Positions 1 to 53,993 of a stretch of DNA of 53,993 nucleotides are shown in pieces; within the stretch, counting starts at the first letter, position 1; each line of letters begins with the position of its first letter. Both the position numbers and the translations under genes were made by a program. The notes beneath the pieces are model-generated. The model was not told the origin of the DNA. It ran no database searches and was given only the letters and a program-made list of their open reading frames with translations. Location: IMG/VR virus record IMGVR_UViG_3300049927_000029, positions 1-53,993 of that record; one strand, given 5' to 3'. The stretch comes from a virus. Taxonomy: Duplodnaviria; Caudoviricetes.

Positions 1-362
1 ATCAGGCAGGGGTTTCGGATCCTGCACCAAGATGGCCCCCCCGGTGTCGATAATCGTTCGCATTTGACGTGAAAACGCACCGGAATGGTGCGAAAATGGG
101 GGTGTAGCACGTCAGAGACGTCACTGGACGGGACGCATTCTCATATGGTGCACCGATTCGGTGCGTCGAGGGGCCTCTGGTATGCCAACCCGTCTGACGT
201 CTTATGGTATGCCAAGCTGGATGATGGTATGCCAGTGGGCGGCGGGTCGACGAACGCGCAATCGCTGCGGGTTTGGCCTCACGACCGAAACCGTGGTGCC
301 ACGCCTGGGGCTGCCATGGTGAGAGTGGTGGTGGGTTCTGACGAACGGTACGCGTCCGGCTA

Positions 363-390
363 TTGATACTTGTGAACGCTTGTGTATACT
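363..390 (+). promoter_or_regulatory. putative sigma70 promoter
   Basis: TTGATA-N16-TATACT upstream of ORF at 418; GACGAACGGT box at 340-349 shared with other early promoters. Confidence 0.5.
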
Positions 391-417
391 TGCGGACACA
401 CAAACCGGAGAAACACC

Positions 418-678
418 ATGATCACTTCTACCTCCCTGAAATCCTCTACCTTCATGCCTAAAGTCGTTGAGGGTTGCGACCGGGCGTTGAACAACGCATA
501 CCTCAATGGTACTGACATAGGCCTGGCTTCAGTGCTCAACGCCAAGGGTAAGCTCGCGCTGATTGCGGTCTACCGCACAGGGTACGGTATGGAGTTCCTT
601 GACGCAGAGGACAACGATGTCACCGAGGTGGTGGTGTCCGCTCTGCGCGAGTACCACGGGTACAAAGTATTCCACTGA
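418..678 (+). CDS. hypothetical protein
   Basis: ORF with GGAG SD before ATG 418. Confidence 0.65.
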   Translation: MITSTSLKSSTFMPKVVEGCDRALNNAYLNGTDIGLASVLNAKGKLALIAVYRTGYGMEFLDAEDNDVTEVVVSALREYHGYKVFH

Positions 679-766
679 GTCACCCTCTCCTGGCTACCGT
701 CTGGAGCTTTCAGGGGCTCGCATGAGGCGGTAGCCCTCTCGCTCTGCCCATCGTTCGAACTCGTCT

Positions 767-1120
767 CTATCCGCGTCGTGCATGGCCGATGCCTCCTTCT
801 GCTGCCGTCTTCTCTGCGTGATGGGGGGTGCACAGCGGCTGCCAATTGCCTTCGCTATCCCAGAACAGCTTCATGTCACCTCGGTGGTCGACGACGTGGT
901 CAACCACGTTGGCTGCTGTCACCTTGCCCTGGGCTTCACACATCCTGCATAGCGGATGCTTAGCCAGGTATGCCAAGCGCGCACGCTGCCATTTCCCGCC
1001 ATACCCACGCTGTGCTGTAGTCAGCCCTTCGCGCCATGCGTCAGGGTTCAGCATCTGCACCGACTGCGTGCTGACCTCCTTGGCGCGTGTGGGCTGCATG
1101 GTGACGCGTGACTTAGCCAC
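767..1120 (-). CDS. terminase-associated HNH endonuclease (HK97 gp74-like)
   Basis: KWQRARLAYL..HPLCRMC..VVDHVVDHRGD..FWD..NWQPLCTPHH; precedes the terminase small subunit across the genome junction. Confidence 0.85.
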   Translation of the reverse strand: MAKSRVTMQPTRAKEVSTQSVQMLNPDAWREGLTTAQRGYGGKWQRARLAYLAKHPLCRMCEAQGKVTAANVVDHVVDHRGDMKLFWDSEGNWQPLCTPHHAEKTAAEGGIGHARRG

Positions 1121-1418
1121 GAGTGTTCAACCCTGACGGCCTAGCGTTAAGCACGGGACGTTCTAGCTCCTCGGGTGCGGCGGGTGGTTCACCCTGGGCC
1201 ACCAATCGCTCCACAGCGACGCACAGGCGGGTCAGCAGGCCGGTGTAGTCGACACTCACGGACGCATCAGCGCCACCGTCGAGCACCATTGGTTCTAGGC
1301 CCAACTGCTCAGCGATCGGGGTGATGTGGTCGGTCAACAGGTCTACCAGGGATTTCCCGATCACTTGCGGAATCCGCAGTACCAGTAATCCGTTGCTTGA
1401 GTTCTTCGAATCGTTCAT
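1113..1418 (-). CDS. hypothetical protein
   Basis: 101-aa ORF overlapping the HNH start. Confidence 0.6.
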   Translation of the reverse strand: MNDSKNSSNGLLVLRIPQVIGKSLVDLLTDHITPIAEQLGLEPMVLDGGADASVSVDYTGLLTRLCVAVERLVAQGEPPAAPEELERPVLNARPSGLNTRG

Positions 1419-1482
1419 TGGCTAAGTCCAGTAGTCGTTTGAGTTTGGCCCTTCGCCGGGCGCACGCAGAGCAGGCCATCAT
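1309..1482 (-). CDS. small hypothetical protein (CxxC, basic N-terminus)
   Basis: MMACSACARRRAKLK..., AGGAAG upstream; overlaps the next ORF. Confidence 0.4.
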   Translation of the reverse strand: MMACSACARRRAKLKRLLDLANERFEELKQRITGTADSASDREIPGRPVDRPHHPDR

Positions 1483-1626
1483 TTTGCTTCCTGAGGAAAG
1501 GTTATCAGGATAATCCTTTTCGTAACCCGAGAACACCGAACCGGGATAAGCGTCTCGGCCAGGGGTCGTTATCTGCATTACGCGCAATTCTTGCGGGTTT
1601 GTCTCTTTTCATCAAATCCGCAAAAA

Positions 1627-1762
1627 GCTACAAAAACCCCGGATGCTACATTGCTACACTACTACACCCCTAAAGGGGGTGATGTAGTAGTTGTAGCAGA
1701 ACACTTAGCACCTTCCGCTACAACTACAAATAGCTAAAAATAGCATTTGTAGCAGATGTAGC
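1627..1762. repeat. putative replication origin: CTACA/TGTAG repeats and long inverted repeat
   Basis: GCTACACTACTACACCCCT-AAA-GGGGGTGATGTAGTAGTTGTAGC plus further GCTACA/TGTAGC copies, non-coding, just downstream of the primase-helicase. Confidence 0.55.
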
Positions 1763-1784
1763 AGCAATTATTGCGGATTCGCAT

Positions 1785-3803
1785 TTATTGCGCGTCCGCT
1801 TCTTTAGGCAGACAGATGGCGCCAGGCGTCCTTTGTTCCAGTAGACCTTCGTTAATCAGAGAGGTGATCGCCCTGGCCGCTATGCTTTTACGTTGATCCC
1901 GGACACCATTATCCAGGGGCATTTCAACGAGCATCGCGGCTATGAGTTCCTGCGTTGCCACTTCGCCGACAGGGTTCAGACCGATCATGTCGTGCGCCTT
2001 GTCGAAGGCCAAACGCTTGTTCTTACCTGTGATCCCTTTGTCGTTCTTCAGCTTTGCCGATACTTCACAGAACTCAACGATACAGCTCGTGATATCGTCG
2101 CCGTCGTCATCTTCCCCGAGCACCACGGTGTGCAGCTTAAAGCCCATGCTAGCGCCGTCCTGCCCGTCCTTGAGCTTAGTTACCTTGATAGCGCGATCAT
2201 TCTCCTTACGCGTGATCTCCAGCTCCACGTCAGCAGCAGCGCGAAGACCGGACCAGCCTCGGGCACCTTTGCCGGCGTCCTTACCGCTATGGTGCACCAG
2301 AAGTACCATAGCGCCAGTTTTGACGTTGATCCGCTTACATTGGGCCAGAGCGCTGCCTACGTCCTTACCACTGTTCTCGTCCGCGCCGGCCATAACCTGA
2401 GCGAAGGTGTCCATAACGATTAGGTCGTACGGCTCACGCTCCTTGATCTCCTTTATCAGATCCGTAACCAGGTTCGGTTCGGTCAGGTTTGGTATGAAGT
2501 CGCTGATGTAGTCAACGTCAAAGTCTCCTGGGCTTATGCCCTGTTGATGGCAATACGCGTCAATACGCTGCCGAAAGCCCTGAGCGCCCTCTGCTACTAC
2601 TATAAGAACGCGACCCTGGTTTACGCGCTTGCCGCACCACGTCTCCAGCCCTCGCGAGACAGCGGCACACAGGTCGTAAACCAAGAAGGATTTACCCGAA
2701 CCCGATTCACCATATATGACTCCTAACGTCGCTTTAGGCAGGAAGTTTTTCACCAGCCAAGGGATTTTACGGAAGCTGCTCGTGAACTCAGACTGAGAAC
2801 GGATGTTGAACTTGCCGCCTTTAGGCATCGGCAAAGCTTCGAAATCGTCTATCGAGGCAACGTTAACGACTATCGGGCAGCCAAGGGCTTGCGCCTCGCG
2901 CAAAACAGACCAAAAGGTCTTCTCGTCGCCAGAGTAATTGCCCAGGGTCGACCACTTGGACCGAATTTCATCAGGGCCCTCATAATCGGCGATGCCCTGG
3001 CTCCATTCGTCCCATATCCACTCGCCCTCGCCCTCAGTTTCGTGGTGTATTGCTGCACCTATCGCCAGCCACCGCTTGTAATCGCCCGCCGCAGTCCACT
3101 GCAACACTTCCTTTATCTGCGCATCCGTAAGCCCTACGCGCTCCTTGTCGCTCTTGCCTATAGATATCTCACGAATGACTTGAGGTCCGAACCGCTTTTC
3201 ACAGGTTTCAAGGAGCAACGCTGATGGCTCGGCCACTTCGTCTTCACAGCCGAAGGTAAGCGTGTCGTCGGTCATGTCCCCGGTAAAGGTCACGAACCTG
3301 GACGAACTGTAGGTTTCAAAGCCGAAAGACCCATCATCAGGGTGCGCGTCGCTACGATCCCCGAGGTTGCCTCTTACGAAGGCTCGGACGCCTGTACCTG
3401 AGGGGCTGATCTCGGCGTAGGTGCCGACGATCAACGCTTCAACATCGGGGTGGATAACTCCGTCAGAAACGCAATGGTCGAAGTCCAGAGCGGTGATCGG
3501 GCAACCCTTCACCATGGCGATGCCTACGCCAGTCATGCCACGTTGCATAGCTGCGGCTTTAGCTTCCTCAAAGGTCACCAGCAGAGGCAATTCTTCTTCA
3601 GAACCCTGACCTAGTTTCTTGCTGCGTACACCCGGCATCCAGCCGCGCTTAGTACCGGATTTGGCGTAGTACGGAACCTTAAGATCTTTTTTTCCGGCTT
3701 TAGGGTTAGGTTCGAATTTCCATACCAGCCATTGTTTAAGATCGCGAAGCGCCGCTGGCGCCCGCAGCGACTTTATATTCGACTTTTCAAAAGCTGGCAT
3801 CAT
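1785..3803 (-). CDS. primase-polymerase/helicase (primase + PriCT-2 + AAA_25 RepA-like helicase)
   Basis: DFDHC, EISPSGTG primase motifs; Walker A GESGSGKS; Walker B LIVMDT; VHHSGKD..RGWSGL. Confidence 0.85.
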   Translation of the reverse strand: MMPAFEKSNIKSLRAPAALRDLKQWLVWKFEPNPKAGKKDLKVPYYAKSGTKRGWMPGVRSKKLGQGSEEELPLLVTFEEAKAAAMQRGMTGVGIAMVKGCPITALDFDHCVSDGVIHPDVEALIVGTYAEISPSGTGVRAFVRGNLGDRSDAHPDDGSFGFETYSSSRFVTFTGDMTDDTLTFGCEDEVAEPSALLLETCEKRFGPQVIREISIGKSDKERVGLTDAQIKEVLQWTAAGDYKRWLAIGAAIHHETEGEGEWIWDEWSQGIADYEGPDEIRSKWSTLGNYSGDEKTFWSVLREAQALGCPIVVNVASIDDFEALPMPKGGKFNIRSQSEFTSSFRKIPWLVKNFLPKATLGVIYGESGSGKSFLVYDLCAAVSRGLETWCGKRVNQGRVLIVVAEGAQGFRQRIDAYCHQQGISPGDFDVDYISDFIPNLTEPNLVTDLIKEIKEREPYDLIVMDTFAQVMAGADENSGKDVGSALAQCKRINVKTGAMVLLVHHSGKDAGKGARGWSGLRAAADVELEITRKENDRAIKVTKLKDGQDGASMGFKLHTVVLGEDDDGDDITSCIVEFCEVSAKLKNDKGITGKNKRLAFDKAHDMIGLNPVGEVATQELIAAMLVEMPLDNGVRDQRKSIAARAITSLINEGLLEQRTPGAICLPKEADAQ

Positions 3804-4024
3804 TTATCACCGCCTAACAGCGCCCGATGTTTAGGATGTATTAGCCGAGCGCGGGGGACGCCGGACAAACTTTCCACCCGGATGATATGGGCCACGGGAA
3901 CCCACCCACATTTCACCCAACGCGAAACCGCTTGGTGCGAAACACCAACCTGACGCGCTAGGGCACCCTGGCCGCCTGCGGCGAGGATCGCGTCAATTAC
4001 CCCAGATGTTTCTTGATCCGACAT
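3800..4024 (-). CDS. Cro/YdaS-like HTH protein
   Basis: GGQGALARQVGVSHQAVSRW..IESLSGVPRARL. Confidence 0.8.
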   Translation of the reverse strand: MSDQETSGVIDAILAAGGQGALARQVGVSHQAVSRWVKCGWVPVAHIIRVESLSGVPRARLIHPKHRALLGGDK

Positions 4025-4124
4025 TCCGATATCTCCGTTTTGCTGATGGCGAGAGCATACGCTTGCTTGTCAGGGATTTCTACATTATGTTGCGGACTAG
4101 CGCAAACGATAGACGAGGTGAAAC

Positions 4125-4583
4125 ATGATTGAGTACAGCAAAGAGCAGGTAGAGGAAATCCTTGAGCAGCACCGCCTTTACCGGGAATACCGCCGAGAGC
4201 AAAGCAAGCACGACTACCGTGATCTCGAAGCTATGAAAGATCGGCCTAAGGGTGCCAAGGCCGTATTCAACGGGGCCATGCTAGATGGGCTCGATTTCAG
4301 TCGCATGGACTTGGCCGGCGTCGAATTCCGTAATGCCAGCTTGCGAGACGCAAATTTCAGCTATTCCTACTTGGCCCGCTGCAGCTTCAACGGCGCCAAT
4401 CTGCTACGTGCAGGCTTCCGTTACGCGGTTTTGGATTTCGCGAATATGTGGGTATGCAACGCCAGGGGCGCGGACTTCAGATATGCAGAAATGCACGGCG
4501 CGGATCTCTCCGAGGCATGCCTAGAAGGGGCGAACTTTGAGTTCGCAAACCTAGCCTACAACTGCCGAAAAGATATGGACTGA
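4125..4583 (+). CDS. pentapeptide repeat protein
   Basis: tandem ASLRD/ANFSY/ANLLR/ADLSE/ANFEF repeats; GAGGTG SD. Confidence 0.85.
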   Translation: MIEYSKEQVEEILEQHRLYREYRREQSKHDYRDLEAMKDRPKGAKAVFNGAMLDGLDFSRMDLAGVEFRNASLRDANFSYSYLARCSFNGANLLRAGFRYAVLDFANMWVCNARGADFRYAEMHGADLSEACLEGANFEFANLAYNCRKDMD

Positions 4584-4616
4584 AACCTTTAGGGCACCGC
4601 AAGGTGCCCACTCTCG

Positions 4617-4931
4617 TCATGCCTGTTCTGAGAAATCCGGAGAAGCCAAAGCTGCGGCGTATTTCGGGTTCATCAGTTCGGTTCGAGGAACGCCATAAAG
4701 GCTTTCGATCTCCGGGATGCGTCCGAGTGGTACGTAACCGATCTTTAACCACTGCTGGACAGCCTGGTAGGACACCCCGAGCTTATCGGAGAGGTTCTGC
4801 AAGCTGCCGGCGCGCACGACAGCATCGAGGATGCCGCTGTACTTAGAGGCGTCGTGCAAAGCGTTCATTACGGCCAGGGTGGCGCCGTTCTGTGCTGCGT
4901 GCTGGTTCAGCTCTTTCAGTTTCTTGTCCAT
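4617..4931 (-). CDS. Cro/YdaS-like HTH protein (paralog of 3800-4024)
   Basis: GSLQNLSDKLGVSYQAVQQW..IESLYGVPRTEL; start chosen at MDKKL. Confidence 0.7.
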   Translation of the reverse strand: MDKKLKELNQHAAQNGATLAVMNALHDASKYSGILDAVVRAGSLQNLSDKLGVSYQAVQQWLKIGYVPLGRIPEIESLYGVPRTELMNPKYAAALASPDFSEQA

Positions 4932-5018
4932 CGGGGATTCTCTTGCTTGTTTAGGGATTTCGCGCAGCCTACGGCGATTCACAAGAAAAAGCAACTTATG
5001 ACCGTTCATCGGATCTAC

Positions 5019-5047
5019 TAGACAATACAAGTAACAGCTTGTATTCT
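5019..5047 (+). promoter_or_regulatory. early sigma70-like promoter with palindromic spacer
   Basis: TAGACA-N17-TATTCT, contains TACAAG-N6-CTTGTA; near-identical copies at 5897 and 16655. Confidence 0.7.
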
Positions 5048-5146
5048 TTGAATCAAGGAAACCAGAAAGACAGGCGGAATGCTAGCCCTTCTGATGCCAC
5101 TCCAAGCCCGGTTCGCCGGCCCACTCACCTACTAGGAGCAACCGCC

Positions 5147-5185
5147 ATGATCACCGGCCTGCTGATTCTTCTGCTCTTGTTCTAA
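5147..5185 (+). CDS. 12-aa hydrophobic peptide MITGLLILLLLF
   Basis: AGGAG SD upstream, first ORF after the promoter. Confidence 0.4.
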   Translation: MITGLLILLLLF

Positions 5186-5303
5186 CCCCTCCGAACCACA
5201 CCAAGCCCGCCGATGCGGGCTAAGTCAGTGCCGCACAGACATGATAACGACGGCGTTGTACAGCACGGATGCTACCCAACCTAATCACTTGAGGTAGCCC
5301 AAA

Positions 5304-5819
5304 ATGAAAAACTTATCAGTAGTATTCATCGACCTGGAAGACGCATCCAACGCAGTCGAGAACGTATCTCGGGACTTTTTCCAAGTCCTGCGTGAGGAAG
5401 ACGTTAACGACGTGGAGCACCTGAACAAGATCGCCGCTGACGCCTACCAGGCGAACGGGTGGAGTCTGACCAAGGGGCGCCCCGCAGCGGACGCGACAGA
5501 CAAGCCGGCTCCGGATGTCGTTAAACAGTACCTGTCCTACGCTCGCCGGGGCTTCGCGCTCAAGCTGGACGTGAAGTCTTTCGAGACCATGTACAAACTG
5601 AAGGAAGCGATTGCTACGCCCCCAGTAGTACTGGCCGCGAACGACGCCGATAAGAAGCCGGAGCAACACCCTACCTTCGCCAAGAGTTCTACCTGTGTCG
5701 CGATTGGCGCCCTGTGGGAGCACTTGCCGCCGGATGTGCAGGCCGAGTTCGATAACGAAGTGCTGAAGCTCTTGGCGCGGTTTGGTAAGAAGATGCACGG
5801 CCTGCTGGACGCCGGCTAA
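5304..5819 (+). CDS. hypothetical protein
   Basis: 171-aa ORF, GAGGT SD, followed by terminator. Confidence 0.75.
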   Translation: MKNLSVVFIDLEDASNAVENVSRDFFQVLREEDVNDVEHLNKIAADAYQANGWSLTKGRPAADATDKPAPDVVKQYLSYARRGFALKLDVKSFETMYKLKEAIATPPVVLAANDADKKPEQHPTFAKSSTCVAIGALWEHLPPDVQAEFDNEVLKLLARFGKKMHGLLDAG

Positions 5820-5841
5820 AGGTTATCCGGATAACGATTAA
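5814..5841. repeat. dispersed palindromic motif GTTATCCGGATAAC
   Basis: related copies at 1497-1520, 16593-16620, 41532-41556. Confidence 0.65.
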
Positions 5842-5845
5842 AACT

Positions 5846-5872
5846 AACCCCACTTCGGTGGGGTTTTTCTTT
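5846..5872 (+). terminator. rho-independent terminator
   Basis: AACCCCAC-TTCG-GTGGGGTT followed by T-tract. Confidence 0.85.
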
Positions 5873-5896
5873 CCCGACGAACGGTGAAAATAGCAC

Positions 5897-5925
5897 TAGA
5901 CAATACAAGTGACTGCTTGTAATCT
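5897..5925 (+). promoter_or_regulatory. early sigma70-like promoter with palindromic spacer
   Basis: TAGACA-N17-TAATCT, TACAAG-N6-CTTGTA. Confidence 0.7.
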
Positions 5926-5963
5926 ACAACCACTGAAACGCAAAACACAACGGAGTGACAGAC

Positions 5964-6140
5964 ATGAACAACTTCAAAGCCCAAGACGAAGCTCTGAAAG
6001 CAGCTCGCGCTGCAGTCAACGTCCTGACCTTCGGCACCACTGAATGGGAAGCTGCGATGCAGGTTGTTCGTGACCTCTGCGAGAAGGCTAACGCAGCCGA
6101 CAACGCTATCCTGAACCATCGCTGCGACTTCAACCGGTGA
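5964..6140 (+). CDS. hypothetical protein
   Basis: ORF with GGAG SD; GTGA overlap with next ORF. Confidence 0.65.
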   Translation: MNNFKAQDEALKAARAAVNVLTFGTTEWEAAMQVVRDLCEKANAADNAILNHRCDFNR

Positions 6141-6784
6141 AGCCGGGCGTTCACTACCCAAGGGACGGGTTGACGTATATGAAAGGGCAATGCGGGGCCA
6201 TCTCGCTAAGCTCTGATACCGACCTGAAAGGGGTCACTTGTGAAAAATGCAAAATAATTCTTGAGGATGATATGACGACAAAAATCAGCTTTGAAGACTG
6301 GATGCGAAATAACGGGATTGTCCGGAAGCATCTTCGGGAGAAGCAAAAACGCGAAATGGTGCTGAAGTGGAAATCCGAGCAACAACTACCGACACAGGAG
6401 CCCCCAACCATGAAATGTCTTCTCGCTTCCCTCGCAATCATCACTACCCTTTCCGGGTGCTCGACCATCATGAACGACCGTATGACTGACGTGCAGGTCA
6501 CGTCCGAACCAAGCGGTCAGCACTTCAGCATTACCGACGAAGACGGCAAGCGGGTCGCTACAGGCGTCACGCCGGCTAAAGTTAACCTGGACGCTGCAGC
6601 GGGGTTCTTCGATGGGCAGACCTACCAGGTGGCGTACGACAAAGGTCCGACCGTGGAACTCGACTCGCGCGTCACGGGATGGTACTGGGTCGGCTTTTGT
6701 ATCAGCGTGGTGTCGGGCCTGATCGTTGATCCTATTACCGGCGATATGTTTTCGCTTCCTGATAACGTGAACGGGACTTACTGA
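6137..6784 (+). CDS. ORF whose C-terminal 124 aa (internal ATG 6410) is a predicted lipoprotein
   Basis: MKCLLASLAIITTLSG-C signal peptide/lipobox with AGGAG SD before 6410. Confidence 0.65.
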   Translation: MKPGVHYPRDGLTYMKGQCGAISLSSDTDLKGVTCEKCKIILEDDMTTKISFEDWMRNNGIVRKHLREKQKREMVLKWKSEQQLPTQEPPTMKCLLASLAIITTLSGCSTIMNDRMTDVQVTSEPSGQHFSITDEDGKRVATGVTPAKVNLDAAAGFFDGQTYQVAYDKGPTVELDSRVTGWYWVGFCISVVSGLIVDPITGDMFSLPDNVNGTY

Positions 6785-6785
6785 A

Positions 6786-6995
6786 ATGAGCGAATTCAAA
6801 CCTCACGTCCCGAACGGCGCTAGGCGGCCGGTTGGCGTAAAGCCTGAACAGAAGGTTCACGTTCGGGGAGGCGGCCAAGAGCTTATCGCCACAGCCAATC
6901 GTGTCGACTGGCGGAACGTCTCTGCATGGAAAGAGACGGATGCCGAAGCAACCCTGAGCGTTAACTATGCCAATTGTGATGGGGAGTGCGACTAA
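6786..6995 (+). CDS. hypothetical protein
   Basis: tightly packed ORF. Confidence 0.6.
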   Translation: MSEFKPHVPNGARRPVGVKPEQKVHVRGGGQELIATANRVDWRNVSAWKETDAEATLSVNYANCDGECD

Positions 6996-7120
6996 TGAAA
7001 AAGCGCCCAGCTAAACCCAAGATGTCAAAAGTCAACACCAGCGACTGCGCCAAAGGCCAGATGCATGACCAAGTGGCCCAAAAGCTTATGTTCACTACCC
7101 TTTCAGGCTTTATCGCCTAA
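6995..7120 (+). CDS. 41-aa hypothetical protein
   Basis: TAATG overlap, GGGGAG SD; read manually. Confidence 0.5.
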   Translation: MKKRPAKPKMSKVNTSDCAKGQMHDQVAQKLMFTTLSGFIA

Positions 7121-7133
7121 CAGGAGATTCGCC

Positions 7134-7724
7134 ATGCCAACCGGATACACAGCCGATATCAAAGACGGCATTAGCTTTGAACAATTCGCCCTTAACTGCG
7201 CTAAGGCGTTCGGCGCCTGCATTTCGATGCGTGACCTTCCAGCGGATACGCCGATCCCTGAGCGCTTCGTAGCGTCGCCTTATCACCTCGACCAGCTTAC
7301 CCAAGCTCGTAACCTGCTCCGCTTCTACGAGGGCTTCTCGCCGGAGGAAGCGACGCGCAAAGCCAACGAGGAGTTTGCCGATGCAGAGTTGAACCGCAAC
7401 CGCCGGCTGCATGAAAACAAAACCTTGCTCGAGCATTATCAAGCGATGCTTCGGCAGGCGAACGAATGGACGCCGCCGTCTGAGGATCATGCCGAGCTGA
7501 AGAAATTCATGATTCAGCAGATCGAAGACAGCATGAAGTGGGACGACAGCAGCGAATACCTGTCGGTGCCTACGCCACAGCTAAGCGCCGAAGAGTGGCT
7601 TGAGAGCAAGAAGGCGAAAGCGCTCAAAGATGTCGAGTACCACAAAAAGGAATGGGCGGCGGAAGTTGAGCGGACCGAACAGCGCAACACCTGGCTGCAA
7701 CAGCTTCGAGAATCTTTGGCGTGA
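7134..7724 (+). CDS. hypothetical protein (MPTGYTA..., helical)
   Basis: AGGAG SD before ATG 7134. Confidence 0.75.
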   Translation: MPTGYTADIKDGISFEQFALNCAKAFGACISMRDLPADTPIPERFVASPYHLDQLTQARNLLRFYEGFSPEEATRKANEEFADAELNRNRRLHENKTLLEHYQAMLRQANEWTPPSEDHAELKKFMIQQIEDSMKWDDSSEYLSVPTPQLSAEEWLESKKAKALKDVEYHKKEWAAEVERTEQRNTWLQQLRESLA

Positions 7725-7879
7725 CCCTCCTATGCCCCAAGTGCGGTAACCCGGACGTGATACGGATGAGCAGCTTACGCATTATTTACTGCGTCGATTG
7801 CCATACGGAATCACCCTGGCCGTTGAAGGACGGCCAGAAGCCTTTGATAAATACGAACCGAGGAGATCGGAAGAAATGA
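7721..7879 (+). CDS. small zinc-ribbon protein
   Basis: CPKCG..CVDC; GTGA and ATGA overlaps at both ends; read manually. Confidence 0.55.
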   Translation: MTLLCPKCGNPDVIRMSSLRIIYCVDCHTESPWPLKDGQKPLINTNRGDRKK

Positions 7880-8043
7880 TCTTCAAACCCGAACAGACTG
7901 TCCGCATTAACGACACGCAGAGCGAGTACCACAAGTGCCTGGCGCGTGTCGTGAAGGTCGGTACGAAGAGCTACGACGTAACGGTAGGTGCCACCCGCCT
8001 GCGCGTCGTCCCCGAACAACTGCTAGGAGTACGCAAGCCGTAA
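7876..8043 (+). CDS. small KOW/SH3-like hypothetical protein
   Basis: FKPEQTVRI..ARVVKVG; GAGGAG SD. Confidence 0.55.
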   Translation: MIFKPEQTVRINDTQSEYHKCLARVVKVGTKSYDVTVGATRLRVVPEQLLGVRKP

Positions 8044-8111
8044 TGGACGACGCCGACTTCATGTTCCTGACCGTGCTGTGCCTAATTGCAATCGCGTTCT
8101 ACTTCGCCTAG
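8043..8111 (+). CDS. 22-aa membrane peptide
   Basis: MDDADFMFLTVLCLIAIAFYFA; TAATG overlap. Confidence 0.45.
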   Translation: MDDADFMFLTVLCLIAIAFYFA

Positions 8112-8119
8112 GAGGCGCC

Positions 8120-8302
8120 ATGCTTCAGCCGCCAGTATCTGACTTAACCCCATGGCTGCCCGGCCACTGGATCACGCAAACCGGGTACGCACTGAACGAA
8201 CGGGATGTAGAGGTCGGCGTCAAAGACGACCGCCGCTGTGTAGATATGCAGACCACCGTGTCTGTAGTGGATTCGATAATGGAAAAGGTGATGCGCAAAT
8301 GA
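8120..8302 (+). CDS. hypothetical protein
   Basis: AGGAGG SD before ATG 8120. Confidence 0.6.
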   Translation: MLQPPVSDLTPWLPGHWITQTGYALNERDVEVGVKDDRRCVDMQTTVSVVDSIMEKVMRK

Positions 8303-8601
8303 ACAATGTAAACGGTTTGACAGCTGCTGAAGCAGAACGATTGACGATGCTTGCCGAGGAATGTGCCGAGGTTATCCAAGCTGTGAGCAAAATTCTTCGC
8401 CACGGCTACGAAAGCCGTAATCCAGATTTGGAAAACTCGCCTACCAATCGCGAGCACCTTGATAAAGAGGTTTTGGATTTCTACTCCGTGCAAATGATGA
8501 TGCTTAACGCTGGTGATCTGCGTTTCTTCGACGGCGAGGAAGTAGGCGAAGCGCGGCGTCGCAAATTGCGCTACACCCACTTCCAGGGCGGTGACGTATG
8601 A
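8299..8601 (+). CDS. MazG-like nucleotide pyrophosphohydrolase
   Basis: LAEECAEVIQAVSKILRHG..LDKEVLD (EExxE..ExxD). Confidence 0.7.
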   Translation: MNNVNGLTAAEAERLTMLAEECAEVIQAVSKILRHGYESRNPDLENSPTNREHLDKEVLDFYSVQMMMLNAGDLRFFDGEEVGEARRRKLRYTHFQGGDV

Positions 8602-8888
8602 CCAATCTCGTACTGACACGCAAAGCCGGCCAGGCGGTACGGCTGATTGCTTTTGACCGTGAAGAACCAGAGTTCGTAGATATCCTGGAAGTCTGCGGCG
8701 GCTTCTGCAAGATGCGCATCCGATCAACGATGCGAGTAGAGCGCGTTCGCTTCAGGGATTCGATGCAGATCTCGACCAACGTTTCCGTTTGCGTCGTGGA
8801 CCTCGCCAAAGGCCACGTCAAGCTCAATTTCACCGCACCGCGGGAAGTACAGATCCTGCGTACCGAACTGATAAAGGAGGGTGTATGA
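8598..8888 (+). CDS. CsrA/RsmA-like RNA-binding protein, tandem form
   Basis: LVLTRKAGQAV..; C-terminal VKLNFTAPREVQILRTEL matches the CsrA beta4-beta5 pattern. Confidence 0.7.
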   Translation: MTNLVLTRKAGQAVRLIAFDREEPEFVDILEVCGGFCKMRIRSTMRVERVRFRDSMQISTNVSVCVVDLAKGHVKLNFTAPREVQILRTELIKEGV

Positions 8889-9079
8889 ACATTACCGCAG
8901 AAGCAGTACGCGAATTACGGGAGCGCTCCGGCGAAGGTCTTATGTCCTGCAAAGCTGCTCTAGTAGCCCACAACGGTGACGTAGAAAGCGCGTTGGAGCA
9001 CCTACGCTGTGAGGGCCAAGCCATAGTGCGTAAAGGTCCGAACGCTCGTCAGCCATGCGGCTGCCCCGTGCGCCGCTAA
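8885..9079 (+). CDS. stand-alone EF-Ts N-terminal (UBA-like) domain protein
   Basis: ITAEAVRELRERSGEGLMSCKAALVAHNGDVESALEHLR resembles the EF-Ts N-terminus. Confidence 0.75.
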   Translation: MNITAEAVRELRERSGEGLMSCKAALVAHNGDVESALEHLRCEGQAIVRKGPNARQPCGCPVRR

Positions 9080-9095
9080 TTTAAGGAGAAGGAAA

Positions 9096-9425
9096 GTGAT
9101 TGAAGAATACAAAATGCTTTCGGATGAATTGCACAACGCGCATTACGACGCGGAGAACGGCGGGCTTCTCAAGAGGGCTCAACGGGCTATCGATGTGCTG
9201 AACGCGCCGGGCGTTAATGACTTTTCGAACTACATGCACCGGCAGACCGAAACGAAACTTGCCAGGGCCGAGTCTGAAGCTGCCTCCCTGCGGGTGGAAT
9301 TACGTTTGATGCGTGAGCGCTGTGCAGAGCTTATGTCGCAGCACGAGCCTCTGAACGGTCTCGGCGTTGATCGTGAACTCGTCCGCCAGGTTCTTCATTA
9401 CATCCAGTGCGGGAGGTTGAGATGA
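9096..9425 (+). CDS. hypothetical coiled-coil protein
   Basis: AGGAG SD, GTG start. Confidence 0.6.
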   Translation: MIEEYKMLSDELHNAHYDAENGGLLKRAQRAIDVLNAPGVNDFSNYMHRQTETKLARAESEAASLRVELRLMRERCAELMSQHEPLNGLGVDRELVRQVLHYIQCGRLR

Positions 9426-9532
9426 TCGGCTGGATTTTCGAAACGCTAGGCGGGTTTGGCATAACTTGCTTTCTGATCTTCCTGTTCTGCGACTTGTTCG
9501 GGATAGCCTTTCACATAAACCTAGTGCCATGA
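9422..9532 (+). CDS. 36-aa membrane peptide
   Basis: MIGWIFETLGGFGITCFLIFLFCDLFGIAFHINLVP; ATGA overlaps at both ends. Confidence 0.5.
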   Translation: MIGWIFETLGGFGITCFLIFLFCDLFGIAFHINLVP

Positions 9533-9843
9533 ACCGCTTTCCCTGCCGCTGTCGTCGCTGCGACGGCCGCAGAACGCTTACACAGCTACCCGAGAACATG
9601 CGCAACAGCTGCAAGTGCAAAGCGTGCCGGGAAGCACGAGCAAAAGGAATAGAGCCGATCGTGCATTGCGACTGCGGCGGCACATACCGGGTTGACGTTT
9701 ATCGGCTCAATACCGAGCACAAGAAGTACGGCTGCCAGTGCTCAGGCTTCCCATTCGACAACGGCACACACCGCAAAGGCAGTTCCAGCCCATCGAACGG
9801 GTGGTACTGCATCCACAACAGGAAAGGAGAAGGAAATGCTTAA
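9529..9843 (+). CDS. Cys-rich hypothetical protein
   Basis: multiple CxC/CxxC motifs. Confidence 0.6.
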   Translation: MNRFPCRCRRCDGRRTLTQLPENMRNSCKCKACREARAKGIEPIVHCDCGGTYRVDVYRLNTEHKKYGCQCSGFPFDNGTHRKGSSSPSNGWYCIHNRKGEGNA

Positions 9844-10231
9844 ACGATTGCTTGAATGGTTTCAAATCCATAAGCGCTTCGCCGAACTGCAAAAATCCAA
9901 CGATGCACGTCTAATTCTTAACCGCAGGTTGAGTCAGCAAAACTCAGACCTGAAAAGTGAACTGCGAAAACGCAAGAAGCCGACGGGTGAAAAGCCTATC
10001 TCAAGCGCTGCGCAGAAGCACATCGACAATATGTCTGATCAGTTCTCAAAACAGAAAGCTTTGCACCACATCGCTGTTACGCGACGAGAAGTCCTGATCA
10101 GAAAACTGGCTTTAAAGATTCCGTTCCAAGACTTCATCGCGATCCAGGCAGAAGTAGACGCCATGACCGACGTGGAAGTGCTGGCGTACAAAAAGCCTAA
10201 GCTCGAAATAGCTACAAGCAATAGCAATTAA
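9836..10231 (+). CDS. hypothetical protein
   Basis: AGGAG SD before ATG 9836. Confidence 0.6.
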   Translation: MLKRLLEWFQIHKRFAELQKSNDARLILNRRLSQQNSDLKSELRKRKKPTGEKPISSAAQKHIDNMSDQFSKQKALHHIAVTRREVLIRKLALKIPFQDFIAIQAEVDAMTDVEVLAYKKPKLEIATSNSN

Positions 10232-10236
10232 ACTAC

Positions 10237-10265
10237 TTGACATACCTTGTGCCGCTCTCTACCAT
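10237..10265 (+). promoter_or_regulatory. sigma70 promoter for replication operon
   Basis: TTGACA-N17-TACCAT. Confidence 0.7.
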
Positions 10266-10300
10266 CTGCGGCACACCTTAACCGAAAAGGAACTTGCAAC

Positions 10301-10723
10301 ATGTCGATCGAAGCCCTGATCCAAGCCCATACCGAAGCGCTGCTCGCGAACACCGAAGCCGTCAAGCTGCTGACCCTCTCCCTGGCCGGACGTACCCCGG
10401 TGAAGGAAGACAAACTGAAGGTCGAGAAAACCGAGAAGGTGAAAGAAGAGCCTAAGACAGAGGTGAAAACCGAAGTCAAGGAAGAACCGAAAGTCGAAGA
10501 AAAAGACGACGTGCCGGACTTCACCGCCGTTCCTTACGAAACCGTCCGCGCATTGGTGCTCAAACTGGCCCCAACGCAGCGTGAAGCGATCAAGACGCTT
10601 AACACCAAGCACGGTATTGCGAACTTGAAAGTGCTTCTGGACAAAGAAGACGACTTCAGCACCGTGAACGACCAAGCGAAGCTGGAAGCCGTTTATGCCG
10701 ATCTGCAGGCACTGGAGGCGTAA
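10301..10723 (+). CDS. hypothetical protein with K/E-rich linker
   Basis: AAGGA SD; EEPKTEVK repeats. Confidence 0.7.
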   Translation: MSIEALIQAHTEALLANTEAVKLLTLSLAGRTPVKEDKLKVEKTEKVKEEPKTEVKTEVKEEPKVEEKDDVPDFTAVPYETVRALVLKLAPTQREAIKTLNTKHGIANLKVLLDKEDDFSTVNDQAKLEAVYADLQALEA

Positions 10724-10726
10724 GCC

Positions 10727-11140
10727 ATGCAAATACTTGATCAGAACATTCAAGAGCTTTTGAAAGGCGCGGTTAAATACGAACTGGTTGGGTCGCGCAT
10801 TACCTGTAACCCGCCGCCGAGCGGCACGGATCAAGATGTGCTTGTCTACGTCCGAGAAGATCACGCCGGTATGTTCGTCCACGAGATGGAAAGCTTCGGT
10901 TTCGAAGTCGAATTAGGCGAAGGTTACGCCGCCGATGCCCTGAATTCGGGAGAAGAGGACCGCTTCCAGTCGTACCGGTTAGGCGACGTAAACCTGATCG
11001 TCACTGTTGACGAGCGCTTCTACACCAGGTTCTCTGCGGCTACGGCCATGGCGAAGCGCGCCAACCTGATGCAGAAAGACGAACGCATTGAACTGTTTCA
11101 GGCTGTGCTTTACGGCAATAAGACAGCAAAGGAGGCGTAA
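10727..11140 (+). CDS. putative minimal nucleotidyltransferase (Pol-beta superfamily)
   Basis: LVGSR..TDQDVLV (hGS..DxD). Confidence 0.55.
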   Translation: MQILDQNIQELLKGAVKYELVGSRITCNPPPSGTDQDVLVYVREDHAGMFVHEMESFGFEVELGEGYAADALNSGEEDRFQSYRLGDVNLIVTVDERFYTRFSAATAMAKRANLMQKDERIELFQAVLYGNKTAKEA

Positions 11141-11143
11141 GAC

Positions 11144-12652
11144 ATGGGCGCACATGCACTCTTAAGCCCAAGCGGTATGCCAGCAGCCATTCGATGCTTG
11201 GCTAAGCCGCATCGGGAACGCGGGTTGCCAGACCAGTCGAGCAGCTTTGCAGACGAAGGCACCGCAGCGCATTTCCTGATGGAACAATGCCTGCTCGAAA
11301 ACAAGGACGCGAAATACTTTCAAGGTCTTCGCATCCAGGTTAAGGACGGCGTAACCGAGTTCCATACCTCCGGCCAATACCCGGTAGGGCTCGACATGAT
11401 CGGCCCAATGCAGAAGGCTTTGGATTACGTTCGGGCTGTCGCCGATGGCGCGACGATCTACACCGAACAGAAGCTAAGCATTGCGCACATCACTAGCGAG
11501 CACTGGCACAAAGTCACAGGCGCCGTCTGCTTCAAGAATGACGCCGGTCAATACGTTGACTTCGATAACGGAGATCTGTACACGGAAGACGAAGTAGAGC
11601 CGGCCACGGGCACCACTGATGTTTGGATCATCAAGGGCAGCGTCGCCCACTCGATCGATCTCAAGTGGGGAATGGGCGTCCAGGTCTTCGCCAAGGACAA
11701 CGAGCAGCAGGAAATGTATACCGATGCCGGTTTGCAGGAATTCGACTTCCTGGGCGAAGTCGAAGAGATCCACCTGCACATCCTTCAGCCGCGTTTGCAG
11801 CACTTTGACGAACACGTCATGAGCCGTGCGGAACTCGATGTGCGTATTGATCTGATCCGCGAAGCGTCCAAGGAAATCGCGTTCACGCCTGGCGAAATGC
11901 TTCCGGCAACACCCGGTGAAAAGCAATGCCGCTTCTGTAAGCGTGCGGCGACATGCAACGAGCGTACCGATCACACCATGGAGCTAATCGTGGGCGAATT
12001 TCTTGATCTGGATAAGGGTTTTGTCAAGGTCGAAATGCCGCAGGCCGAAAAGCTTCTGGCGCAATCGTTCGGCGTGAAGCCGGCGGCGATCAGCTTTGTC
12101 CCTGAAGTGTATGCTTCCGAAGAGCACCAAGACGCTTTCTTCCAGGTCAAGAAGCCAAGCATTCGACCATCACTGGAAGCGGCAACCGAAGCGGTAGCCA
12201 CGGCTGATGATGAGCGTTTGGCGACCCTGATGGATGCTGCCGACATGATCGAGGGCTTTGCCAAAGCGGTACGCGCTGAGACTGAGCGTCGCCTCCTGGC
12301 CGGCAAGTTCACCGATGCTCGCTACAAACTAGTCGAAGGTCGGCAGGGCGCACGTAGCTGGAACGACGAGGGCGAAGCAGAAGCCGCGCTGAAAGCGATG
12401 CGTTTGAAGGTCGACCAAATGTATGACTTCAAGCTTATCAGCCCCACAACGGCAGAGAAGGTCTTGAAGGAAGCGAACCCACGCAAGTGGAACAAGCTGC
12501 AGCCATTGATTGGCCGTAGCGATGGCAAGCCCTCCGTAGCACCAGCCAGCGATAAGCGTCCTGCTTTGAGCATGGCGATTGCCGAGCAGTTCGAAGTTAT
12601 CGCGGATGAGCACGCGGAATTTACTGAAGACAATTTCGAGGATTTGGTATGA
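11144..12652 (+). CDS. DUF2800-family PD-(D/E)xK (Cas4-like) nuclease
   Basis: HALLSPS..EGTAAH..EQKL..GTTD..IDLKWG..QCRFCK. Confidence 0.85.
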   Translation: MGAHALLSPSGMPAAIRCLAKPHRERGLPDQSSSFADEGTAAHFLMEQCLLENKDAKYFQGLRIQVKDGVTEFHTSGQYPVGLDMIGPMQKALDYVRAVADGATIYTEQKLSIAHITSEHWHKVTGAVCFKNDAGQYVDFDNGDLYTEDEVEPATGTTDVWIIKGSVAHSIDLKWGMGVQVFAKDNEQQEMYTDAGLQEFDFLGEVEEIHLHILQPRLQHFDEHVMSRAELDVRIDLIREASKEIAFTPGEMLPATPGEKQCRFCKRAATCNERTDHTMELIVGEFLDLDKGFVKVEMPQAEKLLAQSFGVKPAAISFVPEVYASEEHQDAFFQVKKPSIRPSLEAATEAVATADDERLATLMDAADMIEGFAKAVRAETERRLLAGKFTDARYKLVEGRQGARSWNDEGEAEAALKAMRLKVDQMYDFKLISPTTAEKVLKEANPRKWNKLQPLIGRSDGKPSVAPASDKRPALSMAIAEQFEVIADEHAEFTEDNFEDLV

Positions 12653-12909
12653 ACGCAAAAGCTGCAAAACGTATCCGTTACGCGGTCCGGTGTATGGGCC
12701 TTAAGAACGAACCAACGGAAGTTAAGCGCAATCGGATCCTTCCGGGTAGCCCATTTCAAGCGAAAGCTTCACCGGCAACCCGGATGGTCACGCAGTTCAA
12801 GCGCGAATACAAAGCTCTCCCTTTCCATCGCCGCGATGTTCACCAAGAGAGCCACAGCTTCGTGCTTCAAGTGAAGCACGGCAACGCAACACGCAATTAT
12901 CCGGCATAA
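12649..12909 (+). CDS. basic hypothetical protein
   Basis: ATGA-coupled ORF. Confidence 0.6.
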   Translation: MNAKAAKRIRYAVRCMGLKNEPTEVKRNRILPGSPFQAKASPATRMVTQFKREYKALPFHRRDVHQESHSFVLQVKHGNATRNYPA

Positions 12910-12953
12910 CGCCAAACCACTGAAATACCAACGACATATACTGAGGATTTACC

Positions 12954-13502
12954 ATGAAGCACACTTTCCAAAACGCCCGCATTTCCTTCCCGAACATCTT
13001 CGAACCGAAGGCTTCTGAAAGCGGTTCCCTGCAGTTCAGCGCGGCTTTCCTGTTCGACCCCGCCCACCCAGGTATCGCCGGCCTCGATGCGGTGATCGAC
13101 CAGGTGGGCAAAGCCAAGTGGGGCGACAAGTGGGGCGCGGTCAAGAAGGAACTCAAAGCGGGCGACAAGCTGTTGACCCACAACGGCGACAGCAAAGCTT
13201 CCCTGGCCGGCTACGAAGGCAACCTGTATTTCAACGCCTACAACACTGTGCGACCTACCGTCGTAGACCGCGATCGTAGCCCACTGGTGGCCGCCGATGG
13301 CAAACCGTACTCAGGTTCCTACGTCAACGTGATCATCGACGTGTGGGCGCAGGAGAACAAATACGGCAAGCGCGTTAACGCACAGCTGCAAGGTATCCAG
13401 TTTGTACGTGACGGCGAAGCCTTCTCCGGGGGCGGCACCTCTGCAGACGCCAGCGACTTCGAAGAGATTGCCGAAGGCGCGGACGCGGAAGACCTAGCCT
13501 AA
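12954..13502 (+). CDS. single-stranded DNA-binding protein (DUF2815, T7 gp2.5-like)
   Basis: RISFPNIFEP..YSGSYVN..LQGIQFVRDGEAF; acidic tail. Confidence 0.85.
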   Translation: MKHTFQNARISFPNIFEPKASESGSLQFSAAFLFDPAHPGIAGLDAVIDQVGKAKWGDKWGAVKKELKAGDKLLTHNGDSKASLAGYEGNLYFNAYNTVRPTVVDRDRSPLVAADGKPYSGSYVNVIIDVWAQENKYGKRVNAQLQGIQFVRDGEAFSGGGTSADASDFEEIAEGADAEDLA

Positions 13503-13518
13503 CAGCTAGCGTAATAAG

Positions 13519-13543
13519 AAAAGCCCCTTGAGTGGGGCTTTTT
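13519..13543. terminator. bidirectional rho-independent terminator
   Basis: AAAAGCCCC-TTGAGT-GGGGCTTTTT between convergent genes. Confidence 0.85.
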
Positions 13544-13554
13544 GTTGACCGCTG

Positions 13555-16203
13555 TTATTCAAAGGCTTCTGGAAAATCTATTTCCACTTGGCGCCGCATT
13601 AGCAAATGCCCAGTAGCGTTAGGGTGAACGCCGTCACCTACATAGTATGCGGAGTTGAAAACGGTTCCGTCAGGTCCGCCCAAAGCTGTCGCCATGTTAA
13701 TTATACGGTAACTGCCAAAATACCCTGATGTGATATCCAAGTTTTGGGCGGTTACCTGGGCTTGCCTAGCAGGGCGAGGAACTTGGGTGACAAGGATCGG
13801 AATGGCCGCCCTGGCCAACGCCCTGGCAATCAACGCCGCATAGTTTGTGCGGAACGCCGCTTGATCAACATCGTTCGTGCCCACAGCCAAGATCACATAA
13901 GTCGGTGAGAACGGGTCTAAGTCAGCCGCGCAGCAGTCCAGTGCATCCGTGGTAGTGTTGCCGCCCTTGGCCGAAAGCAGTAGATCACCTTTTGCCCTTT
14001 CAGCATCTACCAGATATGGCCAGCAGGACGCCCAAGAAGCGCCATTGTCCGAACCTTCCGAAATACTGTCACCGATGATCGTGATATACGGCGCCTGTTT
14101 GCACTGGGTGATCACGTCAATTTTGATGACCTCCACCGTACCCGACATGTGCATAAAGCCCGGCTTGCCATGCTGCGCGCCAGCATCAGGGGAGCCATCG
14201 CCCTGAGACTGCGTAATCGTAGTGGTTGCCTGCGTTACCGTATCGACCAGGGTGCATACGGTGCTTATGCCATCCTTTTTGGCGGTCAATACATAGTCAC
14301 GGCCTGCGACCAGTGCTGCCGCGAGCGCTACGGATTTCGAGAGCGTGACCGTGGAGCCGGTGAACAACGATAACGTGAGGGTTCCCGCAGCACCGTTGAC
14401 CATTAGGGTTGTGCCACGGGTGCCACGCGGCGGGCGCCACTGCAAGCCGAAGTTAGACGTGCTATCGGTAAACCGGATCCGCGCCCGCGTTACTTTGCGG
14501 CTGGCGATACTGGAATTGCCGTAGTAGGCCACCGCCGTTACCGCACCCGCCCCGGTCGATTTCAGGGCATTGGCGACAGTCCATACACCCCCTGCCAGGG
14601 TCCACAGGGTTGGCGTGACCGATCCCGGAAACGCTTCCGACAACACGGACAACTTGCCGCGCAGAGCATTGGACACTTGGGGCATCGATACCGGGTTCAA
14701 CGCGGCGATGGCTTGGGCGTTTGCAACCGAGTTGTTATAAGCCGATTTTGCCATCGTACTAGTGGACGTCAAGCTAGCTACCGTCTCAACTACAGCCCCA
14801 ATTTGAAGGACGTAGGCGTCTGCTACGGCTGCTACGGAGGCACCCAGCAAATCCCCAGCATAGATATAGCTCGAACCGGCTGCGGCGGTAACGCAGGCTG
14901 GGCGGGCAGTGATGCCGTAAAAGCCTAGCGCGTTTCCTGCCGCTACGTTCGTCAGCGGGTAATGCACGCCGCCAACAAACGTGTTCACCCCGACAACGCA
15001 CGTCACAGCGAATTCTTGCGATAGCCCGTAAACGCCCTCGGAGATGCGGTTCAGCAGCTTTATTTTCCCGGTGCCGGCTGTCATGGCATACACAGAGACC
15101 GACTTCATTTCCCCCGCTGCCGCGAACGTAGCCGCCGCGATACGTGTGCGCGAAGCGTTCTCGGTGGCTCCAGACGCTGGTGGTACGACGTTATAGGTGG
15201 CCTGAGTACCTGAGAGCTGGTTGGCCGACGCAATTAGCTGCGAATAGCTCAGGCCGACACCGACAACCGCCTGAATCTGCATGACGTTGACGGTCGACGT
15301 GACCACCTGGTTAGCGCCGGTAAGGTCACCCGGAAAAATCAAACTCGACGCCGCCGGACCGGTCGAGGTCAGCGATGTGCGCCCGACAAAGGTAGCCACC
15401 GCGATAGTGTCGTCAGTCGTGACATTGATACTGAAGAAATGGGTTCCCACGTTGAACACGTTTATGCCGACCGCCAGGGTCACTGCGAATTCGCTGATAA
15501 ACGAGTAAGACAGCGCCCCGGTTTTGCGAACGACCTTCACCTTAGCGGTGCCTGCCGTCTCCGCATAGACGGTGACCTGCTTCAAGTATCCAGCTTCTTT
15601 GAACAACGTACCCTCAATTCTGGTACGCGAGGTGTTTTCTGGTACGCCAGTCAATGCTGGAGCGGCCCTGAACTCTGCCGGATACTGCCCTGCGAGCTGA
15701 ATGCCAATTCCCTGCACAAGAGCCGTGCTTGGGGACCGGCCTATCTCCACCGCGACCCCTGCATCATTTCGATAGGCGATGGCTAGTGAGTCAGCTGTTG
15801 AGGGCACGGAGAAAAGGCGGTTCGTAGCGCCGGTGCCTGATGTATTGGCTAGACCATCGGCCGTCGTCAGAAAACCATGCGCTAAAGCTGCGGCAACAGA
15901 TGCCGAAAGCTCAGAAGAGATTGCCGAGTTCTGCGCCGCCTGAGCAGAGCCAAGTGCGGCGGATGCGGATGCGGCGGAGGCCGTAGACGACGAAACACTA
16001 ATATCCTTCGCGGCCTCAGATGTAGCGGCCTGCACAGCGGCCTCGCCCGCTGCTGCCTGAGAGTCTTCTAACAGTTGCTCGAGTTCCGGGGTTACGCCCC
16101 CCGTATTTCCGGTGTCGCCCTTGTCCCCTTTGTCGCCCTTGATAAAGGCAGCAACCTCCGCAGGAATTACCCCAGGCGTGCCGGGGATCAAATCGATATT
16201 CAT
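13555..16203 (-). CDS. tail fibre/spike with C-terminal SGNH hydrolase
   Basis: GDKGDKGD collagen start, Ala/Ser-rich shaft, GDSIS..GGNT..GTND..DGVHPN. Confidence 0.8.
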   Translation of the reverse strand: MNIDLIPGTPGVIPAEVAAFIKGDKGDKGDTGNTGGVTPELEQLLEDSQAAAGEAAVQAATSEAAKDISVSSSTASAASASAALGSAQAAQNSAISSELSASVAAALAHGFLTTADGLANTSGTGATNRLFSVPSTADSLAIAYRNDAGVAVEIGRSPSTALVQGIGIQLAGQYPAEFRAAPALTGVPENTSRTRIEGTLFKEAGYLKQVTVYAETAGTAKVKVVRKTGALSYSFISEFAVTLAVGINVFNVGTHFFSINVTTDDTIAVATFVGRTSLTSTGPAASSLIFPGDLTGANQVVTSTVNVMQIQAVVGVGLSYSQLIASANQLSGTQATYNVVPPASGATENASRTRIAAATFAAAGEMKSVSVYAMTAGTGKIKLLNRISEGVYGLSQEFAVTCVVGVNTFVGGVHYPLTNVAAGNALGFYGITARPACVTAAAGSSYIYAGDLLGASVAAVADAYVLQIGAVVETVASLTSTSTMAKSAYNNSVANAQAIAALNPVSMPQVSNALRGKLSVLSEAFPGSVTPTLWTLAGGVWTVANALKSTGAGAVTAVAYYGNSSIASRKVTRARIRFTDSTSNFGLQWRPPRGTRGTTLMVNGAAGTLTLSLFTGSTVTLSKSVALAAALVAGRDYVLTAKKDGISTVCTLVDTVTQATTTITQSQGDGSPDAGAQHGKPGFMHMSGTVEVIKIDVITQCKQAPYITIIGDSISEGSDNGASWASCWPYLVDAERAKGDLLLSAKGGNTTTDALDCCAADLDPFSPTYVILAVGTNDVDQAAFRTNYAALIARALARAAIPILVTQVPRPARQAQVTAQNLDITSGYFGSYRIINMATALGGPDGTVFNSAYYVGDGVHPNATGHLLMRRQVEIDFPEAFE

Positions 16204-16511
16204 GGGCGCGTAACCTTTTCGACGATATTAAAAAGAAGAGTTGACGTAGGGATAACCGCGACTGGGTCTTCACGCCGCAGGCTAATATCGAACACGGCAG
16301 GGCCTATACGCCAAATGCTTGTATCTGCCACCTGGAGGGATAGCGACATCGTAGTCAAGGGGTCGACCCACTCAATAGGAACCTGGGCGATCAACCGACT
16401 AGCGAAATCTCGCAGCTGACACGTGGGAACGAACCCGACGAAGGTGCCCGGCTCCAGCCACTCGGGGAGGATAACCACGTAGTCGAAAGTAGCGCCGCGC
16501 TTATGTTCCAT
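16200..16511 (-). CDS. small beta-rich protein, putative fibre adaptor
   Basis: HKRGATFD..QLRD..FDI..STL..VTR; coupled to the fibre gene. Confidence 0.6.
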   Translation of the reverse strand: MEHKRGATFDYVVILPEWLEPGTFVGFVPTCQLRDFASRLIAQVPIEWVDPLTTMSLSLQVADTSIWRIGPAVFDISLRREDPVAVIPTSTLLFNIVEKVTRP

Positions 16512-16654
16512 GGGCTTTGTGCTCTATAGGTCTTGCGCGCGAGTATGCGGCTTTACGCTGTCAAGGGTCAACCGTGCAGCTTTTGTGCGAGAGGCTAAAG
16601 GTTATCCTGATAACAGTTAATTTGGCTTTTTGTTGACCGTTCGTCGGTATACGC

Positions 16655-16683
16655 AAGACAATACAAGTAACACGTTGTACAGT
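16655..16683 (+). promoter_or_regulatory. early sigma70-like promoter, third copy
   Basis: AAGACA-ATACAAGTAACACGTTG-TACAGT. Confidence 0.6.
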
Positions 16684-16718
16684 TGGCGTATCGAAACCAA
16701 ACAGTAGGGAGAAGGGGA

Positions 16719-16925
16719 ATGTGCAAAGTATGCGACGGCACTGCTGATAATCGCGGCCACGTTTGGCAGCTTGGCGAAGACGGCAAGCCGGACTATTTCG
16801 CCTTCGAAGAGGGCGATCATAACGGGTATTGTTGCATCCGCTGCGGCTATATCTTCTGCCATCACTGCGAAGACGGTCCACAAGAAGATTGTACCTTCAT
16901 CGACCAAGAGGAGATGCCACTGTGA
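16719..16925 (+). CDS. Cys-rich hypothetical protein
   Basis: CKVC..CIRCG..CHHC; GGGAG SD. Confidence 0.6.
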   Translation: MCKVCDGTADNRGHVWQLGEDGKPDYFAFEEGDHNGYCCIRCGYIFCHHCEDGPQEDCTFIDQEEMPL

Positions 16926-17065
16926 AAAACCGTCGCCTTTACACCGGAATCCAGACAACCGATATGTCCGCCGGCTATGTCCGCCGCATTGAGCCTTTCG
17001 CTGTTACCGAGCAGTTCTACATGCTCGGCGACCATGGGTGCTACTGTCCAATTTTCTATCGTTGA
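16922..17065 (+). CDS. hypothetical protein
   Basis: GAGGAG SD, GTGA overlap. Confidence 0.45.
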   Translation: MKNRRLYTGIQTTDMSAGYVRRIEPFAVTEQFYMLGDHGCYCPIFYR

Positions 17066-17076
17066 GGACTTCAAGC

Positions 17077-17193
17077 ATGAATCTGACATTCAGCATACAG
17101 TGCTACAAGAAGCTCCGCGCCAAGGGGTACAAACCCGCCGCCGCGCTATACGCGGCTAGGTTCTACAAATCCCTTTATCCGTTCATCGTCTAG
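17077..17193 (+). CDS. 38-aa hypothetical protein
   Basis: GAGGA SD; read manually. Confidence 0.45.
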   Translation: MNLTFSIQCYKKLRAKGYKPAAALYAARFYKSLYPFIV

Positions 17194-17204
17194 GAGCAAC
17201 AAAA

Positions 17205-17351
17205 ATGACCTTCACCGTCAAGCAACAACATGGCCGCTACGACGTCATTGGCTACGGCATGATCCTCGATAGCTTCGACAGCGAGCAGGCGGCAGAGCAA
17301 GAAGCCTCTCGTATGAACGCGGAATACGAGCGCGTCCTGAGTTTCCTGTAA
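17205..17351 (+). CDS. 48-aa hypothetical protein
   Basis: AGGAG SD; read manually. Confidence 0.5.
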   Translation: MTFTVKQQHGRYDVIGYGMILDSFDSEQAAEQEASRMNAEYERVLSFL

Positions 17352-17409
17352 GGCCCTTTCATACCCGAATAACAACAGCGCACATACGGTAATGCGCCAT
17401 GGAGTTCCA

Positions 17410-17562
17410 ATGACGGCGTTTGAACAAGGATACGAGGCCTTCCTGAAAGGCCTGCAGCGCGACGAGAATCCCTTTGACGAAGAGTCATGTTCGTTCTCTC
17501 GCCGCCGTTGGGTAGAGGGTTGGAACAAGGCATACCGCGCCAGGGAGGAAAAACAGACATGA
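17410..17562 (+). CDS. ribosome modulation factor (Rmf/CrpP-fold)-like protein
   Basis: AFEQGYEAFLKG..ENPF..RRRWVEGWNKA; GGAG SD; ATGA-coupled to phaZ; not in the ORF track. Confidence 0.65.
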   Translation: MTAFEQGYEAFLKGLQRDENPFDEESCSFSRRRWVEGWNKAYRAREEKQT

Positions 17563-18356
17563 TTATCCGCACCGTAGCCATCAACGGTCAGCAAATCAGA
17601 GTCGCTGAGCGCCTCGGTAGTCCATCCTTGCCGCCTTTGCTGATCTTCAACGGCATAGGGGCTAGCCTCGAACTGGTCCTACCCTTCGCTGATCGGCTAG
17701 ACCCGAAGCAGGGCTTCATCGCGTTCGACGTACCCGGCGTGGGAGGCTCGCCTACACCCTTCCTGCCGTACCGCTTCAGCTGCATCGCCAGATTGACCAC
17801 GAAGCTCCTGGACCTGCTAGGGCACGCCCGTGTAGACGTAATCGGGCTGAGCTGGGGCGGCTTCTTAGCGCAGCAGTTTGCTTACGACCATCCCACGCGC
17901 TGTAGGCGTCTGATTTTGGCGGCTACGTCGTGCGGGGTTGCGATGGTCCCTCCGGCGCTCAGGGTACTGGCACTGATGGCTAGCCCGAAACGCTACACCG
18001 ATCCAGAATACGCGGCGACTATCGCGCCAGAGATTTATGGCGGGGCTTTCCGTACCAATAGGGATCTGTGCGTCTCGCATGCCGCAAAAATGCAATCCTC
18101 CGGGGGGTTGGGGTATTACTACCAAGGAGCAGCCGTGTACTGGTGGACCTCCTTACATTGGCTGCACCGGATTGCACAGCGAACTCTAGTCCTCGGAGGT
18201 AATGACGACCCTCTGATTCCGTTAGTGAATACCCGACTGCTAGCCTCTCGGATTCCGAACGCGGATCTGCACATCGTAGACGACGGTCACCTGTTCCTGC
18301 TGACTCAGGCTGACGTAGTTACCCCCTTGATCTCACAGTTCCTGAGACGGCACTGA
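17559..18356 (+). CDS. phaZ: poly(3-hydroxyalkanoate) depolymerase (intracellular mcl-PHA type)
   Basis: PLLIFNGIGA.LELV, AFDVPGVGGS, GLSWGG, DDPLIPL, DDGHLFL; GGGAGG SD. Confidence 0.9.
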   Translation: MIIRTVAINGQQIRVAERLGSPSLPPLLIFNGIGASLELVLPFADRLDPKQGFIAFDVPGVGGSPTPFLPYRFSCIARLTTKLLDLLGHARVDVIGLSWGGFLAQQFAYDHPTRCRRLILAATSCGVAMVPPALRVLALMASPKRYTDPEYAATIAPEIYGGAFRTNRDLCVSHAAKMQSSGGLGYYYQGAAVYWWTSLHWLHRIAQRTLVLGGNDDPLIPLVNTRLLASRIPNADLHIVDDGHLFLLTQADVVTPLISQFLRRH

Positions 18357-18372
18357 TCCGAAGGAGAAGAAT

Positions 18373-18840
18373 ATGGCGGGCAAACGGCAGGTAGAAGCGC
18401 GGTGGGGGTTAGAGTTCTGGCAACTGGTGCGGGACTTTGCGGACCAGGGGCTACCACGGTGCGACGTAGCCAAAGCGCTCGGGTATACCCGAGACGGGTT
18501 TTACGCATTGTTGACAGCTAACCCTAGCCGCGACCCTTTCGAAGGCTCAAACATCGTCGCAGCCTACATCCGAGACTCCGGCGAAGGGTTCCGGGAGGCC
18601 TTGGAGCGTATGAGGGACGAAGGCAGGTCATGGGAATATGCCGCAAAGGCGATCGGGTATTGCGACGGTTCAAGGCTGAAGCGGGCCGCGCAAATGCGGG
18701 GGGTGATGATCGAGCTGCGAGGTAAACCGGGAAGGCCGCGAAGCACCGTATCCCGAAAACCAACCGTGTCGAATTTCACCACTAAATGGCCGAGCTGGAA
18801 CAAAGTTTACGCAATGGGGAAATCCAGTGGATCTAAGTAA
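18373..18840 (+). CDS. tandem-HTH DNA-binding protein
   Basis: DVAKALGY and YAAKAIGY HTH-like segments; PGRPR. Confidence 0.6.
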   Translation: MAGKRQVEARWGLEFWQLVRDFADQGLPRCDVAKALGYTRDGFYALLTANPSRDPFEGSNIVAAYIRDSGEGFREALERMRDEGRSWEYAAKAIGYCDGSRLKRAAQMRGVMIELRGKPGRPRSTVSRKPTVSNFTTKWPSWNKVYAMGKSSGSK

Positions 18841-19900
18841 ATGCATTTTCCTCGACACGGAAACGTTCTGCGAAACGCCCATCGGCAATGGTACGCACCG
18901 TTATGCAGAAGGCGCCGAGATCATCATGTGGCAGTGGGCGGTCGGCGATGGGCCTGTAGAGATTCGCGATGGGGATGAAGACATCAGCGACTTGCTGGAA
19001 CTCTTAGAGGATGAAAGTTATGAAGTGGTTATCCACAATTCGGCGTTTGATCGGAATGTCATCAGACACGCCACCGGAATCGGTATCCCCGTCGAGCGAG
19101 TCTTCGACACCATGGTCTGCGCTATGGCCCACTCTCTCCCCGGGAGCCTTTCTACTGTTGGAACCATCCTTGGCGTTGCCCAAGACAAAGCGAAGGATAA
19201 AGAAGGCCGCGCATGGATTGCGCTATTTTGCAAGCCTCAACCGAAGGGGCGGAAGATTCGTCGTGCGACGCGGAGTACACACCCGATAGAGTGGCAACGC
19301 TTCCGCGACTATGGCGGCCTTGACATCGAGGCGATGCGCGAGATCTACAAAAAGCTGCCACGCTGGAACTACCGCGGCGCTGAACGCGAACTGTGGCATC
19401 TCGACCAGAAGATCAACGAACGCGGCGTGCTGATGGACCTGGATCTGGCACATGCCGCAATCCGCGCTTCAGATCGCGCTCAGAAGATCCACGCGGCTGA
19501 TGCAGTGCGTTTGACCGATGGCGCCGTGACCAGCGCCAACCAGCGCGACAAGATGCTGGAGCACATCCTGGAGGCTTACGGCGTCGGGCTCCCCGATTTG
19601 CAGATCAGCACTTTGGAGCGTCGCATTGACGATCCGGATTTGCCGGTTGAGTTACGCGAACTACTGGCCGTCCGGCTGCAGGCCTCTAAAACGTCTGTCA
19701 GCAAGTACAAACGTGCGATCAGCGGTACGAGTAGTGACGGACGCATGCGCGGCACAGCGGCGTTCTGCGGGGCCATCCGCACGGGCAGGTGGGCGGGCCG
19801 GCTACTTCAGCTGCAGAACCTGCCGAGACCTTCTATCAAGAACAAAGAGATCGATCTGTGGATCGAGGCGCTCAAAAATGACGCGGAAGACCTCGTATGA
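18827..19900 (+). CDS. DNA polymerase A, part 1 (3'-5' exonuclease + thumb)
   Basis: FLDTET, HNSAFD, DIEAM, RTGRWAG..QNLPR. Confidence 0.9.
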   Translation: MDLSKCIFLDTETFCETPIGNGTHRYAEGAEIIMWQWAVGDGPVEIRDGDEDISDLLELLEDESYEVVIHNSAFDRNVIRHATGIGIPVERVFDTMVCAMAHSLPGSLSTVGTILGVAQDKAKDKEGRAWIALFCKPQPKGRKIRRATRSTHPIEWQRFRDYGGLDIEAMREIYKKLPRWNYRGAERELWHLDQKINERGVLMDLDLAHAAIRASDRAQKIHAADAVRLTDGAVTSANQRDKMLEHILEAYGVGLPDLQISTLERRIDDPDLPVELRELLAVRLQASKTSVSKYKRAISGTSSDGRMRGTAAFCGAIRTGRWAGRLLQLQNLPRPSIKNKEIDLWIEALKNDAEDLV

Positions 19901-20616
19901 ATTTGATGAAAGGCGATTGCCTGGAAATGATGAAGCTTATTCCGGAGGGCTCTGTGGAAATGGTGCTTTGTGATTTGCCTTACGGTACGACGCAGAACAA
20001 GTGGGACGCAGTTATCCCATTCGACCAGCTTTGGGCGGAATACCGGCGGATTTGCAAAGGCGCGATTGTCTTGACCGCTGCGCAACCTTTCACATCCGCG
20101 CTAGTTATGAGCAACCCTGGACTATTCAAGTACCAATGGGTTTGGGAAAAGAGCGTGGCAACAAACTTCTTGAACGCCAAGAAACAACCGCTGCGCAATC
20201 ACGAAGACGTACTGGTTTTTTATGCTGAGCAGCCTACCTATAACCCTCAAATGGTGCCAGGGGAACGAAAGACATCTAGACGGGTAGGTACGAAGACAAG
20301 CAACTACGGCAAAGCCGATAAGGAAACTTTTTACGATTCGACCGAGCGCTACCCTCTTAGTGTCCAGCGTTTCGGCTCCAGAATTGACGGTGCAGCACTG
20401 CACCCCACCCAAAAGCCTGTCGCGCTAATGGAATACCTGATCCGTACCTACACGAACGAAGGCGACACCGTTCTCGATAACACCATGGGCAGCGGCACCA
20501 CCGGCGTTGCGTGCGTAAACGCAGGCCGGAAATTCATCGGCATTGAGCGCGATGATAAATACTTTGCCATCGCGCAGAAACGTATCGAAGACGCGATGTA
20601 TGGAGACCTCGTATGA
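19897..20616 (+). CDS. beta-class N4-C/N6-A DNA methyltransferase inserted in the polymerase locus
   Basis: DLPYG motif IV, HPTQKPV, DNTMGSGTTG motif I. Confidence 0.9.
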   Translation: MNLMKGDCLEMMKLIPEGSVEMVLCDLPYGTTQNKWDAVIPFDQLWAEYRRICKGAIVLTAAQPFTSALVMSNPGLFKYQWVWEKSVATNFLNAKKQPLRNHEDVLVFYAEQPTYNPQMVPGERKTSRRVGTKTSNYGKADKETFYDSTERYPLSVQRFGSRIDGAALHPTQKPVALMEYLIRTYTNEGDTVLDNTMGSGTTGVACVNAGRKFIGIERDDKYFAIAQKRIEDAMYGDLV

Positions 20617-22460
20617 CGACGGTGATGGAAGCATGCAGCAGTGCGATACGCGGCCTTATAATCGCACCGCCTAAAAAGAAACTGGCTATCGCGGATTTGT
20701 CAAACGTAGAAGGCAGAGTGCTCGCTTGGCTGGCCGGTGAAGCATGGAAGCTCCAGGCGTTCCGTGAGTACGATACGCAGCTCGGATTAGACGGCGTTTG
20801 GTATACAGGCGAAGAGATCAACGCAGAGGCATTGCGAGGGTCACCAATCCCTGTCGAGCTGAACGCTAAAGGCGATCCAGTAACGCTCGGCCACGACCTT
20901 TACAAACTAGCCTACGCCAAGGCTTTCGGCATTGACGCGGCAGATGTCGACGGGTTCATGCGGCAGATCGGCAAGACCATGGAACTCGCTCTCGGGTTCG
21001 GCGGAGGGTGTGGCGCGTTCATTACCTTCTCGCTCGCATTCAACATCGACCTGGAAGCAATGGCGGAGAAGGCTTACGACAACATCCCAAAAAGCACCAT
21101 GGCTGAAGCCGAAAGCTTCCTCGAATGGCAGCTCGGTCAGGGCAAAAGCCAGTTTGGTTTGAGTGATCGCGCGTACACAGTCTGCGAATCCTTTAAACGC
21201 CTGTGGCGCGAATCCCACCCTGCGATCAGCAGCTACTGGAAGGATCTTGAAGAAACAATCCGTCGCGCGATCAACAACCCCGGACAGACATTGACCTGTC
21301 GAATGCATAAGGTTCGTCGGGACGGCGCTTGGCTTCGAGTCATGTTGCCGTCAGGTCGCTACCTCTGCTATCCATCCCCACGCGTAGAGGACGACGGGCA
21401 GATTACTTATATGGGCATTAACCAGTACAGCCGTAAGTGGGAACGCTTGCGCAGCTATGGTGGAAAATTCGTTGAAAACTGCATCGCCGAGGGGACCGAA
21501 GTTCTTACCGAGAAATTCGGATGGCGGGCTATAGAACGTGTGACACCTGATACCAGAGTGTGGGACGGCGACGAATGGGTATCCTTCTCCCATTGTCATT
21601 ACAGCGGTAAACAAACTACTATTCCAACCTACGGCGTTCACATGACGCCTGATCACTTGGTTTTGACCGAAGAGGGTTGGAAGAATGCATCATCGTGCGG
21701 TGGATATAACCGGGCTGCGTGTCGGTTACCTGACGGCTATCAGATACCAGGGTTCGACCGGAAAGAAATCGATGTGGGAAGTGGCGTGCGATTGCGGGAA
21801 AGTCATTCTGATGGACCCTTCCCAGTTGAAGAAGCACGCAAAGAGAGGAGTTCGGTGCTCATGTGGCTGCATGCGCAAAGCTACCCAATCCGAGAGGAGA
21901 ACACGCCACGGCATGAGTCAGCACCCCGCTTTCGCGGTTTGGCGCGCAATGATCGATCGATGCAGGCTACCGACGCATCATGCTTACAAAAACTATGGCG
22001 GTCGGGGAATAACGGTCTGCGACAGATGGCAGGAGTTATTCGAAAACTTCTGGGAAGACATGGGCGAGAAGTACAAACCGGGGCTGACATTGGAGCGCTT
22101 GGACAACTCGTTAGGCTATTCCAAGGAGAACTGCGACTGGCGTACCCGAAAGCACCAAGCGAACAACACTCGGCGCAACCACTGGTTAGAAACGCCACAC
22201 GGCCGGATGACGCTGATGGAAGCTTCCGAGTTCTACGGAGTGGGCTACACGACTTTGATGTACCGCCTGGATCACGAGTGGCCGATAGAACAAGCGCTGA
22301 TACCCGTAGGGTCTTCGACCTTGTTGATTGCGGACCACGCTCTCGGTTTGTTGTGAGAGGCACCGACGGCTTGCCGCTGATCGTCCACAACTGCACGCAG
22401 GCAGCCGCCCGCGATGTCATTGGGCGATCAATGCCGAGGATTGAAGCATGGAGACCGTAA
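20613..22460 (+). CDS. DNA polymerase A, part 2 (motifs A, B), intein-containing
   Basis: [10 protein letters not shown]; [16 protein letters not shown]; YGGKFVEN|intein|CTQAAARD. Confidence 0.9.
21480..22391 (+). mobile_element. intein (304 aa) in DNA polymerase
   Basis: block [11 protein letters not shown], block [10 protein letters not shown], block F VFDL, block G LIVHN|C. Confidence 0.92.
21685..22356 (+). CDS. HNH endonuclease nested in the +1 frame of the polymerase intein
   Basis: [52 protein letters not shown]; GAGGG SD. Confidence 0.9.
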   Translation: MHHRAVDITGLRVGYLTAIRYQGSTGKKSMWEVACDCGKVILMDPSQLKKHAKRGVRCSCGCMRKATQSERRTRHGMSQHPAFAVWRAMIDRCRLPTHHAYKNYGGRGITVCDRWQELFENFWEDMGEKYKPGLTLERLDNSLGYSKENCDWRTRKHQANNTRRNHWLETPHGRMTLMEASEFYGVGYTTLMYRLDHEWPIEQALIPVGSSTLLIADHALGLL

Positions 22461-22645
22461 AGCAGTTCGACCAGGGTTTCGAGATTGTCGTAACGGTACA
22501 CGACGAAATCATTTGTGAGGCGCCAGACGATCCAGCCTTTAGCGATGGGGTTTTAGCCGCCCTCATGGCCCAAGGCGAAGATTGGACAGAAGGCTTACCG
22601 CTCGCCGCAGCCGGCTTCGAAGCGTATCGCTACCGGAAAGGTTGA
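22448..22645 (+). CDS. DNA polymerase A, part 3 (motif C)
   Basis: [30 protein letters not shown]; GAGGA SD at 22436-22440. Confidence 0.85.
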
Positions 22646-22695
22646 CGGCGAGTTCTATCTAGGAATACTATCTAGATTCTACGGTTTCTAGATAG
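22642..22695 (+). promoter_or_regulatory. putative promoter with CTATCTAG direct and inverted repeats
   Basis: TTGACG-N18-TACTAT; CTATCTAG at 22655 and 22668; CTAGATAG at 22688. Confidence 0.45.
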
Positions 22696-22705
22696 GTTAA
22701 ATGCG

Positions 22706-22864
22706 ATGCGCGAACAAGTATATTTCGGTCGGCTTTGTCCGAAGCACCCTGAGCTTAAGGGTGAACGCTGGATCAAGTCATACCGCTGCGTTGAATGCCT
22801 GCGGATCTACGCGAAGAAATACCGCGATGCGAAAAAGGAGATCAAAAATGGCGCCGACGCTTAA
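22706..22864 (+). CDS. 52-aa zinc-finger-like protein
   Basis: YFGRLCPKH..ER..YRCVEC; read manually. Confidence 0.5.
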   Translation: MREQVYFGRLCPKHPELKGERWIKSYRCVECLRIYAKKYRDAKKEIKNGADA

Positions 22865-23384
22865 GGGTTTCACTCGCGAGTATTTGGCGTCGCTGTTCTC
22901 CTACGATCCGGAGACCGGGCGGATTACCCGTTTAGTCACTGCGGGGCCCATAGGTCGATACGGCAAAATACTTGAGTCTCCACATAACGCCGGGTACACC
23001 CAGGTCGCGCACAAAGGTAAACGGATGCTACTGCATCGCTTGGCCTACTTCTTACATACCGGAGAAACCCCGCAGGAAATCGATCACATAAACCATGATC
23101 GGAAGAACAACCGCTCCGAGAATTTAAGGGCCGCAACAAGCTCCTTGAATAAATGCAACGCTCCTATTCGGGTGACGAATAGCTCAGGGTTCAAAGGCGT
23201 TTGGTATGACAAGAGCAGGAATCGCTATACGGCTCAGTTTCAGTACCAAGGGGTAAATCGCCGGTTAGGGAGATTCAAAACTGCTGAAGAGGCTGCGCGG
23301 GCGTATGACAGGGCCGCGGTGGAAGCAGTGGGCGAATTCGCATTGACCAACGCAAAAATGGGATTGCTTAAGGAGTGCGTGTGA
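22848..23384 (+). CDS. HNH-AP2 homing endonuclease
   Basis: HRLAY..IDHINHDRKNNRSENLR..SGFKGV..LGRFKTAEEAARAYD; AGGAG SD before 22848. Confidence 0.9.
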   Translation: MAPTLKGFTREYLASLFSYDPETGRITRLVTAGPIGRYGKILESPHNAGYTQVAHKGKRMLLHRLAYFLHTGETPQEIDHINHDRKNNRSENLRAATSSLNKCNAPIRVTNSSGFKGVWYDKSRNRYTAQFQYQGVNRRLGRFKTAEEAARAYDRAAVEAVGEFALTNAKMGLLKECV

Positions 23385-23719
23385 TGCTGGAAAGAGACAT
23401 TGAAGCGCACCTGGTGAAACGGTGTAAGGAGATCGGGGCGCTCGCGGATAAATTTACTTCTCCGAGCCGGCGTTCGGTCCCTGATCGGCTGATCACCTTT
23501 AACGGGCGCGTGCTGTTCGTTGAGCTGAAAGCTACCCGGAAGGAACCGACAGAGGCCCAATACAGAGATCACGACAGACGCAGGGAAGTAGGGGCGGAAG
23601 TTGTGTGGACGGACAGCAAGAAGGGATGTGATTCCTTGTTGCATTCTTTGCAACGCGGCGAAAAGGTGCCGGTCTTCTCAAACTGGCAAGTGCACGAGGA
23701 AATCCACCTTGGCGATTGA
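23384..23719 (+). CDS. VRR-NUC domain nuclease
   Basis: ERDIE..KFTSP..VPDRL..FVELKA..Q. Confidence 0.85.
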   Translation: MLERDIEAHLVKRCKEIGALADKFTSPSRRSVPDRLITFNGRVLFVELKATRKEPTEAQYRDHDRRREVGAEVVWTDSKKGCDSLLHSLQRGEKVPVFSNWQVHEEIHLGD

Positions 23720-26021
23720 ATACAAACCGCACGCCTATCAAGGGCTAATCATGTCCGCTATCCATGCGACCAGGCGTTTGGCCGTGTGGGCCGGAATGGG
23801 GCTCGGCAAGTCGGTCAGCACGGCCACGGCGCTGGAAGACCTTTCGCTTACTGAGGATGTCTATCCGGTCTTGATCGTCGCACCGTTGCGCGTAGCGCGT
23901 ACCACTTGGCCGCAGGAGTACCAGAAGTGGACCCACCTTAAGCATCGCCGTGTCGTGACGATCTGCGGCGCGCTCAAGGAACGTCAAGCGGCGCTACGCA
24001 TGAAGGCTGATGTCTACACGGTCAACTTCGAGCAGCTTGAATGGCTGGTCGAGCAGCTAGGCGACAAATGGCCGTTCCGCACAGTGGTAGTCGACGAAGC
24101 AACCAAGCTCAAGGGTTTCCGGCTGCGTCAAGGTACGCGACGCGCTAAAGCCCTGGCCCGAGTTGCACATACCAAGATCAAGCGCATCATTCTGCTGACC
24201 GGTACGCCGAGCCCTAACGGTCTCCAAGACCTTTGGGGGCAGATGTGGTTCGTTGATAAGGGTGATCGTCTCGGGCGCACCTACGACGCCTTTAAGCAAC
24301 GCTGGTTCCGCGCTTCGCATACCGGGTTTGGCGTAGAAGCCACAGATCAAGCGCAAGAGCAGATCCAAAAAGCGTTAGGTGACGTGTGTATCACGATTGA
24401 CGCCGCAGATTGGTTCGACCTAAAAGAGCCGATCGTGAACGTGATCCGCGTAGAGCTGCCCTCGGCCGCACGCGTCCTTTACAAGAACATGGAAAAGCAA
24501 ATGTTCATGGACCTTGAAGGGTCGCAGGTTGAGGCGTTGAATGCCGCCGCTAAGACGCAGAAGTGCATCGCGGAAGGTACTGAAATCCTGACCGACTCCG
24601 GCTGGAAACCGATTGAGCGATTCGCCCAAGGGGATCTGGTGTGGGATGGGGTCGAATGGGTAAGTGTCTACAAATTAGCTTGCCACGGCTATAAGTCTGT
24701 CGTAGATTGCTTCGGAGTCACCATGACGCCAGACCACAAGGTGCTGACCGTCGAAGGGTGGAAAACCGCCGAGGAGATAAACAATGACGGTACAGTTGAC
24801 AGGCAAAGTGTTCGGCTACCTGACAGTGCTGGGGCGCTCGGGGTCCACGGACACCATAGCGCGGAGAGCGCTATGGGAAGCGCAATGCGTGTGCGGGAAG
24901 GTCATAACGTGCATCGGTACAAATCTGCGCAACCCCAACAGGGGAGAGAAGAAGTCTTGCGGGTGCAAGCGCCGGGAAATGCTCTTGGATGCTTGGGGTA
25001 CTCACGGCATGTCGAAGCACAGGGCTTTCCACACGTGGAGCAACATGAAATCCAGGTGCAGCAACCCAAACGACAAAGACTGGCCCAATTACGGCGGTCG
25101 GGGAATTTCGGTTTGCGAACGGTGGCGCGATTCGTTCGACGCTTTTTGGGAAGACATGGGCTCGACTTATTCGGACGATCTTACGATCGAGCGCAAGAAC
25201 AACAATGGCAATTATCAGGCAGACAACTGTCGATGGGCTACGGTTCGGGAGCAATCAAACAACACACGCTTCAACGTATGGCTGAATACTCCGGCGGGGC
25301 GTATGACGGTTGCGCAGGCGGCCAGGTTCTACGATATCAAGACTGTAACGCTTCGGGCCAGGTTGAAGAAAGGATGGCCGGTACTACGGGCGTTAGGCTT
25401 GTCTACGACCTTATCAACGCGGGTCCAAGACACCGCTTTACCGTTCGAGGAACAGACGGTAAGCCATTGATTGTCCACAATTGTTTACAAATTGCCAGCG
25501 GAGCGGCATATGTGGAAGGCGGACCGCAGTGGAAAAAGATTCATGACGAGAAGCTGAACGCATTGGAGGAAATCCTCGAAGAAGCTGCCGGCATGCCGGT
25601 GCTCGTGGCCTACAACTTTAAAAGCGATCTGGCGAGGCTCTTGGCGCGCTTCCCCCAAGGCCGACACCTGGACAAGAAGCCGGAGACGATCGACGCGTGG
25701 AACGCCGGAGAGATCCCGATCATGTTCGCCCACCCGGCCAGCGCTGGTCACGGTTTGAACCTGCAGGACGGGGGCAATATTCTGGTGTTCTTCAGCGTCA
25801 ACTGGAACTTGGAGGAGCATCAACAAATCATCGAGCGTAACGGGCCGGTGCGCCAACTGCAGGCTGGCCACAACCGCCCGGTGTTCCACCACTTCATCCT
25901 GGCCGCTGACACCGTGGACGAACTGGTATTGGAGCGCCTGCAGACCAAACGAGAGGTGCAGGAGATACTTCTAAAAGCGATGAGGGATAACGGATTTAAC
26001 CCTATAGAGGACGCGGCATGA
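23709..26021 (+). CDS. SNF2-like helicase, intein-containing
   Basis: GMGLGKS, VVDEAT, LTGTP, HPASAGHGLNLQ; TTG start at 23709 with GAGGA SD. Confidence 0.9.
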   Translation: MAIEYKPHAYQGLIMSAIHATRRLAVWAGMGLGKSVSTATALEDLSLTEDVYPVLIVAPLRVARTTWPQEYQKWTHLKHRRVVTICGALKERQAALRMKADVYTVNFEQLEWLVEQLGDKWPFRTVVVDEATKLKGFRLRQGTRRAKALARVAHTKIKRIILLTGTPSPNGLQDLWGQMWFVDKGDRLGRTYDAFKQRWFRASHTGFGVEATDQAQEQIQKALGDVCITIDAADWFDLKEPIVNVIRVELPSAARVLYKNMEKQMFMDLEGSQVEALNAAAKTQKCIAEGTEILTDSGWKPIERFAQGDLVWDGVEWVSVYKLACHGYKSVVDCFGVTMTPDHKVLTVEGWKTAEEINNDGTVDRQSVRLPDSAGALGVHGHHSAESAMGSAMRVREGHNVHRYKSAQPQQGREEVLRVQAPGNALGCLGYSRHVEAQGFPHVEQHEIQVQQPKRQRLAQLRRSGNFGLRTVARFVRRFLGRHGLDLFGRSYDRAQEQQWQLSGRQLSMGYGSGAIKQHTLQRMAEYSGGAYDGCAGGQVLRYQDCNASGQVEERMAGTTGVRLVYDLINAGPRHRFTVRGTDGKPLIVHNCLQIASGAAYVEGGPQWKKIHDEKLNALEEILEEAAGMPVLVAYNFKSDLARLLARFPQGRHLDKKPETIDAWNAGEIPIMFAHPASAGHGLNLQDGGNILVFFSVNWNLEEHQQIIERNGPVRQLQAGHNRPVFHHFILAADTVDELVLERLQTKREVQEILLKAMRDNGFNPIEDAA
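24564..25481 (+). mobile_element. intein (306 aa) in helicase
   Basis: KTQK|CIAEGTEILT..MTPDHKVLT..VYDL..LIVHN|CLQIASG. Confidence 0.92.
24784..25470 (+). CDS. HNH endonuclease nested in the +1 frame of the helicase intein
   Basis: CVCG..SCGC..HGMS..W.NMK.RC..YGGRGISVCERW..DMG..TIERKNNNGNY..NCRW..QSNN; GAGGAG SD. Confidence 0.9.
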   Translation: MTVQLTGKVFGYLTVLGRSGSTDTIARRALWEAQCVCGKVITCIGTNLRNPNRGEKKSCGCKRREMLLDAWGTHGMSKHRAFHTWSNMKSRCSNPNDKDWPNYGGRGISVCERWRDSFDAFWEDMGSTYSDDLTIERKNNNGNYQADNCRWATVREQSNNTRFNVWLNTPAGRMTVAQAARFYDIKTVTLRARLKKGWPVLRALGLSTTLSTRVQDTALPFEEQTVSH

Positions 26022-26419
26022 AGCTGAAAAAGGCGGAGCGCGAACAGGTTCGTATGAAGTACGGCGGGCGCTGCGCTTATTGCGGAGTGGTTCTATCCGA
26101 TCGGTGGCACGCCGACCATCTTGTGCCTGTACAAAGGGAATTGCTTTCAAAGCAAAACGCTAATGGTACTTGGCGTTTGGATTCCGGTAAGCCTCTAAAG
26201 CCGGAGAACGACACCGTAGAAAATATGATGCCGGCGTGCGCGCCATGCAACATCAGCAAAGGCGCTCAGACGTTAGAAGGGTGGCGTAACTGGATCGCCG
26301 GCCATGTGAACAGCCTGAACAGTTACCACCCAATCTACAGATTGGCGAAAGCATATGGGCTGATAACTGAAACCGCCGCGCCGGTAGTGTTCTACTTCGA
26401 AAAGGAAGACCTAGTATGA
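26018..26419 (+). CDS. HNH endonuclease
   Basis: GRCAYCG..WHADH..NMMPACAPCNISK. Confidence 0.85.
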   Translation: MKLKKAEREQVRMKYGGRCAYCGVVLSDRWHADHLVPVQRELLSKQNANGTWRLDSGKPLKPENDTVENMMPACAPCNISKGAQTLEGWRNWIAGHVNSLNSYHPIYRLAKAYGLITETAAPVVFYFEKEDLV

Positions 26420-26697
26420 CCCAACAGAAAACCGGCGGCAGCGTCGACTATTACAAATGCCACGTCGCTGATCCCATTTCCAAAGGCGAACCGTACACCG
26501 CCGAGAGCATCGACATTATCGAAGCGCTTGGTATGACCTTCGCGGAAGGTGAAGCGTTTAAAGCGATCTGGCGTACCTGCACTGGCCGCATGGGCGGCGC
26601 GGTAAAGGCGGACAACAAAGCGTTGTACAACGCTGAGAAAGTCGAATTCTTCGGCGCTCGCATGGTGCGGGCCGCGAAAAGGAGTGAAGCGAAATGA
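26416..26697 (+). CDS. DUF3310-like protein
   Basis: YY..ESIDIIEAL..FAEGEAFKAIWR. Confidence 0.6.
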   Translation: MTQQKTGGSVDYYKCHVADPISKGEPYTAESIDIIEALGMTFAEGEAFKAIWRTCTGRMGGAVKADNKALYNAEKVEFFGARMVRAAKRSEAK

Positions 26698-26957
26698 CTG
26701 ATAAAATGCGTGAAGAGTTCGAAGCGGCTTATACCGAAATGCAGATTCGCGCGGGGATCAACTCCGTGAAAAGGCTGTTCGATACCCTAGAGGGTTCGTA
26801 CATCAGCAGTACAACGAAGGCCGCTTGGTGGGGCTGGCAAGCTTCCCGCGCAGTAATTCGCGTAGACCTGCCGCATCTGTTTCCGCTCTATCGCGAAGGC
26901 GTTACCGAAGCGCTGCTCGTCCACGGAATCAAGGTAAAGCAGTGGGGCGGCAAATGA
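26694..26957 (+). CDS. hypothetical protein
   Basis: REEFEA..AWWGWQASR; ATGA-coupled. Confidence 0.65.
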   Translation: MTDKMREEFEAAYTEMQIRAGINSVKRLFDTLEGSYISSTTKAAWWGWQASRAVIRVDLPHLFPLYREGVTEALLVHGIKVKQWGGK

Positions 26958-27106
26958 AAATCCTAGCCATGCTTTACGTGATCGCTTTCCCCGGCGCTGC
27001 GCCCCAGCCAGTGGCCGCGTACTTCACGCAGGACGCCCAGGTTATCTGCCAGGCGACAGCCGCTGCGCAAAATGCAACTGAGGAAGAGGAGTATTACTGT
27101 GAGTGA
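26954..27106 (+). CDS. small hypothetical protein with hydrophobic N-terminus
   Basis: ATGA-coupled MKILAMLYVIAF. Confidence 0.5.
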   Translation: MKILAMLYVIAFPGAAPQPVAAYFTQDAQVICQATAAAQNATEEEEYYCE

Positions 27107-27485
27107 AACGGTAGAAGTAAAAACAACCGACCTACGCGGCAGGCTTTTGGATTGCCTCGTCGCTATGGTGCTAAACGACGCCGAGAAACTGTTCTTCAAT
27201 AGCGACGGCTACACCAACCGTTGGCACAACATCCCGCCGTGCTATTCCTCCGATTGGGATTTCGGCGGCCCTCTCGTTCAAAGCTTCCAAGTGGCTATTA
27301 CGCCTGAAGCGCACGAAGGGAAAGAAGGCACGGAGAGGTCTGAACGTTGGTTGGCGAACATCTATTACGGAGGAGGTGATCAGTATTCTACTGACGCTTG
27401 CGATCACGCTCTTATCGCTGCGTGCCAAGCAATCGTAGCTACGAAGTTCGGGGATACGATTACAGTCCCGAAAGAATTTACTTAG
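27099..27485 (+). CDS. NinX/DUF2591-like protein
   Basis: L.GRLLDCLVA..YSSDWDFGGPL..ALIAACQAIV. Confidence 0.65.
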   Translation: MSETVEVKTTDLRGRLLDCLVAMVLNDAEKLFFNSDGYTNRWHNIPPCYSSDWDFGGPLVQSFQVAITPEAHEGKEGTERSERWLANIYYGGGDQYSTDACDHALIAACQAIVATKFGDTITVPKEFT

Positions 27486-27936
27486 CTGAACGCTTCATCA
27501 ATTCCGACCGGCAGAACCGCAACTCGGCAAACTGCCGGTCGAGTCCTCGCTTCAATTCGAAATAATCCGATCTAACAGAGGCGTCAAGTTCTGCGGTTCC
27601 GCTGACAGCTCCGTCGGGAATGGCTCCATCGGCGCGCACTGCTGGACAACTGGCTTTGACACGCAGCCGCTTAGTGCCATCAGCAACAGCCCGCTCAAGA
27701 GAACTCGTCTCATTTTCTTTACCCGCCTTGTACTCGATGAAGGTTTGTCGGATAGCTTCTGTCCGTGCGCGTGACGCGATTAGCTGTTGGTTCACCGCGT
27801 CCACGTTCGCGTTGATCGCCGTAGCGGTTGCCAGATCGCGTTCCTGTACATCCGTCTCCCAGCGCAACCCCTGGACGTACCACGAACCGGCAGCGCCTAC
27901 CAGAAGCGCCAGCGCGTAGCCGTATGCGGAGTTCAC
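27478..27936 (-). CDS. i-spanin (Rz-like)
   Basis: N-terminal TM, coiled coil, GTKRLRVKASC. Confidence 0.85.
   Translation of the reverse strand: MNSAYGYALALLVGAAGSWYVQGLRWETDVQERDLATATAINANVDAVNQQLIASRARTEAIRQTFIEYKAGKENETSSLERAVADGTKRLRVKASCPAVRADGAIPDGAVSGTAELDASVRSDYFELKRGLDRQFAELRFCRSELMKRSAK
27552..27713 (-). CDS. o-spanin (Rz1-like) lipoprotein embedded in Rz
   Basis: MRRVLLSGLLLMALSG-C lipobox, Pro-rich, 53 aa; read manually. Confidence 0.8.
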   Translation of the reverse strand: MRRVLLSGLLLMALSGCVSKPVVQQCAPMEPFPTELSAEPQNLTPLLDRIISN

Positions 27937-28463
27937 GTCAGTACACTCAGGGCGAGCGTGTACCGGGCTTTGCGATCCTCAAGACCGTTCGTGCCGCCGT
28001 TGATCGCTTTAGTGATATCGGTGAACTGTCCGCCGTCTGCGAGGTTGTTCAGGTTGCGAGTCGACCAGAACCAAACAGCCGACTTCGCTGCCCAGTCGGG
28101 CACCTCCAGAAGATCCGGTTTACGTAGCAGTCGATCGTCGCCGAACAGCGCTTGGCTGCACTTCCCGTAGTTCGTCCGTCCTGTGACCTGGATCAAGCCG
28201 CGCCCGCAGAAATTAGCACCGTCACCCAGCTGCGTGTTGCCTAAGTCTTTGCGTCCGTCGTACTTGGCGAAGTAGCTCGGGCCGCCGAGTTCCTTGGAGT
28301 AAACCAAAGAACCGCTCTCGTGGCCGATCTGCGCCAGGAAGGCAGCGATACGCAATCTGGTATTGATCTGTCCGCCGGCCATAGCTGCGGTGAGAGCGTC
28401 GGCCCATTTTTGGGCGCGGGCGAGGGGGATAGTCATTGCGCGGGCGAGAGTTGAGGCTTCCAT
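27933..28463 (-). CDS. endolysin, glycoside hydrolase family 19
   Basis: FLAQIGHESG..GRGLIQVTGR.NY..SAVWFW..INGG.NGL.DR. Confidence 0.9.
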   Translation of the reverse strand: MEASTLARAMTIPLARAQKWADALTAAMAGGQINTRLRIAAFLAQIGHESGSLVYSKELGGPSYFAKYDGRKDLGNTQLGDGANFCGRGLIQVTGRTNYGKCSQALFGDDRLLRKPDLLEVPDWAAKSAVWFWSTRNLNNLADGGQFTDITKAINGGTNGLEDRKARYTLALSVLT

Positions 28464-28768
28464 CAGACAGGCCTCCGTTGTTTGAACCGAGGCAGCAGCT
28501 TAGCGAGATTACCGCGGCACCTGGCGACTAGGGCGAATACGCAGAGGCACTGGGCGCAGAGAGCCCATAGGAGCGAGCCTATGACTTGCTGTAGCAATCC
28601 CATAGCCACTATGACGGCGAGCCCCGCTGAGCTACCGGCGAGCCCTACGGCGAAGAGGGAAACCCCCGGTCGCCAGCTCGACTGCCGCGGGTGGTATGAC
28701 GCGATAATGATAAAGGTTCCGAAGTAGCCTAACGCACAGACTACTCGTAGGATCGTCTCAAACTCCAT
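28463..28768 (-). CDS. putative holin/antiholin (3 TM)
   Basis: hydrophobic ORF adjacent to the endolysin. Confidence 0.65.
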   Translation of the reverse strand: MEFETILRVVCALGYFGTFIIIASYHPRQSSWRPGVSLFAVGLAGSSAGLAVIVAMGLLQQVIGSLLWALCAQCLCVFALVARCRGNLAKLLPRFKQRRPV

Positions 28769-29138
28769 CTGTATCACTCCGGCGCTTTAACATCGGGATG
28801 CGATCGAGAATAGATTCAAGCCAAGCTGGCAGAGGGCCACTTTTGTCGATCACGTAATAGAACGCTGTAAATAGGACTGCGCCAAGCGCAGAAAGTGCCG
28901 CAGCTACCAGCATGGCTTTCTCGCTCCACGGGGGGCCTCCCCCATAGCAGAACACGCCGCCCGCGTACCCGAGACCGAAGGAGAACAGCCCCAGCTTTAA
29001 GCGCTTCCACCCCGAGGTGGCCATCGGCGCAGCCAGGAAGAAACAGCAACCGAATGCCGCACCTGCTGCGGCCCACGGATGAATCGCGGCGGCCATAAGG
29101 CAGAGTAGCGAGAGGTCGCGAGAACACTGGTCGAACAT
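28758..29138 (-). CDS. putative holin
   Basis: multi-TM ORF at the head of the lysis cassette. Confidence 0.65.
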   Translation of the reverse strand: MFDQCSRDLSLLCLMAAAIHPWAAAGAAFGCCFFLAAPMATSGWKRLKLGLFSFGLGYAGGVFCYGGGPPWSEKAMLVAAALSALGAVLFTAFYYVIDKSGPLPAWLESILDRIPMLKRRSDTDGV

Positions 29139-29178
29139 CGCTCAGTCCCTATGGGTCCGTTTATGATGGCATAGTGTA

Positions 29179-31890
29179 TCACGGTGGAAACGCATCGTCG
29201 TCCAGGTACATACGTTCGTCATAGTTCACGGCCTTTACGCTGCATGTCCGCGTGCCGCTTGGACTGACGTCGGTAATCAGCGCGGGGAAGCACCATTTTG
29301 ATTCGTGACCGAACTGGATAATCGGCGGCGTATCGATCGTGCCCGACAGGTCCGGCACAAAGTCCAGGGTTGGGATCGTGAACGAATAGTCATCAACACG
29401 CGTGGCGACGTACGGACCCGATGCGGTGCCGTCCTTACGACGTACCAGCACTTTGTAAACGCCCGGCACAGACCAGTCCAGGGGTTCGGACGATTCGAGC
29501 GTTACTGGTGGGCCCTCCGTGAAGCCGACGACCTCCGCACTCTGTCCGTAGCCGGGGGTTGTTACCCCCAGTGCCACATAGTCGAAGTAACTGCTGTTCA
29601 GCGCGTCCAGTTCTGTTTTGAACGAATATTCACGTTGGCGGTACAAATGTCCGCGGCGGCGGCGCATGCCCCAGCGCCACGCACGGAACCGAACGCCTAC
29701 GCCTTCCAGCTTTAACTTCTCGACACGCTCCCCTGCGTCGCCAGGTAGCCGGCATTCAACGGTCTCATTCTGCCTAGTCGTATGGTCGTAGTACTCCACG
29801 TCCACGCCGTCGAAATCGTCCGGCTGATCAGGCATCACGAAGTCGTAGGACAAGGGCTCCATCATGATCTGAGGATTGTAGAAATGATCAAACGCAGGAC
29901 CGCGCGGTTCATCACGGACGGGCACGAGCAGACCCCGGTCAATAGTTAATTCCGAGAAACCTACTTGCAACACGTCCAGTAGATTCGATTTTACTGTCTT
30001 AGCATCGGACACAATCCGATCGTAGGTATCGCCCCTTGGTGCCCACCGGGTGGACTCCAACCGATCCAGCTCGACTAAATCAATATCAGTTGTATCGGAG
30101 TAGCCTACGCTGCGGATGATATGGCCGACCGCTGCGGATATCTCACGCGTTGGCTCCGGCGCGGCCCATACCCCGCTACGAAGCACAGGTAGGATGCGTG
30201 TACATTCCAGGTTGATCAGACTTTCACTTTGAGACGAAATACGATCTCCGCCCCGGATGTCGCACGTCATAACCGTCATACCGTCATAGCTAGTCGGGGA
30301 GGACGAGGCCATAAGGCCCTTGAGCCGCAGCCACATCATAGTGTCATTCTGCTCTTTATCAGGGTCACCACTGCCCTGGTTAACGAATATCTTCTTCAGC
30401 CGAACCTCAGGGCGCATCGCGTACGGCAAATTTATTCTGTACGTATACCCCTGCGCATCGAGAGTGTTGTCCGTCGCTTGAATAGTCGACGCCGTCCAAG
30501 CGCCGCCTAGCGCCATGTCGCGGTACTCCAAGGACTGATACGCTACCAAGGAGTTGTAATTCCCCTTCGCGTCTAGGAATACGATCCCACTCGGGTAGAA
30601 AATATCAATTTCGATTGCGGTCACCACTTCGCCGGAAGGGCATGCGGGGAAGGGCCCTCGGTAGCCGCCGGATAAGTTCGAACTGTCTAGCAGCACTTGC
30701 CCTACGTTTGACGAGTTGCTATCCCAGCCCGGCCAAGAGCTGTCATCAGTCCCGCCGGATTTGATACGCTTGACTTGCAAGGCTTGCGCGGACCACGACA
30801 GCACCCGGAAACGCATCCCGCGGTATGACATCGCCATGACGACTGGTCCGGTTACGAGCCCAGTGCCGGGGGCACCCCCTTCATAGTCCACCTGCAACGT
30901 GGTCGAGGTGACCGCGCTGACAACATAGAACCCTTGGTTCTGCCCATTGATCTGAATCGTGTCGCCCACGATGAAGTTGTGCTGGGCAATCGGGCCGTTT
31001 ATCACGTCCCTCCCGCCTACGCCGGTGCCGTCATCGATCGTGTAATTGTACGGAGCGGCGACGTTTAGCAAAGTGCCTGCTACCCAATCTGCGGGGAAGC
31101 TTCCGGCCCCCGTCGGGATGCCTACCACGTCACTGTTGAACGTGAAAACAGAAGCCGTCGCCGATCCTGTAAGCGTTGATTCAACCGTCAGCTCCAGCCC
31201 TGACGCGCCTGTATTGCTCGCCCCTACTTCCGGAGCGGTGTACCAGAAGTAGTGTGCGGGATCAGGAGAGATATCAGCGCCAGGGGCGTAAATCGAAAAT
31301 GTCGCGTCCGCTCCTAAGGTGAGTAGCGGCGTCTCGCCGGTCTTGACCGTCGCCAGGTCGATGTTGTACGAACCCTGCCCTACGCCTAGACACATCTCCG
31401 TGCGGGGTTCTCGAGGCGCCGCGAAGTAGGCACGGGGTGGCACTAAGTAGTCCGGGTAGCGCTGGGGGTTGTAACCGAACAGCTCAGGCCTAACATCGTT
31501 GATCTTTACTCTGTTGCCTTTACTGCTCGCCTGATCTAAGGCCTTGCCTTGGGGCCCTGAGCTGTTATTCGGCATACCCGGCAGCTTTGGCATAAGCAGC
31601 CCGATAACGGCAGTGGCGGCAAAAATAAGCGCAAAAGTAATTGTGAAAGGGTCCGCGCCTTTCGGCTCGCGATAAATCTCTACGTTGTCCGCCGCGCTGA
31701 ATTGCGTAGTTAGCCACTGGCGCGGCAACAAGCGTTCACCGTTAAGGTAGAGGCTGATCGCCAGCTTGTTCAAATCAGTTCGTTTGCTGATCCCGTGGCG
31801 ATACATCCACTCGGCCAAGGTTTGGCGCGACCGCACTTTGTACGTCTCTTTGCCTTCGTCAGACAGGCGACTGGCGTAAACCTCAATCAT
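29179..31890 (-). CDS. tail tip/central tail protein (J-like)
   Basis: large ORF after NlpC; start at MIEVY (ATGA overlap). Confidence 0.75.
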   Translation of the reverse strand: MIEVYASRLSDEGKETYKVRSRQTLAEWMYRHGISKRTDLNKLAISLYLNGERLLPRQWLTTQFSAADNVEIYREPKGADPFTITFALIFAATAVIGLLMPKLPGMPNNSSGPQGKALDQASSKGNRVKINDVRPELFGYNPQRYPDYLVPPRAYFAAPREPRTEMCLGVGQGSYNIDLATVKTGETPLLTLGADATFSIYAPGADISPDPAHYFWYTAPEVGASNTGASGLELTVESTLTGSATASVFTFNSDVVGIPTGAGSFPADWVAGTLLNVAAPYNYTIDDGTGVGGRDVINGPIAQHNFIVGDTIQINGQNQGFYVVSAVTSTTLQVDYEGGAPGTGLVTGPVVMAMSYRGMRFRVLSWSAQALQVKRIKSGGTDDSSWPGWDSNSSNVGQVLLDSSNLSGGYRGPFPACPSGEVVTAIEIDIFYPSGIVFLDAKGNYNSLVAYQSLEYRDMALGGAWTASTIQATDNTLDAQGYTYRINLPYAMRPEVRLKKIFVNQGSGDPDKEQNDTMMWLRLKGLMASSSPTSYDGMTVMTCDIRGGDRISSQSESLINLECTRILPVLRSGVWAAPEPTREISAAVGHIIRSVGYSDTTDIDLVELDRLESTRWAPRGDTYDRIVSDAKTVKSNLLDVLQVGFSELTIDRGLLVPVRDEPRGPAFDHFYNPQIMMEPLSYDFVMPDQPDDFDGVDVEYYDHTTRQNETVECRLPGDAGERVEKLKLEGVGVRFRAWRWGMRRRRGHLYRQREYSFKTELDALNSSYFDYVALGVTTPGYGQSAEVVGFTEGPPVTLESSEPLDWSVPGVYKVLVRRKDGTASGPYVATRVDDYSFTIPTLDFVPDLSGTIDTPPIIQFGHESKWCFPALITDVSPSGTRTCSVKAVNYDERMYLDDDAFPP

Positions 31891-32282
31891 GGGCGGTCTC
31901 GATGAAAAGTCACGGTTGAGTGGTCGCGCAGCCACTTGTGCAGCGGCAAGCAGCGAGGACCGCGCGCCGGGTTGATCTCCAAGATGCGCAGTCCATCGGG
32001 GGAATCAATAACCACGGCTACATGAACGCAGATGCGGCCGATCAGCACGGAAGCGATAGCGCCCGGTTCGGGTTCGCATAGCTCCATCACGGATGATTCA
32101 GCTTCGTAGGCCTTAGTGAATTCGCGAGGGGCGGTGTTGCGCAGGCTTCCATATTCGGCCAGTAGCCTTTTGCCTAGCTCGTAGTGACGTACGGTTCTGC
32201 ATAAACCCCAACAGTCGAAGCGCTCAGGACCCCGCGCACCGTCTTCATAGGTGCATGACAAATATTTATTCACGAAGTCCAT
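31887..32282 (-). CDS. NlpC/P60 tail assembly protein
   Basis: FDCWGL..HVAV. Confidence 0.8.
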   Translation of the reverse strand: MDFVNKYLSCTYEDGARGPERFDCWGLCRTVRHYELGKRLLAEYGSLRNTAPREFTKAYEAESSVMELCEPEPGAIASVLIGRICVHVAVVIDSPDGLRILEINPARGPRCLPLHKWLRDHSTVTFHRDRP

Positions 32283-32776
32283 CAGATGTACCTGAGCGCA
32301 GGCGCGAAGTTGACAGTGTACAACGCTCGCGGCCATGCGACACCGATCATGTTGAAGTATCCCGTCTGCAACTGCGCCTCCTGCCCTTGGATCGATCCAG
32401 ATAGCAGTGTCAGCACATAGGGCTTCTCCGCCGGCGCCAGGAGGTTGCCGCTAAGGTACGTGCGATAGATCGCTGTTACACGAGCCTTAGCTTCAACCGC
32501 CTGGTCGATCAATCGTGACGCTTCACCCGTGGTGTTATCCACCGCGAAGGCCAAGGTCTGATTCCCTTTGTTGTTCTTGGCCGCCAAGGCGATGTCGATG
32601 TTCGCCCCGATGAACGTCACCGTGCGGGCGTCTTCTGTAACCGCCGTGATGTCCTCGAACCCGGTGCAGATGAGCACAGATTCTGACCATGCGTCGCTGA
32701 CAAGCTCGAGCGTCCTGATAATCTCATCAAGGCGCTCGTTGGCCCCCGCGTTAACTTCAGCAAGGATTATGCTCAC
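32282..32776 (-). CDS. DUF1833 minor tail protein
   Basis: TLEL..AVDN..YRTYL..FAPAL; synteny. Confidence 0.75.
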   Translation of the reverse strand: MSIILAEVNAGANERLDEIIRTLELVSDAWSESVLICTGFEDITAVTEDARTVTFIGANIDIALAAKNNKGNQTLAFAVDNTTGEASRLIDQAVEAKARVTAIYRTYLSGNLLAPAEKPYVLTLLSGSIQGQEAQLQTGYFNMIGVAWPRALYTVNFAPALRYI

Positions 32777-34680
32777 TCTCCGTTAACCTCGAGGGATGGC
32801 GGCGAGGAGTACGTTATAACTAGGGTAGTCTTGCGGGGCATATAGATGACTCGGTCGGTGTTCACAGCTGCCGGCCTCCCGTTAAGAGTAATAGACGATA
32901 CAGTACCACCAAAAACGCTAGCGCTTAAGGACGATCCGCTAGCGTTGAAGTAGGAAAACGGTGAAGCCCCTACGGGAATCGCCGTAGAGACTAAGTAGTT
33001 ACTGTTCCCCGTAACTACTTTCTCCGACCCGGTGCCGGAGTCAGTCATCGGCGTAGTATTTCCGAGCAAGGTATTACCCGAGATCACGTAGTAATTGCCG
33101 GCACCAGATGCCACCTTGATACCTGTCTCCCAGCTTATGACCCTATTGCCTGAGATCACGAAACCATTGAGCCCCGCGTTAACCTGGATGGCAACGCTAC
33201 CCGCTCCGGCGTTCCCAACGAATTCGTTATCACTAACAACATGCCCGTCTGTAGATTGTAAGATTACACCGAACTTGCTATGTGCGAAGAACTTGTTACC
33301 GACAACCTGAGTCGCTCCGTTATCAAGCTCTATACCGCTGGCAGCGCCGCCGAGCGCGGCCTTAAACGTATTGCCGGAAACTATTGAAGATGAGAGCGTG
33401 GAACCTGAAGCGACCTGGCCGCCGCCCACCGGGGAGGTTTGCAAATGGTTGTTACTGAAGGTGCAATTGAATACGTTTGTGATGCCCCCCGAGAAAACAC
33501 CGTTGAGGCGCCAGTCAGAGATTATGCAGTTAGTTACGGTGCACTCTGCCGTGGACACGTCCGCCCATACGCCAAAAGTACCGTTGACCGTCGCTGAGTT
33601 TGGCCCTGTCAGTGTGCAGTCTTGGATCAGACCCGCGCCCGCGCACTCTACGCCTATCCGCGTGCAGTTAAACACGCGGGTCCTGCGTAGAATGTTGCGC
33701 AAGCCAGACGACCCCATTGCGATCTCAGCGGTAATCGAAGTGATCGCACCCGAGGCGTTCCCGTCTAGGGAAACGTCCTCAAGAATACAACCGCCTGCGC
33801 TGCTAAGTATGAGCATCGCGGACGACGACGGGAGAGAGGGGCCGTGCTTTACCGTGGTTGCACCGATGCCTGCGCCCGTAACCTTGGCACCGGCGGGGAA
33901 GGTCACCGTTGAGTTAACCAAGAAGGTTCCCGAATCCCATCGGCCTGCGTCAGCTCCGATTGCCGACGCCCATGCTTGGAGCGCAGCTGAATCGTCGGTT
34001 ACCCCATCGCCTTTAGCACCAAACTGGCGCGCCGTTAGCGGAGCCGACCGCACCATCTTCCAACGCGCGCCGTCTGTCGCCACGATCAGCGAGCCTCCAT
34101 TATCGGCAGAACTGATGTCCGCTGAGTCTAGGTAGTACGCGCCGCCCCCTCCGTCCCCGAGGGTGTAATATCCCGTAACGAAAGCGAACTGAGAAGGCGA
34201 GGTTTTCGCTAACGCTCTCAGAGCCGCAATTGAGTCGATTACTTGAGCCCCCCGCGCGATAAGAGAAGACCCCTTTTGCGGGTCACTAGCGTTAGCTAAG
34301 TCCGCCCGTAATTCTGCCTCAGCCACTTCAACTAGAAGGCTTGAATCAGAAGCCCATGTTCCAGAAAGCGTAACAGGGAAACTAGCGGGCTGCTTAACCT
34401 TATACGTCAGGCCTGCGCGGTCAACCAGTTGAGTAGGGCGCAGAACGGACAAGGGCGTTCCGTCAACGTATACGAGGTGAGTCGGCTCGAAGCCCATGGC
34501 CTCTAGGAAGTCATTAACCATTTTCTCCATGCCTGCCCAGGTTTCACGACGGCGATTGAATCGGTCGTAAAAGGCCGGCGATAGAGAATTCACGCCTTCG
34601 TCAAAATTCGAGGCATTGTCGTAGAGGTCTTTGACCGCGGTAGACCCAATAGGGTTGTCGGTGCTGTAGGTGTTGGTCAT
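32773..34680 (-). CDS. tailspike with pectin-lyase-like beta-helix (putative depolymerase)
   Basis: FGAKGDGVTDDSAALQ; repeated ISGN/VSGN/VGN rungs. Confidence 0.8.
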   Translation of the reverse strand: MTNTYSTDNPIGSTAVKDLYDNASNFDEGVNSLSPAFYDRFNRRRETWAGMEKMVNDFLEAMGFEPTHLVYVDGTPLSVLRPTQLVDRAGLTYKVKQPASFPVTLSGTWASDSSLLVEVAEAELRADLANASDPQKGSSLIARGAQVIDSIAALRALAKTSPSQFAFVTGYYTLGDGGGGAYYLDSADISSADNGGSLIVATDGARWKMVRSAPLTARQFGAKGDGVTDDSAALQAWASAIGADAGRWDSGTFLVNSTVTFPAGAKVTGAGIGATTVKHGPSLPSSSAMLILSSAGGCILEDVSLDGNASGAITSITAEIAMGSSGLRNILRRTRVFNCTRIGVECAGAGLIQDCTLTGPNSATVNGTFGVWADVSTAECTVTNCIISDWRLNGVFSGGITNVFNCTFSNNHLQTSPVGGGQVASGSTLSSSIVSGNTFKAALGGAASGIELDNGATQVVGNKFFAHSKFGVILQSTDGHVVSDNEFVGNAGAGSVAIQVNAGLNGFVISGNRVISWETGIKVASGAGNYYVISGNTLLGNTTPMTDSGTGSEKVVTGNSNYLVSTAIPVGASPFSYFNASGSSLSASVFGGTVSSITLNGRPAAVNTDRVIYMPRKTTLVITYSSPPSLEVNGE

Positions 34681-34718
34681 TCTATAGAATTCCCGTAGAA
34701 AAATGTTTCAGCGAACGA

Positions 34719-34781
34719 CTAAAACCAGTGACCGATAGCCGTGAGTTTGATGGTGTCCTGTAGCTGCTTTTTATCAACCAT
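34719..34781 (-). pseudogene. remnant of an alternative tail-fibre C-terminus
   Basis: MVDKKQLQDTIKLTAIGHWF* parallels the fibre end YVAIGRWF*. Confidence 0.5.
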
Positions 34782-35944
34782 TAAAACCACCTTCCTATCG
34801 CAACATAGTTCAATAGGTATGTCTGCGAAGCTCTGGTGAATATCTCAACCAGGTAGCATGCGGGCCAGGATGACACTCCAGGGGCAGCGAGCCCTGAGAC
34901 AAATCCCGTGAACGTAGCGGCTGAGGTTACAGTTATACTTACTACCGGAGCACTTATAAAAGTACTGGGCATCGTAGCTGCCGCTGTCACCGAACCACCC
35001 CAGAAGAGTGCGCCGAAGGCGGCGTTAAGCGCCACTGTGACCGAAACACTGCGAGTACAAACCATTGTACCATCCGCATACCTAGTGTAAGTGCCATTAG
35101 CATTTGTGCCGGTCTCCACAACAGCTCCTGTCGGAACGCCCGATGCTTGGCTAACCGTGCCTAGGATGTTCGTTTTGCCGTAGGCCCCGGCTGTCTGCAA
35201 AGCGGCAAGATGCGCAGCGGTAGTGGACTGTCCGGTGCCGCCTTGGGCGATGCTGAGTACCGTAGTCAGGCCGGCCAGGCTGGTGATATCAGTGTTAGCG
35301 CCGGCACTTGCTGTAGACTGCCAAGAGGTGTACGCGCTGGCTGTGCTTTTGGTGCGATACACTAGAGGCGCGTTCGCCGAAGTAGACCTTAGAAATATCT
35401 GAGCTGACGCTTGCCCGGAAGATCCGTATTGCATATGCAGGAACACCCCGGTAAAACCGGGACCGTTGGTCGCGGTATCCAAAGCGCGGTAAAATCCGGA
35501 AGCACTGACAGCGTTATAATCTGTGATCGCCGGGCCCATGCCCCCTAAACCGAAGTCACCGACCTGCAACACGCTGCCGGCCGTGGCGTCAGTGGCCGAA
35601 GTTGTTTTTACTAGCCCGAGGGTTGCCCTCTGTGCGATAACGGTCGTGTCATCCAGTAACGCCCGAGCAACCGCCGTCAAAGGCGTAAGCGCCATCGCAC
35701 CGACACCAGTGAAGTACGCCAGACGATCAGCCGCGCCCGTCAACCCTGCCAGCGCCGAGATATTCGGACTGATCAGCGCAAGGGCGTCTTGCTCCATCTG
35801 ATACCAGCTTTTACGCTGGACACCGAGCCGATCTGCGTAGCTCGCTGACGTGCCGTTCGCCAGGTTGTCAAACACCGTAGCGTTGTCGTCAAGGTCGCGG
35901 GGGTCAGTCGAAGGAACGGGGTTGCCCGTATTATAAGTACTCAT
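34781..35944 (-). CDS. tail fibre protein
   Basis: YNTGNPVPSTDPRDL N-terminus; GTNANGTYTRYADGTMVC..AIGRWF. Confidence 0.85.
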   Translation of the reverse strand: MSTYNTGNPVPSTDPRDLDDNATVFDNLANGTSASYADRLGVQRKSWYQMEQDALALISPNISALAGLTGAADRLAYFTGVGAMALTPLTAVARALLDDTTVIAQRATLGLVKTTSATDATAGSVLQVGDFGLGGMGPAITDYNAVSASGFYRALDTATNGPGFTGVFLHMQYGSSGQASAQIFLRSTSANAPLVYRTKSTASAYTSWQSTASAGANTDITSLAGLTTVLSIAQGGTGQSTTAAHLAALQTAGAYGKTNILGTVSQASGVPTGAVVETGTNANGTYTRYADGTMVCTRSVSVTVALNAAFGALFWGGSVTAAATMPSTFISAPVVSITVTSAATFTGFVSGLAAPGVSSWPACYLVEIFTRASQTYLLNYVAIGRWF

Positions 35945-36456
35945 GGCTGCGGCCAGTCCTCGTTAATTGCTGAATCCATAGCGTCTGCATAAGCCTGCCA
36001 CGGGTTTAAAGGCCATTCGCGATTCATCGCGTAATCGAAAATGTCAGCGTGCAGAATGTAGCCAGGCAGTAGCTCTGCCCAATCCGGTGGGAGCAAAGGT
36101 CGATTCCTTACTTCACAGTTAACCTGATACTTCCAAAGGAATTTACCCGTTAGCTCGCCGCCTACTGGGGTTTCCGTAAACCTTACCTCTTGGGTATCGA
36201 AACCTAAAGGTGTAAGCAGCTCGATTTCGAACCATCCGGCTCCGACAACCTGCGCGGCCCACGCTTCAAACAACGATGCCTGCGGCGAAGTCATAATCCA
36301 GCGTAGCGAAACCATGGTCGGAACGTTGCGAAACTCGATACGCTGGCGAGCCCGTCCGCTGTCCATCGGCGTGCGACGGATATTGTTGACCGGCGTGAAC
36401 GCGTAGTTCTCCCGCAGCGGGCATGGCAGCCCTTCCGGGTAGACTGGAATTGGCAT
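35941..36456 (-). CDS. distal/minor tail protein
   Basis: RTPMDSGRARQR; follows the tape measure gene. Confidence 0.7.
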   Translation of the reverse strand: MPIPVYPEGLPCPLRENYAFTPVNNIRRTPMDSGRARQRIEFRNVPTMVSLRWIMTSPQASLFEAWAAQVVGAGWFEIELLTPLGFDTQEVRFTETPVGGELTGKFLWKYQVNCEVRNRPLLPPDWAELLPGYILHADIFDYAMNREWPLNPWQAYADAMDSAINEDWPQP

Positions 36457-39389
36457 CAGCGGCCCGCCGTCTGCAAACCGAACTTACGGCTCATCGCGTC
36501 AGCGGAGCGACCATCGCCCAGCAGATCCGCTACGAATACGTCAATCATCTTCTCCCCCTGGTCGCCGGTGCGTTCTTGAGATTGCCCGGCGCGTGATGCG
36601 TCTTCGATCAAGTTTACCGTAGTGCTGCCGGTTCCGGTTGGCGATTTTATATCGTTCAGCGTCTTGTCCAGTTTGGCGCTGGTCTGTGCTGTGGTCACGC
36701 GCTCCCCTTTCTGGAGCAGCCAGGTGCCGGTCTGCGGCACGGAGTCGATACCGTCGTGCGCCATGCCCGCCAGTGCTGAGGTGGCGACGCCGGCGACCAA
36801 GGGGGCCGCGAATGAGGCGGCTGCAGCTGCGGCCCCTGGCGCAAGGAAAGGGCCGACGATAGGAATTGCGGCAGTCGAAGCGAACGCCGCCAGTGATGCC
36901 TGGAAGGCGGTAGCCTGGGCATTCGCGATCAGGATGCCCGCCGCGCCGGCTTGAGCGGCTTTACCCGTTAGCAGTTGCACAGCTTGGTACACGATCCATT
37001 GCGCGGCCATCTTCTCCAGAGCACCGACGATAGAATTCAGCATACTTAGTCCGAGCTGGGCGAACGCATCCCCTACGCTGCTGGTGCCGCGAATGATGCT
37101 GTCAAGGAATGTCGCTGTGCTACTGGTTAAGCCGTCCAGGGCTCCTGAAACGAAGTCCGCAGCTTGTTGGCTATAATTTTGAGCCGTATCCGCGTAGTTC
37201 GCCCATGCTTCAGAGGCGCCGAGGAAGAACGAACCCTGCGCTTCGTCAACCTGGTTGTAGTAGTCCTGCTGCATGACGACGCGGGCGGCGAGAGACTCTT
37301 GAAGCTTGGTGCTTTCTTGAGCGAACAGGTCGTCGCTGATCTGCCCTTTGTTGTGCTGGGCCTCTAGGCGGCTTAGCTCGGATTGATATTCCTTGCGGAT
37401 CGAAATGTCTTCCTTGAGTCGGTCCCGCGTTTTGTTGCCTTGCCCTAGCCCAGTCAGCTGGCTGTTCAGCACATCTTGCGCGCTGCTCAGTTTCGAATCT
37501 TGCGTGTCTTGGAACGCCTGAAGCTTCTGCGCCTCTTCGTAACTAGTTTTGCGCGCAGCGACTTCCTGCTCGAGAGCCACGTTGCGCTTAAGCTGCGCCG
37601 TGATAAGCGCCTCGTTAGCGAGCAGCGATTTCTGGTCGGCCGTCTGAATGTCTTTCGACTTGATATCAGCGATCTGCTGCTGGAATTTAGCCAGTTCCTG
37701 CGCTTGCGCCCCGAGCGTTTTATACTTGCCGGTTTGCTCGTCTACCGAATCCGATTGAAGCTGAAGCGCCGCATTCTGCTGACGTAGTGTGTCCAGCATT
37801 TTCTGGCCGGCGTCTTCACGAACGGCGGGAGTCTTTTTGACGGCGGGATCTTTGTACTTTTCGTTAATCGCGGCGATGTCTTTCGCTTGCCGCTCTGCAG
37901 AAATGAGCAAAGATTTATCGCCGGAAGCACTGGCCGCAGTTACCCGACGTTCGACCAGTTCACGATATTGGCCGAGCTCCCGCGCCCGTTTATCTGCGTT
38001 GCTTTCAGTCTCTCGCCGCAGCTTATCCAGTTCGACCTGGTCGCGTAGTGCGGTAGCTTGCTGCTCCTGCTGAAAGCCTTTCGATGCGGCGCGGCGGTCC
38101 TGTTCGTTTTTCAGGATCAGCTTTTGGGTTTTGTCGGCTTCGAGAGCTTGTTCACGGAAATCATCCGCCGGCGCGACGCCATTACCGCGGGTATTATTGT
38201 TCGCGCGAGCATTGGCGATTGCGTTGAGCTGATCGTCAAGCTTCTTGATCTGCTGATCGAGGGTGTCTTCACGACCGATGTTAAGAGCGGCATCCCATGC
38301 GGCCTTAGCTGCGCTCTTAACGGCGTTCCATCCGGTCTCTAAGGTCCCTAGGTTCTTCTGCACAGCCGTAGCCGTGCGCCCGAGCGCTTCCTCGTAGGCG
38401 GTGTTAGCTACTGCTGCCGCTTCCTGCACGTTGCCTTGCTCTTGGAGCGCTTTGATGTGCTCGTAAGTCGTGGCCGTCAGGAAGTTCATGGTTTCGTTAA
38501 GCTTGAGAATTTCCGCCGCCGGATCTTTGGCGATCTTCTCGAAGTTCTTGACCGTCTCTTCTGCCGCTTGTCCTGTCGCCTTCTCGAAAGCGATAGCTGC
38601 TACCGCGATACCTTCAAACGCTTCTTTCGGGATGAGTGTCGATGCGGCCAGTTGGGCTAAAACGCCCGAAGCTTTGCCGACAGTGCCGCCTGTTAGGGAG
38701 ATCTGCTGCGCCAAGTCCGAAAGCTGCGCAGTAGTGGTGCCGGCGGTGTTACCGGACGTCGCTAGGGCGCTGCTGAAAGCTGTTGTCTCGTCACTGCCCT
38801 GTTTATAGGCCAGGGCGAGCACAGCCGCAGCACCAGCTGCGATAGTGAAGGGATTGATCAGGCCGAGAACGTAACCGCCGAGGGCTTTCGCCGCGGGGCC
38901 GATGCCGCCGAACATGTCCTTGAGCTGGCCGCCCTGTTGCAGGAAGACAGTAAGTGGCGCCTGTCCCGATTGGAGCGAGACGGCTATGTCGGTGAACTGG
39001 GCCGGAACGTTTCGAAGGTTTGCGGCCATTGCCTTGGCCGAGATACCCTGCTGATTGAAGCCTCTGGTATTCGCCCCGATAGCTTTATCGGTCGCCGCCA
39101 AGGAATTGCGGGTCTCCTCAAGCTTCTTGCGGTAGACCTCATAGTCGTCAGTAGGAAGCCGCCCCGCCTTGCGGTGGGCCTCTAGCTGCTGCTCCATCCT
39201 GTCGAGGCGGGAGTACGCGGCAACCGTAGGGTCGATCTGACCGATCAGCTTGTCAAGAGCCTGAGCTTGAAAATTCGCCTCTTTGGTGGCGGACTTCAAA
39301 GCCCGTTCGGCCTGATTCATGCCTCTCTCGAAGCCGGCGGTATTCGCGACGAGATCCAGTGTCAACTGCCCAAGACTGGCCGTACTCAT
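36456..39389 (-). CDS. tail tape measure protein
   Basis: 977 aa, Ala-rich, QQGGQLKDMFGG, GMAHDGID. Confidence 0.9.
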   Translation of the reverse strand: MSTASLGQLTLDLVANTAGFERGMNQAERALKSATKEANFQAQALDKLIGQIDPTVAAYSRLDRMEQQLEAHRKAGRLPTDDYEVYRKKLEETRNSLAATDKAIGANTRGFNQQGISAKAMAANLRNVPAQFTDIAVSLQSGQAPLTVFLQQGGQLKDMFGGIGPAAKALGGYVLGLINPFTIAAGAAAVLALAYKQGSDETTAFSSALATSGNTAGTTTAQLSDLAQQISLTGGTVGKASGVLAQLAASTLIPKEAFEGIAVAAIAFEKATGQAAEETVKNFEKIAKDPAAEILKLNETMNFLTATTYEHIKALQEQGNVQEAAAVANTAYEEALGRTATAVQKNLGTLETGWNAVKSAAKAAWDAALNIGREDTLDQQIKKLDDQLNAIANARANNNTRGNGVAPADDFREQALEADKTQKLILKNEQDRRAASKGFQQEQQATALRDQVELDKLRRETESNADKRARELGQYRELVERRVTAASASGDKSLLISAERQAKDIAAINEKYKDPAVKKTPAVREDAGQKMLDTLRQQNAALQLQSDSVDEQTGKYKTLGAQAQELAKFQQQIADIKSKDIQTADQKSLLANEALITAQLKRNVALEQEVAARKTSYEEAQKLQAFQDTQDSKLSSAQDVLNSQLTGLGQGNKTRDRLKEDISIRKEYQSELSRLEAQHNKGQISDDLFAQESTKLQESLAARVVMQQDYYNQVDEAQGSFFLGASEAWANYADTAQNYSQQAADFVSGALDGLTSSTATFLDSIIRGTSSVGDAFAQLGLSMLNSIVGALEKMAAQWIVYQAVQLLTGKAAQAGAAGILIANAQATAFQASLAAFASTAAIPIVGPFLAPGAAAAAASFAAPLVAGVATSALAGMAHDGIDSVPQTGTWLLQKGERVTTAQTSAKLDKTLNDIKSPTGTGSTTVNLIEDASRAGQSQERTGDQGEKMIDVFVADLLGDGRSADAMSRKFGLQTAGR

Positions 39390-39391
39390 TG

Positions 39392-39705
39392 CTAGGGCTT
39401 CCTGGATGCTTGCAACACCCGCATGAAATCTTGCGGTGTGGCGATTTTCAGTTCGTCGTCAGATTCCCGGTTAGGGATGAAATCTGCGACCTTTACCTTC
39501 TTGTTGCCCATCAGCTGCGCGGCGGTAGTACAGATCAGCGCGGCGGCCTGCTCTATGCGTTCAGCGATGTTCAGACCCCCATGGCGCTGCATGTAACGAG
39601 CCCATTGCCGCGCTTCGACCAGTGACATGTTCTGTTGGGCTTCGGCGATCGTGCGACCGCCGATACCGTTCATAACTAGTTCGAACCAGAGGTCTTCCGG
39701 GGGCT
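39392..39705 (-). CDS. tail assembly chaperone C-terminal (T-like) frame
   Basis: -1 frame PPEDLWFELVMNGIGGRTIAE overlaps the end of the upstream chaperone. Confidence 0.65.
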
Positions 39706-40056
39706 CGTCTTTGCTGATTGTGCTTCGTTAACCGCAGAGATCAAGGCCAGGAACAGCGTGTCGCAGATCGGACCGCGATCCGGGGAAGCGGTGCCGAGTA
39801 CATCAGCAGTCGTGAAGACCGGACCGCCATTCTCGTCGCACACCATGGTCGCGATCCGTGCAGCCAGGTGTTCCTGGTTACCCTCAGCAGCTTTCCAGGT
39901 GTTCGTAATCGTGTGGTACGACGCCAGTCGCACGTAGATTTCAGCTATCTGCTCTACGCCTTCGGTGTTGTGCCACTTGATTTCGCGCTTCACGAATGGT
40001 TCAGCGGCGCTAACAAAAGCGCCGGCTTCCACGAGGTCTTTAAGGTTGAAGGCCAT
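39676..40056 (-). CDS. tail assembly chaperone (G-like)
   Basis: position after the tail tube gene. Confidence 0.75.
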   Translation of the reverse strand: MAFNLKDLVEAGAFVSAAEPFVKREIKWHNTEGVEQIAEIYVRLASYHTITNTWKAAEGNQEHLAARIATMVCDENGGPVFTTADVLGTASPDRGPICDTLFLALISAVNEAQSAKTSPRKTSGSN

Positions 40057-40059
40057 GGA

Positions 40060-40542
40060 TTAGCTCGACGATTTAGGAATGAGAACCGGTTCGCCGGACA
40101 CTTGAATGCCGACGGTCGAGGTGACCATGGTGTTCAAGCCGAAGGTGAACGGGTAGCTGTTCATGTAGCCCTCGAAAACGATCCAACTACGGGTTGGCGG
40201 CAAAACGAACTCGTCATCACCGGAACTATCAGTGCCAACAGTTGGCAGTGTGGTGCCGTCCGAGAAACCGATAGCCCACTTCAGCGTGGTGCCTGCGGTC
40301 TTCAGCTGGTGCAATCGGATGTGCGCCGGGTCGGAAGGGTCGAACTGCAAACCGAACGTAGCCGCGCCCGGAGTGGCTAGGCCGGCTTCGTAGGTGCGCG
40401 CCAGGTCGTTGAGACAGGTCGTTTCGATTTGATCGATGGCGGTGTCGATGCCGTCGATAGAGGTGATACAACCCACGTCCAACAGGGTGCCTGTTGCTGG
40501 GTCGATGGCAACCAGGTCGCTGCCCTGTGCTTTTATGGTCAT
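40060..40542 (-). CDS. major tail tube protein
   Basis: IETTCL..GLATPG..FEGY..SGEP. Confidence 0.85.
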   Translation of the reverse strand: MTIKAQGSDLVAIDPATGTLLDVGCITSIDGIDTAIDQIETTCLNDLARTYEAGLATPGAATFGLQFDPSDPAHIRLHQLKTAGTTLKWAIGFSDGTTLPTVGTDSSGDDEFVLPPTRSWIVFEGYMNSYPFTFGLNTMVTSTVGIQVSGEPVLIPKSSS

Positions 40543-40607
40543 GGTGTAGCCTCGTGGAAGTGGGGAACGTTCGGCGGAAGCATACCATGCGGCGGGGGTT
40601 TCGCAAA

Positions 40608-40973
40608 TTAGCGATTGACTAACCAGTTGAGGTCGAACCCTGTTCGGTAAAGCAGGGTGTCCGGCTCGCGGTCGGTGCCCTTATAGGACGTTACGTGACA
40701 GTCCATTTCCACGGCGTAGCGTATCGCTTCGGCGACTGTAGAGCTTGACTGCGCGGTGGTGCCGTACACATCCACCTGGAGCACTGCGCGGTCTGCTTTA
40801 GGCCGGCAGTTCAGCGTGTTGAACGGGTCACCGTCGATCCACTGATAGACGACGTAGGGTTTTACGACGTTCTGCGGACTGGCCCCAAACGGATAAATTC
40901 GGGGGAGTGCGCCGCCGAGCAATGCCTGGACGGCCGTATCCGCTTTGCACACGTTGAAGAATGGAGTATCCAT
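40608..40973 (-). CDS. tail terminator (DUF3168-like)
   Basis: RIYP..PYVVY..LQVDVYG. Confidence 0.8.
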   Translation of the reverse strand: MDTPFFNVCKADTAVQALLGGALPRIYPFGASPQNVVKPYVVYQWIDGDPFNTLNCRPKADRAVLQVDVYGTTAQSSSTVAEAIRYAVEMDCHVTSYKGTDREPDTLLYRTGFDLNWLVNR

Positions 40974-41419
40974 CAGTTGAGCCCGAGGTCAATTAATTTG
41001 AGTTTGGCGACGCTAAGGAATTCTTGAAACACGGCCTGCTGGTTCTGATTCAACGCGTTACGCATGAAAGGGTGTGCGCGGCTGCGACTGGTCCCTAATT
41101 CAAGGAAAAGAGCTGCGTAATAAGTGTTGCCGCCGCCTACGCCGCGTTTCCGTTTGCGTACACCGACGGATACCTTGGTCGAGCCCGTCTCCTCGAAATA
41201 CTTCTTATCTTCAATCATGTCCAGGTTCTTCGGGATGTAATTCGGCGTCTCTGGGTTATCCAGGGCAGACGCACGGTCTTTAGCATCTGTTAACACGATC
41301 TGCATCGCTTCCTTCGCGGCGGGCACAACAATTTCGCGTTGCAGCTTTTGGGGCAGGGTCTTAAAGATCCTCGACAGTTCGTCAGCGCCCTTAAGCTTGT
41401 ATGTGATCCAATCGGCCAT
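40973..41419 (-). CDS. HK97 gp10-like tail component
   Basis: FLELGTSRSRAHPFMRNAL. Confidence 0.8.
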   Translation of the reverse strand: MADWITYKLKGADELSRIFKTLPQKLQREIVVPAAKEAMQIVLTDAKDRASALDNPETPNYIPKNLDMIEDKKYFEETGSTKVSVGVRKRKRGVGGGNTYYAALFLELGTSRSRAHPFMRNALNQNQQAVFQEFLSVAKLKLIDLGLN

Positions 41420-41456
41420 GTCGTCGCCCTCGGTTTGAGCGGAGTTTATCACAGGC

Positions 41457-41486
41457 AAGAAAAAGCCGCCCTAGGGAGGCGGCTTT
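41457..41486 (-). terminator. rho-independent terminator
   Basis: AAAGCCGCC/GGCGGCTTT stem with T-tract on the - strand. Confidence 0.75.
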
Positions 41487-41541
41487 GACTACAACACCGA
41501 AAGATTTGGGCTTCTACGAGAGGCCTATCGGTTAATGGTTA

Positions 41542-42159
41542 TCAGGATAACCTTTTAAACGCAAACGATGTAATACCCTCGCGGCCTAAATCCGTCTCGG
41601 CATGATTGACTTCCATAACCTGAAAGCCGAGCGCCTCAACCCAGTTTATGAAACCCGGCAAAGACCAGTAAAAAATATGCTCGCCAGGCTTGAAATGTTT
41701 GGAGGCTAGCCATTCTTCCGCAGAGTCGCACAACGGCAGCGAAACGAAGAACCAGTCGTCGACCTGCGCCAAAAGCTTTTCGGGTTCCGGGATGTGCTCC
41801 AGGCTATCCCAACAGGTGACGTGCGAAACTTTTTCGGAGTAGGGGTCTTTGTAGGAGCCGGTTTGCTTTAGCCACTCAACCGCTTCGCTGCTCACGTCAT
41901 AGCCGTCGCCCCACGACTCTTTGACGTAGCGCCCGCCGCCGATACCGATGTCGACGCCTAGACAGGCCTTCGTGTACTTCTCGACCAGTTTCAGTCGGGC
42001 TTTGGTCAGCAGGCCGCCCATGGGCGTTTCGTCGAGCTTCTGGTAATGGGCGAAGTATTCACCGCTGTAGGTCATCGGTGGCGAGCTATGCCATCCGAAG
42101 CCCTTTTCAGGGCTCCAAACGAAGGTGTCGGTCAGCCCACTGGGCAAGCTTTGAGTCAT
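41542..42159 (-). CDS. class I SAM-dependent methyltransferase
   Basis: VDIGIGGG, GYDV, WDSLEHIPEP. Confidence 0.75.
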   Translation of the reverse strand: MTQSLPSGLTDTFVWSPEKGFGWHSSPPMTYSGEYFAHYQKLDETPMGGLLTKARLKLVEKYTKACLGVDIGIGGGRYVKESWGDGYDVSSEAVEWLKQTGSYKDPYSEKVSHVTCWDSLEHIPEPEKLLAQVDDWFFVSLPLCDSAEEWLASKHFKPGEHIFYWSLPGFINWVEALGFQVMEVNHAETDLGREGITSFAFKRLS

Positions 42160-42937
42160 AATCTGAAATCCTCTTATCGCAGCCATGCTGCTTCAGTTTG
42201 CACCGGCAGAAGTTGTCCGGCACCGCGAAGGTAATTGTACTACCGGAAGGGCAGATTAGCTCCGGCGCATTGAAGCCGCCTTGGCCTCCGCAGATGATCC
42301 ACGCGGGAACCTTAGCCGCGAGCGCAGCCGGCACCAGCCAGCCAATGCCGCCGATCACCGCCGAGGCGTTAGCGACGAGCGACAACAGTTGTTCGACCGG
42401 CAGTTCGCCTTTGTGGTATCGCTTGTCTGCGTGTGGTAATGGCTCTACGGCCCACTCCACGCCATCTACTAGGTCGGCTACGCTAATCACTCGATACCCA
42501 CGGCGCATGGCTTCAGCAGCCGCCCACGCGATGTACTCGGGGTCAGGGTTGCGGGTATCCGCCCGCCACTCACTGCGCACTGTAGCTGGCCGCACGACAA
42601 CGTACTTACCTCGCTCAGGAGAGGGTGGAAGCGGTGGGAGGTCGAACACGCCCGGCATTACGCCAAAGCACGCTGTCATGCCGGGAATGATGCCCTCGGC
42701 GCCGTAGCGGATCTGTCGGGTAGGTTGGCGCGTCGGCGGCATTACCCAATCGGCATGGCGCGCGATGTTCTTCGCCTGGGTGCGCAGCGTGGTTTGCGGA
42801 CGGATGAAGTGAACGCCTTCAATTCCTGCGTGGATTTCCGGCCAGGGTGTGTCGAGGTATACCGGTTTCGGAAGCTGCTTGATGAAGGCGCGTTCGTAGA
42901 TGTTGTCGCCTAAGCCGCGGTGACAGTGGATGATCAT
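42107..42937 (-). CDS. glycosyltransferase (GT9/GT-B-like)
   Basis: N-terminal RGLGDNI; LVANASAVIG..PAALAAKVP. Confidence 0.65.
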   Translation of the reverse strand: MIIHCHRGLGDNIYERAFIKQLPKPVYLDTPWPEIHAGIEGVHFIRPQTTLRTQAKNIARHADWVMPPTRQPTRQIRYGAEGIIPGMTACFGVMPGVFDLPPLPPSPERGKYVVVRPATVRSEWRADTRNPDPEYIAWAAAEAMRRGYRVISVADLVDGVEWAVEPLPHADKRYHKGELPVEQLLSLVANASAVIGGIGWLVPAALAAKVPAWIICGGQGGFNAPELICPSGSTITFAVPDNFCRCKLKQHGCDKRISDYDSKLAQWADRHLRLEP

Positions 42938-42949
42938 AAAACCTCGTTC

Positions 42950-42973
42950 AAAAAGAACCCGCCGAAGCGGGTC
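42950..42973 (-). terminator. rho-independent terminator after tRNA
   Basis: GACCCGC-TTCG-GCGGGTT-CTTTTT on the - strand. Confidence 0.75.
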
Positions 42974-43046
42974 AAGGAGGGCACGACGGGAATAGGCCTC
43001 GGAATTTTTATCGAGGCTCCGAGTCCTCTTTTTGGCGCTGGTTGAC

Positions 43047-43122
43047 TGGCGACGAGGCTAGGACTCGAACCTAGAACGCACGGCTTTGGAGGCCGGCATG
43101 TTGCCAATTACACTACCTGGTC
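43047..43122 (-). tRNA. tRNA-Trp (CCA)
   Basis: 76-nt cloverleaf; loop CTCCAAA; GGTTCGAGTCC; G73 and encoded CCA. Confidence 0.85.
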
Positions 43123-43131
43123 AAATTCTTT

Positions 43132-43299
43132 GTAGGTTCCGGCGCTGAACTCCGGATCAATTGGGTGGGAGTCGAACCCGCAACGCGCCCCTTTCGAGAG
43201 CCGCTCTACCGGTGAGCTACACAATTAGGCGATCCTGTCACCCGGTCTAGAAATCCGGTCACCTATCACGCTTATCGCATCAGCCTGCGCATTCCCTAC
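43132..43299 (-). ncRNA. structured RNA containing a degenerate tRNA-like module
   Basis: closing stem GTAGG/CCTAC, complementary loops GCTGA/TCAGC, internal TAGCTCA..GGTAGAGC and GGTTCGACTCC. Confidence 0.6.
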
Positions 43300-43306
43300 G
43301 ACCCGA

Positions 43307-43335
43307 ACTCTAGTCACTCGCATCACAAGTGTCAA
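43307..43335 (-). promoter_or_regulatory. sigma70 promoter for ncRNA-tRNA unit
   Basis: TTGACA-N17-TAGAGT on the - strand, predicted +1 near 43300. Confidence 0.7.
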
Positions 43336-43870
43336 CAACCTTTTGCAACTCTTTTTCCAACATGCCTAAACGATACGCTGAAAGCGAAGTCTCTCTACTG
43401 CAATTCACGACGTCAGCCTTCCGCGCTAACCGGGTGTGTTGCTTGTTCCACTTCCTGCACAACGCTTCGTCGGGGTTCTTCGTATCGGTATGGTCGCCGT
43501 GCCAGTGCGTACCGCTTTGCACCGTGCAGTCATACCCGAGAAGCAAAACGCGTTCCGCGCCTAGCTGAAAGGCCAGTTCGATCGCTCTCAAGCCCGAATT
43601 ATATTCACCGTAAGCGGTGTGCAGGTTCAAAGAGTGTTTTGCGGATGCCTGGCGGGTACACGTCCACCGCTTAGAGCCTTCGGGCACTTCACTAATATAA
43701 GCATCCCACCACGCGAGATCACCCGCGTAAAGGTGATCGCACCATGGGGCTAGCTGCCAGGAGTTGTTCACAGCGATTGTAGGGAGGCCGGAGGCGCGGA
43801 CCCGTTCGCAATCGTGCGCGTTGAGGCTTGGGCCGGAGGCGATGCAGACGAAGGTTTTAGAGGATTGCAC
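43310..43870 (-). CDS. MAF/DUF115-like glycosyltransferase-fold protein
   Basis: CIASGPSL..IAVNN..NSG..AIELAFQLGAERVLLLGYD; GTG start with AGGA SD. Confidence 0.65.
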   Translation of the reverse strand: MQSSKTFVCIASGPSLNAHDCERVRASGLPTIAVNNSWQLAPWCDHLYAGDLAWWDAYISEVPEGSKRWTCTRQASAKHSLNLHTAYGEYNSGLRAIELAFQLGAERVLLLGYDCTVQSGTHWHGDHTDTKNPDEALCRKWNKQHTRLARKADVVNCSRETSLSAYRLGMLEKELQKVVDTCDASD

Positions 43871-44198
43871 GTGGCTGGTGTTCCTATTCTGGTAGCGCGC
43901 CCCTGAGTGACGTTGCTTACAGCCATGGCATACAGGTATCGACTTACATGTAGGACTTGTCCGGGAACTCAGATCCCGACTCCAGTGATGCGAAACGGTG
44001 GCCGCTGTCCGAAGAGACGCATTATTAAGCCATTCGCCGCACGTGCTTCTAGTTACGATTGGTAGCGGCATCTTAAACGGCTACCCGGCGTCCTCTACAC
44101 GGCTTGGTCAGGCGCGAGACACCACAGTCAATGTGCACGAACTTGGCACCCGAGGGTGGTAAAACATCCGTTTAGCTCAAATAAGTGACCCGAACATT

Positions 44199-44537
44199 CT
44201 AACCTTGATTCAAGCCCAAAGATACTGGTGCGCTCACATAGTCGCGCCCGCTTTCCTGATCCGGCAGCCACGCGTGAACATTGTAGATATCGCCATTGTG
44301 CAAAATGCGTTGCTTGGCATTCAGGCCGGGGCGCTGGCGGATAACGATGCGCGCGATGATCTCGGATTGGATCGCCGCTGCGGCCAGGAATTCCCGACCG
44401 CTGGCCGGAGCAATGCGCGCCGGGACGTTCTCAAATACGGTTACCCAAGCTTCAGTAAAGCCGCCCGTATCAGGATCGCGGACTTCGGTCCAGTCTTGGA
44501 TATCCACCCGGTGGCGGTACTGGCCGGCGCGGCTCAT
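44199..44537 (-). CDS. head closure protein
   Basis: AGQYRHRVDIQ..PASGREF. Confidence 0.85.
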   Translation of the reverse strand: MSRAGQYRHRVDIQDWTEVRDPDTGGFTEAWVTVFENVPARIAPASGREFLAAAAIQSEIIARIVIRQRPGLNAKQRILHNGDIYNVHAWLPDQESGRDYVSAPVSLGLNQG

Positions 44538-45364
44538 GGGCGCTCCTCCCAGGCGAGGCGGTAAACGTACTGCGCAGCATCATTGACCGTCAGGCCCCCC
44601 GCCAAGGTCGATAGGCGTCCGTGGAATACCGCAGCAGGCAACCCCCTCTCGCTGAATTCTTGGCCGACGTTACTGGCAGTGTTGTTCTGCGCAGCAGCTC
44701 GAACTTGCATAAAATCTACCCGTGTGCCCCCGGTAAAATTACCGCCGGTCTCTATAGTGATTTGCGATACGTAAGTCGGAAGCGGAGCTTCGCTCATACG
44801 GTTAAGCCCGAGGATGGGAACCGCCGTCCATGATCCGGAAGACGTAGCCCCTGTGTAAACCTCGAGCTGTAACGCTCCTTGAGTCAGTTCCAAGGTTTGT
44901 GTCCACAGGATGAAGTTTATCGGCGCGGTAAATCGAAACTGTACCGTCGGTCCCGCGACAGGAATTACGCCGTTGAAGAAAGAACGGAACATCCGACCTT
45001 CAAAGAAGCCGGTTTGCCCCGGATCAACACGCAGGCGTGGCTTTGAGGTTCCCGTAACCAAATTGGCTGGATGTGTGATCGCTACAGGCTGAGAAACGTC
45101 AACCTGGAGACGGTTCGCTATAACCATCGCGGCCGGCAATACGACGTCGATCGGATCGTCCACTTCGACCTTAAGCCTGTCGGAAGTCACCATAGCAGCA
45201 GGAAGCGTCACTGCCACCGGCTCGTCGAGTTCCACTTTGAGGCGATCGCCGGCCAGCATATCCGGAGGCGGCGCCGCGACAATGCGCTCTGAGAACGTGC
45301 CGTCGCCCATGTCGATGATACGTCGGAGAAAACCGCCGAATGCTCGTGTAAATCTGTCTGCCAT
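44534..45364 (-). CDS. hypothetical (possibly virion) protein
   Basis: between connector and closure genes; three DRLKVE..PV repeats. Confidence 0.65.
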   Translation of the reverse strand: MADRFTRAFGGFLRRIIDMGDGTFSERIVAAPPPDMLAGDRLKVELDEPVAVTLPAAMVTSDRLKVEVDDPIDVVLPAAMVIANRLQVDVSQPVAITHPANLVTGTSKPRLRVDPGQTGFFEGRMFRSFFNGVIPVAGPTVQFRFTAPINFILWTQTLELTQGALQLEVYTGATSSGSWTAVPILGLNRMSEAPLPTYVSQITIETGGNFTGGTRVDFMQVRAAAQNNTASNVGQEFSERGLPAAVFHGRLSTLAGGLTVNDAAQYVYRLAWEERP

Positions 45365-45370
45365 GACAAC

Positions 45371-45745
45371 TTACCTCAGTGCTGGATCACGAAGCGCATA
45401 GAGCAGCGCGGTAACAGGTTTTGGGAGGTAGCCCATGTCATAGGCGCCGTCTGCGTTCTCGTCACGGTCTTTGTACAGGAAGCCAAGCTGCAGCAGCGTG
45501 GCCGCTTGCACAGCGTATTTCACCTGCTTATCGCCGGAGCTGTCGACGACGTAAGTCGGATCGCCCGAACTGTCTAGGATCGGGTCGTCGTTGCTGTCAC
45601 GCTCGACCTCATACGGCGAAGCGCTCTTGAGATAGTTCTTCACCGCTTCGGACGCAGCGCCAATGTACGCTTCGATCAATACGTCATCCTGATCGTGATC
45701 CATGTTCAGGTGTCGCTTAGCACGGTCAAGCGTGACATACATCAT
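45371..45745 (-). CDS. head-tail connector (HK97 gp6-like)
   Basis: VTLDRAKRHL..DDVLI..LYKDRD. Confidence 0.85.
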   Translation of the reverse strand: MMYVTLDRAKRHLNMDHDQDDVLIEAYIGAASEAVKNYLKSASPYEVERDSNDDPILDSSGDPTYVVDSSGDKQVKYAVQAATLLQLGFLYKDRDENADGAYDMGYLPKPVTALLYALRDPALR

Positions 45746-46782
45746 TTTAACGACACTCCTTTCGCCGGGTCGAAGGTGCTCGCGTTCTCGCGGAGGTCTT
45801 TGCCATTACGCCCTGCTTTAACTGTTAGCTGCCACGCGTCGCTGGAGCCCGGCTTGTCGGTGTTCTCGGCTTTGGTCGAAGTCCACTGGCTACCCGCCCA
45901 GGTGACGTTGTCGTGGGCGTCGTAGGCTTGCTCTTCACGGAACACGCCTTTGTAGATCTGAATCGGCATCGCAAACTTCTGCGCGACTTCCTGGCCGCTG
46001 GACTTCATCAGCTTAATCGAGAACTCTCGGTCGCCGTCCTGCGTGATGCTCACGCCGTCGATACCATCCACGATGCATTCCCATCCGCGCATGCCGTGGG
46101 TGCGCTCGTACGACTTCCACAGGCCGCCACGGTGCGCAGCGTAAGTGCCGCGTGGATACTGCTTCGCTTCCTCGATCGCCGGCAGGATCTCTACGTCGAT
46201 CGCGTCGCGCCCGTCTTCAGCCTGGCGCACTTCAGGAACGACGATCAGATCGGCAGCAGATCGCGCCAAGGCTTGAAGGTCGACCGGATCGGCGTCTTTG
46301 CCTGGAATCGGTTCAGGAACGTCGACAAGCTTCGCCGCTTCCGCAGCAAGCAAAGCGATATCGATAGTAGGCAACTGGACGAACTCCGCTGCAGCCTTCG
46401 CCAGCGCTTCCAGGTCGACCGGATCCGCGTCTTTGCCGTCCTTCACTTCAGGAACTACGACAAGCTTGGCGATCGCTTCTAAGTCCGGCTCCACTGGTTC
46501 CGGAAGTTGCACTAGATCCGCCGCCGCCTTAGCCAGGGCGTCTAGGTCTACTTGATCCGCGTCTTTTCCGTCCTTCACTTCAGGCAGAACAACGAGCGCC
46601 GCGGCGGACTGTGCCAAGGCTTCCAAATCGACAGGATCATGTTGTACTGGCATAGGTCGATCGGCTAAACACTTGCGCAGGTCGGTCAGTTCGAGGTTCA
46701 GCGGTGCAACAGCCTTCGCCACCGCTGCGGCGATAACCGGCGCGAGGAATTCGGCTTGCGCTTCAAGTTCACGCAGGTTCAT
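45742..46782 (-). CDS. repeat-containing head-associated protein
   Basis: DPVDLEALAKAAA..PEVKDGKDA repeats; YKGVF..VTWAGSQW..GRNGKD. Confidence 0.7.
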   Translation of the reverse strand: MNLRELEAQAEFLAPVIAAAVAKAVAPLNLELTDLRKCLADRPMPVQHDPVDLEALAQSAAALVVLPEVKDGKDADQVDLDALAKAAADLVQLPEPVEPDLEAIAKLVVVPEVKDGKDADPVDLEALAKAAAEFVQLPTIDIALLAAEAAKLVDVPEPIPGKDADPVDLQALARSAADLIVVPEVRQAEDGRDAIDVEILPAIEEAKQYPRGTYAAHRGGLWKSYERTHGMRGWECIVDGIDGVSITQDGDREFSIKLMKSSGQEVAQKFAMPIQIYKGVFREEQAYDAHDNVTWAGSQWTSTKAENTDKPGSSDAWQLTVKAGRNGKDLRENASTFDPAKGVSLK

Positions 46783-48145
46783 TAGCGAGCCTCTTTTCGA
46801 TCAGCAGAGCGAGCATTTTCGCGCTGTCTTGGATTTGTTCGTCGGTTGGTTCTGGCGGTGCGGCCGGCGGACTTGTTTGAGTGGCGGGCTGCGCCGTGCC
46901 GAAGGGGTCTGCGGAGGCGTCCCGTTTTGCCAGGGCGGCCAGGGAATAGTTCTGCTGCTGGATCATCGGGGAAGCGCCGCCTTCTACCGGAGCCATGTTG
47001 AGGCGCTTCCGGGCTTCGTCTGGGGCCATAATGCCCGCTCCCACGGCTACCTTAAGGGTTTCGACCAGGGAGCCGAGGTCCATCCGCAGGAGGCCGTCGA
47101 GGTCAAGCTCTACGCCGTATCGATCGGGCAGTGCTAAACCGTCATCCATGCAAGCTTCGAACTCTTCGATCAGGCTTTGCAAGCAGTCTGAGTAATAGAT
47201 CTGATTAAGGTCTGCTACTTTTTGGCCGGCCGGTTGCTGACCTACACCAACTTTGAAGCCCGGTACGTGGAACGCTGTGCAGATCATTTCAGCAGTCAGC
47301 TTGAACTGCTCGATCAACTGGGAGTCGGTCGCGCTCATGCGCATCTGCTGAAACTTCAGATCGTCACCGACCACGGCCACTTTGCCCGCGTTCGTGCCGG
47401 TGTAGTTCGCGTCCCAGTGTGCTTTAAGCCGTGCCGCTGTCTCATCGCTGATCGCGCCGGGGGCTGACAGGATGCCGCCAGGGCGCGCGCCGTTCTCGAA
47501 GAATGTCGAGCTATCGTTCTGCATTTTCAACGACTGGCATGCTGCTAAGGCGCACGCGTACAGAGGAGAGATGCCGACCAGGGGGTGGAACAGGCAATTC
47601 ATTCGGTCGTGGATCATCTCGGATGCAGGGACCGTTACGCCTTCGCTGCCTAGTTCGTTGAGGTCATCGCCGTTGCACTGGTAGTACACGTCGCCATTGT
47701 CAGCCACCAGAACAGTTACGCGGCACGGGTCGAGCAAATAGATAGACGTCACGACGCCGCGCTGATCGCGCTGCTTCAGGCCGTAGGCGTTGCCGTGGGT
47801 AAGCTTGGAGGTCTGCCACCATTGCTTGAACTGGATATGGTTCTGGTAGTTGTTTGGCTTTTTCAGCACAGGGCTAAACGCAGGGCTCGCCGTCTCCGTC
47901 CAAATACCGTTCGCGTCCAGTTGCATCAAGCGCGGACGCAACTTGCCGATGTCGTTAGCAATCAAGGTGACGCACGCGTATACGGCGTAATGCGCCAACA
48001 CGGTAGGAGCACGCCACTCATCGTTCTTTTGCCAGGCGCCAGTGTAGGGCTCCCGAATCCACGGATACCATCCACCGGAGCTACTGCTACTGACGGCAGA
48101 GGCTGGCGCTCGTTTGAATGTCAGCTCTCGGCCGAAGATACGCAT
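46769..48145 (-). CDS. portal protein (HK97 family)
   Basis: VYACVTLIA..GNAY..GISP..FFENGARPGG..FHVP..EARKRLN. Confidence 0.92.
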   Translation of the reverse strand: MRIFGRELTFKRAPASAVSSSSSGGWYPWIREPYTGAWQKNDEWRAPTVLAHYAVYACVTLIANDIGKLRPRLMQLDANGIWTETASPAFSPVLKKPNNYQNHIQFKQWWQTSKLTHGNAYGLKQRDQRGVVTSIYLLDPCRVTVLVADNGDVYYQCNGDDLNELGSEGVTVPASEMIHDRMNCLFHPLVGISPLYACALAACQSLKMQNDSSTFFENGARPGGILSAPGAISDETAARLKAHWDANYTGTNAGKVAVVGDDLKFQQMRMSATDSQLIEQFKLTAEMICTAFHVPGFKVGVGQQPAGQKVADLNQIYYSDCLQSLIEEFEACMDDGLALPDRYGVELDLDGLLRMDLGSLVETLKVAVGAGIMAPDEARKRLNMAPVEGGASPMIQQQNYSLAALAKRDASADPFGTAQPATQTSPPAAPPEPTDEQIQDSAKMLALLIEKRLANEPA

Positions 48146-48441
48146 TAGGCGAGATCCTGATCCGCGATTACCGCTTCTATATCAGACTTCTTGATTCGGC
48201 CATCTTTGCCGGTGCCGACGACTTTATCCAGGTCGACGCCGTGTTCCTTGGCAAACTCGGCCACTGCTTCAGAGGCACGCGGTTCATCGGCTACCGGAGG
48301 CGGGCCGGCGGACAACATGCGGGTGTTGTAGCCGTCATCGGCGTATGTGCCGTGGCCCAGCTTGCGAAGAGTCTCCGCGTAGCGGCGGGCCATCATGACC
48401 TTTTTGCCGCCCTTGCCATAAATAAATTCAACTTTAGACAT
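48145..48441 (-). CDS. protein with C-terminal E3-binding (PSBD-like) domain
   Basis: ASEAVAEFAKEHGVDLDKVVGTGKDGRIKKSDI. Confidence 0.7.
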   Translation of the reverse strand: MSKVEFIYGKGGKKVMMARRYAETLRKLGHGTYADDGYNTRMLSAGPPPVADEPRASEAVAEFAKEHGVDLDKVVGTGKDGRIKKSDIEAVIADQDLA

Positions 48442-48484
48442 AATCAGTCTTCCGTAAAGAATCGGATTCGCCGCAGTATAGCGT

Positions 48485-49657
48485 TTAGGTAGCGGACTGT
48501 GATAGTGCTTTGAGTTCGAGGTTGCGTTTCTTGGCATAGGCCGCGCGCTTTGCTTTCTTCGCCAATATTTCTGCCTGAATTTGCGCGGGCGTCATAGAGG
48601 CCAGTTTCTCCGCTTTCTTTCGCGCGTGATATGCTTTCATTTTTAAGCCTTGAGCCGCCCGGACTTCGGGGGTCATGGCGGCCGCAATCTTTTCCCTACG
48701 CGCTTCAAGGCCGACAGCTTGCGCAGCACGATGCTCGTCCGTCCATCGTGCTGCGTGCATCTTGGCTTTAGCCTCTGGATCTCGCCAGCGGCCTTTCAAT
48801 CGCTCTGCCTGATCGGCTTTGAATTCGTCCGATTGTACACACTGGTGCAAACCGCCGCCTTCATAGTTCGCCCTCGCCGCCGCAGCCTTCTTAACCTTAA
48901 CTTCGGGTCGCTCTTTTATCTCAGCTAGAGCCGCAAGGTTCTTTTCGCGGTACTCGGGCGTAGCCTGAACCTTCGCCAAGCTTTGGCGGCGTTTGGCTTT
49001 AGCTTCCGGGGTCTGCGACGCGGCTTTCAACGGTGCAAACACTTCAGGATTCGTACGGTGTAATTCTCTCATCCTCTTCGCATGGGCTTCCCCAAAAGCC
49101 GGATCATCGTAGCGGCGTGAAGACGCAGCCTTGCGGCGCTCTACAGCGTCAGGATGTCGCATCCCGGCGAGAAAGCTAGCGCGAGTTTTAGGGTTTGTCC
49201 AAGCACCTTTAATCTTCAACGAGAGCGCTTCGCGGAACTCGGGAGAACTTCTAACTTCACGCATAACCGCGCTTATACGCTCCTTATAGCCGAGGGCCGC
49301 TTTAGTGATCTTGGCTGCGGCTACACGCTTAGCGATAGCTTCTGGGCTAACGTCAAAGAAACCGTCGCCACCGCCTGTGGAATTTGTAAGCCGGTGCCCC
49401 TCAGCCTTGAATTCCGCGATCAGTCGAATTTCGTATGGCTCCCAGGGTTCGCCTTCCGGCACTTCGAAGACTATTTCTATCGCGGGCTTTTCGCCAACGT
49501 TAATCAACGAACGGATCCAGTTCGCAGCATGGTGCTTCGTTTGGTTGGTCTTAGCTTTGCTTATGTGCGCCGCCAGTCTTGCTTCCGGGTTGGTGGTTTT
49601 CCCGATGTATCGAATTTCACCTTGCGGGCAGAGTAGGGCGTAAATGTAATCGGTCAT
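48485..49657 (-). CDS. GIY-YIG homing endonuclease with long helical repeat tail
   Basis: YIYAL..RYIGKT..R..H..E..LTN..GGDG. Confidence 0.8.
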   Translation of the reverse strand: MTDYIYALLCPQGEIRYIGKTTNPEARLAAHISKAKTNQTKHHAANWIRSLINVGEKPAIEIVFEVPEGEPWEPYEIRLIAEFKAEGHRLTNSTGGGDGFFDVSPEAIAKRVAAAKITKAALGYKERISAVMREVRSSPEFREALSLKIKGAWTNPKTRASFLAGMRHPDAVERRKAASSRRYDDPAFGEAHAKRMRELHRTNPEVFAPLKAASQTPEAKAKRRQSLAKVQATPEYREKNLAALAEIKERPEVKVKKAAAARANYEGGGLHQCVQSDEFKADQAERLKGRWRDPEAKAKMHAARWTDEHRAAQAVGLEARREKIAAAMTPEVRAAQGLKMKAYHARKKAEKLASMTPAQIQAEILAKKAKRAAYAKKRNLELKALSQSAT

Positions 49658-49676
49658 AGTTTCCGGTCCCGTAGAA

Positions 49677-49714
49677 AACAAAAAGCCGGTAGAGGATCGC
49701 CCCCTACCGGCTTT
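49677..49714 (-). terminator. rho-independent terminator after the capsid gene
   Basis: AAAGCCGGTAG/CTACCGGCTTT stem with T-rich tail on the - strand. Confidence 0.75.
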
Positions 49715-49750
49715 GAGTGTATCAGACTAACCGCGTCTGTCTACGGGTTT

Positions 49751-51721
49751 TTAAACCCCCCACAGGACCCCACTCAACCATGCAACTGCCGAAGGGCGGC
49801 GGCGGGCAAAGTTGAGACTCAATTCTGCCCTAAAACCTACGAGGTTGCGCTGCCACAAACTGACGAGCACGGTGCTTGCGGTGGTTGGGTTATCCGGCGC
49901 GCTATCCATTTGCAGGGAAGCTTCGGTCGACATAGAAACATCGAGGCCGCCTTCATCTGCGTAGTAGATATCGCTGGCGTTGATCAAAGCTACGATCGAG
50001 CCGCTGGAATCGGTGGGAACATATTCTGTGGTCAGCACAGGAAGCCCGCCGAATACCCCACCGTTCATGGTGATGCCCGGAAATTCAACCTGGCCCAGAG
50101 GGTTTACCATCATGCTCAAAGCGAGCGCGGTGGTAGAAGACATTACCCACACACCGGAGGTTGGCGCGTTGTTGGCCGCGATGAACGAGGCGAACAGCGC
50201 ACGCATATCCGTGCGAACGTCGTCAGCGGTAGTGCCCGAACTTGGAATGGCCGAGACGCCATTAAGAATGCCGGCCGGCGAGATCCCTGCTACTGCGGTT
50301 TTGGTTGGAGAGATGAAGTCGATGTCAAGACGTTCGCGCAGAGCAGCTACCAGTTGATCCCGGATGATGCCATCCGCCGAAGGGCTGGAGTCGCGAATCA
50401 CTTCCATGGTTGCTACGGCGATGTTTGCCAGCTTCAGCGGTTCCAGGGTGGTACGCGAAAAATCAAACTTCGTCAATGGCTTAGCTTGCGACTCGCCGAC
50501 CCAGTAACCATCGCCGCCAGATGTCTGACCAATGAGGGCAGTCCGAAAAGGTACGCGACGCAGACCGGGGATGCCGTTAGTGCCGAAGCGGCCAACGAGC
50601 GTCTGGGGGCGCAAAAACTCCAAAAAGTCTGCGTATGCAGTGCTTTCCTGGCCTACTAGGGGTTTCGCCCACGTTGCATCGGTAGTTGTTGCGGCGGCTA
50701 CGGCGGCCTTAGTAACGAGGCGCTCGGTAGCATTGACAATAACTTCTTGATCGCCGTACAGCGCTTTCGCAATCTGCACCGCGTCACGGTGTTCCAAATG
50801 ACCGATAGCGAGACACTTGGCGGCGCGAGCAAACGCGATGCCGGGTTCCAGCTTCTGGGTATTCTTGGCTACGACGTGCACGCCCTTGCTACGATCCTGC
50901 ATACCCGAAACGTCGGTCACCGGCTTGGCGGTAGCGATAGCGGCTTTCTGCATAGCTTCCAGGCGACCGATGTGAACTTCGGTGGCTTTGATTTCGTCGA
51001 CCAGGGTGTCGAACTCTTCCGACTCTGCGCCGTCCAAGGTGCGGCCTTCCGCGCTGGTCATCAGCTCGGTTTGTCGCGCGGCCTTCTGTTCCAGTGCTGC
51101 TTGGAACGATTTGATTTGCTCAGCGATGTTCATATCTTGGCCCTCCTCGGGCTTCGGAGTAACGGGTAGTTTTTTCGTAACGGTTGCCGAAGCGCCGGCG
51201 GGTTTGGCGAGCCGAACGACTGGGACTTCCTTTTTGCCGAACGCGGCAGGTAGACCCACGTCGAAACTTTTCACCGTGTTAATCGTTGCGTTTGCCTGCG
51301 CCGGAATTGTGACGGCGCTAAGCTCAAAAACTTCAGTTTGCATGTAGCGGGTGCCCCAAGTGCCGGCGATGTTCTCCGACTCCAAGGAGCGAAAACCGAT
51401 CGATACCGCACGAACCAGGCCTGCTTTAATCGACTGCCAAGCCTCTTCGATACGGTCTTGCAGCGCGCCAGGCTCTTCGATACGCGGCAGCGTTGCAGTA
51501 AATGGTACGCCCTTCGCCGTAGGCTTGCCGAACTCTACCAGGCCAATCGGCTTGTCGTGTTCATGCTGCCACAGGAGCGGCAAAGGGTTTTTGTACTTGA
51601 CCCCGAGCGGCTCTACAACGTCGCCCACGCGATCGACTTCCGGGGTAGTCGCCCAGCCGGTAATCGTTCGAGTTTCCTCGCCGACCGCCTTAACCTCAAG
51701 AAAACTGTAGGCTCTGTTCAT
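49751..51721 (-). CDS. prohead protease-major capsid fusion (HK97 fold)
   Basis: PLLWQH..VSIGF..ELSAVTIPA protease, then capsid domain; internal SD and ATG at 51133. Confidence 0.9.
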   Translation of the reverse strand: MNRAYSFLEVKAVGEETRTITGWATTPEVDRVGDVVEPLGVKYKNPLPLLWQHEHDKPIGLVEFGKPTAKGVPFTATLPRIEEPGALQDRIEEAWQSIKAGLVRAVSIGFRSLESENIAGTWGTRYMQTEVFELSAVTIPAQANATINTVKSFDVGLPAAFGKKEVPVVRLAKPAGASATVTKKLPVTPKPEEGQDMNIAEQIKSFQAALEQKAARQTELMTSAEGRTLDGAESEEFDTLVDEIKATEVHIGRLEAMQKAAIATAKPVTDVSGMQDRSKGVHVVAKNTQKLEPGIAFARAAKCLAIGHLEHRDAVQIAKALYGDQEVIVNATERLVTKAAVAAATTTDATWAKPLVGQESTAYADFLEFLRPQTLVGRFGTNGIPGLRRVPFRTALIGQTSGGDGYWVGESQAKPLTKFDFSRTTLEPLKLANIAVATMEVIRDSSPSADGIIRDQLVAALRERLDIDFISPTKTAVAGISPAGILNGVSAIPSSGTTADDVRTDMRALFASFIAANNAPTSGVWVMSSTTALALSMMVNPLGQVEFPGITMNGGVFGGLPVLTTEYVPTDSSGSIVALINASDIYYADEGGLDVSMSTEASLQMDSAPDNPTTASTVLVSLWQRNLVGFRAELSLNFARRRPSAVAWLSGVLWGV

Positions 51722-51753
51722 GTATACAGCTCCGGTAAATTACGCGCACCTTA

Positions 51754-53427
51754 TCACCCGAGGAACATCATCGCAAATTTCTTGTGCGCTGCCGGCGGGT
51801 TAAGCGCCATCAGCGACACGGCGTTGAACAATGCCATTACCGGGTCAATCTTCGCCGAACCGGAAGCCTGTTTGGTGATCAGGATCGAGTTCGCACGCGG
51901 CTCAACGCGGCAGTTTGAGACGCACCACGACATCAAAGGCTGCTCGGCATGCTTGAGCTTCCCTTCAGCCAGTCGTCGTTCAGTGGTCTTGATCGCGCCT
52001 CCGAGTTTCCAACCTTGACTGATACCGACGATCTTGTCTTCCGGGATGGACCGTGCAACCAGTTCGTCGAAAATGGCGCCGATGCCTACCGGGTCGACGC
52101 CGATCTTATCGAGTAAGCCGGAATCGTAAACGCGCTCCACGATATCGCAGACTTCCGTTACGTCGTCACCGATGTGAGAAACCATCACCAGGTCGCCGGC
52201 ACGGGCAAAGTCTTCAAAGCGCGCCGCTTCCTGCAGGTTGCGTTTCATCGCCGAGGGGTGCGCCCAACCTTTGCACCACACCAGCCAATCGCCTGTGTCC
52301 TTTTCGCGCCCTACCAAGGAGAGGCCTAGAAGGTCGTCCAGGCCGCCGCCGTCGATCCCTACGTCGATCACTTCAGCGCGATCTAGCAAGGTGTCTAGCG
52401 TTACAGAGCGCTCCGACTGCGCTTGCCAATAATCGGCACCAGCCCATCGGTCTGTGCGCAGGGCCAGCCCGATTTCTACGTTCAGGTACTTGGCCAAGAC
52501 ATTCAGTGTTTCCGGTTCGCCAGTCTCCTGTGCCTGCTTCAGCTTTCTGGCTATGTATTCGACACTGGTCGATCGGCCAAGGTTCGGGTTCGAGATGTAG
52601 AAGTTCTCAGGATTCAGGTAATCCTTATTTTCGATCATCGCCTGTGGGTACTCATAGAGCACCGGGAGGAACTGAGGATCGTGGATCTCGCCGTCACGCA
52701 CTTTTCGGGCATACATCAGCTTTGAGCGGAAGACGCCGGCGGGTGGCTCGTCTGACTGCGTGGTCAAGTAGAGAATGAAACCCTCGGGTCGGGAGGCTAA
52801 TCCTCCGGTAGCTTCCAGGAGCATTCTCTCGGCGTTTGGATTCTTGCCGAATAGGTGAATCTCATCGATCAGCACCACAGCCGCTTTCTTACCGCCAACC
52901 GTGTTTGTGTCAGCAGCCACAACCTTCAACGTAGCGCCCGTCCCTAAATGCGTGATCGTCCGCAGGTGGTCCTGTACTTGCATCATGCTGTCTAGTTCGG
53001 GGTCGGTCTTCACCATATCCCTTGCAGGAGCGAAGGCGTTATCGGCAACTTCCTTGGTTGGCGCCAAGATGATGAACTCCGCGGACTGCCGCCAGTTCTG
53101 GATCAACACCGTAAGCATGATCGCAGCAGCAAAGGTGGATTTTGAATTCTTCTTGGCGATCAGCAGGAAATATTCCTTGATCAACTGCACGCCGTTATCT
53201 GGGTTGTACGCGCCGAAGATGGCGCCGGCTAAATCGTCCGTCCAGGGCTCGCAGGATTCCCCAATGGTCGGACTGCCGGGGGCATCTACGATCTTCAGCA
53301 GGTGCAGGACGCTAAGCGCGGCGGCGGCGGAATCAGGAAACAGCGGTTCGAAAGGGATCAGGCTTTCGCCTTTAATGATCCGATCTTCCCACGTCGGGCA
53401 GGCCGTCGACCAGGTTGGCGACCCCAT
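51754..53427 (-). CDS. terL: terminase large subunit
   Basis: IAKKNSKST, LIDEIH, GIDGGGLDD, KIDP. Confidence 0.92.
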   Translation of the reverse strand: MGSPTWSTACPTWEDRIIKGESLIPFEPLFPDSAAAALSVLHLLKIVDAPGSPTIGESCEPWTDDLAGAIFGAYNPDNGVQLIKEYFLLIAKKNSKSTFAAAIMLTVLIQNWRQSAEFIILAPTKEVADNAFAPARDMVKTDPELDSMMQVQDHLRTITHLGTGATLKVVAADTNTVGGKKAAVVLIDEIHLFGKNPNAERMLLEATGGLASRPEGFILYLTTQSDEPPAGVFRSKLMYARKVRDGEIHDPQFLPVLYEYPQAMIENKDYLNPENFYISNPNLGRSTSVEYIARKLKQAQETGEPETLNVLAKYLNVEIGLALRTDRWAGADYWQAQSERSVTLDTLLDRAEVIDVGIDGGGLDDLLGLSLVGREKDTGDWLVWCKGWAHPSAMKRNLQEAARFEDFARAGDLVMVSHIGDDVTEVCDIVERVYDSGLLDKIGVDPVGIGAIFDELVARSIPEDKIVGISQGWKLGGAIKTTERRLAEGKLKHAEQPLMSWCVSNCRVEPRANSILITKQASGSAKIDPVMALFNAVSLMALNPPAAHKKFAMMFLG

Positions 53428-53903
53428 TACTTAGGCACCGCTTTTAGCGCTGGCGCTGCTCGGGCGCCGAACTTATTACCCTCCGCGGCCGCTTGCTGTG
53501 CGCCTTCTGCTTTGGTCGCCTTCTTCCCTTTCTCGCCGATCTTCGAGTGCTCGAACGGGAGCAAAGCTTTAGCCGCTTCCAGGCGGGCTTTCACGCCGGC
53601 CTTCGGGCAGTTCATCAAGGCGGTAAGGAAAACCTTCGGATCTTCAGTTTCTGGGATTTCTATCGTCGCCAATTCGGCGGCTGCGTCTTCCTCGGAAGCC
53701 GATTCGGTAGAACCTGGTTTAGTCGGCTTTATGCCTGAGGTTGAAATACCTACCGCCGCCAGTGCGGCCACGATTGCGGGGTGTTTGCGCATACGAAAGC
53801 CGGCGGCCTTCGGTGACTTCAAACCCGCTGAAACAGCGGCCTGCTCAGGTTTTTCACCGCGCAGCGTGGCTTTGAAGAACAGCTCTTGGGTTTCGTTCAG
53901 CAT
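53427..53903 (-). CDS. terS: terminase small subunit
   Basis: N-terminal HTH; RLEAAKALLPFEH; coupled to terL. Confidence 0.8.
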   Translation of the reverse strand: MLNETQELFFKATLRGEKPEQAAVSAGLKSPKAAGFRMRKHPAIVAALAAVGISTSGIKPTKPGSTESASEEDAAAELATIEIPETEDPKVFLTALMNCPKAGVKARLEAAKALLPFEHSKIGEKGKKATKAEGAQQAAAEGNKFGARAAPALKAVPK

Positions 53904-53993
53904 GTGTTGTTACCTGCGTGTTACTCGTGTTCGGAGGGTAACACGGGGCACAAAGCCCTAGGGCAAAAATAATCTGTAAAAGGGGTCGGCGCG

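Follow-up and report, generated by a model that had tools for sequence, protein, structure and literature searches.

The PhaZ depolymerase of Pseudomonas putida KT2440/KT2442 (PhaZKT) is the model enzyme for the intracellular mobilization of mcl-PHA, seemingly a Pseudomonas-specific trait (PMC12504323, in the text available). The same available text describes a catalytic triad of Ser102/Asp221/His248, a lid spanning residues 133–192, an essential FNGIG loop (residues 34–38, with Asn35) and a hinge motif, YYWQLF, the deletion of which abolishes activity. In phages, the description found concerns the Ralstonia jumbo phages RP12 and RP31, where RP12 ORF269 and RP31 ORF266 are listed as “poly(3-hydroxyalkanoate) depolymerase” in the accessible part of PMC5468394, while the sequence records call the gene “esterase/lipase” or “hypothetical protein”. 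A literature search of article texts returned this annotation line as the only published phage PhaZ of the TIGR02240 family, and no paper on a PHA depolymerase of this type as a phage auxiliary metabolic gene.

Here, we compare these systems with a phaZ-like gene found in the window, by which we mean the whole stretch of 53,993 nucleotides that was analyzed. The window is the complete 54-kb genome of a tailed soil phage (CheckV 100%, from the virus record), and the features discussed below are located in it as follows.

16633..16662, + strand: match to a sigma70-like promoter where the rightward genes begin (consensus scan, 9/12 matches)
17188..18837, + strand: 1.65-kb slot with exchangeable cargo (orf48, RMF-like, phaZ, orf155), bordered by conserved sequence
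17205..17351, + strand: 48-aa orf48, first gene of the cargo block, of no known family
17410..17562, + strand: ORF of 50 aa resembling ribosome modulation factor (RMF-like); it may instead start at ATG 17392, giving a longer product
17543..17549, + strand: Shine-Dalgarno-like GGGAGGA, about 10 nt before the phaZ ATG, read from the sequence
17559..18356, + strand: phaZ-like gene, 265 aa, alpha/beta hydrolase with a helical lid
18373..18840, + strand: 155-aa orf155, closing the cargo block between phaZ and DNA polymerase
18827..19900, + strand: split family-A DNA polymerase, N-terminal portion with the 3'-5' exonuclease (PHROG 17, Pfam DNA_pol_A_exo1)
27478..29138: lysis cassette, apart from phaZ, which adjoins replication genes

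Sequence assigns the phage-encoded product of 17559–18356 to the intracellular mcl-PHA depolymerase family, as the original prediction had proposed. The open reading frame runs from an ATG at 17559 to a TGA at 18354–18356, in agreement with the predicted coordinates and length, and its product scores 372.3 bits (E 1.5e-111, profile positions 3–264 of 276) against TIGR02240, the NCBIfam equivalog model of the Pseudomonas-type intracellular mcl-PHA depolymerase, which has a cut-off of 250.6 bits. P. putida PhaZ itself reaches 620 bits on this model. The Pfam match is Abhydrolase_1. The best matches are PhaZ proteins and not unrelated esterases, the outcome that had been named as counting against the prediction. 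The proposed colinearity with the Pseudomonas enzyme is borne out: P. putida PhaZ is 61% identical across 100% of the phage query, and the alignment is gap-free bar one 1-residue column in other sequences, with differences at the ends, where about 4 N-terminal and about 17 C-terminal residues are absent from the phage protein. The three predicted motifs could also be located, as IGLSWGG (Ser98), NDDPLIP (Asp216/Asp217) and VDDGHLF (His244), and together they supply the Ser-Asp-His triad. Ser98 (in GLSWG, the GxSxG box), Asp217 and His244 align with Ser102, Asp221 and His248 of PhaZKT, and not one of the 220 aligned homologs departs from these three residues. The FNGIG loop occupies F30-N31-G32-I33-G34, with Asn31 (Asn35 of PhaZKT) present in 218 of the 220, and the lid region is of PhaZKT length and aligns without gaps. 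An AlphaFold2 model (pLDDT 95.3, pTM 0.93) has an alpha/beta core, with the lid formed by helices 134–194 (block pLDDT 86–97).

Similarity of this kind could also be retained by a hydrolase that is active but has come to act on a different ester, such as other lipids, short-chain PHB, acyl-homoserine lactones or small esters, and that does not serve mcl-PHA mobilization. Among solved structures, those closest in fold are lidded esterases (TM 0.86–0.88); they include general esterases as well as an enol-lactonase and an esterase that degrades AHLs, and enol-lactonases are also the second-best NCBIfam families. However, the phage protein stands 120 bits over the TIGR02240 cut-off and 270 bits above the next family (PcaDC, 98.9 bits), and both the identity to a characterized enzyme and the gap-free lid argue against such a drift; PhaZKT itself is described as highly substrate-specific in the available text of PMC12504323.

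The departures from cellular PhaZ that would favor such a drift lie in the hinge and at the C-terminus. The hinge reads YYYQGA in window PhaZ, as opposed to YYWQLF in all 80 cellular copies compared, and the C-terminal tail, 15–22 residues long in the same 80 cellular loci, is replaced by 3 residues past the core, leaving no counterpart to the disordered tail formed by residues 266–283 of PhaZKT. A short C-terminus is found in the 18 closest viral loci as well, and the viral copies checked also differ in the lid-hinge motif. Given the changed hinge and the absent tail, regulation, granule binding and even substrate could differ from those of cellular PhaZ. The Ralstonia phages RP12/RP31 add to the case for drift, as they carry a member of the family and their host makes short-chain PHB, not mcl-PHA, which weakens a strict “mcl-PHA only” view of the PhaZ family in phages. 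Having weighed both sides, we consider a shift to another substrate unlikely and prefer a competent PhaZ-type mcl-PHA depolymerase.

Putative expression signals accompany the gene, in line with the strong ribosome-binding site and coupling noted in the original prediction. The GGGAGGA site lies just upstream, and the TGA (17560–17562) of the upstream 50-aa RMF-like ORF overlaps the phaZ start as ATGA, an arrangement that fits translational coupling. The gene 3' of phaZ begins 17 nt past the phaZ stop and is preceded by GAAGGAG. Exonuclease, SSB and tail-fiber genes are found upstream of phaZ, which belongs to a same-strand run that opens after a divergent intergenic region and continues downstream into the DNA polymerase, methyltransferase and helicase genes. 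The description of this run as an “early operon” holds in part: a same-strand run into replication genes and a weak sigma70-like site are there (the scan gave 3 sites against 1.4 expected), and early expression is a prediction. No RNA run was among the sequencing runs that contain the stretch, a result that points neither way.

phaZ occupies a slot whose content is replaceable. In a 28-kb contig from run X4, positions 17187 and 18838 are linked by 1345 nucleotides of other sequence, contigs from run X3 show loose ends at both 17187 and 18839, and 12 related IMG/VR loci keep the RMF-like gene and the DNA polymerase with different ORFs between them. The split DNA polymerase is the conserved right flank of the slot, with 75–96% aa identity across 12 related loci. 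From these comparisons, phaZ is dispensable for this phage type, since twelve close relatives lack it. This is what would be seen if phaZ were a neutral passenger from a recombination hot spot, having no effect on infection or not being expressed, and dS of the window copy itself is saturated against every DNA relative (NG86 undefined or >3). Against such a passenger stand the intact frame, the Shine-Dalgarno-like site and start/stop coupling, and the retention of all catalytic and lid features. Protein relatives of window PhaZ are also present in other samples at 95%, 81%, 80% and 80% identity, and phaZ recurs on 60 viral contigs of widely differing size. Finally, nine phaZ copies of one related phage group show dN/dS of 0.04–0.10 at dS 0.41–0.64, indicative of strong purifying selection, which, given the saturated dS of the window copy, is established for that different group only. 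We regard a neutral passenger as highly improbable, and phaZ here is a real and probably functional auxiliary metabolic gene.

The remaining genes of the block are short. orf48 has no Pfam or PHROG family and no Atlas match at a value of at least 0.9; its homologs immediately precede phaZ in 17 of the 18 close viral phaZ loci and are missing from all 80 cellular phaZ loci. The idea of orf48 as an obligate PhaZ partner was rejected, as 11 of 28 orf48 loci have no phaZ inside 2.5 kb (one of the 11 stops 28 nt past orf48 and is hence uninformative) and 41 of 60 viral phaZ loci have no orf48-like match. The RMF-like ORF scores 26.7 bits against Pfam PF04957 RMF, slightly under the gathering score of 27.9, and is 36% identical over 36 aa to RMF of a Pseudomonas genome. 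Another 14 IMG/VR loci contain copies 72–86% identical to it, relatives are found in 20 loci overall, and neither this ORF nor orf48 gave a tblastn match in cultured phages. orf155 has no Pfam or PHROG family, and its homologs (39–58% aa identity) precede the DNA polymerase or follow the RMF-like gene in 9 of the 20 RMF-like loci.

A more speculative reading takes the orf48/RMF-like/phaZ/orf155 block as a “dormant-host takeover” cassette, in which an RMF mimic would reset stationary-phase translation while a constitutively active PhaZ liquidates PHA. The mimic, translationally coupled to PhaZ, and PhaZ would jointly allow replication in starved, non-growing soil Pseudomonas, that is, in cells where most phages stall; the loss of the tail and the altered hinge would render PhaZ constitutively active and free of host PHA-cycle control. 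We hold this cassette to be a doubtful proposition.

A scan of 66 window ORFs against PHROGs identified terminase, portal, capsid-protease, tape measure and tail genes, together with holin/endolysin/spanin, polymerase, helicase, primase, exonuclease and SSB genes. The same ORFs yielded no integrase or recombinase, which does not by itself prove a lytic lifestyle. The capsid and terminase are 69% and 63% identical, respectively, at the amino acid level to those of the P. aeruginosa siphophages PAJU2 and IME307, the best matches among 50,697 phage records; because these nearest cultured relatives infect P. aeruginosa, we infer a Pseudomonas-like host. For the helicase, the nearest cultured relatives are Caulobacter phages (47%), which gives no host. 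Nucleotide searches against the same 50,697 records with the phaZ gene and with window positions 1–25000 found no match. Pseudomonadaceae genomes contain two exact 27-nt matches and a 35-nt match; these were rejected as a CRISPR or other host link because they fall on a terminator-like hairpin of the window (42950–42976) and are outside repeat arrays. Structural-gene DNA matches are found in 48 of 301 genomes of one family, a single-family count that adds little beyond the PAJU2/IME307 identities. Contigs about 90% identical from run X2, from soil in another study, cover phaZ and the phaZ–orf155 junction and represent an independent occurrence.

A phylogeny against host PhaZ and a survey of phage genomes, both suggested with the original prediction, bear on the history of the gene. 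From about 185,000 species genomes, 591 cellular relatives were obtained, of which the best 80 were compared; all of these 80 are Pseudomonas-type and are 60–63% identical to phage PhaZ. In the tree, the cellular Pseudomonas/Halopseudomonas clade has 100/100 support and the window copy falls outside it, paired with a viral copy (L175, 77% identity, support 100/99). The AU test still allows this pair to be sister to the cellular clade (p = 0.09). Since the best cellular relatives reach merely 60–63% and the window copy pairs with a viral one, phaZ here is, on the evidence of these sequences, not a recent capture from a sequenced host and belongs to a diversified phage-borne lineage. Its relatives on 60 IMG/VR contigs of 5–307 kb are 40–77% identical to the window copy, and three IMG/VR copies score 367–406 bits on TIGR02240. 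A scan of metagenome contigs gave DNA relatives of phaZ no closer than those of the viral scan, the best being 65%. The predicted absence of phaC neighbors extends to the whole window, in which tblastn with Pseudomonas PhaC found no phaC, and phaC is near phaZ in 0 of 18 close viral loci and 0 of 60 overall. Cellular phaZ loci, in contrast, have phaC on both sides in 77 of 80 cases and on one side in the remaining 3, the flanking genes having been confirmed as phaC by Pfam PhaC_N in two loci.

Our preferred reading, to which we assign a probability of roughly 0.72, is that the gene encodes a competent PhaZ-type mcl-PHA depolymerase, acquired as slot cargo, that mobilizes host PHA to support infection. 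The analysis suggests that the phage taps the PHA store of its host during infection. phaZ would have been acquired as cargo in the variable slot that heads the replication-gene run, and PhaZ would be produced alongside the replication genes in an infected Pseudomonas-like cell. There, it may bind the PHA granules of the host and free (R)-3-hydroxyalkanoic acids, which the acyl-CoA synthetase and beta-oxidation of the host would convert to acetyl-CoA and reducing power, feeding the production of phage DNA and virions in soil cells that are short of nutrients and loaded with PHA. We infer this fueling of infection by granule mobilization, as we do the substrate, timing, host and benefit to the phage.

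Would granules be broken down for their energy? The same family evidence also accommodates a purpose other than energy, such as making cytoplasmic space, easing lysis or virion release, or freeing granule-bound proteins such as PhaF, the DNA-binding phasin of the nucleoid–granule complex. Sequence offers no distinction between this and energy supply. Other phages do have phaZ in late or structural regions, for instance between head and connector genes in a group of ~48-kb phages, whereas the window phaZ sits with replication genes and not in the lysis cassette, and we think breakdown for such a purpose quite improbable compared with the supply of carbon and energy.

In many soil and rhizosphere bacteria, PHA serves as the principal store of carbon and energy. 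Should phages bring their own depolymerase, viruses could draw on this store, a point relevant to the infection of starved, slow-growing cells and to soil carbon flow. The phage lineage also offers dozens of diverged natural PhaZ variants as candidates for enzymatic recycling of mcl-PHA bioplastics, those checked being without the disordered tail and with a different lid hinge; the available text of PMC12504323 gives low stability and modest activity as limits of PhaZKT. In Pseudomonas PHA fermentations, such phages would pose a double threat, through lysis and through polymer loss.

Set against PhaZKT, phage PhaZ has the triad, the GxSxG box, the FNGIG loop and the lid length in common. The PhaZKT gene lies between phaC1 and phaC2, whereas the window gene is phage-borne and outside any pha cluster. 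The RP12/RP31 copy is likewise a phage-borne TIGR02240 member (291 bits, above the cut-off), with phaC absent nearby and a short C-terminus (2 residues past the core). However, it is merely 50% identical to window PhaZ, belongs to a 280-kb phiKZ-like virus with a host of another genus, and clusters with distant non-Pseudomonas representatives and not with the window clade, through long-branch joins that make this position unsure. Other phaZ phages in IMG/VR, including a ~48-kb siphophage-like group (L003–L019) and contigs of 80–116 kb and 228–307 kb, have backbones and insertion sites unlike those of the window. Phages of the ~48-kb group carry phaZ as a moron, encoded on the opposite strand and flanked by capsid and connector genes, whereas the window phaZ is co-directional ahead of the DNA polymerase; orf48, directly upstream of phaZ in that group, is shared with the window. 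The capsid of that group is at most 50% identical to those of enterobacterial and Mannheimia phages, which indicates no host. Further afield, a candidate PHB depolymerase auxiliary metabolic gene has been reported in a Gloeobacter prophage (preprint PMC13317609, text available in part), and phage-borne PHA-synthesis genes (phaC, phbB and others) in PHA-producing mixed cultures (PMC12013262, likewise in part). As far as the available text of the two goes, these are genes for short-chain PHB depolymerization or for synthesis, in other hosts and under names from annotation pipelines; neither concerns a Pseudomonas-type mcl-PHA depolymerase, and “phaZ” and “depolymerase” occur 0 times in that of PMC12013262. 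What the available text of both shares with the present genome is the idea of viruses bearing genes of the host PHA cycle.

The gene under study is a real PhaZ carried as phage cargo. As the original prediction had it, the ORF runs on the forward strand from an ATG at 17559 to a stop codon at 18354–18356 and encodes 265 aa that include the GLSWGG, DDPLIP and DDGHLF motifs; a Shine–Dalgarno-like sequence (GGGAGGA at 17543–17549) and the coupling to a small upstream ORF, whose stop overlaps the phaZ start codon as ATGA, are likewise present. The following gene starts 17 nt downstream and is preceded by GAAGGAG. Against the NCBIfam equivalog model TIGR02240 (poly(3-hydroxyalkanoate) depolymerase), phaZ scores 372.3 bits at a cut-off of 250.6, and a second NCBIfam family, a 3-oxoadipate enol-lactonase fusion, reaches 98.9, far under its own cut-off; Pfam recovers only the generic Abhydrolase_1 fold, and PHROGs an “esterase/lipase” family. 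Given these family scores, the ORF lies well beyond chance expectation. In a homologue search over 5.8 billion proteins, the named matches were Pseudomonas and Halopseudomonas PhaZ (59–62% identity over 99–100% of the query), in agreement with the proposed colinearity with the Pseudomonas mcl-PHA depolymerase; identity is 61% to P. putida PhaZ (P0102) and 60% to P. aeruginosa PhaZ (P0119). Protein relatives on other contigs share 95, 81, 80 and 80% identity.

The gene stands in a co-directional run of the following arrangement:

17205–17351, +, orf48, first gene of the run
17410–17562, +, RMF-like ORF, second gene of the run
17559–18356, +, phaZ, third gene of the run
18373–18840, +, orf155, between phaZ and the DNA polymerase gene
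start 18827, +, DNA polymerase, next gene after orf155

The intergenic region ahead of the run is divergent and contains a single weak sigma70-like site. Using the RMF-like protein as query, we found 20 viral-contig loci, 12 of which carry the window's DNA polymerase (75–96% aa identity) and mostly also its exonuclease (75–88%) and SSB (60–99%), and thus belong to the window phage's own family. Neither phaZ nor orf48 occurs within 2.5 kb in any of the 20, and what separates the RMF-like gene from the polymerase in the relatives ranges from orf155 alone to ~2 kb of unrelated ORFs. We also placed contigs of four soil sequencing runs (X1–X4) on 16500–20000. A 28-kb contig from X4 joins 17187 to 18838 with 1345 other letters between them, and contigs from X3 break at 17187 and 18839. 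Contigs from X2, a run of a separate study, are ~90% identical across phaZ (17651–17912), and one spans the phaZ stop and the orf155 start (18039–18541); X1, which may be the window's source, contains the whole stretch. The variable gap in the relatives and the contig boundaries together indicate that phaZ occupies, as cargo, a slot (17188–18837) whose content is replaceable and whose flanks are conserved.

Two neighbours deserve comment in their own right. The RMF-like (ribosome modulation factor-like) ORF, 50 aa long and start/stop-coupled to phaZ, falls slightly short of the Pfam RMF gathering score with 26.7 bits. Over 36 aa it shares 36% identity with a Pseudomonas RMF, and it lacks the basic N-terminal segment of RMF; a phage version of such a ribosome-hibernation factor merits separate study. 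In two unrelated phage backbones, the orf48 product (48 aa, no known family, invariant C-terminus) is encoded directly 5′ of phaZ, namely in 17 of the 18 close viral phaZ loci and in the window. None of 80 cellular phaZ loci has it, 11 of 28 orf48 loci are without phaZ, and the pairing could possibly reflect co-transfer, a common landing site or a functional link.

The window is an entire IMG/VR virus record (53,993 bp; CheckV completeness 100%). The 66 window ORFs that were scanned against PHROGs include genes for the head and tail (small and large terminase, portal, capsid-protease fusion, head-tail adaptor, tail terminator, tape measure, tail proteins and fibres), lysis (two holins, endolysin, spanin) and replication (DNA methyltransferase, helicase, primase-helicase, exonuclease, Gp2.5-like SSB, and a family-A DNA polymerase split by interposed HNH endonuclease genes), with no integrase among them. 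There is one tRNA gene (tRNA-Trp), and GC content along the window is 54–59%. The lack of phaC neighbours noted at the outset extends to the whole window, which has no phaC homologue.

Several features of this genome lie outside the question of phaZ. The polymerase is split over at least three ORFs (18827–19900, 20613–22460 and 22448–22645), with other ORFs at 19897–20616, 21685–22356 and 22701–23384; the DNA methyltransferase gene separates the exonuclease portion from the polymerase portion, within or behind which HNH endonuclease ORFs are found, and a weak endonuclease/Hint-like stretch occurs in the middle ORF as well. The whole may be an intein or homing-endonuclease mosaic. Between the capsid-protease gene and the portal region there is a 398-aa homing-endonuclease-like ORF (48485–49681, −; phrog_314), besides at least five further HNH/homing endonuclease genes. 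At 13555–16203 (−), between SSB and the cargo slot and apart from the other tail genes, is the gene of an 882-aa tail-fibre-like protein that starts with a collagen-like GDKGDKGD stretch and carries a GDSL/SGNH esterase domain (Pfam Lipase_GDSL_2) at the C-terminus; it is probably a fibre that deacetylates the receptor. The neighbour ORF of this gene is common to just one related locus, L168. Inside the structural module, a 253-aa ORF (43310–44071, −) that matches phrog_4603 (annotated alpha-2,3-sialyltransferase) and weakly Pfam MptE-like adjoins the tRNA-Trp gene (43047–43122, −).

The closest relatives of the window phaZ with known genomic context are viral. Scanning IMG/VR with the single protein, we found 18 viral loci at 61–77% identity; with an alignment as query there were 60, the contigs being 5 to 307 kb long and all 60 loci lacking phaC within 2.5 kb. 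PHROG scans of two such loci support their viral nature. In a ~48-kb phage group, phaZ lies on the opposite strand between capsid/decoration and connector/tail genes, and in L002, the closest DNA relative (77%), among small early-type genes. In the ~48-kb loci, phaZ is succeeded by a co-directional gene for a DUF7296 protein of 104 aa (6847–7161, +, in L010), so the moron of that group comprises orf48, phaZ and DUF7296; the ORF after phaZ in L002 (6749–7315, +) matches a PHROG annotated cysteine dioxygenase and may be another metabolic cargo gene. Scanning one genome per species (~185,000), we recovered 591 cellular relatives, the best 80 of which are 60–63% identical to the window PhaZ, with no closer copy in any sequenced species; these 80 are titled Pseudomonas, save one Halopseudomonas, one Paucimonas MAG and one “gamma proteobacterium L18”.

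In the phylogeny against host PhaZ and the phage survey that had been suggested as a check, the window gene does not belong to the clade that sequenced cellular PhaZ form. In a quick 112-row tree, the named Pseudomonas/Halopseudomonas proteins unite (SH-aLRT 97) and the window is placed apart from them, among 77 rows of metagenomic and viral proteins that form a clade of their own (95); in a 42-row quick tree, the cellular clade is nested among viral rows with weak support. A careful 34-row tree (LG+C20+F+G4) recovers the cellular clade (100/100), the window with the viral locus L175 (100/99) and a grouping of 22 of the 24 viral rows (85/85), and an AU test did not reject placing the window pair and the cellular clade together (p = 0.09). 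The trees omit near-duplicates above 85–92% identity and three viral loci with partial genes, and the careful tree also several viral representatives and outgroup rows. Support being mixed across trees, the backbone is unresolved. Among nine phaZ copies of the 48-kb group, one identical pair excluded, pairwise dN/dS is 0.04–0.10 at dS 0.41–0.64. Synonymous sites are saturated in every pair with the window or L002 (dN 0.18–0.36), so that evidence for maintenance of the window's own copy is indirect: intact frame and motifs, and the protein relatives at up to 95% identity on other contigs. That phaZ is a neutral passenger in a hot spot, as a replaceable slot might suggest, seems to us very improbable.

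[quoted passage not shown] The triad columns are invariant in 220 aligned homologues, and Asn31 is kept in 218. According to PMC12504323, the lid of PhaZKT comprises residues 133–192, deletion of FNGIG (34–38) or YYWQLF (190–195) abolishes activity, Asn35 is essential, and residues 266–283 form a disordered C-terminal region. An AlphaFold2 model of the window PhaZ from a 61-sequence alignment (mean pLDDT 95.3, pTM 0.93) predicts an alpha/beta core with a helical insertion at 134–194. No PhaZ family member has a solved structure; the metagenomic esterase Est1 is both the top PDB sequence match (E 1e-20) and the top structural match (TM 0.86–0.88, 28–29% identity), followed by a Bacillus thuringiensis PHB depolymerase (TM 0.79). 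At the hinge, all 80 cellular copies have YYWQLF; the window has YYYQGA, L002 YYYQTG, and the 48-kb group YKLQGM or YKLQGI. A drift of the phage hydrolase to another ester substrate is one way to read such a protein, and an unlikely one in our judgement; we take the window PhaZ to be very probably active.

Our best-supported reading, to which we give a probability of roughly 0.7, is a granule-mobilising PhaZ, its function, host and benefit being what we infer. A functional PhaZ-type depolymerase would be made together with the phage replication genes and would attack host mcl-PHA granules, and the released 3-hydroxyalkanoates would enter host beta-oxidation. The pathway steps in the host follow the established Pseudomonas PHA cycle. 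Clearing of granules for a purpose other than energy would involve the same enzyme, and we consider it improbable. For the host, our best guess from sequence matches is Pseudomonas-like: in the phage collection, the capsid-protease fusion is closest to the P. aeruginosa siphophages PAJU2 and vB_PaS_IME307 (68.7–68.8%) and the large terminase to IME307 (63%), and, of 301 genomes sampled from one Pseudomonas genome's family, 48 contain prophage-like DNA that the structural genes match at 65–69%. The phage genome is a mosaic whose replication genes point away from Pseudomonas, the helicase being 47% identical to Caulobacter phage helicases. Window DNA is found in soil metagenomes.

No study that we found in the full-text literature searched deals with a phage-borne mcl-PHA depolymerase. 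A passage of the RP12/RP31 genome paper gives “a poly(3-hydroxyalkanoate) depolymerase” among annotations, there without further comment (PMC5468394); in a 2026 preprint, a candidate AMG of a Gloeobacter prophage is a PHB depolymerase (PMC13317609), and a 2025 paper describes PHA-synthesis AMGs (PMC12013262). Newly described here are the replaceable slot with both its boundaries, the sister phages that lack phaZ, the RMF-like neighbour, the limits to which orf48 goes with phaZ, the tail and hinge counts over 80 cellular and 19 viral copies, and the unsettled tree backbone. The idea of phages drawing on the polyester reserve of their host is attractive and testable, and the phage PhaZ lineage is a source of diverged enzymes.

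Set against the known kind of enzyme, the window PhaZ is phage-borne, tail-less and outside a pha cluster. Cellular phaZ is flanked by phaC on both sides in 77 of the best 80 relatives and on one side in three, and the order phaC1-phaZ-phaC2-TetR(phaD) was Pfam-confirmed in two of these loci. Past the last core helix there are 15–22 residues in all 80 cellular copies, against 3 in the window, 1–4 in the 18 closest viral loci and 2 in RP12; unlabelled metagenomic PhaZ proteins have both short and long ends, and tail loss is therefore common, not universal, in the lineage. The sole clear relatives from cultured phages (50,697 records) are the Ralstonia phages RP12 and RP31, whose PhaZ is 50% identical to that of the window; on TIGR02240, the one from RP12 reaches 291 bits.

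Follow-up and report, generated by a model that had tools for sequence, protein, structure and literature searches.

An intein in a phage DNA polymerase gene with a probable homing-endonuclease gene overprinted in the +1 frame

In the later literature on inteins whose endonuclease is encoded out of frame, work by Gorbalenya in 1998 is reportedly credited. The system closest to the locus described here is that of the Hamiltonella phage APSE-1 (NC_000935), in which RefSeq labels P46, a gene lying inside P45, as 'HNH endonuclease'. The record gives P46 an internal ATG and 140 aa, whereas the open frame in APSE-1 extends over 216 aa from a GTG. An intein in the brucellaphage terminase TerL also has an out-of-frame HNH, a layout that its description mentions in passing and with no evolutionary test in the accessible part of the paper (PMC4422536, Virol J 2015). 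Non-canonical inteins of actinobacteriophages encode their endonuclease in one frame of the DNA and their splicing domain in another (bioRxiv 10.1101/2025.01.02.630785, Gosselin, Arsenault and Gogarten); according to the available text of that preprint, which does not contain the name APSE, the endonucleases are akin to free-standing phage endonucleases, and the arrangement is proposed to have arisen when a free-standing gene invaded an intein. In the same-strand case the gene is endonuclease VII-like and lies 'in reading frame 3'; the others are antisense LAGLIDADG or VSR-like genes. A cyanobacterial dnaX intein has a same-strand overlapping +2 ORF for a LAGLIDADG endonuclease, with low omega for the endonuclease and relaxed selection on the intein frame, and is read as a secondary invasion of a mini-intein (bioRxiv 10.64898/2026.09.14.751524); the portion of this preprint available to us holds no analysis of stop avoidance or of start codons. 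In the fractured genes associated with split inteins, the N-terminal splicing half is separated from the C-terminal one by an endonuclease gene that is translated on its own (Dassa et al. 2009, PMC2677866, in the accessible part).

The locus studied here lies in the window, by which we mean the whole 53,993-nucleotide stretch of phage DNA that was analysed. Its intein is homologous to that of APSE-1 P45 and sits in the same polymerase motif, three codons away in register (YGGKS/CENICQ in APSE-1, YGGKFVEN/CTQ in the window; the slash marks the splice junction), and the nested ORFs share the +1 frame, the start context and 51% identity. The initial annotation had taken the locus for a third architecture beside in-frame endonucleases and fractured genes. 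It is not an undescribed one, since the same element is annotated in APSE-1 as P45/P46; with the 2015 brucellaphage paper and the 2025-26 preprints the layout is not new, and since the concept is already in print no new field is opened. The published cases differ in their particulars. By contrast with the actinophage inteins, the window has a PHROG 374 gene in +1 (+2 in some relatives), carried by the PolA and SNF2 genes of Proteobacteria-phage relatives. The dnaX case shares with it the frame-dependent selection and differs in combining LAGLIDADG with a cellular host gene, against an HNH-like protein and a phage gene here; the brucellaphage host gene, as described, is a terminase. Fractured genes have their host frame divided between two ORFs and rely on trans splicing, whereas in the window the host frame reads through and cis splicing would apply. 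The features are collected in Table 1.

Table 1. Coordinates of the polymerase and helicase inteins, their nested ORFs and associated elements in the window
Feature	Position	Strand	Remark
Host gene, middle ORF of a fragmented family-A DNA polymerase	20613..22460	+	Collinear with APSE-1 P45 and BPP-1 Bbp42
Intein 1, class-1 type (Cys1 ... His-Asn / Cys+1), 304 codons, stop-free	21480..22391	+	
N-terminal splicing region, blocks A and B, intein frame alone coding	21480..21684	+	Predicted, pLDDT 94-98
Shine-Dalgarno-like GAGGG	21672..21676	+	8 nt before ATG 21685
Nested ORF, 223 aa, ATG start, +1 relative to host ORF	21685..22356	+	PHROG 374 'HNH endonuclease', E 7.5e-57
C-terminal splicing region, blocks F and G	22311..22391	+	Predicted, pLDDT 88-96
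+1 extein Cys codon TGC	22392..22394	+	Cys also in intein-free alleles L093-L096
SNF2-family helicase, second host gene, bears intein 2	23601..26021	+	SNF2-rel_dom, E 3.5e-17
Intein 2, 306 codons, AKTQK/CIAEGTEILT...PLIVHN/CLQIASG, paralogue of intein 1	24564..25481	+	
Shine-Dalgarno-like GAGGAG	24771..24776	+	7 nt upstream of second nested start
Second nested +1 ORF, 228 aa	24784..25470	+	PHROG 374, E 4.8e-58

We consider it probable that the polymerase gene carries a mobile intein of class 1 and that the homing endonuclease is encoded by a cistron of its own, overprinted on the middle of this intein in the +1 frame. Ribosomes translating the polymerase would cross some 620 nt of dual-coded DNA without interruption, and the product of this read-through would be a disordered linker of about 185 residues, functionless, on which the sole demand would be the absence of a stop codon. 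The two Hint halves (residues 1-85 and 272-304) would then co-fold, excise the insert and join YGGKFVEN to CTQAAARD, restoring the conserved polymerase motif. Independent initiation at the ATG behind GAGGG would yield a 223-aa DNA-binding nuclease of the HNH family, which presumably nicks or cuts intein-free polymerase alleles in co-infection, so that repair copies the whole unit in. The paralogous unit in the SNF2 helicase gene would act likewise. We infer, in all, that the protein is spliced, that translation of the nested gene starts internally, that its product is a nuclease and that the unit homes.

The layout was compared across 80 IMG/VR loci, kept out of 133 relatives confirmed by tblastn. 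The endonuclease frame was +1 in 63 of them and +2 in nine, went undetected in eight, and was in frame with the intein in none. Among the 53 loci with both a full-length intein match and a nested match, the intein frame was free of stops in 51 and the nested ORF reached at least 180 aa in 51, in agreement with the expectation that both frames stay open in homologues. The exceptions include decayed loci, two with stops in the intein frame (L034, L049) and one whose nested ORF is cut to 46 aa (L010); in L025 the nested ORF is shortened to 155 aa. Mini-inteins are also present among the relatives (L052, L079, L081).

A further expectation had been that codons of the nested gene avoid combinations that create stops in the intein frame, and synonymous shuffling bore it out. 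Shuffled versions of the window's nested ORF had a mean of 6.2 intein-frame stops against 0 observed (P(0) = 0.001, 2/2000), and the third frame of the same overlap holds 17. In 45 non-duplicate pairs, after omission of L010 and L025 for their short nested ORFs, L034 and L049 for their intein-frame stops and six exact duplicates, each had 0 intein-frame stops against a shuffled mean of 6.0 (median P(0) 0.0005), with a mean of 12 stops in the third frame. The equivalent frame of six free-standing homologues contains 3, 37, 9, 17, 22 and 18 stops (for the control L092 the annotated CDS was used).

The position of substitutions within codons changes at the borders of the overlap. Between the window and L005, differences at intein codon positions 1/2/3 are 4/1/24 in the N-terminal region and 81/26/22 in the overlap, where intein position 1 equals endonuclease position 3, and they return to intein position 3 in the C-terminal block (2/0/5). 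In the overlap, the nested-frame proteins of this pair share 84.5% of their residues, and the intein-frame translations 57%. Ten pairs, disjoint and with 68-98.5% DNA identity, gave 96/74/270, 678/283/223 and 32/14/66 for the N-terminal region, the overlap and the C-terminal block, respectively. These sequence comparisons confirm a layout that is real, beyond chance and kept by selection. Judged from the substitution pattern, the nested frame is under strong purifying selection and the overlapped intein frame is relaxed; it is well supported that the intein-frame middle is maintained stop-free only, as a spacer that would be spliced out. The notion of a separate gene housed in such a spacer, put forward in the initial annotation, has good comparative support from stop avoidance, frame-specific selection, the conserved start and the predicted folds. 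The locus offers a clean and quantitatively supported instance of dual coding in which selection demands nothing of one frame but freedom from stops, the meaningless product of that frame being removed, we infer, by protein splicing.

The nested protein has an N-terminal CxC...CGC cluster and a C-terminal HTH, the latter with matches to HTH profiles, and matches PHROG 374, 3377, 2081 and 953 ('HNH endonuclease') with E values from 7.5e-57 to 2.7e-16. The AF2 model has a mean pLDDT of 88.1, falling below 50 in the tail (residues 217-223), and places strands at 135-138 and 150-153 followed by a helix at 155-160. A weak profile match of the nested family to I-HmuI (1u3e, E 0.008) spans this strand-strand-helix motif. 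Pfam HNH models matched none of 40 nested proteins, a Foldseek search of the whole model against the PDB returned nothing at E of 0.001 or below, and in hhalign the nested family matched the HNH_3-AP2 protein of the window only over a spurious HTH-like stretch. The general-base His of HNH and His-Me finger nucleases, which closes strand 1 and supplies the first H of H-N-H, is absent: its position in I-HmuI aligns with Arg138, which is invariant in 40/40 nested proteins and recurs in 6/6 free-standing homologues and in the APSE-1, GB2A and LP31 copies. The structural Asn (N149) and the metal-ligand Asn (N161) are invariant, and residue 137, just before the base position, is acidic in all but one of the 40 (27 D, 12 E and one G). 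With an invariant Arg in place of the general-base His, catalysis by the nested protein may be unconventional or absent. The description of the ORF as a complete HNH endonuclease is too strong, given this Arg and the lack of a Pfam HNH match. The 40 aligned sequences used here and below come from 49 non-duplicate rows, leaving out L010, L025, L034, L049, L056, L072 and the +2 loci L070, L071 and L082.

The invariant Arg and the missing Pfam HNH match would also suit a nested ORF that is a non-catalytic or decaying relic in a vertically inherited intein with no working homing endonuclease, as would the shortened nested ORFs of L010 and L025 and the mini-inteins. We judge such a relic unlikely. 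The nested frame is under strong purifying selection and its predicted fold is confident; the Arg, moreover, is common to the whole free-standing family, which has matches in 1042 phage records, and so is a family trait and not decay. Vertical inheritance also sits poorly with the distribution of the intein, which is missing from the closest extein relatives and present in a more distant one. In the four closest (L093-L096; 87-94% identity over 289 aa) the site is empty and reads GGKCVEN/CTQAAARD, and BPP-1 is intein-free as well (YGGKL-AENVTQAASRD). The nearest intein, in L005 (same contig as L104), belongs to a polymerase only 70% identical although its nested ORF reaches 85%, a sign of horizontal movement. 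In L106, on the contig that also bears L017, the helicase intein is present and the polymerase intein is missing. This sporadic distribution among close relatives, likewise reported in the literature for APSE, is consistent with mobility.

The start of the nested gene is formed within intein codons: GAGGG is made from E-G codons and the ATG lies within those for EEGWKNA. The complete 223-aa ORF and its ribosome-binding motif were found as the initial annotation had given them. In 35 of the 40 aligned relatives a start codon occupies the same alignment column (22 ATG, 12 GTG, 1 TTG), and under a loose criterion a purine-rich, Shine-Dalgarno-like tetramer precedes it in 37/40. The nested frame is on the same strand as the host frame, overlaps it and, ahead of its start codon, stays open over 6 codons, so that programmed ribosomal frameshifting could be imagined to fuse the endonuclease to the N-extein and N-intein with no separate cistron. 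The kept start column and its upstream motif speak against such a fusion. An in-frame TGA 6 codons upstream confines any shift to 18 nt, in which there is no slippery heptamer, and relatives with the gene in +1 or in +2 would not be explained by one frameshift mechanism. RNA folding around the start (21635..21735) gave z = +0.87, that is, no significant structure and no evidence of a regulatory hairpin. Frameshifting is accordingly a very unlikely source of the endonuclease, and internal initiation of a separate cistron is the reading we retain.

The host ORF spans the motif A region to the QAAARD motif and reads ...YGGKFVEN/CIAEGTEV...PLIVHN/CTQAAARD, so that intein 1 interrupts a conserved family-A polymerase motif. 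Since the polymerase is split over three ORFs, its functionality in this phage is itself presumed. The 304-aa intein with C1, TPDH, VFDL and HN/C is present where it had been placed, and its splicing residues C1, T56/H59 (TPDH), D280 (VFDL) and H303-N304 are invariant in the 40-sequence alignment; in the larger set of 55 rows Cys+1 is found in all and the terminal HN in 54, the decayed L049 having SN. The first 46 nt of the C-terminal splicing region are overlapped by the unconserved tail of the nested ORF. Between the splicing regions, residues 70-275 of the intein frame are 12.6% R, 9.7% G, 9.2% A and 8.7% S, and Pfam detects no endonuclease domain there, which agrees with the earlier description of an R/G/S-rich middle lacking an in-frame endonuclease; over the whole host ORF it reports a weak DNA_pol_A match and nothing else. 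The AF2 prediction for the intein frame is a confident Hint fold with a disordered middle: pLDDT is 94-98 over residues 1-85 and 88-96 over 272-304, and below 50 over most of 95-270, with a weak helix (51-61) at about 167-194. The best Foldseek matches of the model are mini-inteins (6frg, E 4.7e-4; 5i0a, 3ifj and 7cfv; probability 1.00), RecA and DnaX mini-inteins among them.

No Hint domain is recognised in intein 1 by Pfam or by NCBIfam, and its identification as an intein relies on the motifs, on the predicted fold and on relatives in which the site is empty. The missing Hint match is what could favour an insert that is not spliced at all and is tolerated as an in-frame loop, as with the out-of-frame HNH insertion in the ShiLan methylase (PMC11855218, in the accessible part). 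We regard an unspliced loop as highly improbable, given that Cys1, TxxH, the block F Asp, His-Asn and Cys+1 are invariant in the 40 aligned sequences and that the predicted fold resembles mini-inteins; with a conserved polymerase motif interrupted, a loop of 304 residues is unlikely to be tolerated. A spliced intein remains the preferred reading.

The second copy, in the SNF2 helicase gene, repeats the arrangement. Its intein frame contains 0 stops against 7.7 expected, with 0/2000 shuffles stop-free, and the sole match of intein 2 in Pfam and NCBIfam is TIGR01445 (E 0.046), below its cut-off. A recent intragenomic duplication was rejected as the origin of the two copies, as the nested proteins are only 44% identical (E 1e-64) and the helicase-borne and polymerase-borne clades are split with 100/100 support. 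A canonical in-frame HNH intein disguised by two compensating sequencing or assembly indels, the artefact that the initial annotation had named as a danger, is scarcely conceivable and was rejected: the two copies in one genome share the +1 offset, of 80 independent metagenomic loci 72 have the endonuclease out of frame and 0 have it in frame, the same layout is found in finished genomes (APSE-1, Caulobacter phage GB2A, Salmonella phage LP31), a second assembler gave for the likely source run an identical contig without gaps, and selection acts on the avoidance of intein-frame stops. Among the sequencing runs listed, that run, possibly the source sample, alone contains the whole stretch and none of RNA contains it; three runs with small word shares (X2-X4) contributed no matching contig.

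Within one PolA motif the unit of intein and endonuclease is found in at least three registers, spaced 1-4 codons from one another, and within one SNF2 motif in three. In the tree of nested proteins two of the PolA registers are interleaved, and the intein-free alleles have Cys at two of the registers (GGK-C-VEN-C-TQ); together these observations suggest repeated small shifts of register. If proteins of the nested family truly drive homing, they could form a mechanistically distinct 'R-N-N' branch (D/E-R...N...N) of the His-Me finger nucleases; alternatively they could be DNA-binding or nicking factors dependent on a partner. That the family is one or the other, and that register shifts are a regular route to new sites, we offer as a speculative and rather doubtful proposal. 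The layout itself favours the view that inteins gain mobility genes through invasion by free-standing endonuclease genes.

The layout is common, occurring in those 72 of 80 related phage loci and in the cultured phages APSE-1, GB2A and LP31. For a long intein 'linker' of this kind, a search for an endonuclease in the frame of the intein is unwarranted. Annotation pipelines overlook the nested gene; the annotations of GB2A and LP31 hold the polymerase only and miss it.

The window, a complete virus record of 53,993 bp, carries an insert in a family-A DNA polymerase ORF (intein 1) and a paralogous insert in an SNF2 helicase ORF (intein 2), each with a nested ORF of its own. Intein 1 starts with CIAEGTEV, contains MTPDH and VFDL, and ends in PLIVHN followed by Cys. 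When read back from the window sequence, the coordinates, motifs, GAGGG and hidden ATG reported for the polymerase unit in the initial annotation proved exact. The nested proteins of the two copies are 44% identical (E 1e-64) and the intein-frame products 35%, and in the nested-protein tree the polymerase-borne and helicase-borne clades split at 100/100 support. By these sequence comparisons, the copies diverged deeply although a single genome holds both.

Features of the two units and of the surrounding replication module
Feature	Position	Strand	Remarks
Polymerase, exonuclease part	18827..19900		
DNA methyltransferase gene	19897..20616		
Polymerase host ORF, mid part of family-A DNA polymerase	20613..22460	+	collinear with APSE-1 P45 and Bordetella phage BPP-1 Bbp42
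Intein 1, 304 codons	21480..22391	+	flanked by YGGKFVEN and CTQAAARD
GAGGG	21672..21676	+	8 nt before the ATG of the copy 1 nested ORF; ATG within the EEGWKNA codons
Nested ORF of copy 1, 223 aa	21685..22356	+	+1 frame of intein 1 DNA
ORF with polymerase motif C, 65 aa	22448..22645		
Free-standing HNH_3 + AP2 endonuclease gene	22701..23384		Pfam E 3.2e-12, 2.1e-9
SNF2 helicase host ORF	23601..26021	+	carries intein 2
Intein 2	24564..25481	+	same kind of unit as intein 1
Nested ORF of copy 2	24784..25470	+	+1 frame; preceded by GAGGAG

Pfam and NCBIfam models gave zero matches to intein 1 and, for intein 2, TIGR01445 at E 0.046 as the sole match. In a 40-sequence alignment the splicing residues C1, T56, H59, D280, H303 and N304 are invariant, and Cys+1 was found in 55 of the 55 rows examined. 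The intein 1 site is empty in BPP-1 and in the four closest IMG/VR polymerases (L093-L096), which are 87-94% identical over 289 residues. In an AlphaFold2 model of intein 1 built on the 40-sequence alignment, pLDDT is 94-98 over residues 1-85 and 88-96 over 272-304; the middle falls below 50 over most of 95-270, with a weak helix (51-61) at about 167-194. The top Foldseek matches of this model are mini-inteins, namely Ssp DnaB, Mtu RecA and a DnaX mini-intein (E from 4.7e-4, probability 1.00). Uncalled by the curated models, the insert thus has a strong case for intein identity in its conserved residues, empty sites and predicted fold.

The nested ORFs match PHROG 374, 'HNH endonuclease', with E values of 7.5e-57 and 4.8e-58 for copies 1 and 2, respectively, and the family is present in 1042 phage records, for the most part as free-standing genes. 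The AlphaFold2 model of the copy 1 nested protein has a mean pLDDT of 88.1 and is poor only at its extreme C-terminus, the part encoded across intein block F. Selection on each frame, a check proposed in the initial annotation, was measured in a gap-free alignment of the window with its nearest intein relative, L005, in which intein codon position 1 is nested-frame position 3 within the overlap. Differences at intein codon positions 1/2/3 number 4/1/24 in the N-terminal splicing region, 81/26/22 in the dual-coded stretch and 2/0/5 in the C-terminal block. The same switch is seen in ten disjoint family pairs, with counts of 96/74/270, 678/283/223 and 32/14/66, respectively. Because the counts switch there, purifying selection in the overlap falls on the endonuclease frame; amino-acid identity between the window and L005 over this stretch is 84.5% in the nested frame and 57% in the intein frame.

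The intein frame is nevertheless kept open, as the suggested stop-avoidance test bore out. When synonymous codons of the nested ORF were shuffled 2000 times, a mean of 6.2 intein-frame stops was expected for copy 1, with P(0) = 0.001, and 7.7 for copy 2, with 0 of 2000 shuffles free of stops. All 45 non-duplicate units have 0 intein-frame stops where 6.0 would be expected on average, whereas their third frame contains 12 on average and the corresponding frame of six free-standing homologues 3, 37, 9, 17, 22 and 18. Selection keeps the intein frame open.

Start codons fall into one column of the alignment for 35 of the 40 nested ORFs (22 ATG, 12 GTG and 1 TTG), and in the remaining five an ATG precedes the anchor residue by 3, 11 or 16 codons. 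By a loose criterion, an SD-like purine-rich tetramer lies upstream in 37 of the 40. Most polymerase-borne copies, copy 1 among them, build it from conserved intein codons (T-x-E/K-G-W), and helicase-borne copies such as copy 2 from E-E codons a few residues further downstream. RNA folding around the copy 1 start revealed no special structure, and no RNA-seq run was listed as containing the stretch. The conserved start signals suggest that the nested ORF would be initiated independently and internally. A dual-coded intein-endonuclease unit is well supported as real.

The product had been called a complete HNH endonuclease. Pfam HNH models match none of the 40 nested proteins, for which C-terminal HTH models alone give matches, and among solved structures the family can be tied only to I-HmuI (1u3e), by a profile match at E 0.008 that covers the beta-beta-alpha-metal motif. 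The general-base His of I-HmuI aligns with Arg138 of the nested protein, which is Arg in 40 of 40 sequences, in six free-standing homologues and in three cultured-phage copies. Since N149 and N161 are likewise invariant in the 40 proteins and 39 of these carry Asp or Glu at position 137, the family reads as a D/E-R...N...N variant of the HNH motif. Arg138 and the missing Pfam HNH match therefore lower the claim of a canonical HNH enzyme. They leave unaffected that of a selected, folded, putatively DNA-binding protein of an endonuclease family, with putative nuclease activity.

A pattern scan of IMG/VR gave 133 relatives. Among the best 80 of the 133 loci, the endonuclease lies in the +1 frame in 63, in +2 in 9 and in frame in 0; it was undetected in 8, of which L055, judged by eye, carries in +2 a divergent ORF from the nested family, L052, L079 and L081 are mini-inteins and four are cut off by contig ends. 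Both frames, expected to stay open in homologues, largely do so: in the 53 loci where a nested match accompanies an intein match of full length, the intein frame is stop-free in 51 and the nested ORF is at least 180 aa in 51, and the exceptions (L034, L049, L010 and L025) look like decay. The layout also occurs in the cultured phages APSE-1 (+1), Caulobacter phage GB2A (+1) and Salmonella phage LP31 (+2). GenBank/RefSeq records of the latter two annotate the polymerase alone, leaving nested endonuclease ORFs of 219 and 248 open codons, respectively, unannotated.

Further inserts occur in some of the related polymerases. L079 (176-3466) has, besides its endonuclease-free mini-intein of the intein 1 family, a separate upstream intein with an apparent in-frame LAGLIDADG-type domain, according to visual inspection of the translated sequence. 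L010, L011, L021, L024 and L040 have a second, upstream N-terminal intein block, with a nested endonuclease match beside it in all but L024. L056, L072, L071 and L082 show a further insertion site, ..LA|CGYQGGVGA.

The arrangement, proposed initially as a third architecture, has been published before. In the APSE-1 record, P46 is annotated within P45, like the window's nested ORF in the polymerase. One preprint describes actinophage inteins whose endonucleases are LAGLIDADG or VSR-like and antisense, or, on the same strand, endonuclease VII-like in 'frame 3', and proposes that free-standing endonuclease genes invaded inteins (bioRxiv 10.1101/2025.01.02.630785). Another, which credits Gorbalenya 1998, shows frame-dependent selection for a dnaX intein with a +2 LAGLIDADG ORF (bioRxiv 10.64898/2026.09.14.751524). 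What the window adds is a PHROG-374-type subfamily member in the PolA and SNF2 genes of relatives of Proteobacteria phages, the deep divergence of its two copies, and tests that quantify how far stops are avoided and starts conserved.

The L104 polymerase, on the same contig as L005, is 70% identical to that of the window, yet bears the intein, with a nested protein 85% identical; one contig (L106 and L017) has an intein in the helicase and none in the polymerase. Differential intein loss is documented for APSE polymerases (PMC7313666). Homing elements typically show such sporadic presence and absence, which suggests homing here.

The family occupies at least three registers of one PolA motif, YGGKxxEN|C, YGGKL|CEN and YGGK|CVEN (window 21465-21479 and 22392-22400; L005-L053), and three of one SNF2 motif, KTQK|CLQ, LLQIS|CG and CLQF|CN. 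Nested proteins from the K|CVEN register group in one clade of their tree (100/98), but those from EN|C and KL|CEN are interleaved. The intein-free L093-L096 polymerases have the sequence GGK-C-VEN-C-TQ, in which Cys occupies two of the registers; these residues may be footprints of past inteins.

Elsewhere in the replication module, the exonuclease and polymerase parts are separated by the methyltransferase gene, with ATGA overlaps. A methyltransferase lies between the halves also in L097, L108 and L115, other inserts of 0.5-1.2 kb occur in, e.g., L093 and L100, and in L094, L098, L099 and L103 nothing separates the halves, which are adjacent ORFs. The junction resembles a hot spot for insertions. 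Motif C of the polymerase (VHDE) is encoded by an ORF of its own, which shares 13 nt with the end of the intein-bearing one. Motif C is in frame in more distant relatives (e.g. L098-L111); the frame change is shared by L093-L096, L112, L113 and L123, which rules out a sequencing error in the window record. Directly downstream of the polymerase, the HNH_3 + AP2 gene is a third mobile-element-type gene of the module.

Follow-up and report, generated by a model that had tools for sequence, protein, structure and literature searches.

An endonuclease-type gene nested out of frame in a predicted intein of a phage SNF2-family helicase gene

Introduction

The accessible portions of the 2025-2026 literature continue to describe out-of-frame homing endonucleases (HENs) in inteins as rare. 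The accessible part of a Gogarten-lab preprint (Gosselin, 2025) describes a same-strand, out-of-frame gene for a free-standing-type endonuclease of the beta-beta-alpha superfamily in the HEN region of inteins, where the in-frame linker has no recognisable structure, and proposes that a free-standing homing endonuclease gene (HEG) invaded the intein. Phillips, DeSimone and Gogarten (2026; bioRxiv 10.64898/2026.09.14.751524) reported a cyanobacterial dnaX intein with a LAGLIDADG endonuclease in a +2 ORF. Splicing and homing lie there in separate overlapping frames, the endonuclease frame is under purifying selection and the extein-frame dN/dS is inflated over the overlap; the accessible text of the same preprint credits the idea of a non-canonical intein to Gorbalenya (1998). 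The ShiLan domain of an actinophage DNA methylase, as described in the accessible part of PMC11855218, is a hidden out-of-frame HNH-type gene in a stop-free host ORF and has no detectable splicing domain.

The Hamiltonella phage APSE-1 (NC_000935; also APSE-2 to -7) encodes a DNA polymerase, P45, with an overlapping P46, which RefSeq names 'HNH endonuclease'. In the APSE literature, van der Wilk (1999) aside, the intein or its loss is mentioned, and a discussion of P45/P46 as an intein-plus-HEG unit was not found. Unannotated equivalents of P45/P46 are present in the Caulobacter phages GB2A, RW, RLK and KcrB and in the Shewanella phage SFCi1. This kind of element is already known, and SNF2 is a new host gene for such elements. 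The arrangement is less novel than the initial annotation of the present locus implied, because P45/P46 of APSE-1 are annotated alike and out-of-frame HENs appear in the accessible parts of recent preprints.

Results

The window, that is, the whole stretch of DNA analysed, is a virus record of 53,993 nt (IMG/VR IMGVR_UViG_3300049927_000029; Duplodnaviria, Caudoviricetes), and all features given below lie on its plus strand. The SNF2-family helicase precursor gene (23709..26021; database gene call P0001, 770 aa, with the longest ORF starting at 23601) matched Pfam SNF2-rel_dom (E 3.5e-17) and PHROG 62, DNA helicase (E 3e-143). Its N-extein (23709..24563) ends in ...AAAKTQK and is followed by an insert of 306 aa (24564..25481) running from Cys1 to His305-Asn306, after which the C-extein with the stop codon (25482..26021) opens with Cys+1 (CLQIASGAAY...). 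The initial annotation had placed a 306-aa intein at AKTQK|CLQIASG, and its coordinates proved exact: the TGC of Cys1 occupies 24564-24566, the AAT of Asn306 has its last base at 25481, the TGT of Cys+1 starts at 25482, and the junctions read AKTQK|CIAEGTE...PLIVHN|CLQIASG.

Sequence comparison and structure prediction confirmed the insert as a class-1 intein that lies precisely in frame relative to intein-less homologues. The nucleophile Cys1 is invariant in 48/48 aligned homologues, as are T55 and H58 of the block B TxxH motif (MTPDH) and D282, G287 and N306 of blocks F/G, while H305 is conserved in at least 90% of the 48 and the terminal HN is followed by Cys+1. In the AF2 model, pLDDT exceeds 90 for residues 1-92 and 275-306 and stays below 60 for residues ~98-271. 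The N-terminal splicing lobe (residues 1-92, 24564..24839, blocks A/B) has a pLDDT of 90-98 and a dN/dS of 0.21 against the related locus L007, and the C-terminal lobe (residues 275-306, 25386..25481, blocks F/G, ending in ...VYDLINAGPRHRFTVRGTDGKPLIVHN) has a pLDDT of 96-97. The intein-frame linker between them (residues ~98-271, 24855..25376) is free of stops, unconstrained and predicted to be disordered (pLDDT 41-60; dN/dS 1.28 in the overlap). When the confident parts were searched with Foldseek against the PDB, the top matches were nearly all splicing domains of inteins or of the HINT type (2imz, 6frg, 4kl5), the top structures being those of the Mtu RecA, Ssp DnaB and Npu DnaE inteins (prob 1.0, E 1.4e-3 to 1e-2). 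Curated intein models scored below their cut-offs in the SNF2 intein (Pfam Hint_2, E 0.0065, 17.3 vs 28.4 bits; intein_Nterm, TIGR01445, 15 vs 24.5 bits), and PF14890 was matched by two distant relatives, though elsewhere in their PolA. In five intein-less SNF2 genes (L004, L027, L031, L038 and L085) the exteins are contiguous with a 0-nt gap (...K|CLQLANGA), and a sixth empty allele (L034) has a 6-nt gap at the junction; Cys+1 of the SNF2 intein is a native residue of these alleles. Six empty PolA alleles read ...EN|[VWAI].QA.

Within this intein, a nested +1-frame ORF of 228 aa (24784..25470; AF2 pLDDT 88.5; dN/dS 0.10 against L007) starts after block B. A Shine-Dalgarno (SD)-like GAGGAG (24771..24776) lies 7 nt 5' of its ATG and is formed by the Glu-Glu codons of the intein, as the initial annotation had it. 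Such a motif precedes the nested start in 28 of 51 distinct family members, and the starts of the 51 (ATG 40, GTG 10, TTG 1) lie near the beginning of homology in every one. The nested protein is predicted to consist of a Zn-ribbon (C35, C37, C59, C61), a beta-beta-alpha nuclease-like core (134-160) and a C-terminal HTH (171-197; HTH_psq match, E 0.0013), and its low-confidence tail (211-228) is read-through across intein blocks F/G. An internal promoter is unsupported, because a promoter and terminator scan gave 4 promoter-like sites vs 4.7 expected; two of the four are at equivalent positions of the two inteins of the window.

The nested ORF matched phrog_374 (E ~5e-58 to 1e-58) and phrog_3377 (E 2e-49), families named 'HNH endonuclease'. 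The HNH designation of the initial annotation agrees with these family names, but neither Pfam nor NCBIfam yielded a nuclease model when the nested ORFs were scanned, and Pfam nuclease models (PF01844, PF13392, PF02945 or similar) were matched at E <= 0.01 by 0/48 family members. The label, which comes from the PHROG names, is weak. The sole PDB profile match of the family is I-HmuI (1U3E; E 0.057, not significant), and Foldseek of the whole nested-protein model against the PDB found nothing significant (best E 0.5; 1u3e, E 2.4). In this weak match the beta-beta-alpha core is aligned, with the ...NLRW.T...N.. signature and modular DNA-binding tails in common; the model has strands at 134-137 and 149-152 and a helix at 154-159. 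In the canonical HNH core, strand beta-1 ends in the His that serves as general base in catalysis. The nested family has an invariant D/E-R where I-HmuI has its DH dipeptide, R137 being invariant in 48 sequences, so the canonical His is absent. HNH-type enzymes without the His exist, such as PacI, which uses a Tyr. The 13 invariant columns of the nested-protein alignment include N148 and N160, Y144 is invariant as well, and the metal-ligand-equivalent D/E136 and N160 and the structural N148 are conserved. The nearest Atlas clusters with an annotation contain NUMOD1 or I-HmuI_NUMOD-like modules.

The window carries another copy of the element in a PolA precursor ORF (20613..22460), which matched PHROG DNA polymerase families. 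The PolA intein (21480..22391, 304 aa) contains a nested +1-frame ORF of 223 aa (21685..22356) preceded by GAGGG at 21672-21676, and this ORF weakly matched phrog_1035, 'endonuclease VII' (E 5e-5). The nested proteins had been described as homologous but diverged, and they are 44% identical (E 1e-64), the two inteins being 37% identical. A recent intragenomic duplication was rejected because of these identities and because the copies fall into different clades; they probably belong to two old sub-lineages of one family and were separately acquired. An apparent 23-nt insertion (22446-22468) splits the PolA gene of the window 55 nt downstream of the intein, and no second copy of it was found in the window. 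Visual comparison of the two target sites, in PolA and in SNF2, gave no more than a weak shared pattern, AGAA(C/G)|N6 CAG.

The initial annotation stated that both intein frames stay stop-free, and in both copies the host frame indeed has 0 stops along the full length of the overlap, against 12 and 17 in the third frame. The synonymous codons of each nested ORF were permuted 5000 times and host-frame stops were counted. A stop-free host frame arose in 0/5000 shuffles for the SNF2 copy and in 3/5000 for the PolA copy (P <= 6e-4 for both), with 6-8 stops expected, and resampling from the codon usage of the window gave 0/5000 for both copies, with 9-12 expected; over the SNF2 linker, 0 stops were observed vs 7.6-11.9 expected. 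The same shuffles gave 1/5000 for APSE-1, 1/5000 for GB2A and a fraction of 0.012 for SFCi1. One stop-free alternative frame was present in 63/65 non-duplicate nested matches vs 0/10 free-standing homologues (2-47 stops). Chance as the cause of the open host frame is excluded.

Selection on the overlap is asymmetric. All seven pairs compared (7/7) had the same pattern, with dN/dS of 0.10-0.44 in the nested frame, 1.22-2.04 in the intein frame of the overlap and 0.05-0.30 in the splicing lobes, and substitutions between the window and L007 fall 13/5/38 on the three nested-frame codon positions. The nested frame is under purifying selection at the amino-acid level and the intein linker is kept merely stop-free; the dual-coding selection put forward in the initial annotation therefore holds for the former and not for the latter.

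A search with the intein gave 953 homologous proteins, and among the 120 matches listed PF00176 was present in 61 and PF00476 in 51. The survey of homologous inteins that the initial annotation had suggested found an out-of-frame nested homologue inside the intein at 75 of 80 related IMG/VR loci (+1 in 65, +2 in 10, in frame in 0); L065 and L067 have one seen by eye, beyond the 75. Host-frame stops occur at two of the 80 loci (L024, L028), and stages of decay are represented by the mini-inteins L063 and L076 and by L045 with a 24-codon remnant. The element occupies several sub-sites in each of its two host genes, PolA and SNF2, and its presence or absence is polymorphic in both. Homologues of the nested protein were found in 971 phage records, where the free-standing relatives are scattered like homing-endonuclease genes. 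The tree of the nested ORFs and that of the splicing lobes, a comparison likewise suggested at the outset, recovered the same four major groups. The same geometry is found in cultured phages (APSE-1; Caulobacter GB2A, RW, RLK and KcrB; Shewanella SFCi1) and in bacterial MAG contigs. In the four Caulobacter phages the element is in PolA and the SNF2 site is empty. A genome-contig scan gave 6 loci; it used one peptide pattern and therefore says little on cellular distribution. Megablast of 20000-27000 against GenBank phages gave no match.

When the window is compared with L007, nucleotide identity is 91.5% for the intein vs 87.7% and 80.3% for the exteins (Fisher p 0.0099 and 1.4e-9), and dS is 0.25-0.31 in the intein vs 0.69 and 1.87 in the exteins; this lower divergence could come partly from overlap constraints rather than transfer. 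The nearest empty SNF2 alleles are 46-58% identical in the N-extein, and a closely related one was not found. The empty PolA site of L007 had been considered as a sign of recent gain in a close relative, but the L007 PolA is only 70% identical, and therefore polymorphism is shown and not recent gain. Taken with the several sub-sites in both genes, the data support the view, already expressed in the initial annotation, that intein and endonuclease form a mobile family whose dual-frame geometry is conserved and which has reached more than one target site.

As compared to the known systems, the APSE, Caulobacter and SFCi1 elements are close: their inteins (306-308 aa) are 33-36% identical to the SNF2 intein, their nested +1 ORFs are 42-44% identical to the SNF2 nested ORF and 48-58% to the PolA one, the nested ORF begins just past block B, and no stop interrupts the host frame. 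They differ in that all are in PolA, at YGGK[LS]|CEN or ...EN|C.QA, and of the 24 phage records in GenBank whose match covers 80% or more of the intein, 0 have it in a helicase. The features of an out-of-frame-endonuclease intein are present in the SNF2 element, namely a nested ORF between the lobes with an open host frame, a linker without predicted structure, a predicted folded protein in the alternative frame and frame-specific selection. The elements of Gosselin (2025), according to the accessible part of the preprint, have other hosts (DNA polymerase III alpha, minor capsid, terminase and thymidylate synthase, the carrier of the out-of-frame HEN type not being specified); 'frame 3' alone is reported there, whereas the family of the window uses +1 and +2, and the HEN matches T4 endonuclease VII, whereas the nested ORF of the window has no Pfam family and, in the PolA copy, a weak phrog_1035 match. 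The word 'SNF2' has 0 occurrences in that accessible text, and the two sets of elements may overlap. The dnaX intein has the same selection signature as the family of the window, but it is in a cellular gene, with a LAGLIDADG enzyme and one target site, whereas this family is phage-borne, HNH-like and present at many sub-sites in two genes.

Discussion

We consider it probable that the SNF2 element is a composite selfish element in which an intein and a separately encoded, out-of-frame endonuclease-type gene home together. A class-1 intein lies in frame in SNF2, directly before a Cys already present in empty alleles, and in the intein frame the ~175 residues between its lobes, at the canonical HEN position, form no folded domain. 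With a shift of one base, this DNA encodes a 228-aa protein of a widespread phage family that is annotated 'HNH-endonuclease' and also occurs as free-standing genes. Purifying selection acts on this +1 protein and on both splicing lobes, with the linker being only barred from stops. During translation of the helicase the linker would be read through as a disordered tether, and the HINT lobes would splice the intein out and restore the helicase. The +1 ORF may be translated independently from its own ATG, with an SD built of intein codons, and its product may cut or nick intein-less alleles in co-infection, so that repair would copy the intein and the ORF in. The partnership would be akin to that of an intron and a free-standing HEG, at the level of protein splicing. 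Both the splicing of the intein and the translation and nuclease activity of the +1 product are predictions.

The nested protein may instead be no nuclease but a DNA-binding, maturase-like or other phage protein, with an intein that is kept mainly by vertical descent and whose precise loss is hard. This is rather unlikely, although the invariant Arg at the HNH His position, the 0/48 members with a Pfam HNH match, the want of a significant structural match and of a close empty SNF2 allele would all agree with it. The conserved D/E136, N148 and N160 in a predicted beta-beta-alpha unit argue for a nuclease, and the invariant Y144 could recall the Tyr of the His-less PacI. The HEG-like scatter of free-standing relatives across the 971 phage records, the NUMOD-type modules of the nearest annotated Atlas clusters, the many sub-sites with presence/absence polymorphism and an intein that is less diverged than its exteins also speak against mere vertical descent of a non-nuclease. 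Another reading, that programmed frameshifts carry ribosomes into the +1 frame and back and so make the endonuclease part of a canonical bifunctional intein and no separate polypeptide, would suit two ORFs on the same strand and the same mRNA and a nested ORF exactly at the canonical HEN-domain position. It is improbable, because all 51 distinct elements have their own start codon, often with an SD, both +1 and +2 offsets are found, and a host frame open throughout the overlap would be needless if ribosomes left that frame; no slippery heptamer was noticed when 24760-24790 was read by eye.

It is slightly less probable still that the insert is no functional intein but either a group I intron or a homing-endonuclease gene that sits in frame, is tolerated and does not splice. 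Elements of the ShiLan type are known in phage methylases (PMC11855218, accessible part) and the curated intein HMM scores are under threshold here, but C1, T55-x-x-H58, D282, H305-N306 and Cys+1 are conserved, the predicted HINT fold matches solved inteins, and a 306-aa loop in the conserved helicase motif K|CLQ[IL]A[SN]G would probably be harmful. The ShiLan type is defined by the absence of a splicing domain, which is complete in the prediction for the SNF2 element, and the intron reading was dropped because Rfam, searched for an intron RNA core, gave no match at E <= 1 within 20000-27000. That the frame is open by chance, or that an error of sequencing or assembly has shifted the frame of an ordinary in-frame intein-HNH, has next to no probability, in agreement with the initial annotation: the geometry recurs in cultured phages, in MAG contigs of bacteria and at 75 of the 80 IMG/VR loci, which are independent, in-frame versions number 0 among the 75, and the shuffles gave the low P values above for both copies. 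The window is a metagenome-derived virus record, and no evidence in favour of chance or error was found.

Beyond the composite element itself, a wider reading is conceivable though doubtful at present. The family, with about a thousand metagenome proteins, may be the largest and most mobile overprinted-intein family known, in which the linker of a mini-intein took up an endonuclease gene of the free-standing type, its 'D/E-R...Y...N...N' core lacking the His, and always out of frame. This composite would since have moved among at least nine junction types in three conserved motifs (the PolA motif-B region, the PolA ...YGGK..EN.QA region and SNF2 K-C-L-Q-x-A-x-G) of two replication genes, mostly creating its own Cys+1. 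If this were true, the shifts of 1-6 codons between sub-sites would point to cleavage at a distance or to an enzyme of relaxed specificity, the intein would tolerate many extein contexts, the 23-nt PolA insertion could be a repair scar of that nuclease, and the family would be a natural model for the origin of bifunctional inteins from an intein and a free-standing HEG.

One phage genome with two out-of-frame-endonuclease inteins, which belong to a family of hundreds in PolA and SNF2 of cultured and uncultured phages, offers material to study by what steps a mini-intein and a free-standing endonuclease gene combine into a single mobile unit, what lets these elements change their target site and host gene, and how an overlapping gene evolves when an essential host frame selects for the avoidance of stops alone. 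The nested proteins also form a family without any Pfam model, and gene callers would usually miss the nested ORF or mis-call the host gene.

Organization of the two elements

The window spans a complete IMG/VR virus record (53,993 bp). In it, the SNF2-family helicase is encoded by the ORF 23601/23709-26021 (Pfam SNF2-rel_dom, E 3.5e-17; PHROG 62, E 3e-143). Its intein of 918 nt occupies 24564-25481, entering at AAKTQK|C and ending ...PLIVHN|CLQIASG, and a nested ORF of 228 codons (24784-25470) lies within it, one base out of frame. Two intein-frame Glu codons create the sequence GAGGAG 7 nt 5' of the nested ATG. The PolA gene, 3 kb upstream of SNF2, shows the same arrangement, with the intein at 21480-22391 and the nested ORF at 21685-22356. 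The coordinates and sequence features reported for the SNF2 intein and its +1 ORF in the initial annotation were all correct on re-examination, and the nested proteins, described there as homologous but well diverged, share 44% identity (E 1e-64), the two inteins sharing 37%. Sigma-70-like promoter matches (9/12) were observed at equivalent spots of the two elements (21593-21622 and 24680-24708), about 115 nt into each intein and 60-75 nt 5' of each nested ATG; the scanned region contained 4 promoter-like sites against 4.7 by shuffle, which is not above expectation.

Products of the two frames

The class-1 catalytic residues of the intein are intact. C1, T55, H58 (block B TPDH), D282, G287 and N306 were invariant in 48 homologues, and H305 was conserved in at least 90%. 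AlphaFold2 modelling on the 48-homologue alignment gave pLDDT >90 for intein residues 1-92 and 275-306 and 41-60 for residues ~98-271. The top Foldseek matches of this model in the PDB were nearly all inteins or HINT-type splicing domains, including Mtu RecA, the Ssp DnaB mini-intein and Npu DnaE (prob 1.0, E from 1.4e-3 upward), and scores against curated intein HMMs stayed under their cut-offs.

The nested frame encodes a separate folded protein, whose predicted model was confident (pLDDT 88.5). In this model, an N-terminal beta Zn-ribbon with invariant C35, C37, C59 and C61 is followed by a helical region, a beta-beta-alpha unit (residues 134-160) and a C-terminal HTH (HTH_psq, E 0.0013). 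Residues 211-228 overlap intein blocks F/G, have pLDDT ~53 and resemble read-through ending at the first stop encountered. The HNH label given to this ORF agrees with the names of its matching PHROG families ('HNH endonuclease'; phrog_374, E 5e-58; phrog_3377, E 2e-49), and homologues were found in 971 GenBank phage records. D/E136, N148 and N160, which correspond to the acidic and Asn metal ligands and to the structural Asn, are conserved. On the other side, Pfam nuclease models matched 0/48 family members, the NCBIfam search of the nested protein gave no match, and Foldseek with the whole nested-protein model returned nothing significant. The only solved structure with a profile match was I-HmuI, a weak one (E 0.057), and its 'DH' aligns to an invariant 'D/E-R', placing R137 at the His position. 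Y144 is also invariant. In some HNH-type enzymes, such as PacI, Tyr takes the place of the His, so a His-less active variant is plausible and the nested protein is a putative HNH enzyme.

Conservation and selection of the double frame

Synonymous codons were reshuffled 5000 times inside each nested ORF. The host frame was stop-free in 0/5000 shuffles of the SNF2 copy and 3/5000 of the PolA copy, where 6-8 stops were expected; when codons were instead drawn from the window codon usage, the result was 0/5000 for both, against 9-12 expected stops. The third frame contained 12 and 17 stops in the two copies, as expected. The same shuffle gave 1/5000 for APSE-1, 1/5000 for Caulobacter GB2A and 0.012 for Shewanella SFCi1. 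One alternative frame without stops was found in 63/65 non-duplicate nested homologues, against 0/10 free-standing homologues (nine GenBank phage genes and one gene from a locus flank), in which those frames had 2-47 stops. The dual-frame feature is real, non-random and conserved, and the earlier argument against chance holds.

The Nei-Gojobori comparison of seven element pairs (64-91% nt identity) gave the same pattern in all seven. The dN/dS was 0.10-0.44 for the nested frame, 1.22-2.04 for the intein frame in the overlap and 0.05-0.30 for the splicing lobes outside it. For the window and its closest relative, locus L007, the values were 0.10, 1.28 and 0.21, respectively, with 13/5/38 substitutions at nested-frame codon positions 1/2/3. 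At the protein level, the nested product and both splicing lobes are constrained; for the intein linker the only constraint is against termination. Selection is thus one-sided, since nested-frame dN/dS is low and intein-frame dN/dS in the overlap exceeds 1. The proposed dual-coding selection applies to the nested frame and the lobes, but not to the linker, which is merely kept stop-free. With two corrections, asymmetric selection and an only putative catalytic identity of the 'HNH', the overall interpretation of the initial annotation was supported.

Family, hosts and target sites

When the SNF2 precursor's intein segment was scored against 5.8 billion proteins (E <= 1e-3), 953 intein-homologous proteins were matched. 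Among the 120 matches listed, 61 contained PF00176 (SNF2), 51 PF00476 (PolA), one Helicase_C alone and seven none of these. Three SNF2 proteins (P0042, P0053 and P0068) also bear other intein-related Pfam domains (PF14890/PF07591/PF14623, or PF14528 LAGLIDADG_3), which suggests additional, different inteins in these helicases.

An IMG/VR scan for related inteins gave 80 loci, and tblastn detected a nested-ORF homologue inside the intein in 75 of them, at offset +1 in 65, +2 in 10 and in frame in none, with SNF2 and PolA as hosts. The +2 ORFs are in PolA motif-B-region inteins (L050, L052, L055, L056, L059, L060, L061, L068, L069 and L085), and seven of the ten form one clade (SH-aLRT 97). Among the five loci without a tblastn match, a +1 homologue that scores under the threshold can still be recognised in L065 and L067, the L079 intein runs off the contig end, and L063 (3001-~3400) and L076 (2501-~2900) are ~135-aa mini-inteins without a nested ORF. 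L045 (2210-2614) is a 135-aa mini-intein in which the first 24 nested-ORF codons remain; these three mini-inteins are likely decay stages of the dual-frame element. Host-frame stops were found in L024 (four in the overlap, 3001-3963) and L028 (one in the N lobe, 3121-3123), and may mark dead alleles or result from sequencing errors. The nested ORF of L051 has the same sequence as that of L028, but its host frame is open.

The same geometry was found in cultured phages, namely APSE-1 to -7, Caulobacter GB2A/RW/RLK/KcrB and Shewanella SFCi1, and in five bacterial or MAG contigs; Streptococcus Javan phages and EBPR siphovirus 2 are relatives by intein match only. In APSE-1 to -7 the overlapping genes are annotated as P45 'DNA polymerase' and P46 'HNH endonuclease'. 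Two such inteins, each with its own out-of-frame ORF, were present in a single PolA in L023, L025/L044, L041-L043 and L096 (an Oscillospiraceae MAG contig).

The SNF2 junctions were ...K|CLQ[ILY][AG]... (window, L007, L008, L009) and ...KL.Q[IM][AS]|CG..Y (L011, L015, L017, L020, L022). Those of PolA were YGGK[LSF]|CEN (APSE type), YGGK|C[VI]EN (six rows of the nested-protein tree) and ...EN|C.QA.ARD (window PolA, SFCi1). A more N-terminal PolA motif, R..[AG]K....|C...G..YG, was occupied in at least four positions in ten hosts, and 10/10 tested were PF00476, the break lying near profile position 191-218. In intein-less SNF2 alleles the +1 residue is already Cys (K|CLQLANGA in L004, L027, L031, L038 and L085). 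The corresponding residue in empty PolA alleles is V, W, A or I, so Cys+1 at PolA sites arrives with the element. Presence/absence polymorphism occurs at both genes: PolA is uninterrupted in L007 and L008, which carry the SNF2 element, and SNF2 in L004, L027, L031, L034 and L038, which carry the PolA element. These junction types and this polymorphism bear out the claim of a mobile family at more than one target site.

Phylogeny and possible recent movement

A rapid ML tree was built from 57 proteins, both nested and free-standing. It separated a clade of 37 nested +1 ORFs (SH-aLRT 97) from six free-standing genes. This clade split into two sister groups, SNF2 (8 rows, support 93) and PolA (29 rows, support 98), and the PolA motif-B elements, whether +1 or +2, made up a separate clade of 14. 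The window SNF2 copy clustered with L007 and the window PolA copy with L012 and L019. The two copies are separate old lineages, and their origin by recent duplication was rejected because they fall in different tree groups. The splicing-lobe tree (127 columns, weak support) gave the same four major groups, with label changes at their minimum of 3; therefore the intein and nested ORF appear to travel together.

Window 23709-26018 was compared with L007:2146-4464. The intein was 91.5% identical in nt (dS 0.25 in the N lobe, 0.31 in the nested frame), the N-extein 87.7% (dS 0.69; Fisher p 0.0099 vs intein) and the C-extein 80.3% (dS 1.87; Fisher p 1.4e-9 vs intein). Protein constraint is far stronger on the exteins (dN/dS 0.03), yet they are more diverged in nt than the intein. 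This is suggestive of the element having been transferred or converted once the host genes had diverged; overlap constraints could contribute to the difference. The PolA proteins of the window and L007 share only 70% identity and the replication modules look mosaic; recent exchange of the element is possible.

Proposed mechanism and published systems

Ribosomes would read through the linker, and splicing would then restore the helicase. The nested ORF would initiate on its own; all 51 distinct elements have a start codon of their own (ATG 40, GTG 10, TTG 1), and 28/51 have an SD-like motif, which in the PolA group is formed by the conserved E-G-W codons following block B. The nested product could cleave empty alleles, whose repair would copy the whole unit.

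The concept of an out-of-frame endonuclease in an intein is already known. Gosselin et al. (bioRxiv 2025) describe inteins whose HEN is antisense (LAGLIDADG or VSR-like) or lies on the same strand in 'frame 3' (endonuclease VII-like), and propose that a free-standing HEG invades the intein. The non-canonical HEN hosts in that text are DNA polymerase (Pol III alpha), minor capsid, terminase and thymidylate synthase; SNF2 is not mentioned there, whereas the window elements are in SNF2 and PolA. According to Phillips et al. (bioRxiv 10.64898/2026.09.14.751524), who credit the out-of-frame idea to Gorbalenya 1998, a dnaX intein with a +2-ORF LAGLIDADG has the same dN/dS signature as the present family. 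The out-of-frame HNH insertion described by Arsenault et al. 2025 (PMC11855218) is non-splicing. SNF2/HepA is among the bacterial proteins reported to bear inteins. Our literature search, which covered few subscription journals, returned no text on the PolA/SNF2 family or on P45/P46 treated as one overlapping unit. The dual-frame family far exceeds the published examples compared here in size and also uses more varied sites.

Neighbouring features of the replication module

The window PolA is split just 3' of its intein (22392-22645). As compared to the uninterrupted PolA of L007, it contains a 23-nt insertion (22446-22468), which introduces the stop codon TAA (22458-22460) together with an overlapping restart, GAGGA-7nt-ATG (ATG 22448), so that the C-terminal 65 aa, HDE motif included, form a separate -1-frame ORF. 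No second copy of the 23-mer was found in the window. The split may reflect a genuinely fractured gene, a scar left by repair or a misassembly. Two more homing-endonuclease-type genes flank the helicase, a free-standing one at 22701-23384 (HNH_3 and AP2, E 3e-12 and 2e-9) and a canonical HNH gene directly 3' of SNF2 at 26018-26419 (PF01844, E 6e-6), and the total in ~6 kb of the replication module is four endonuclease-like genes.
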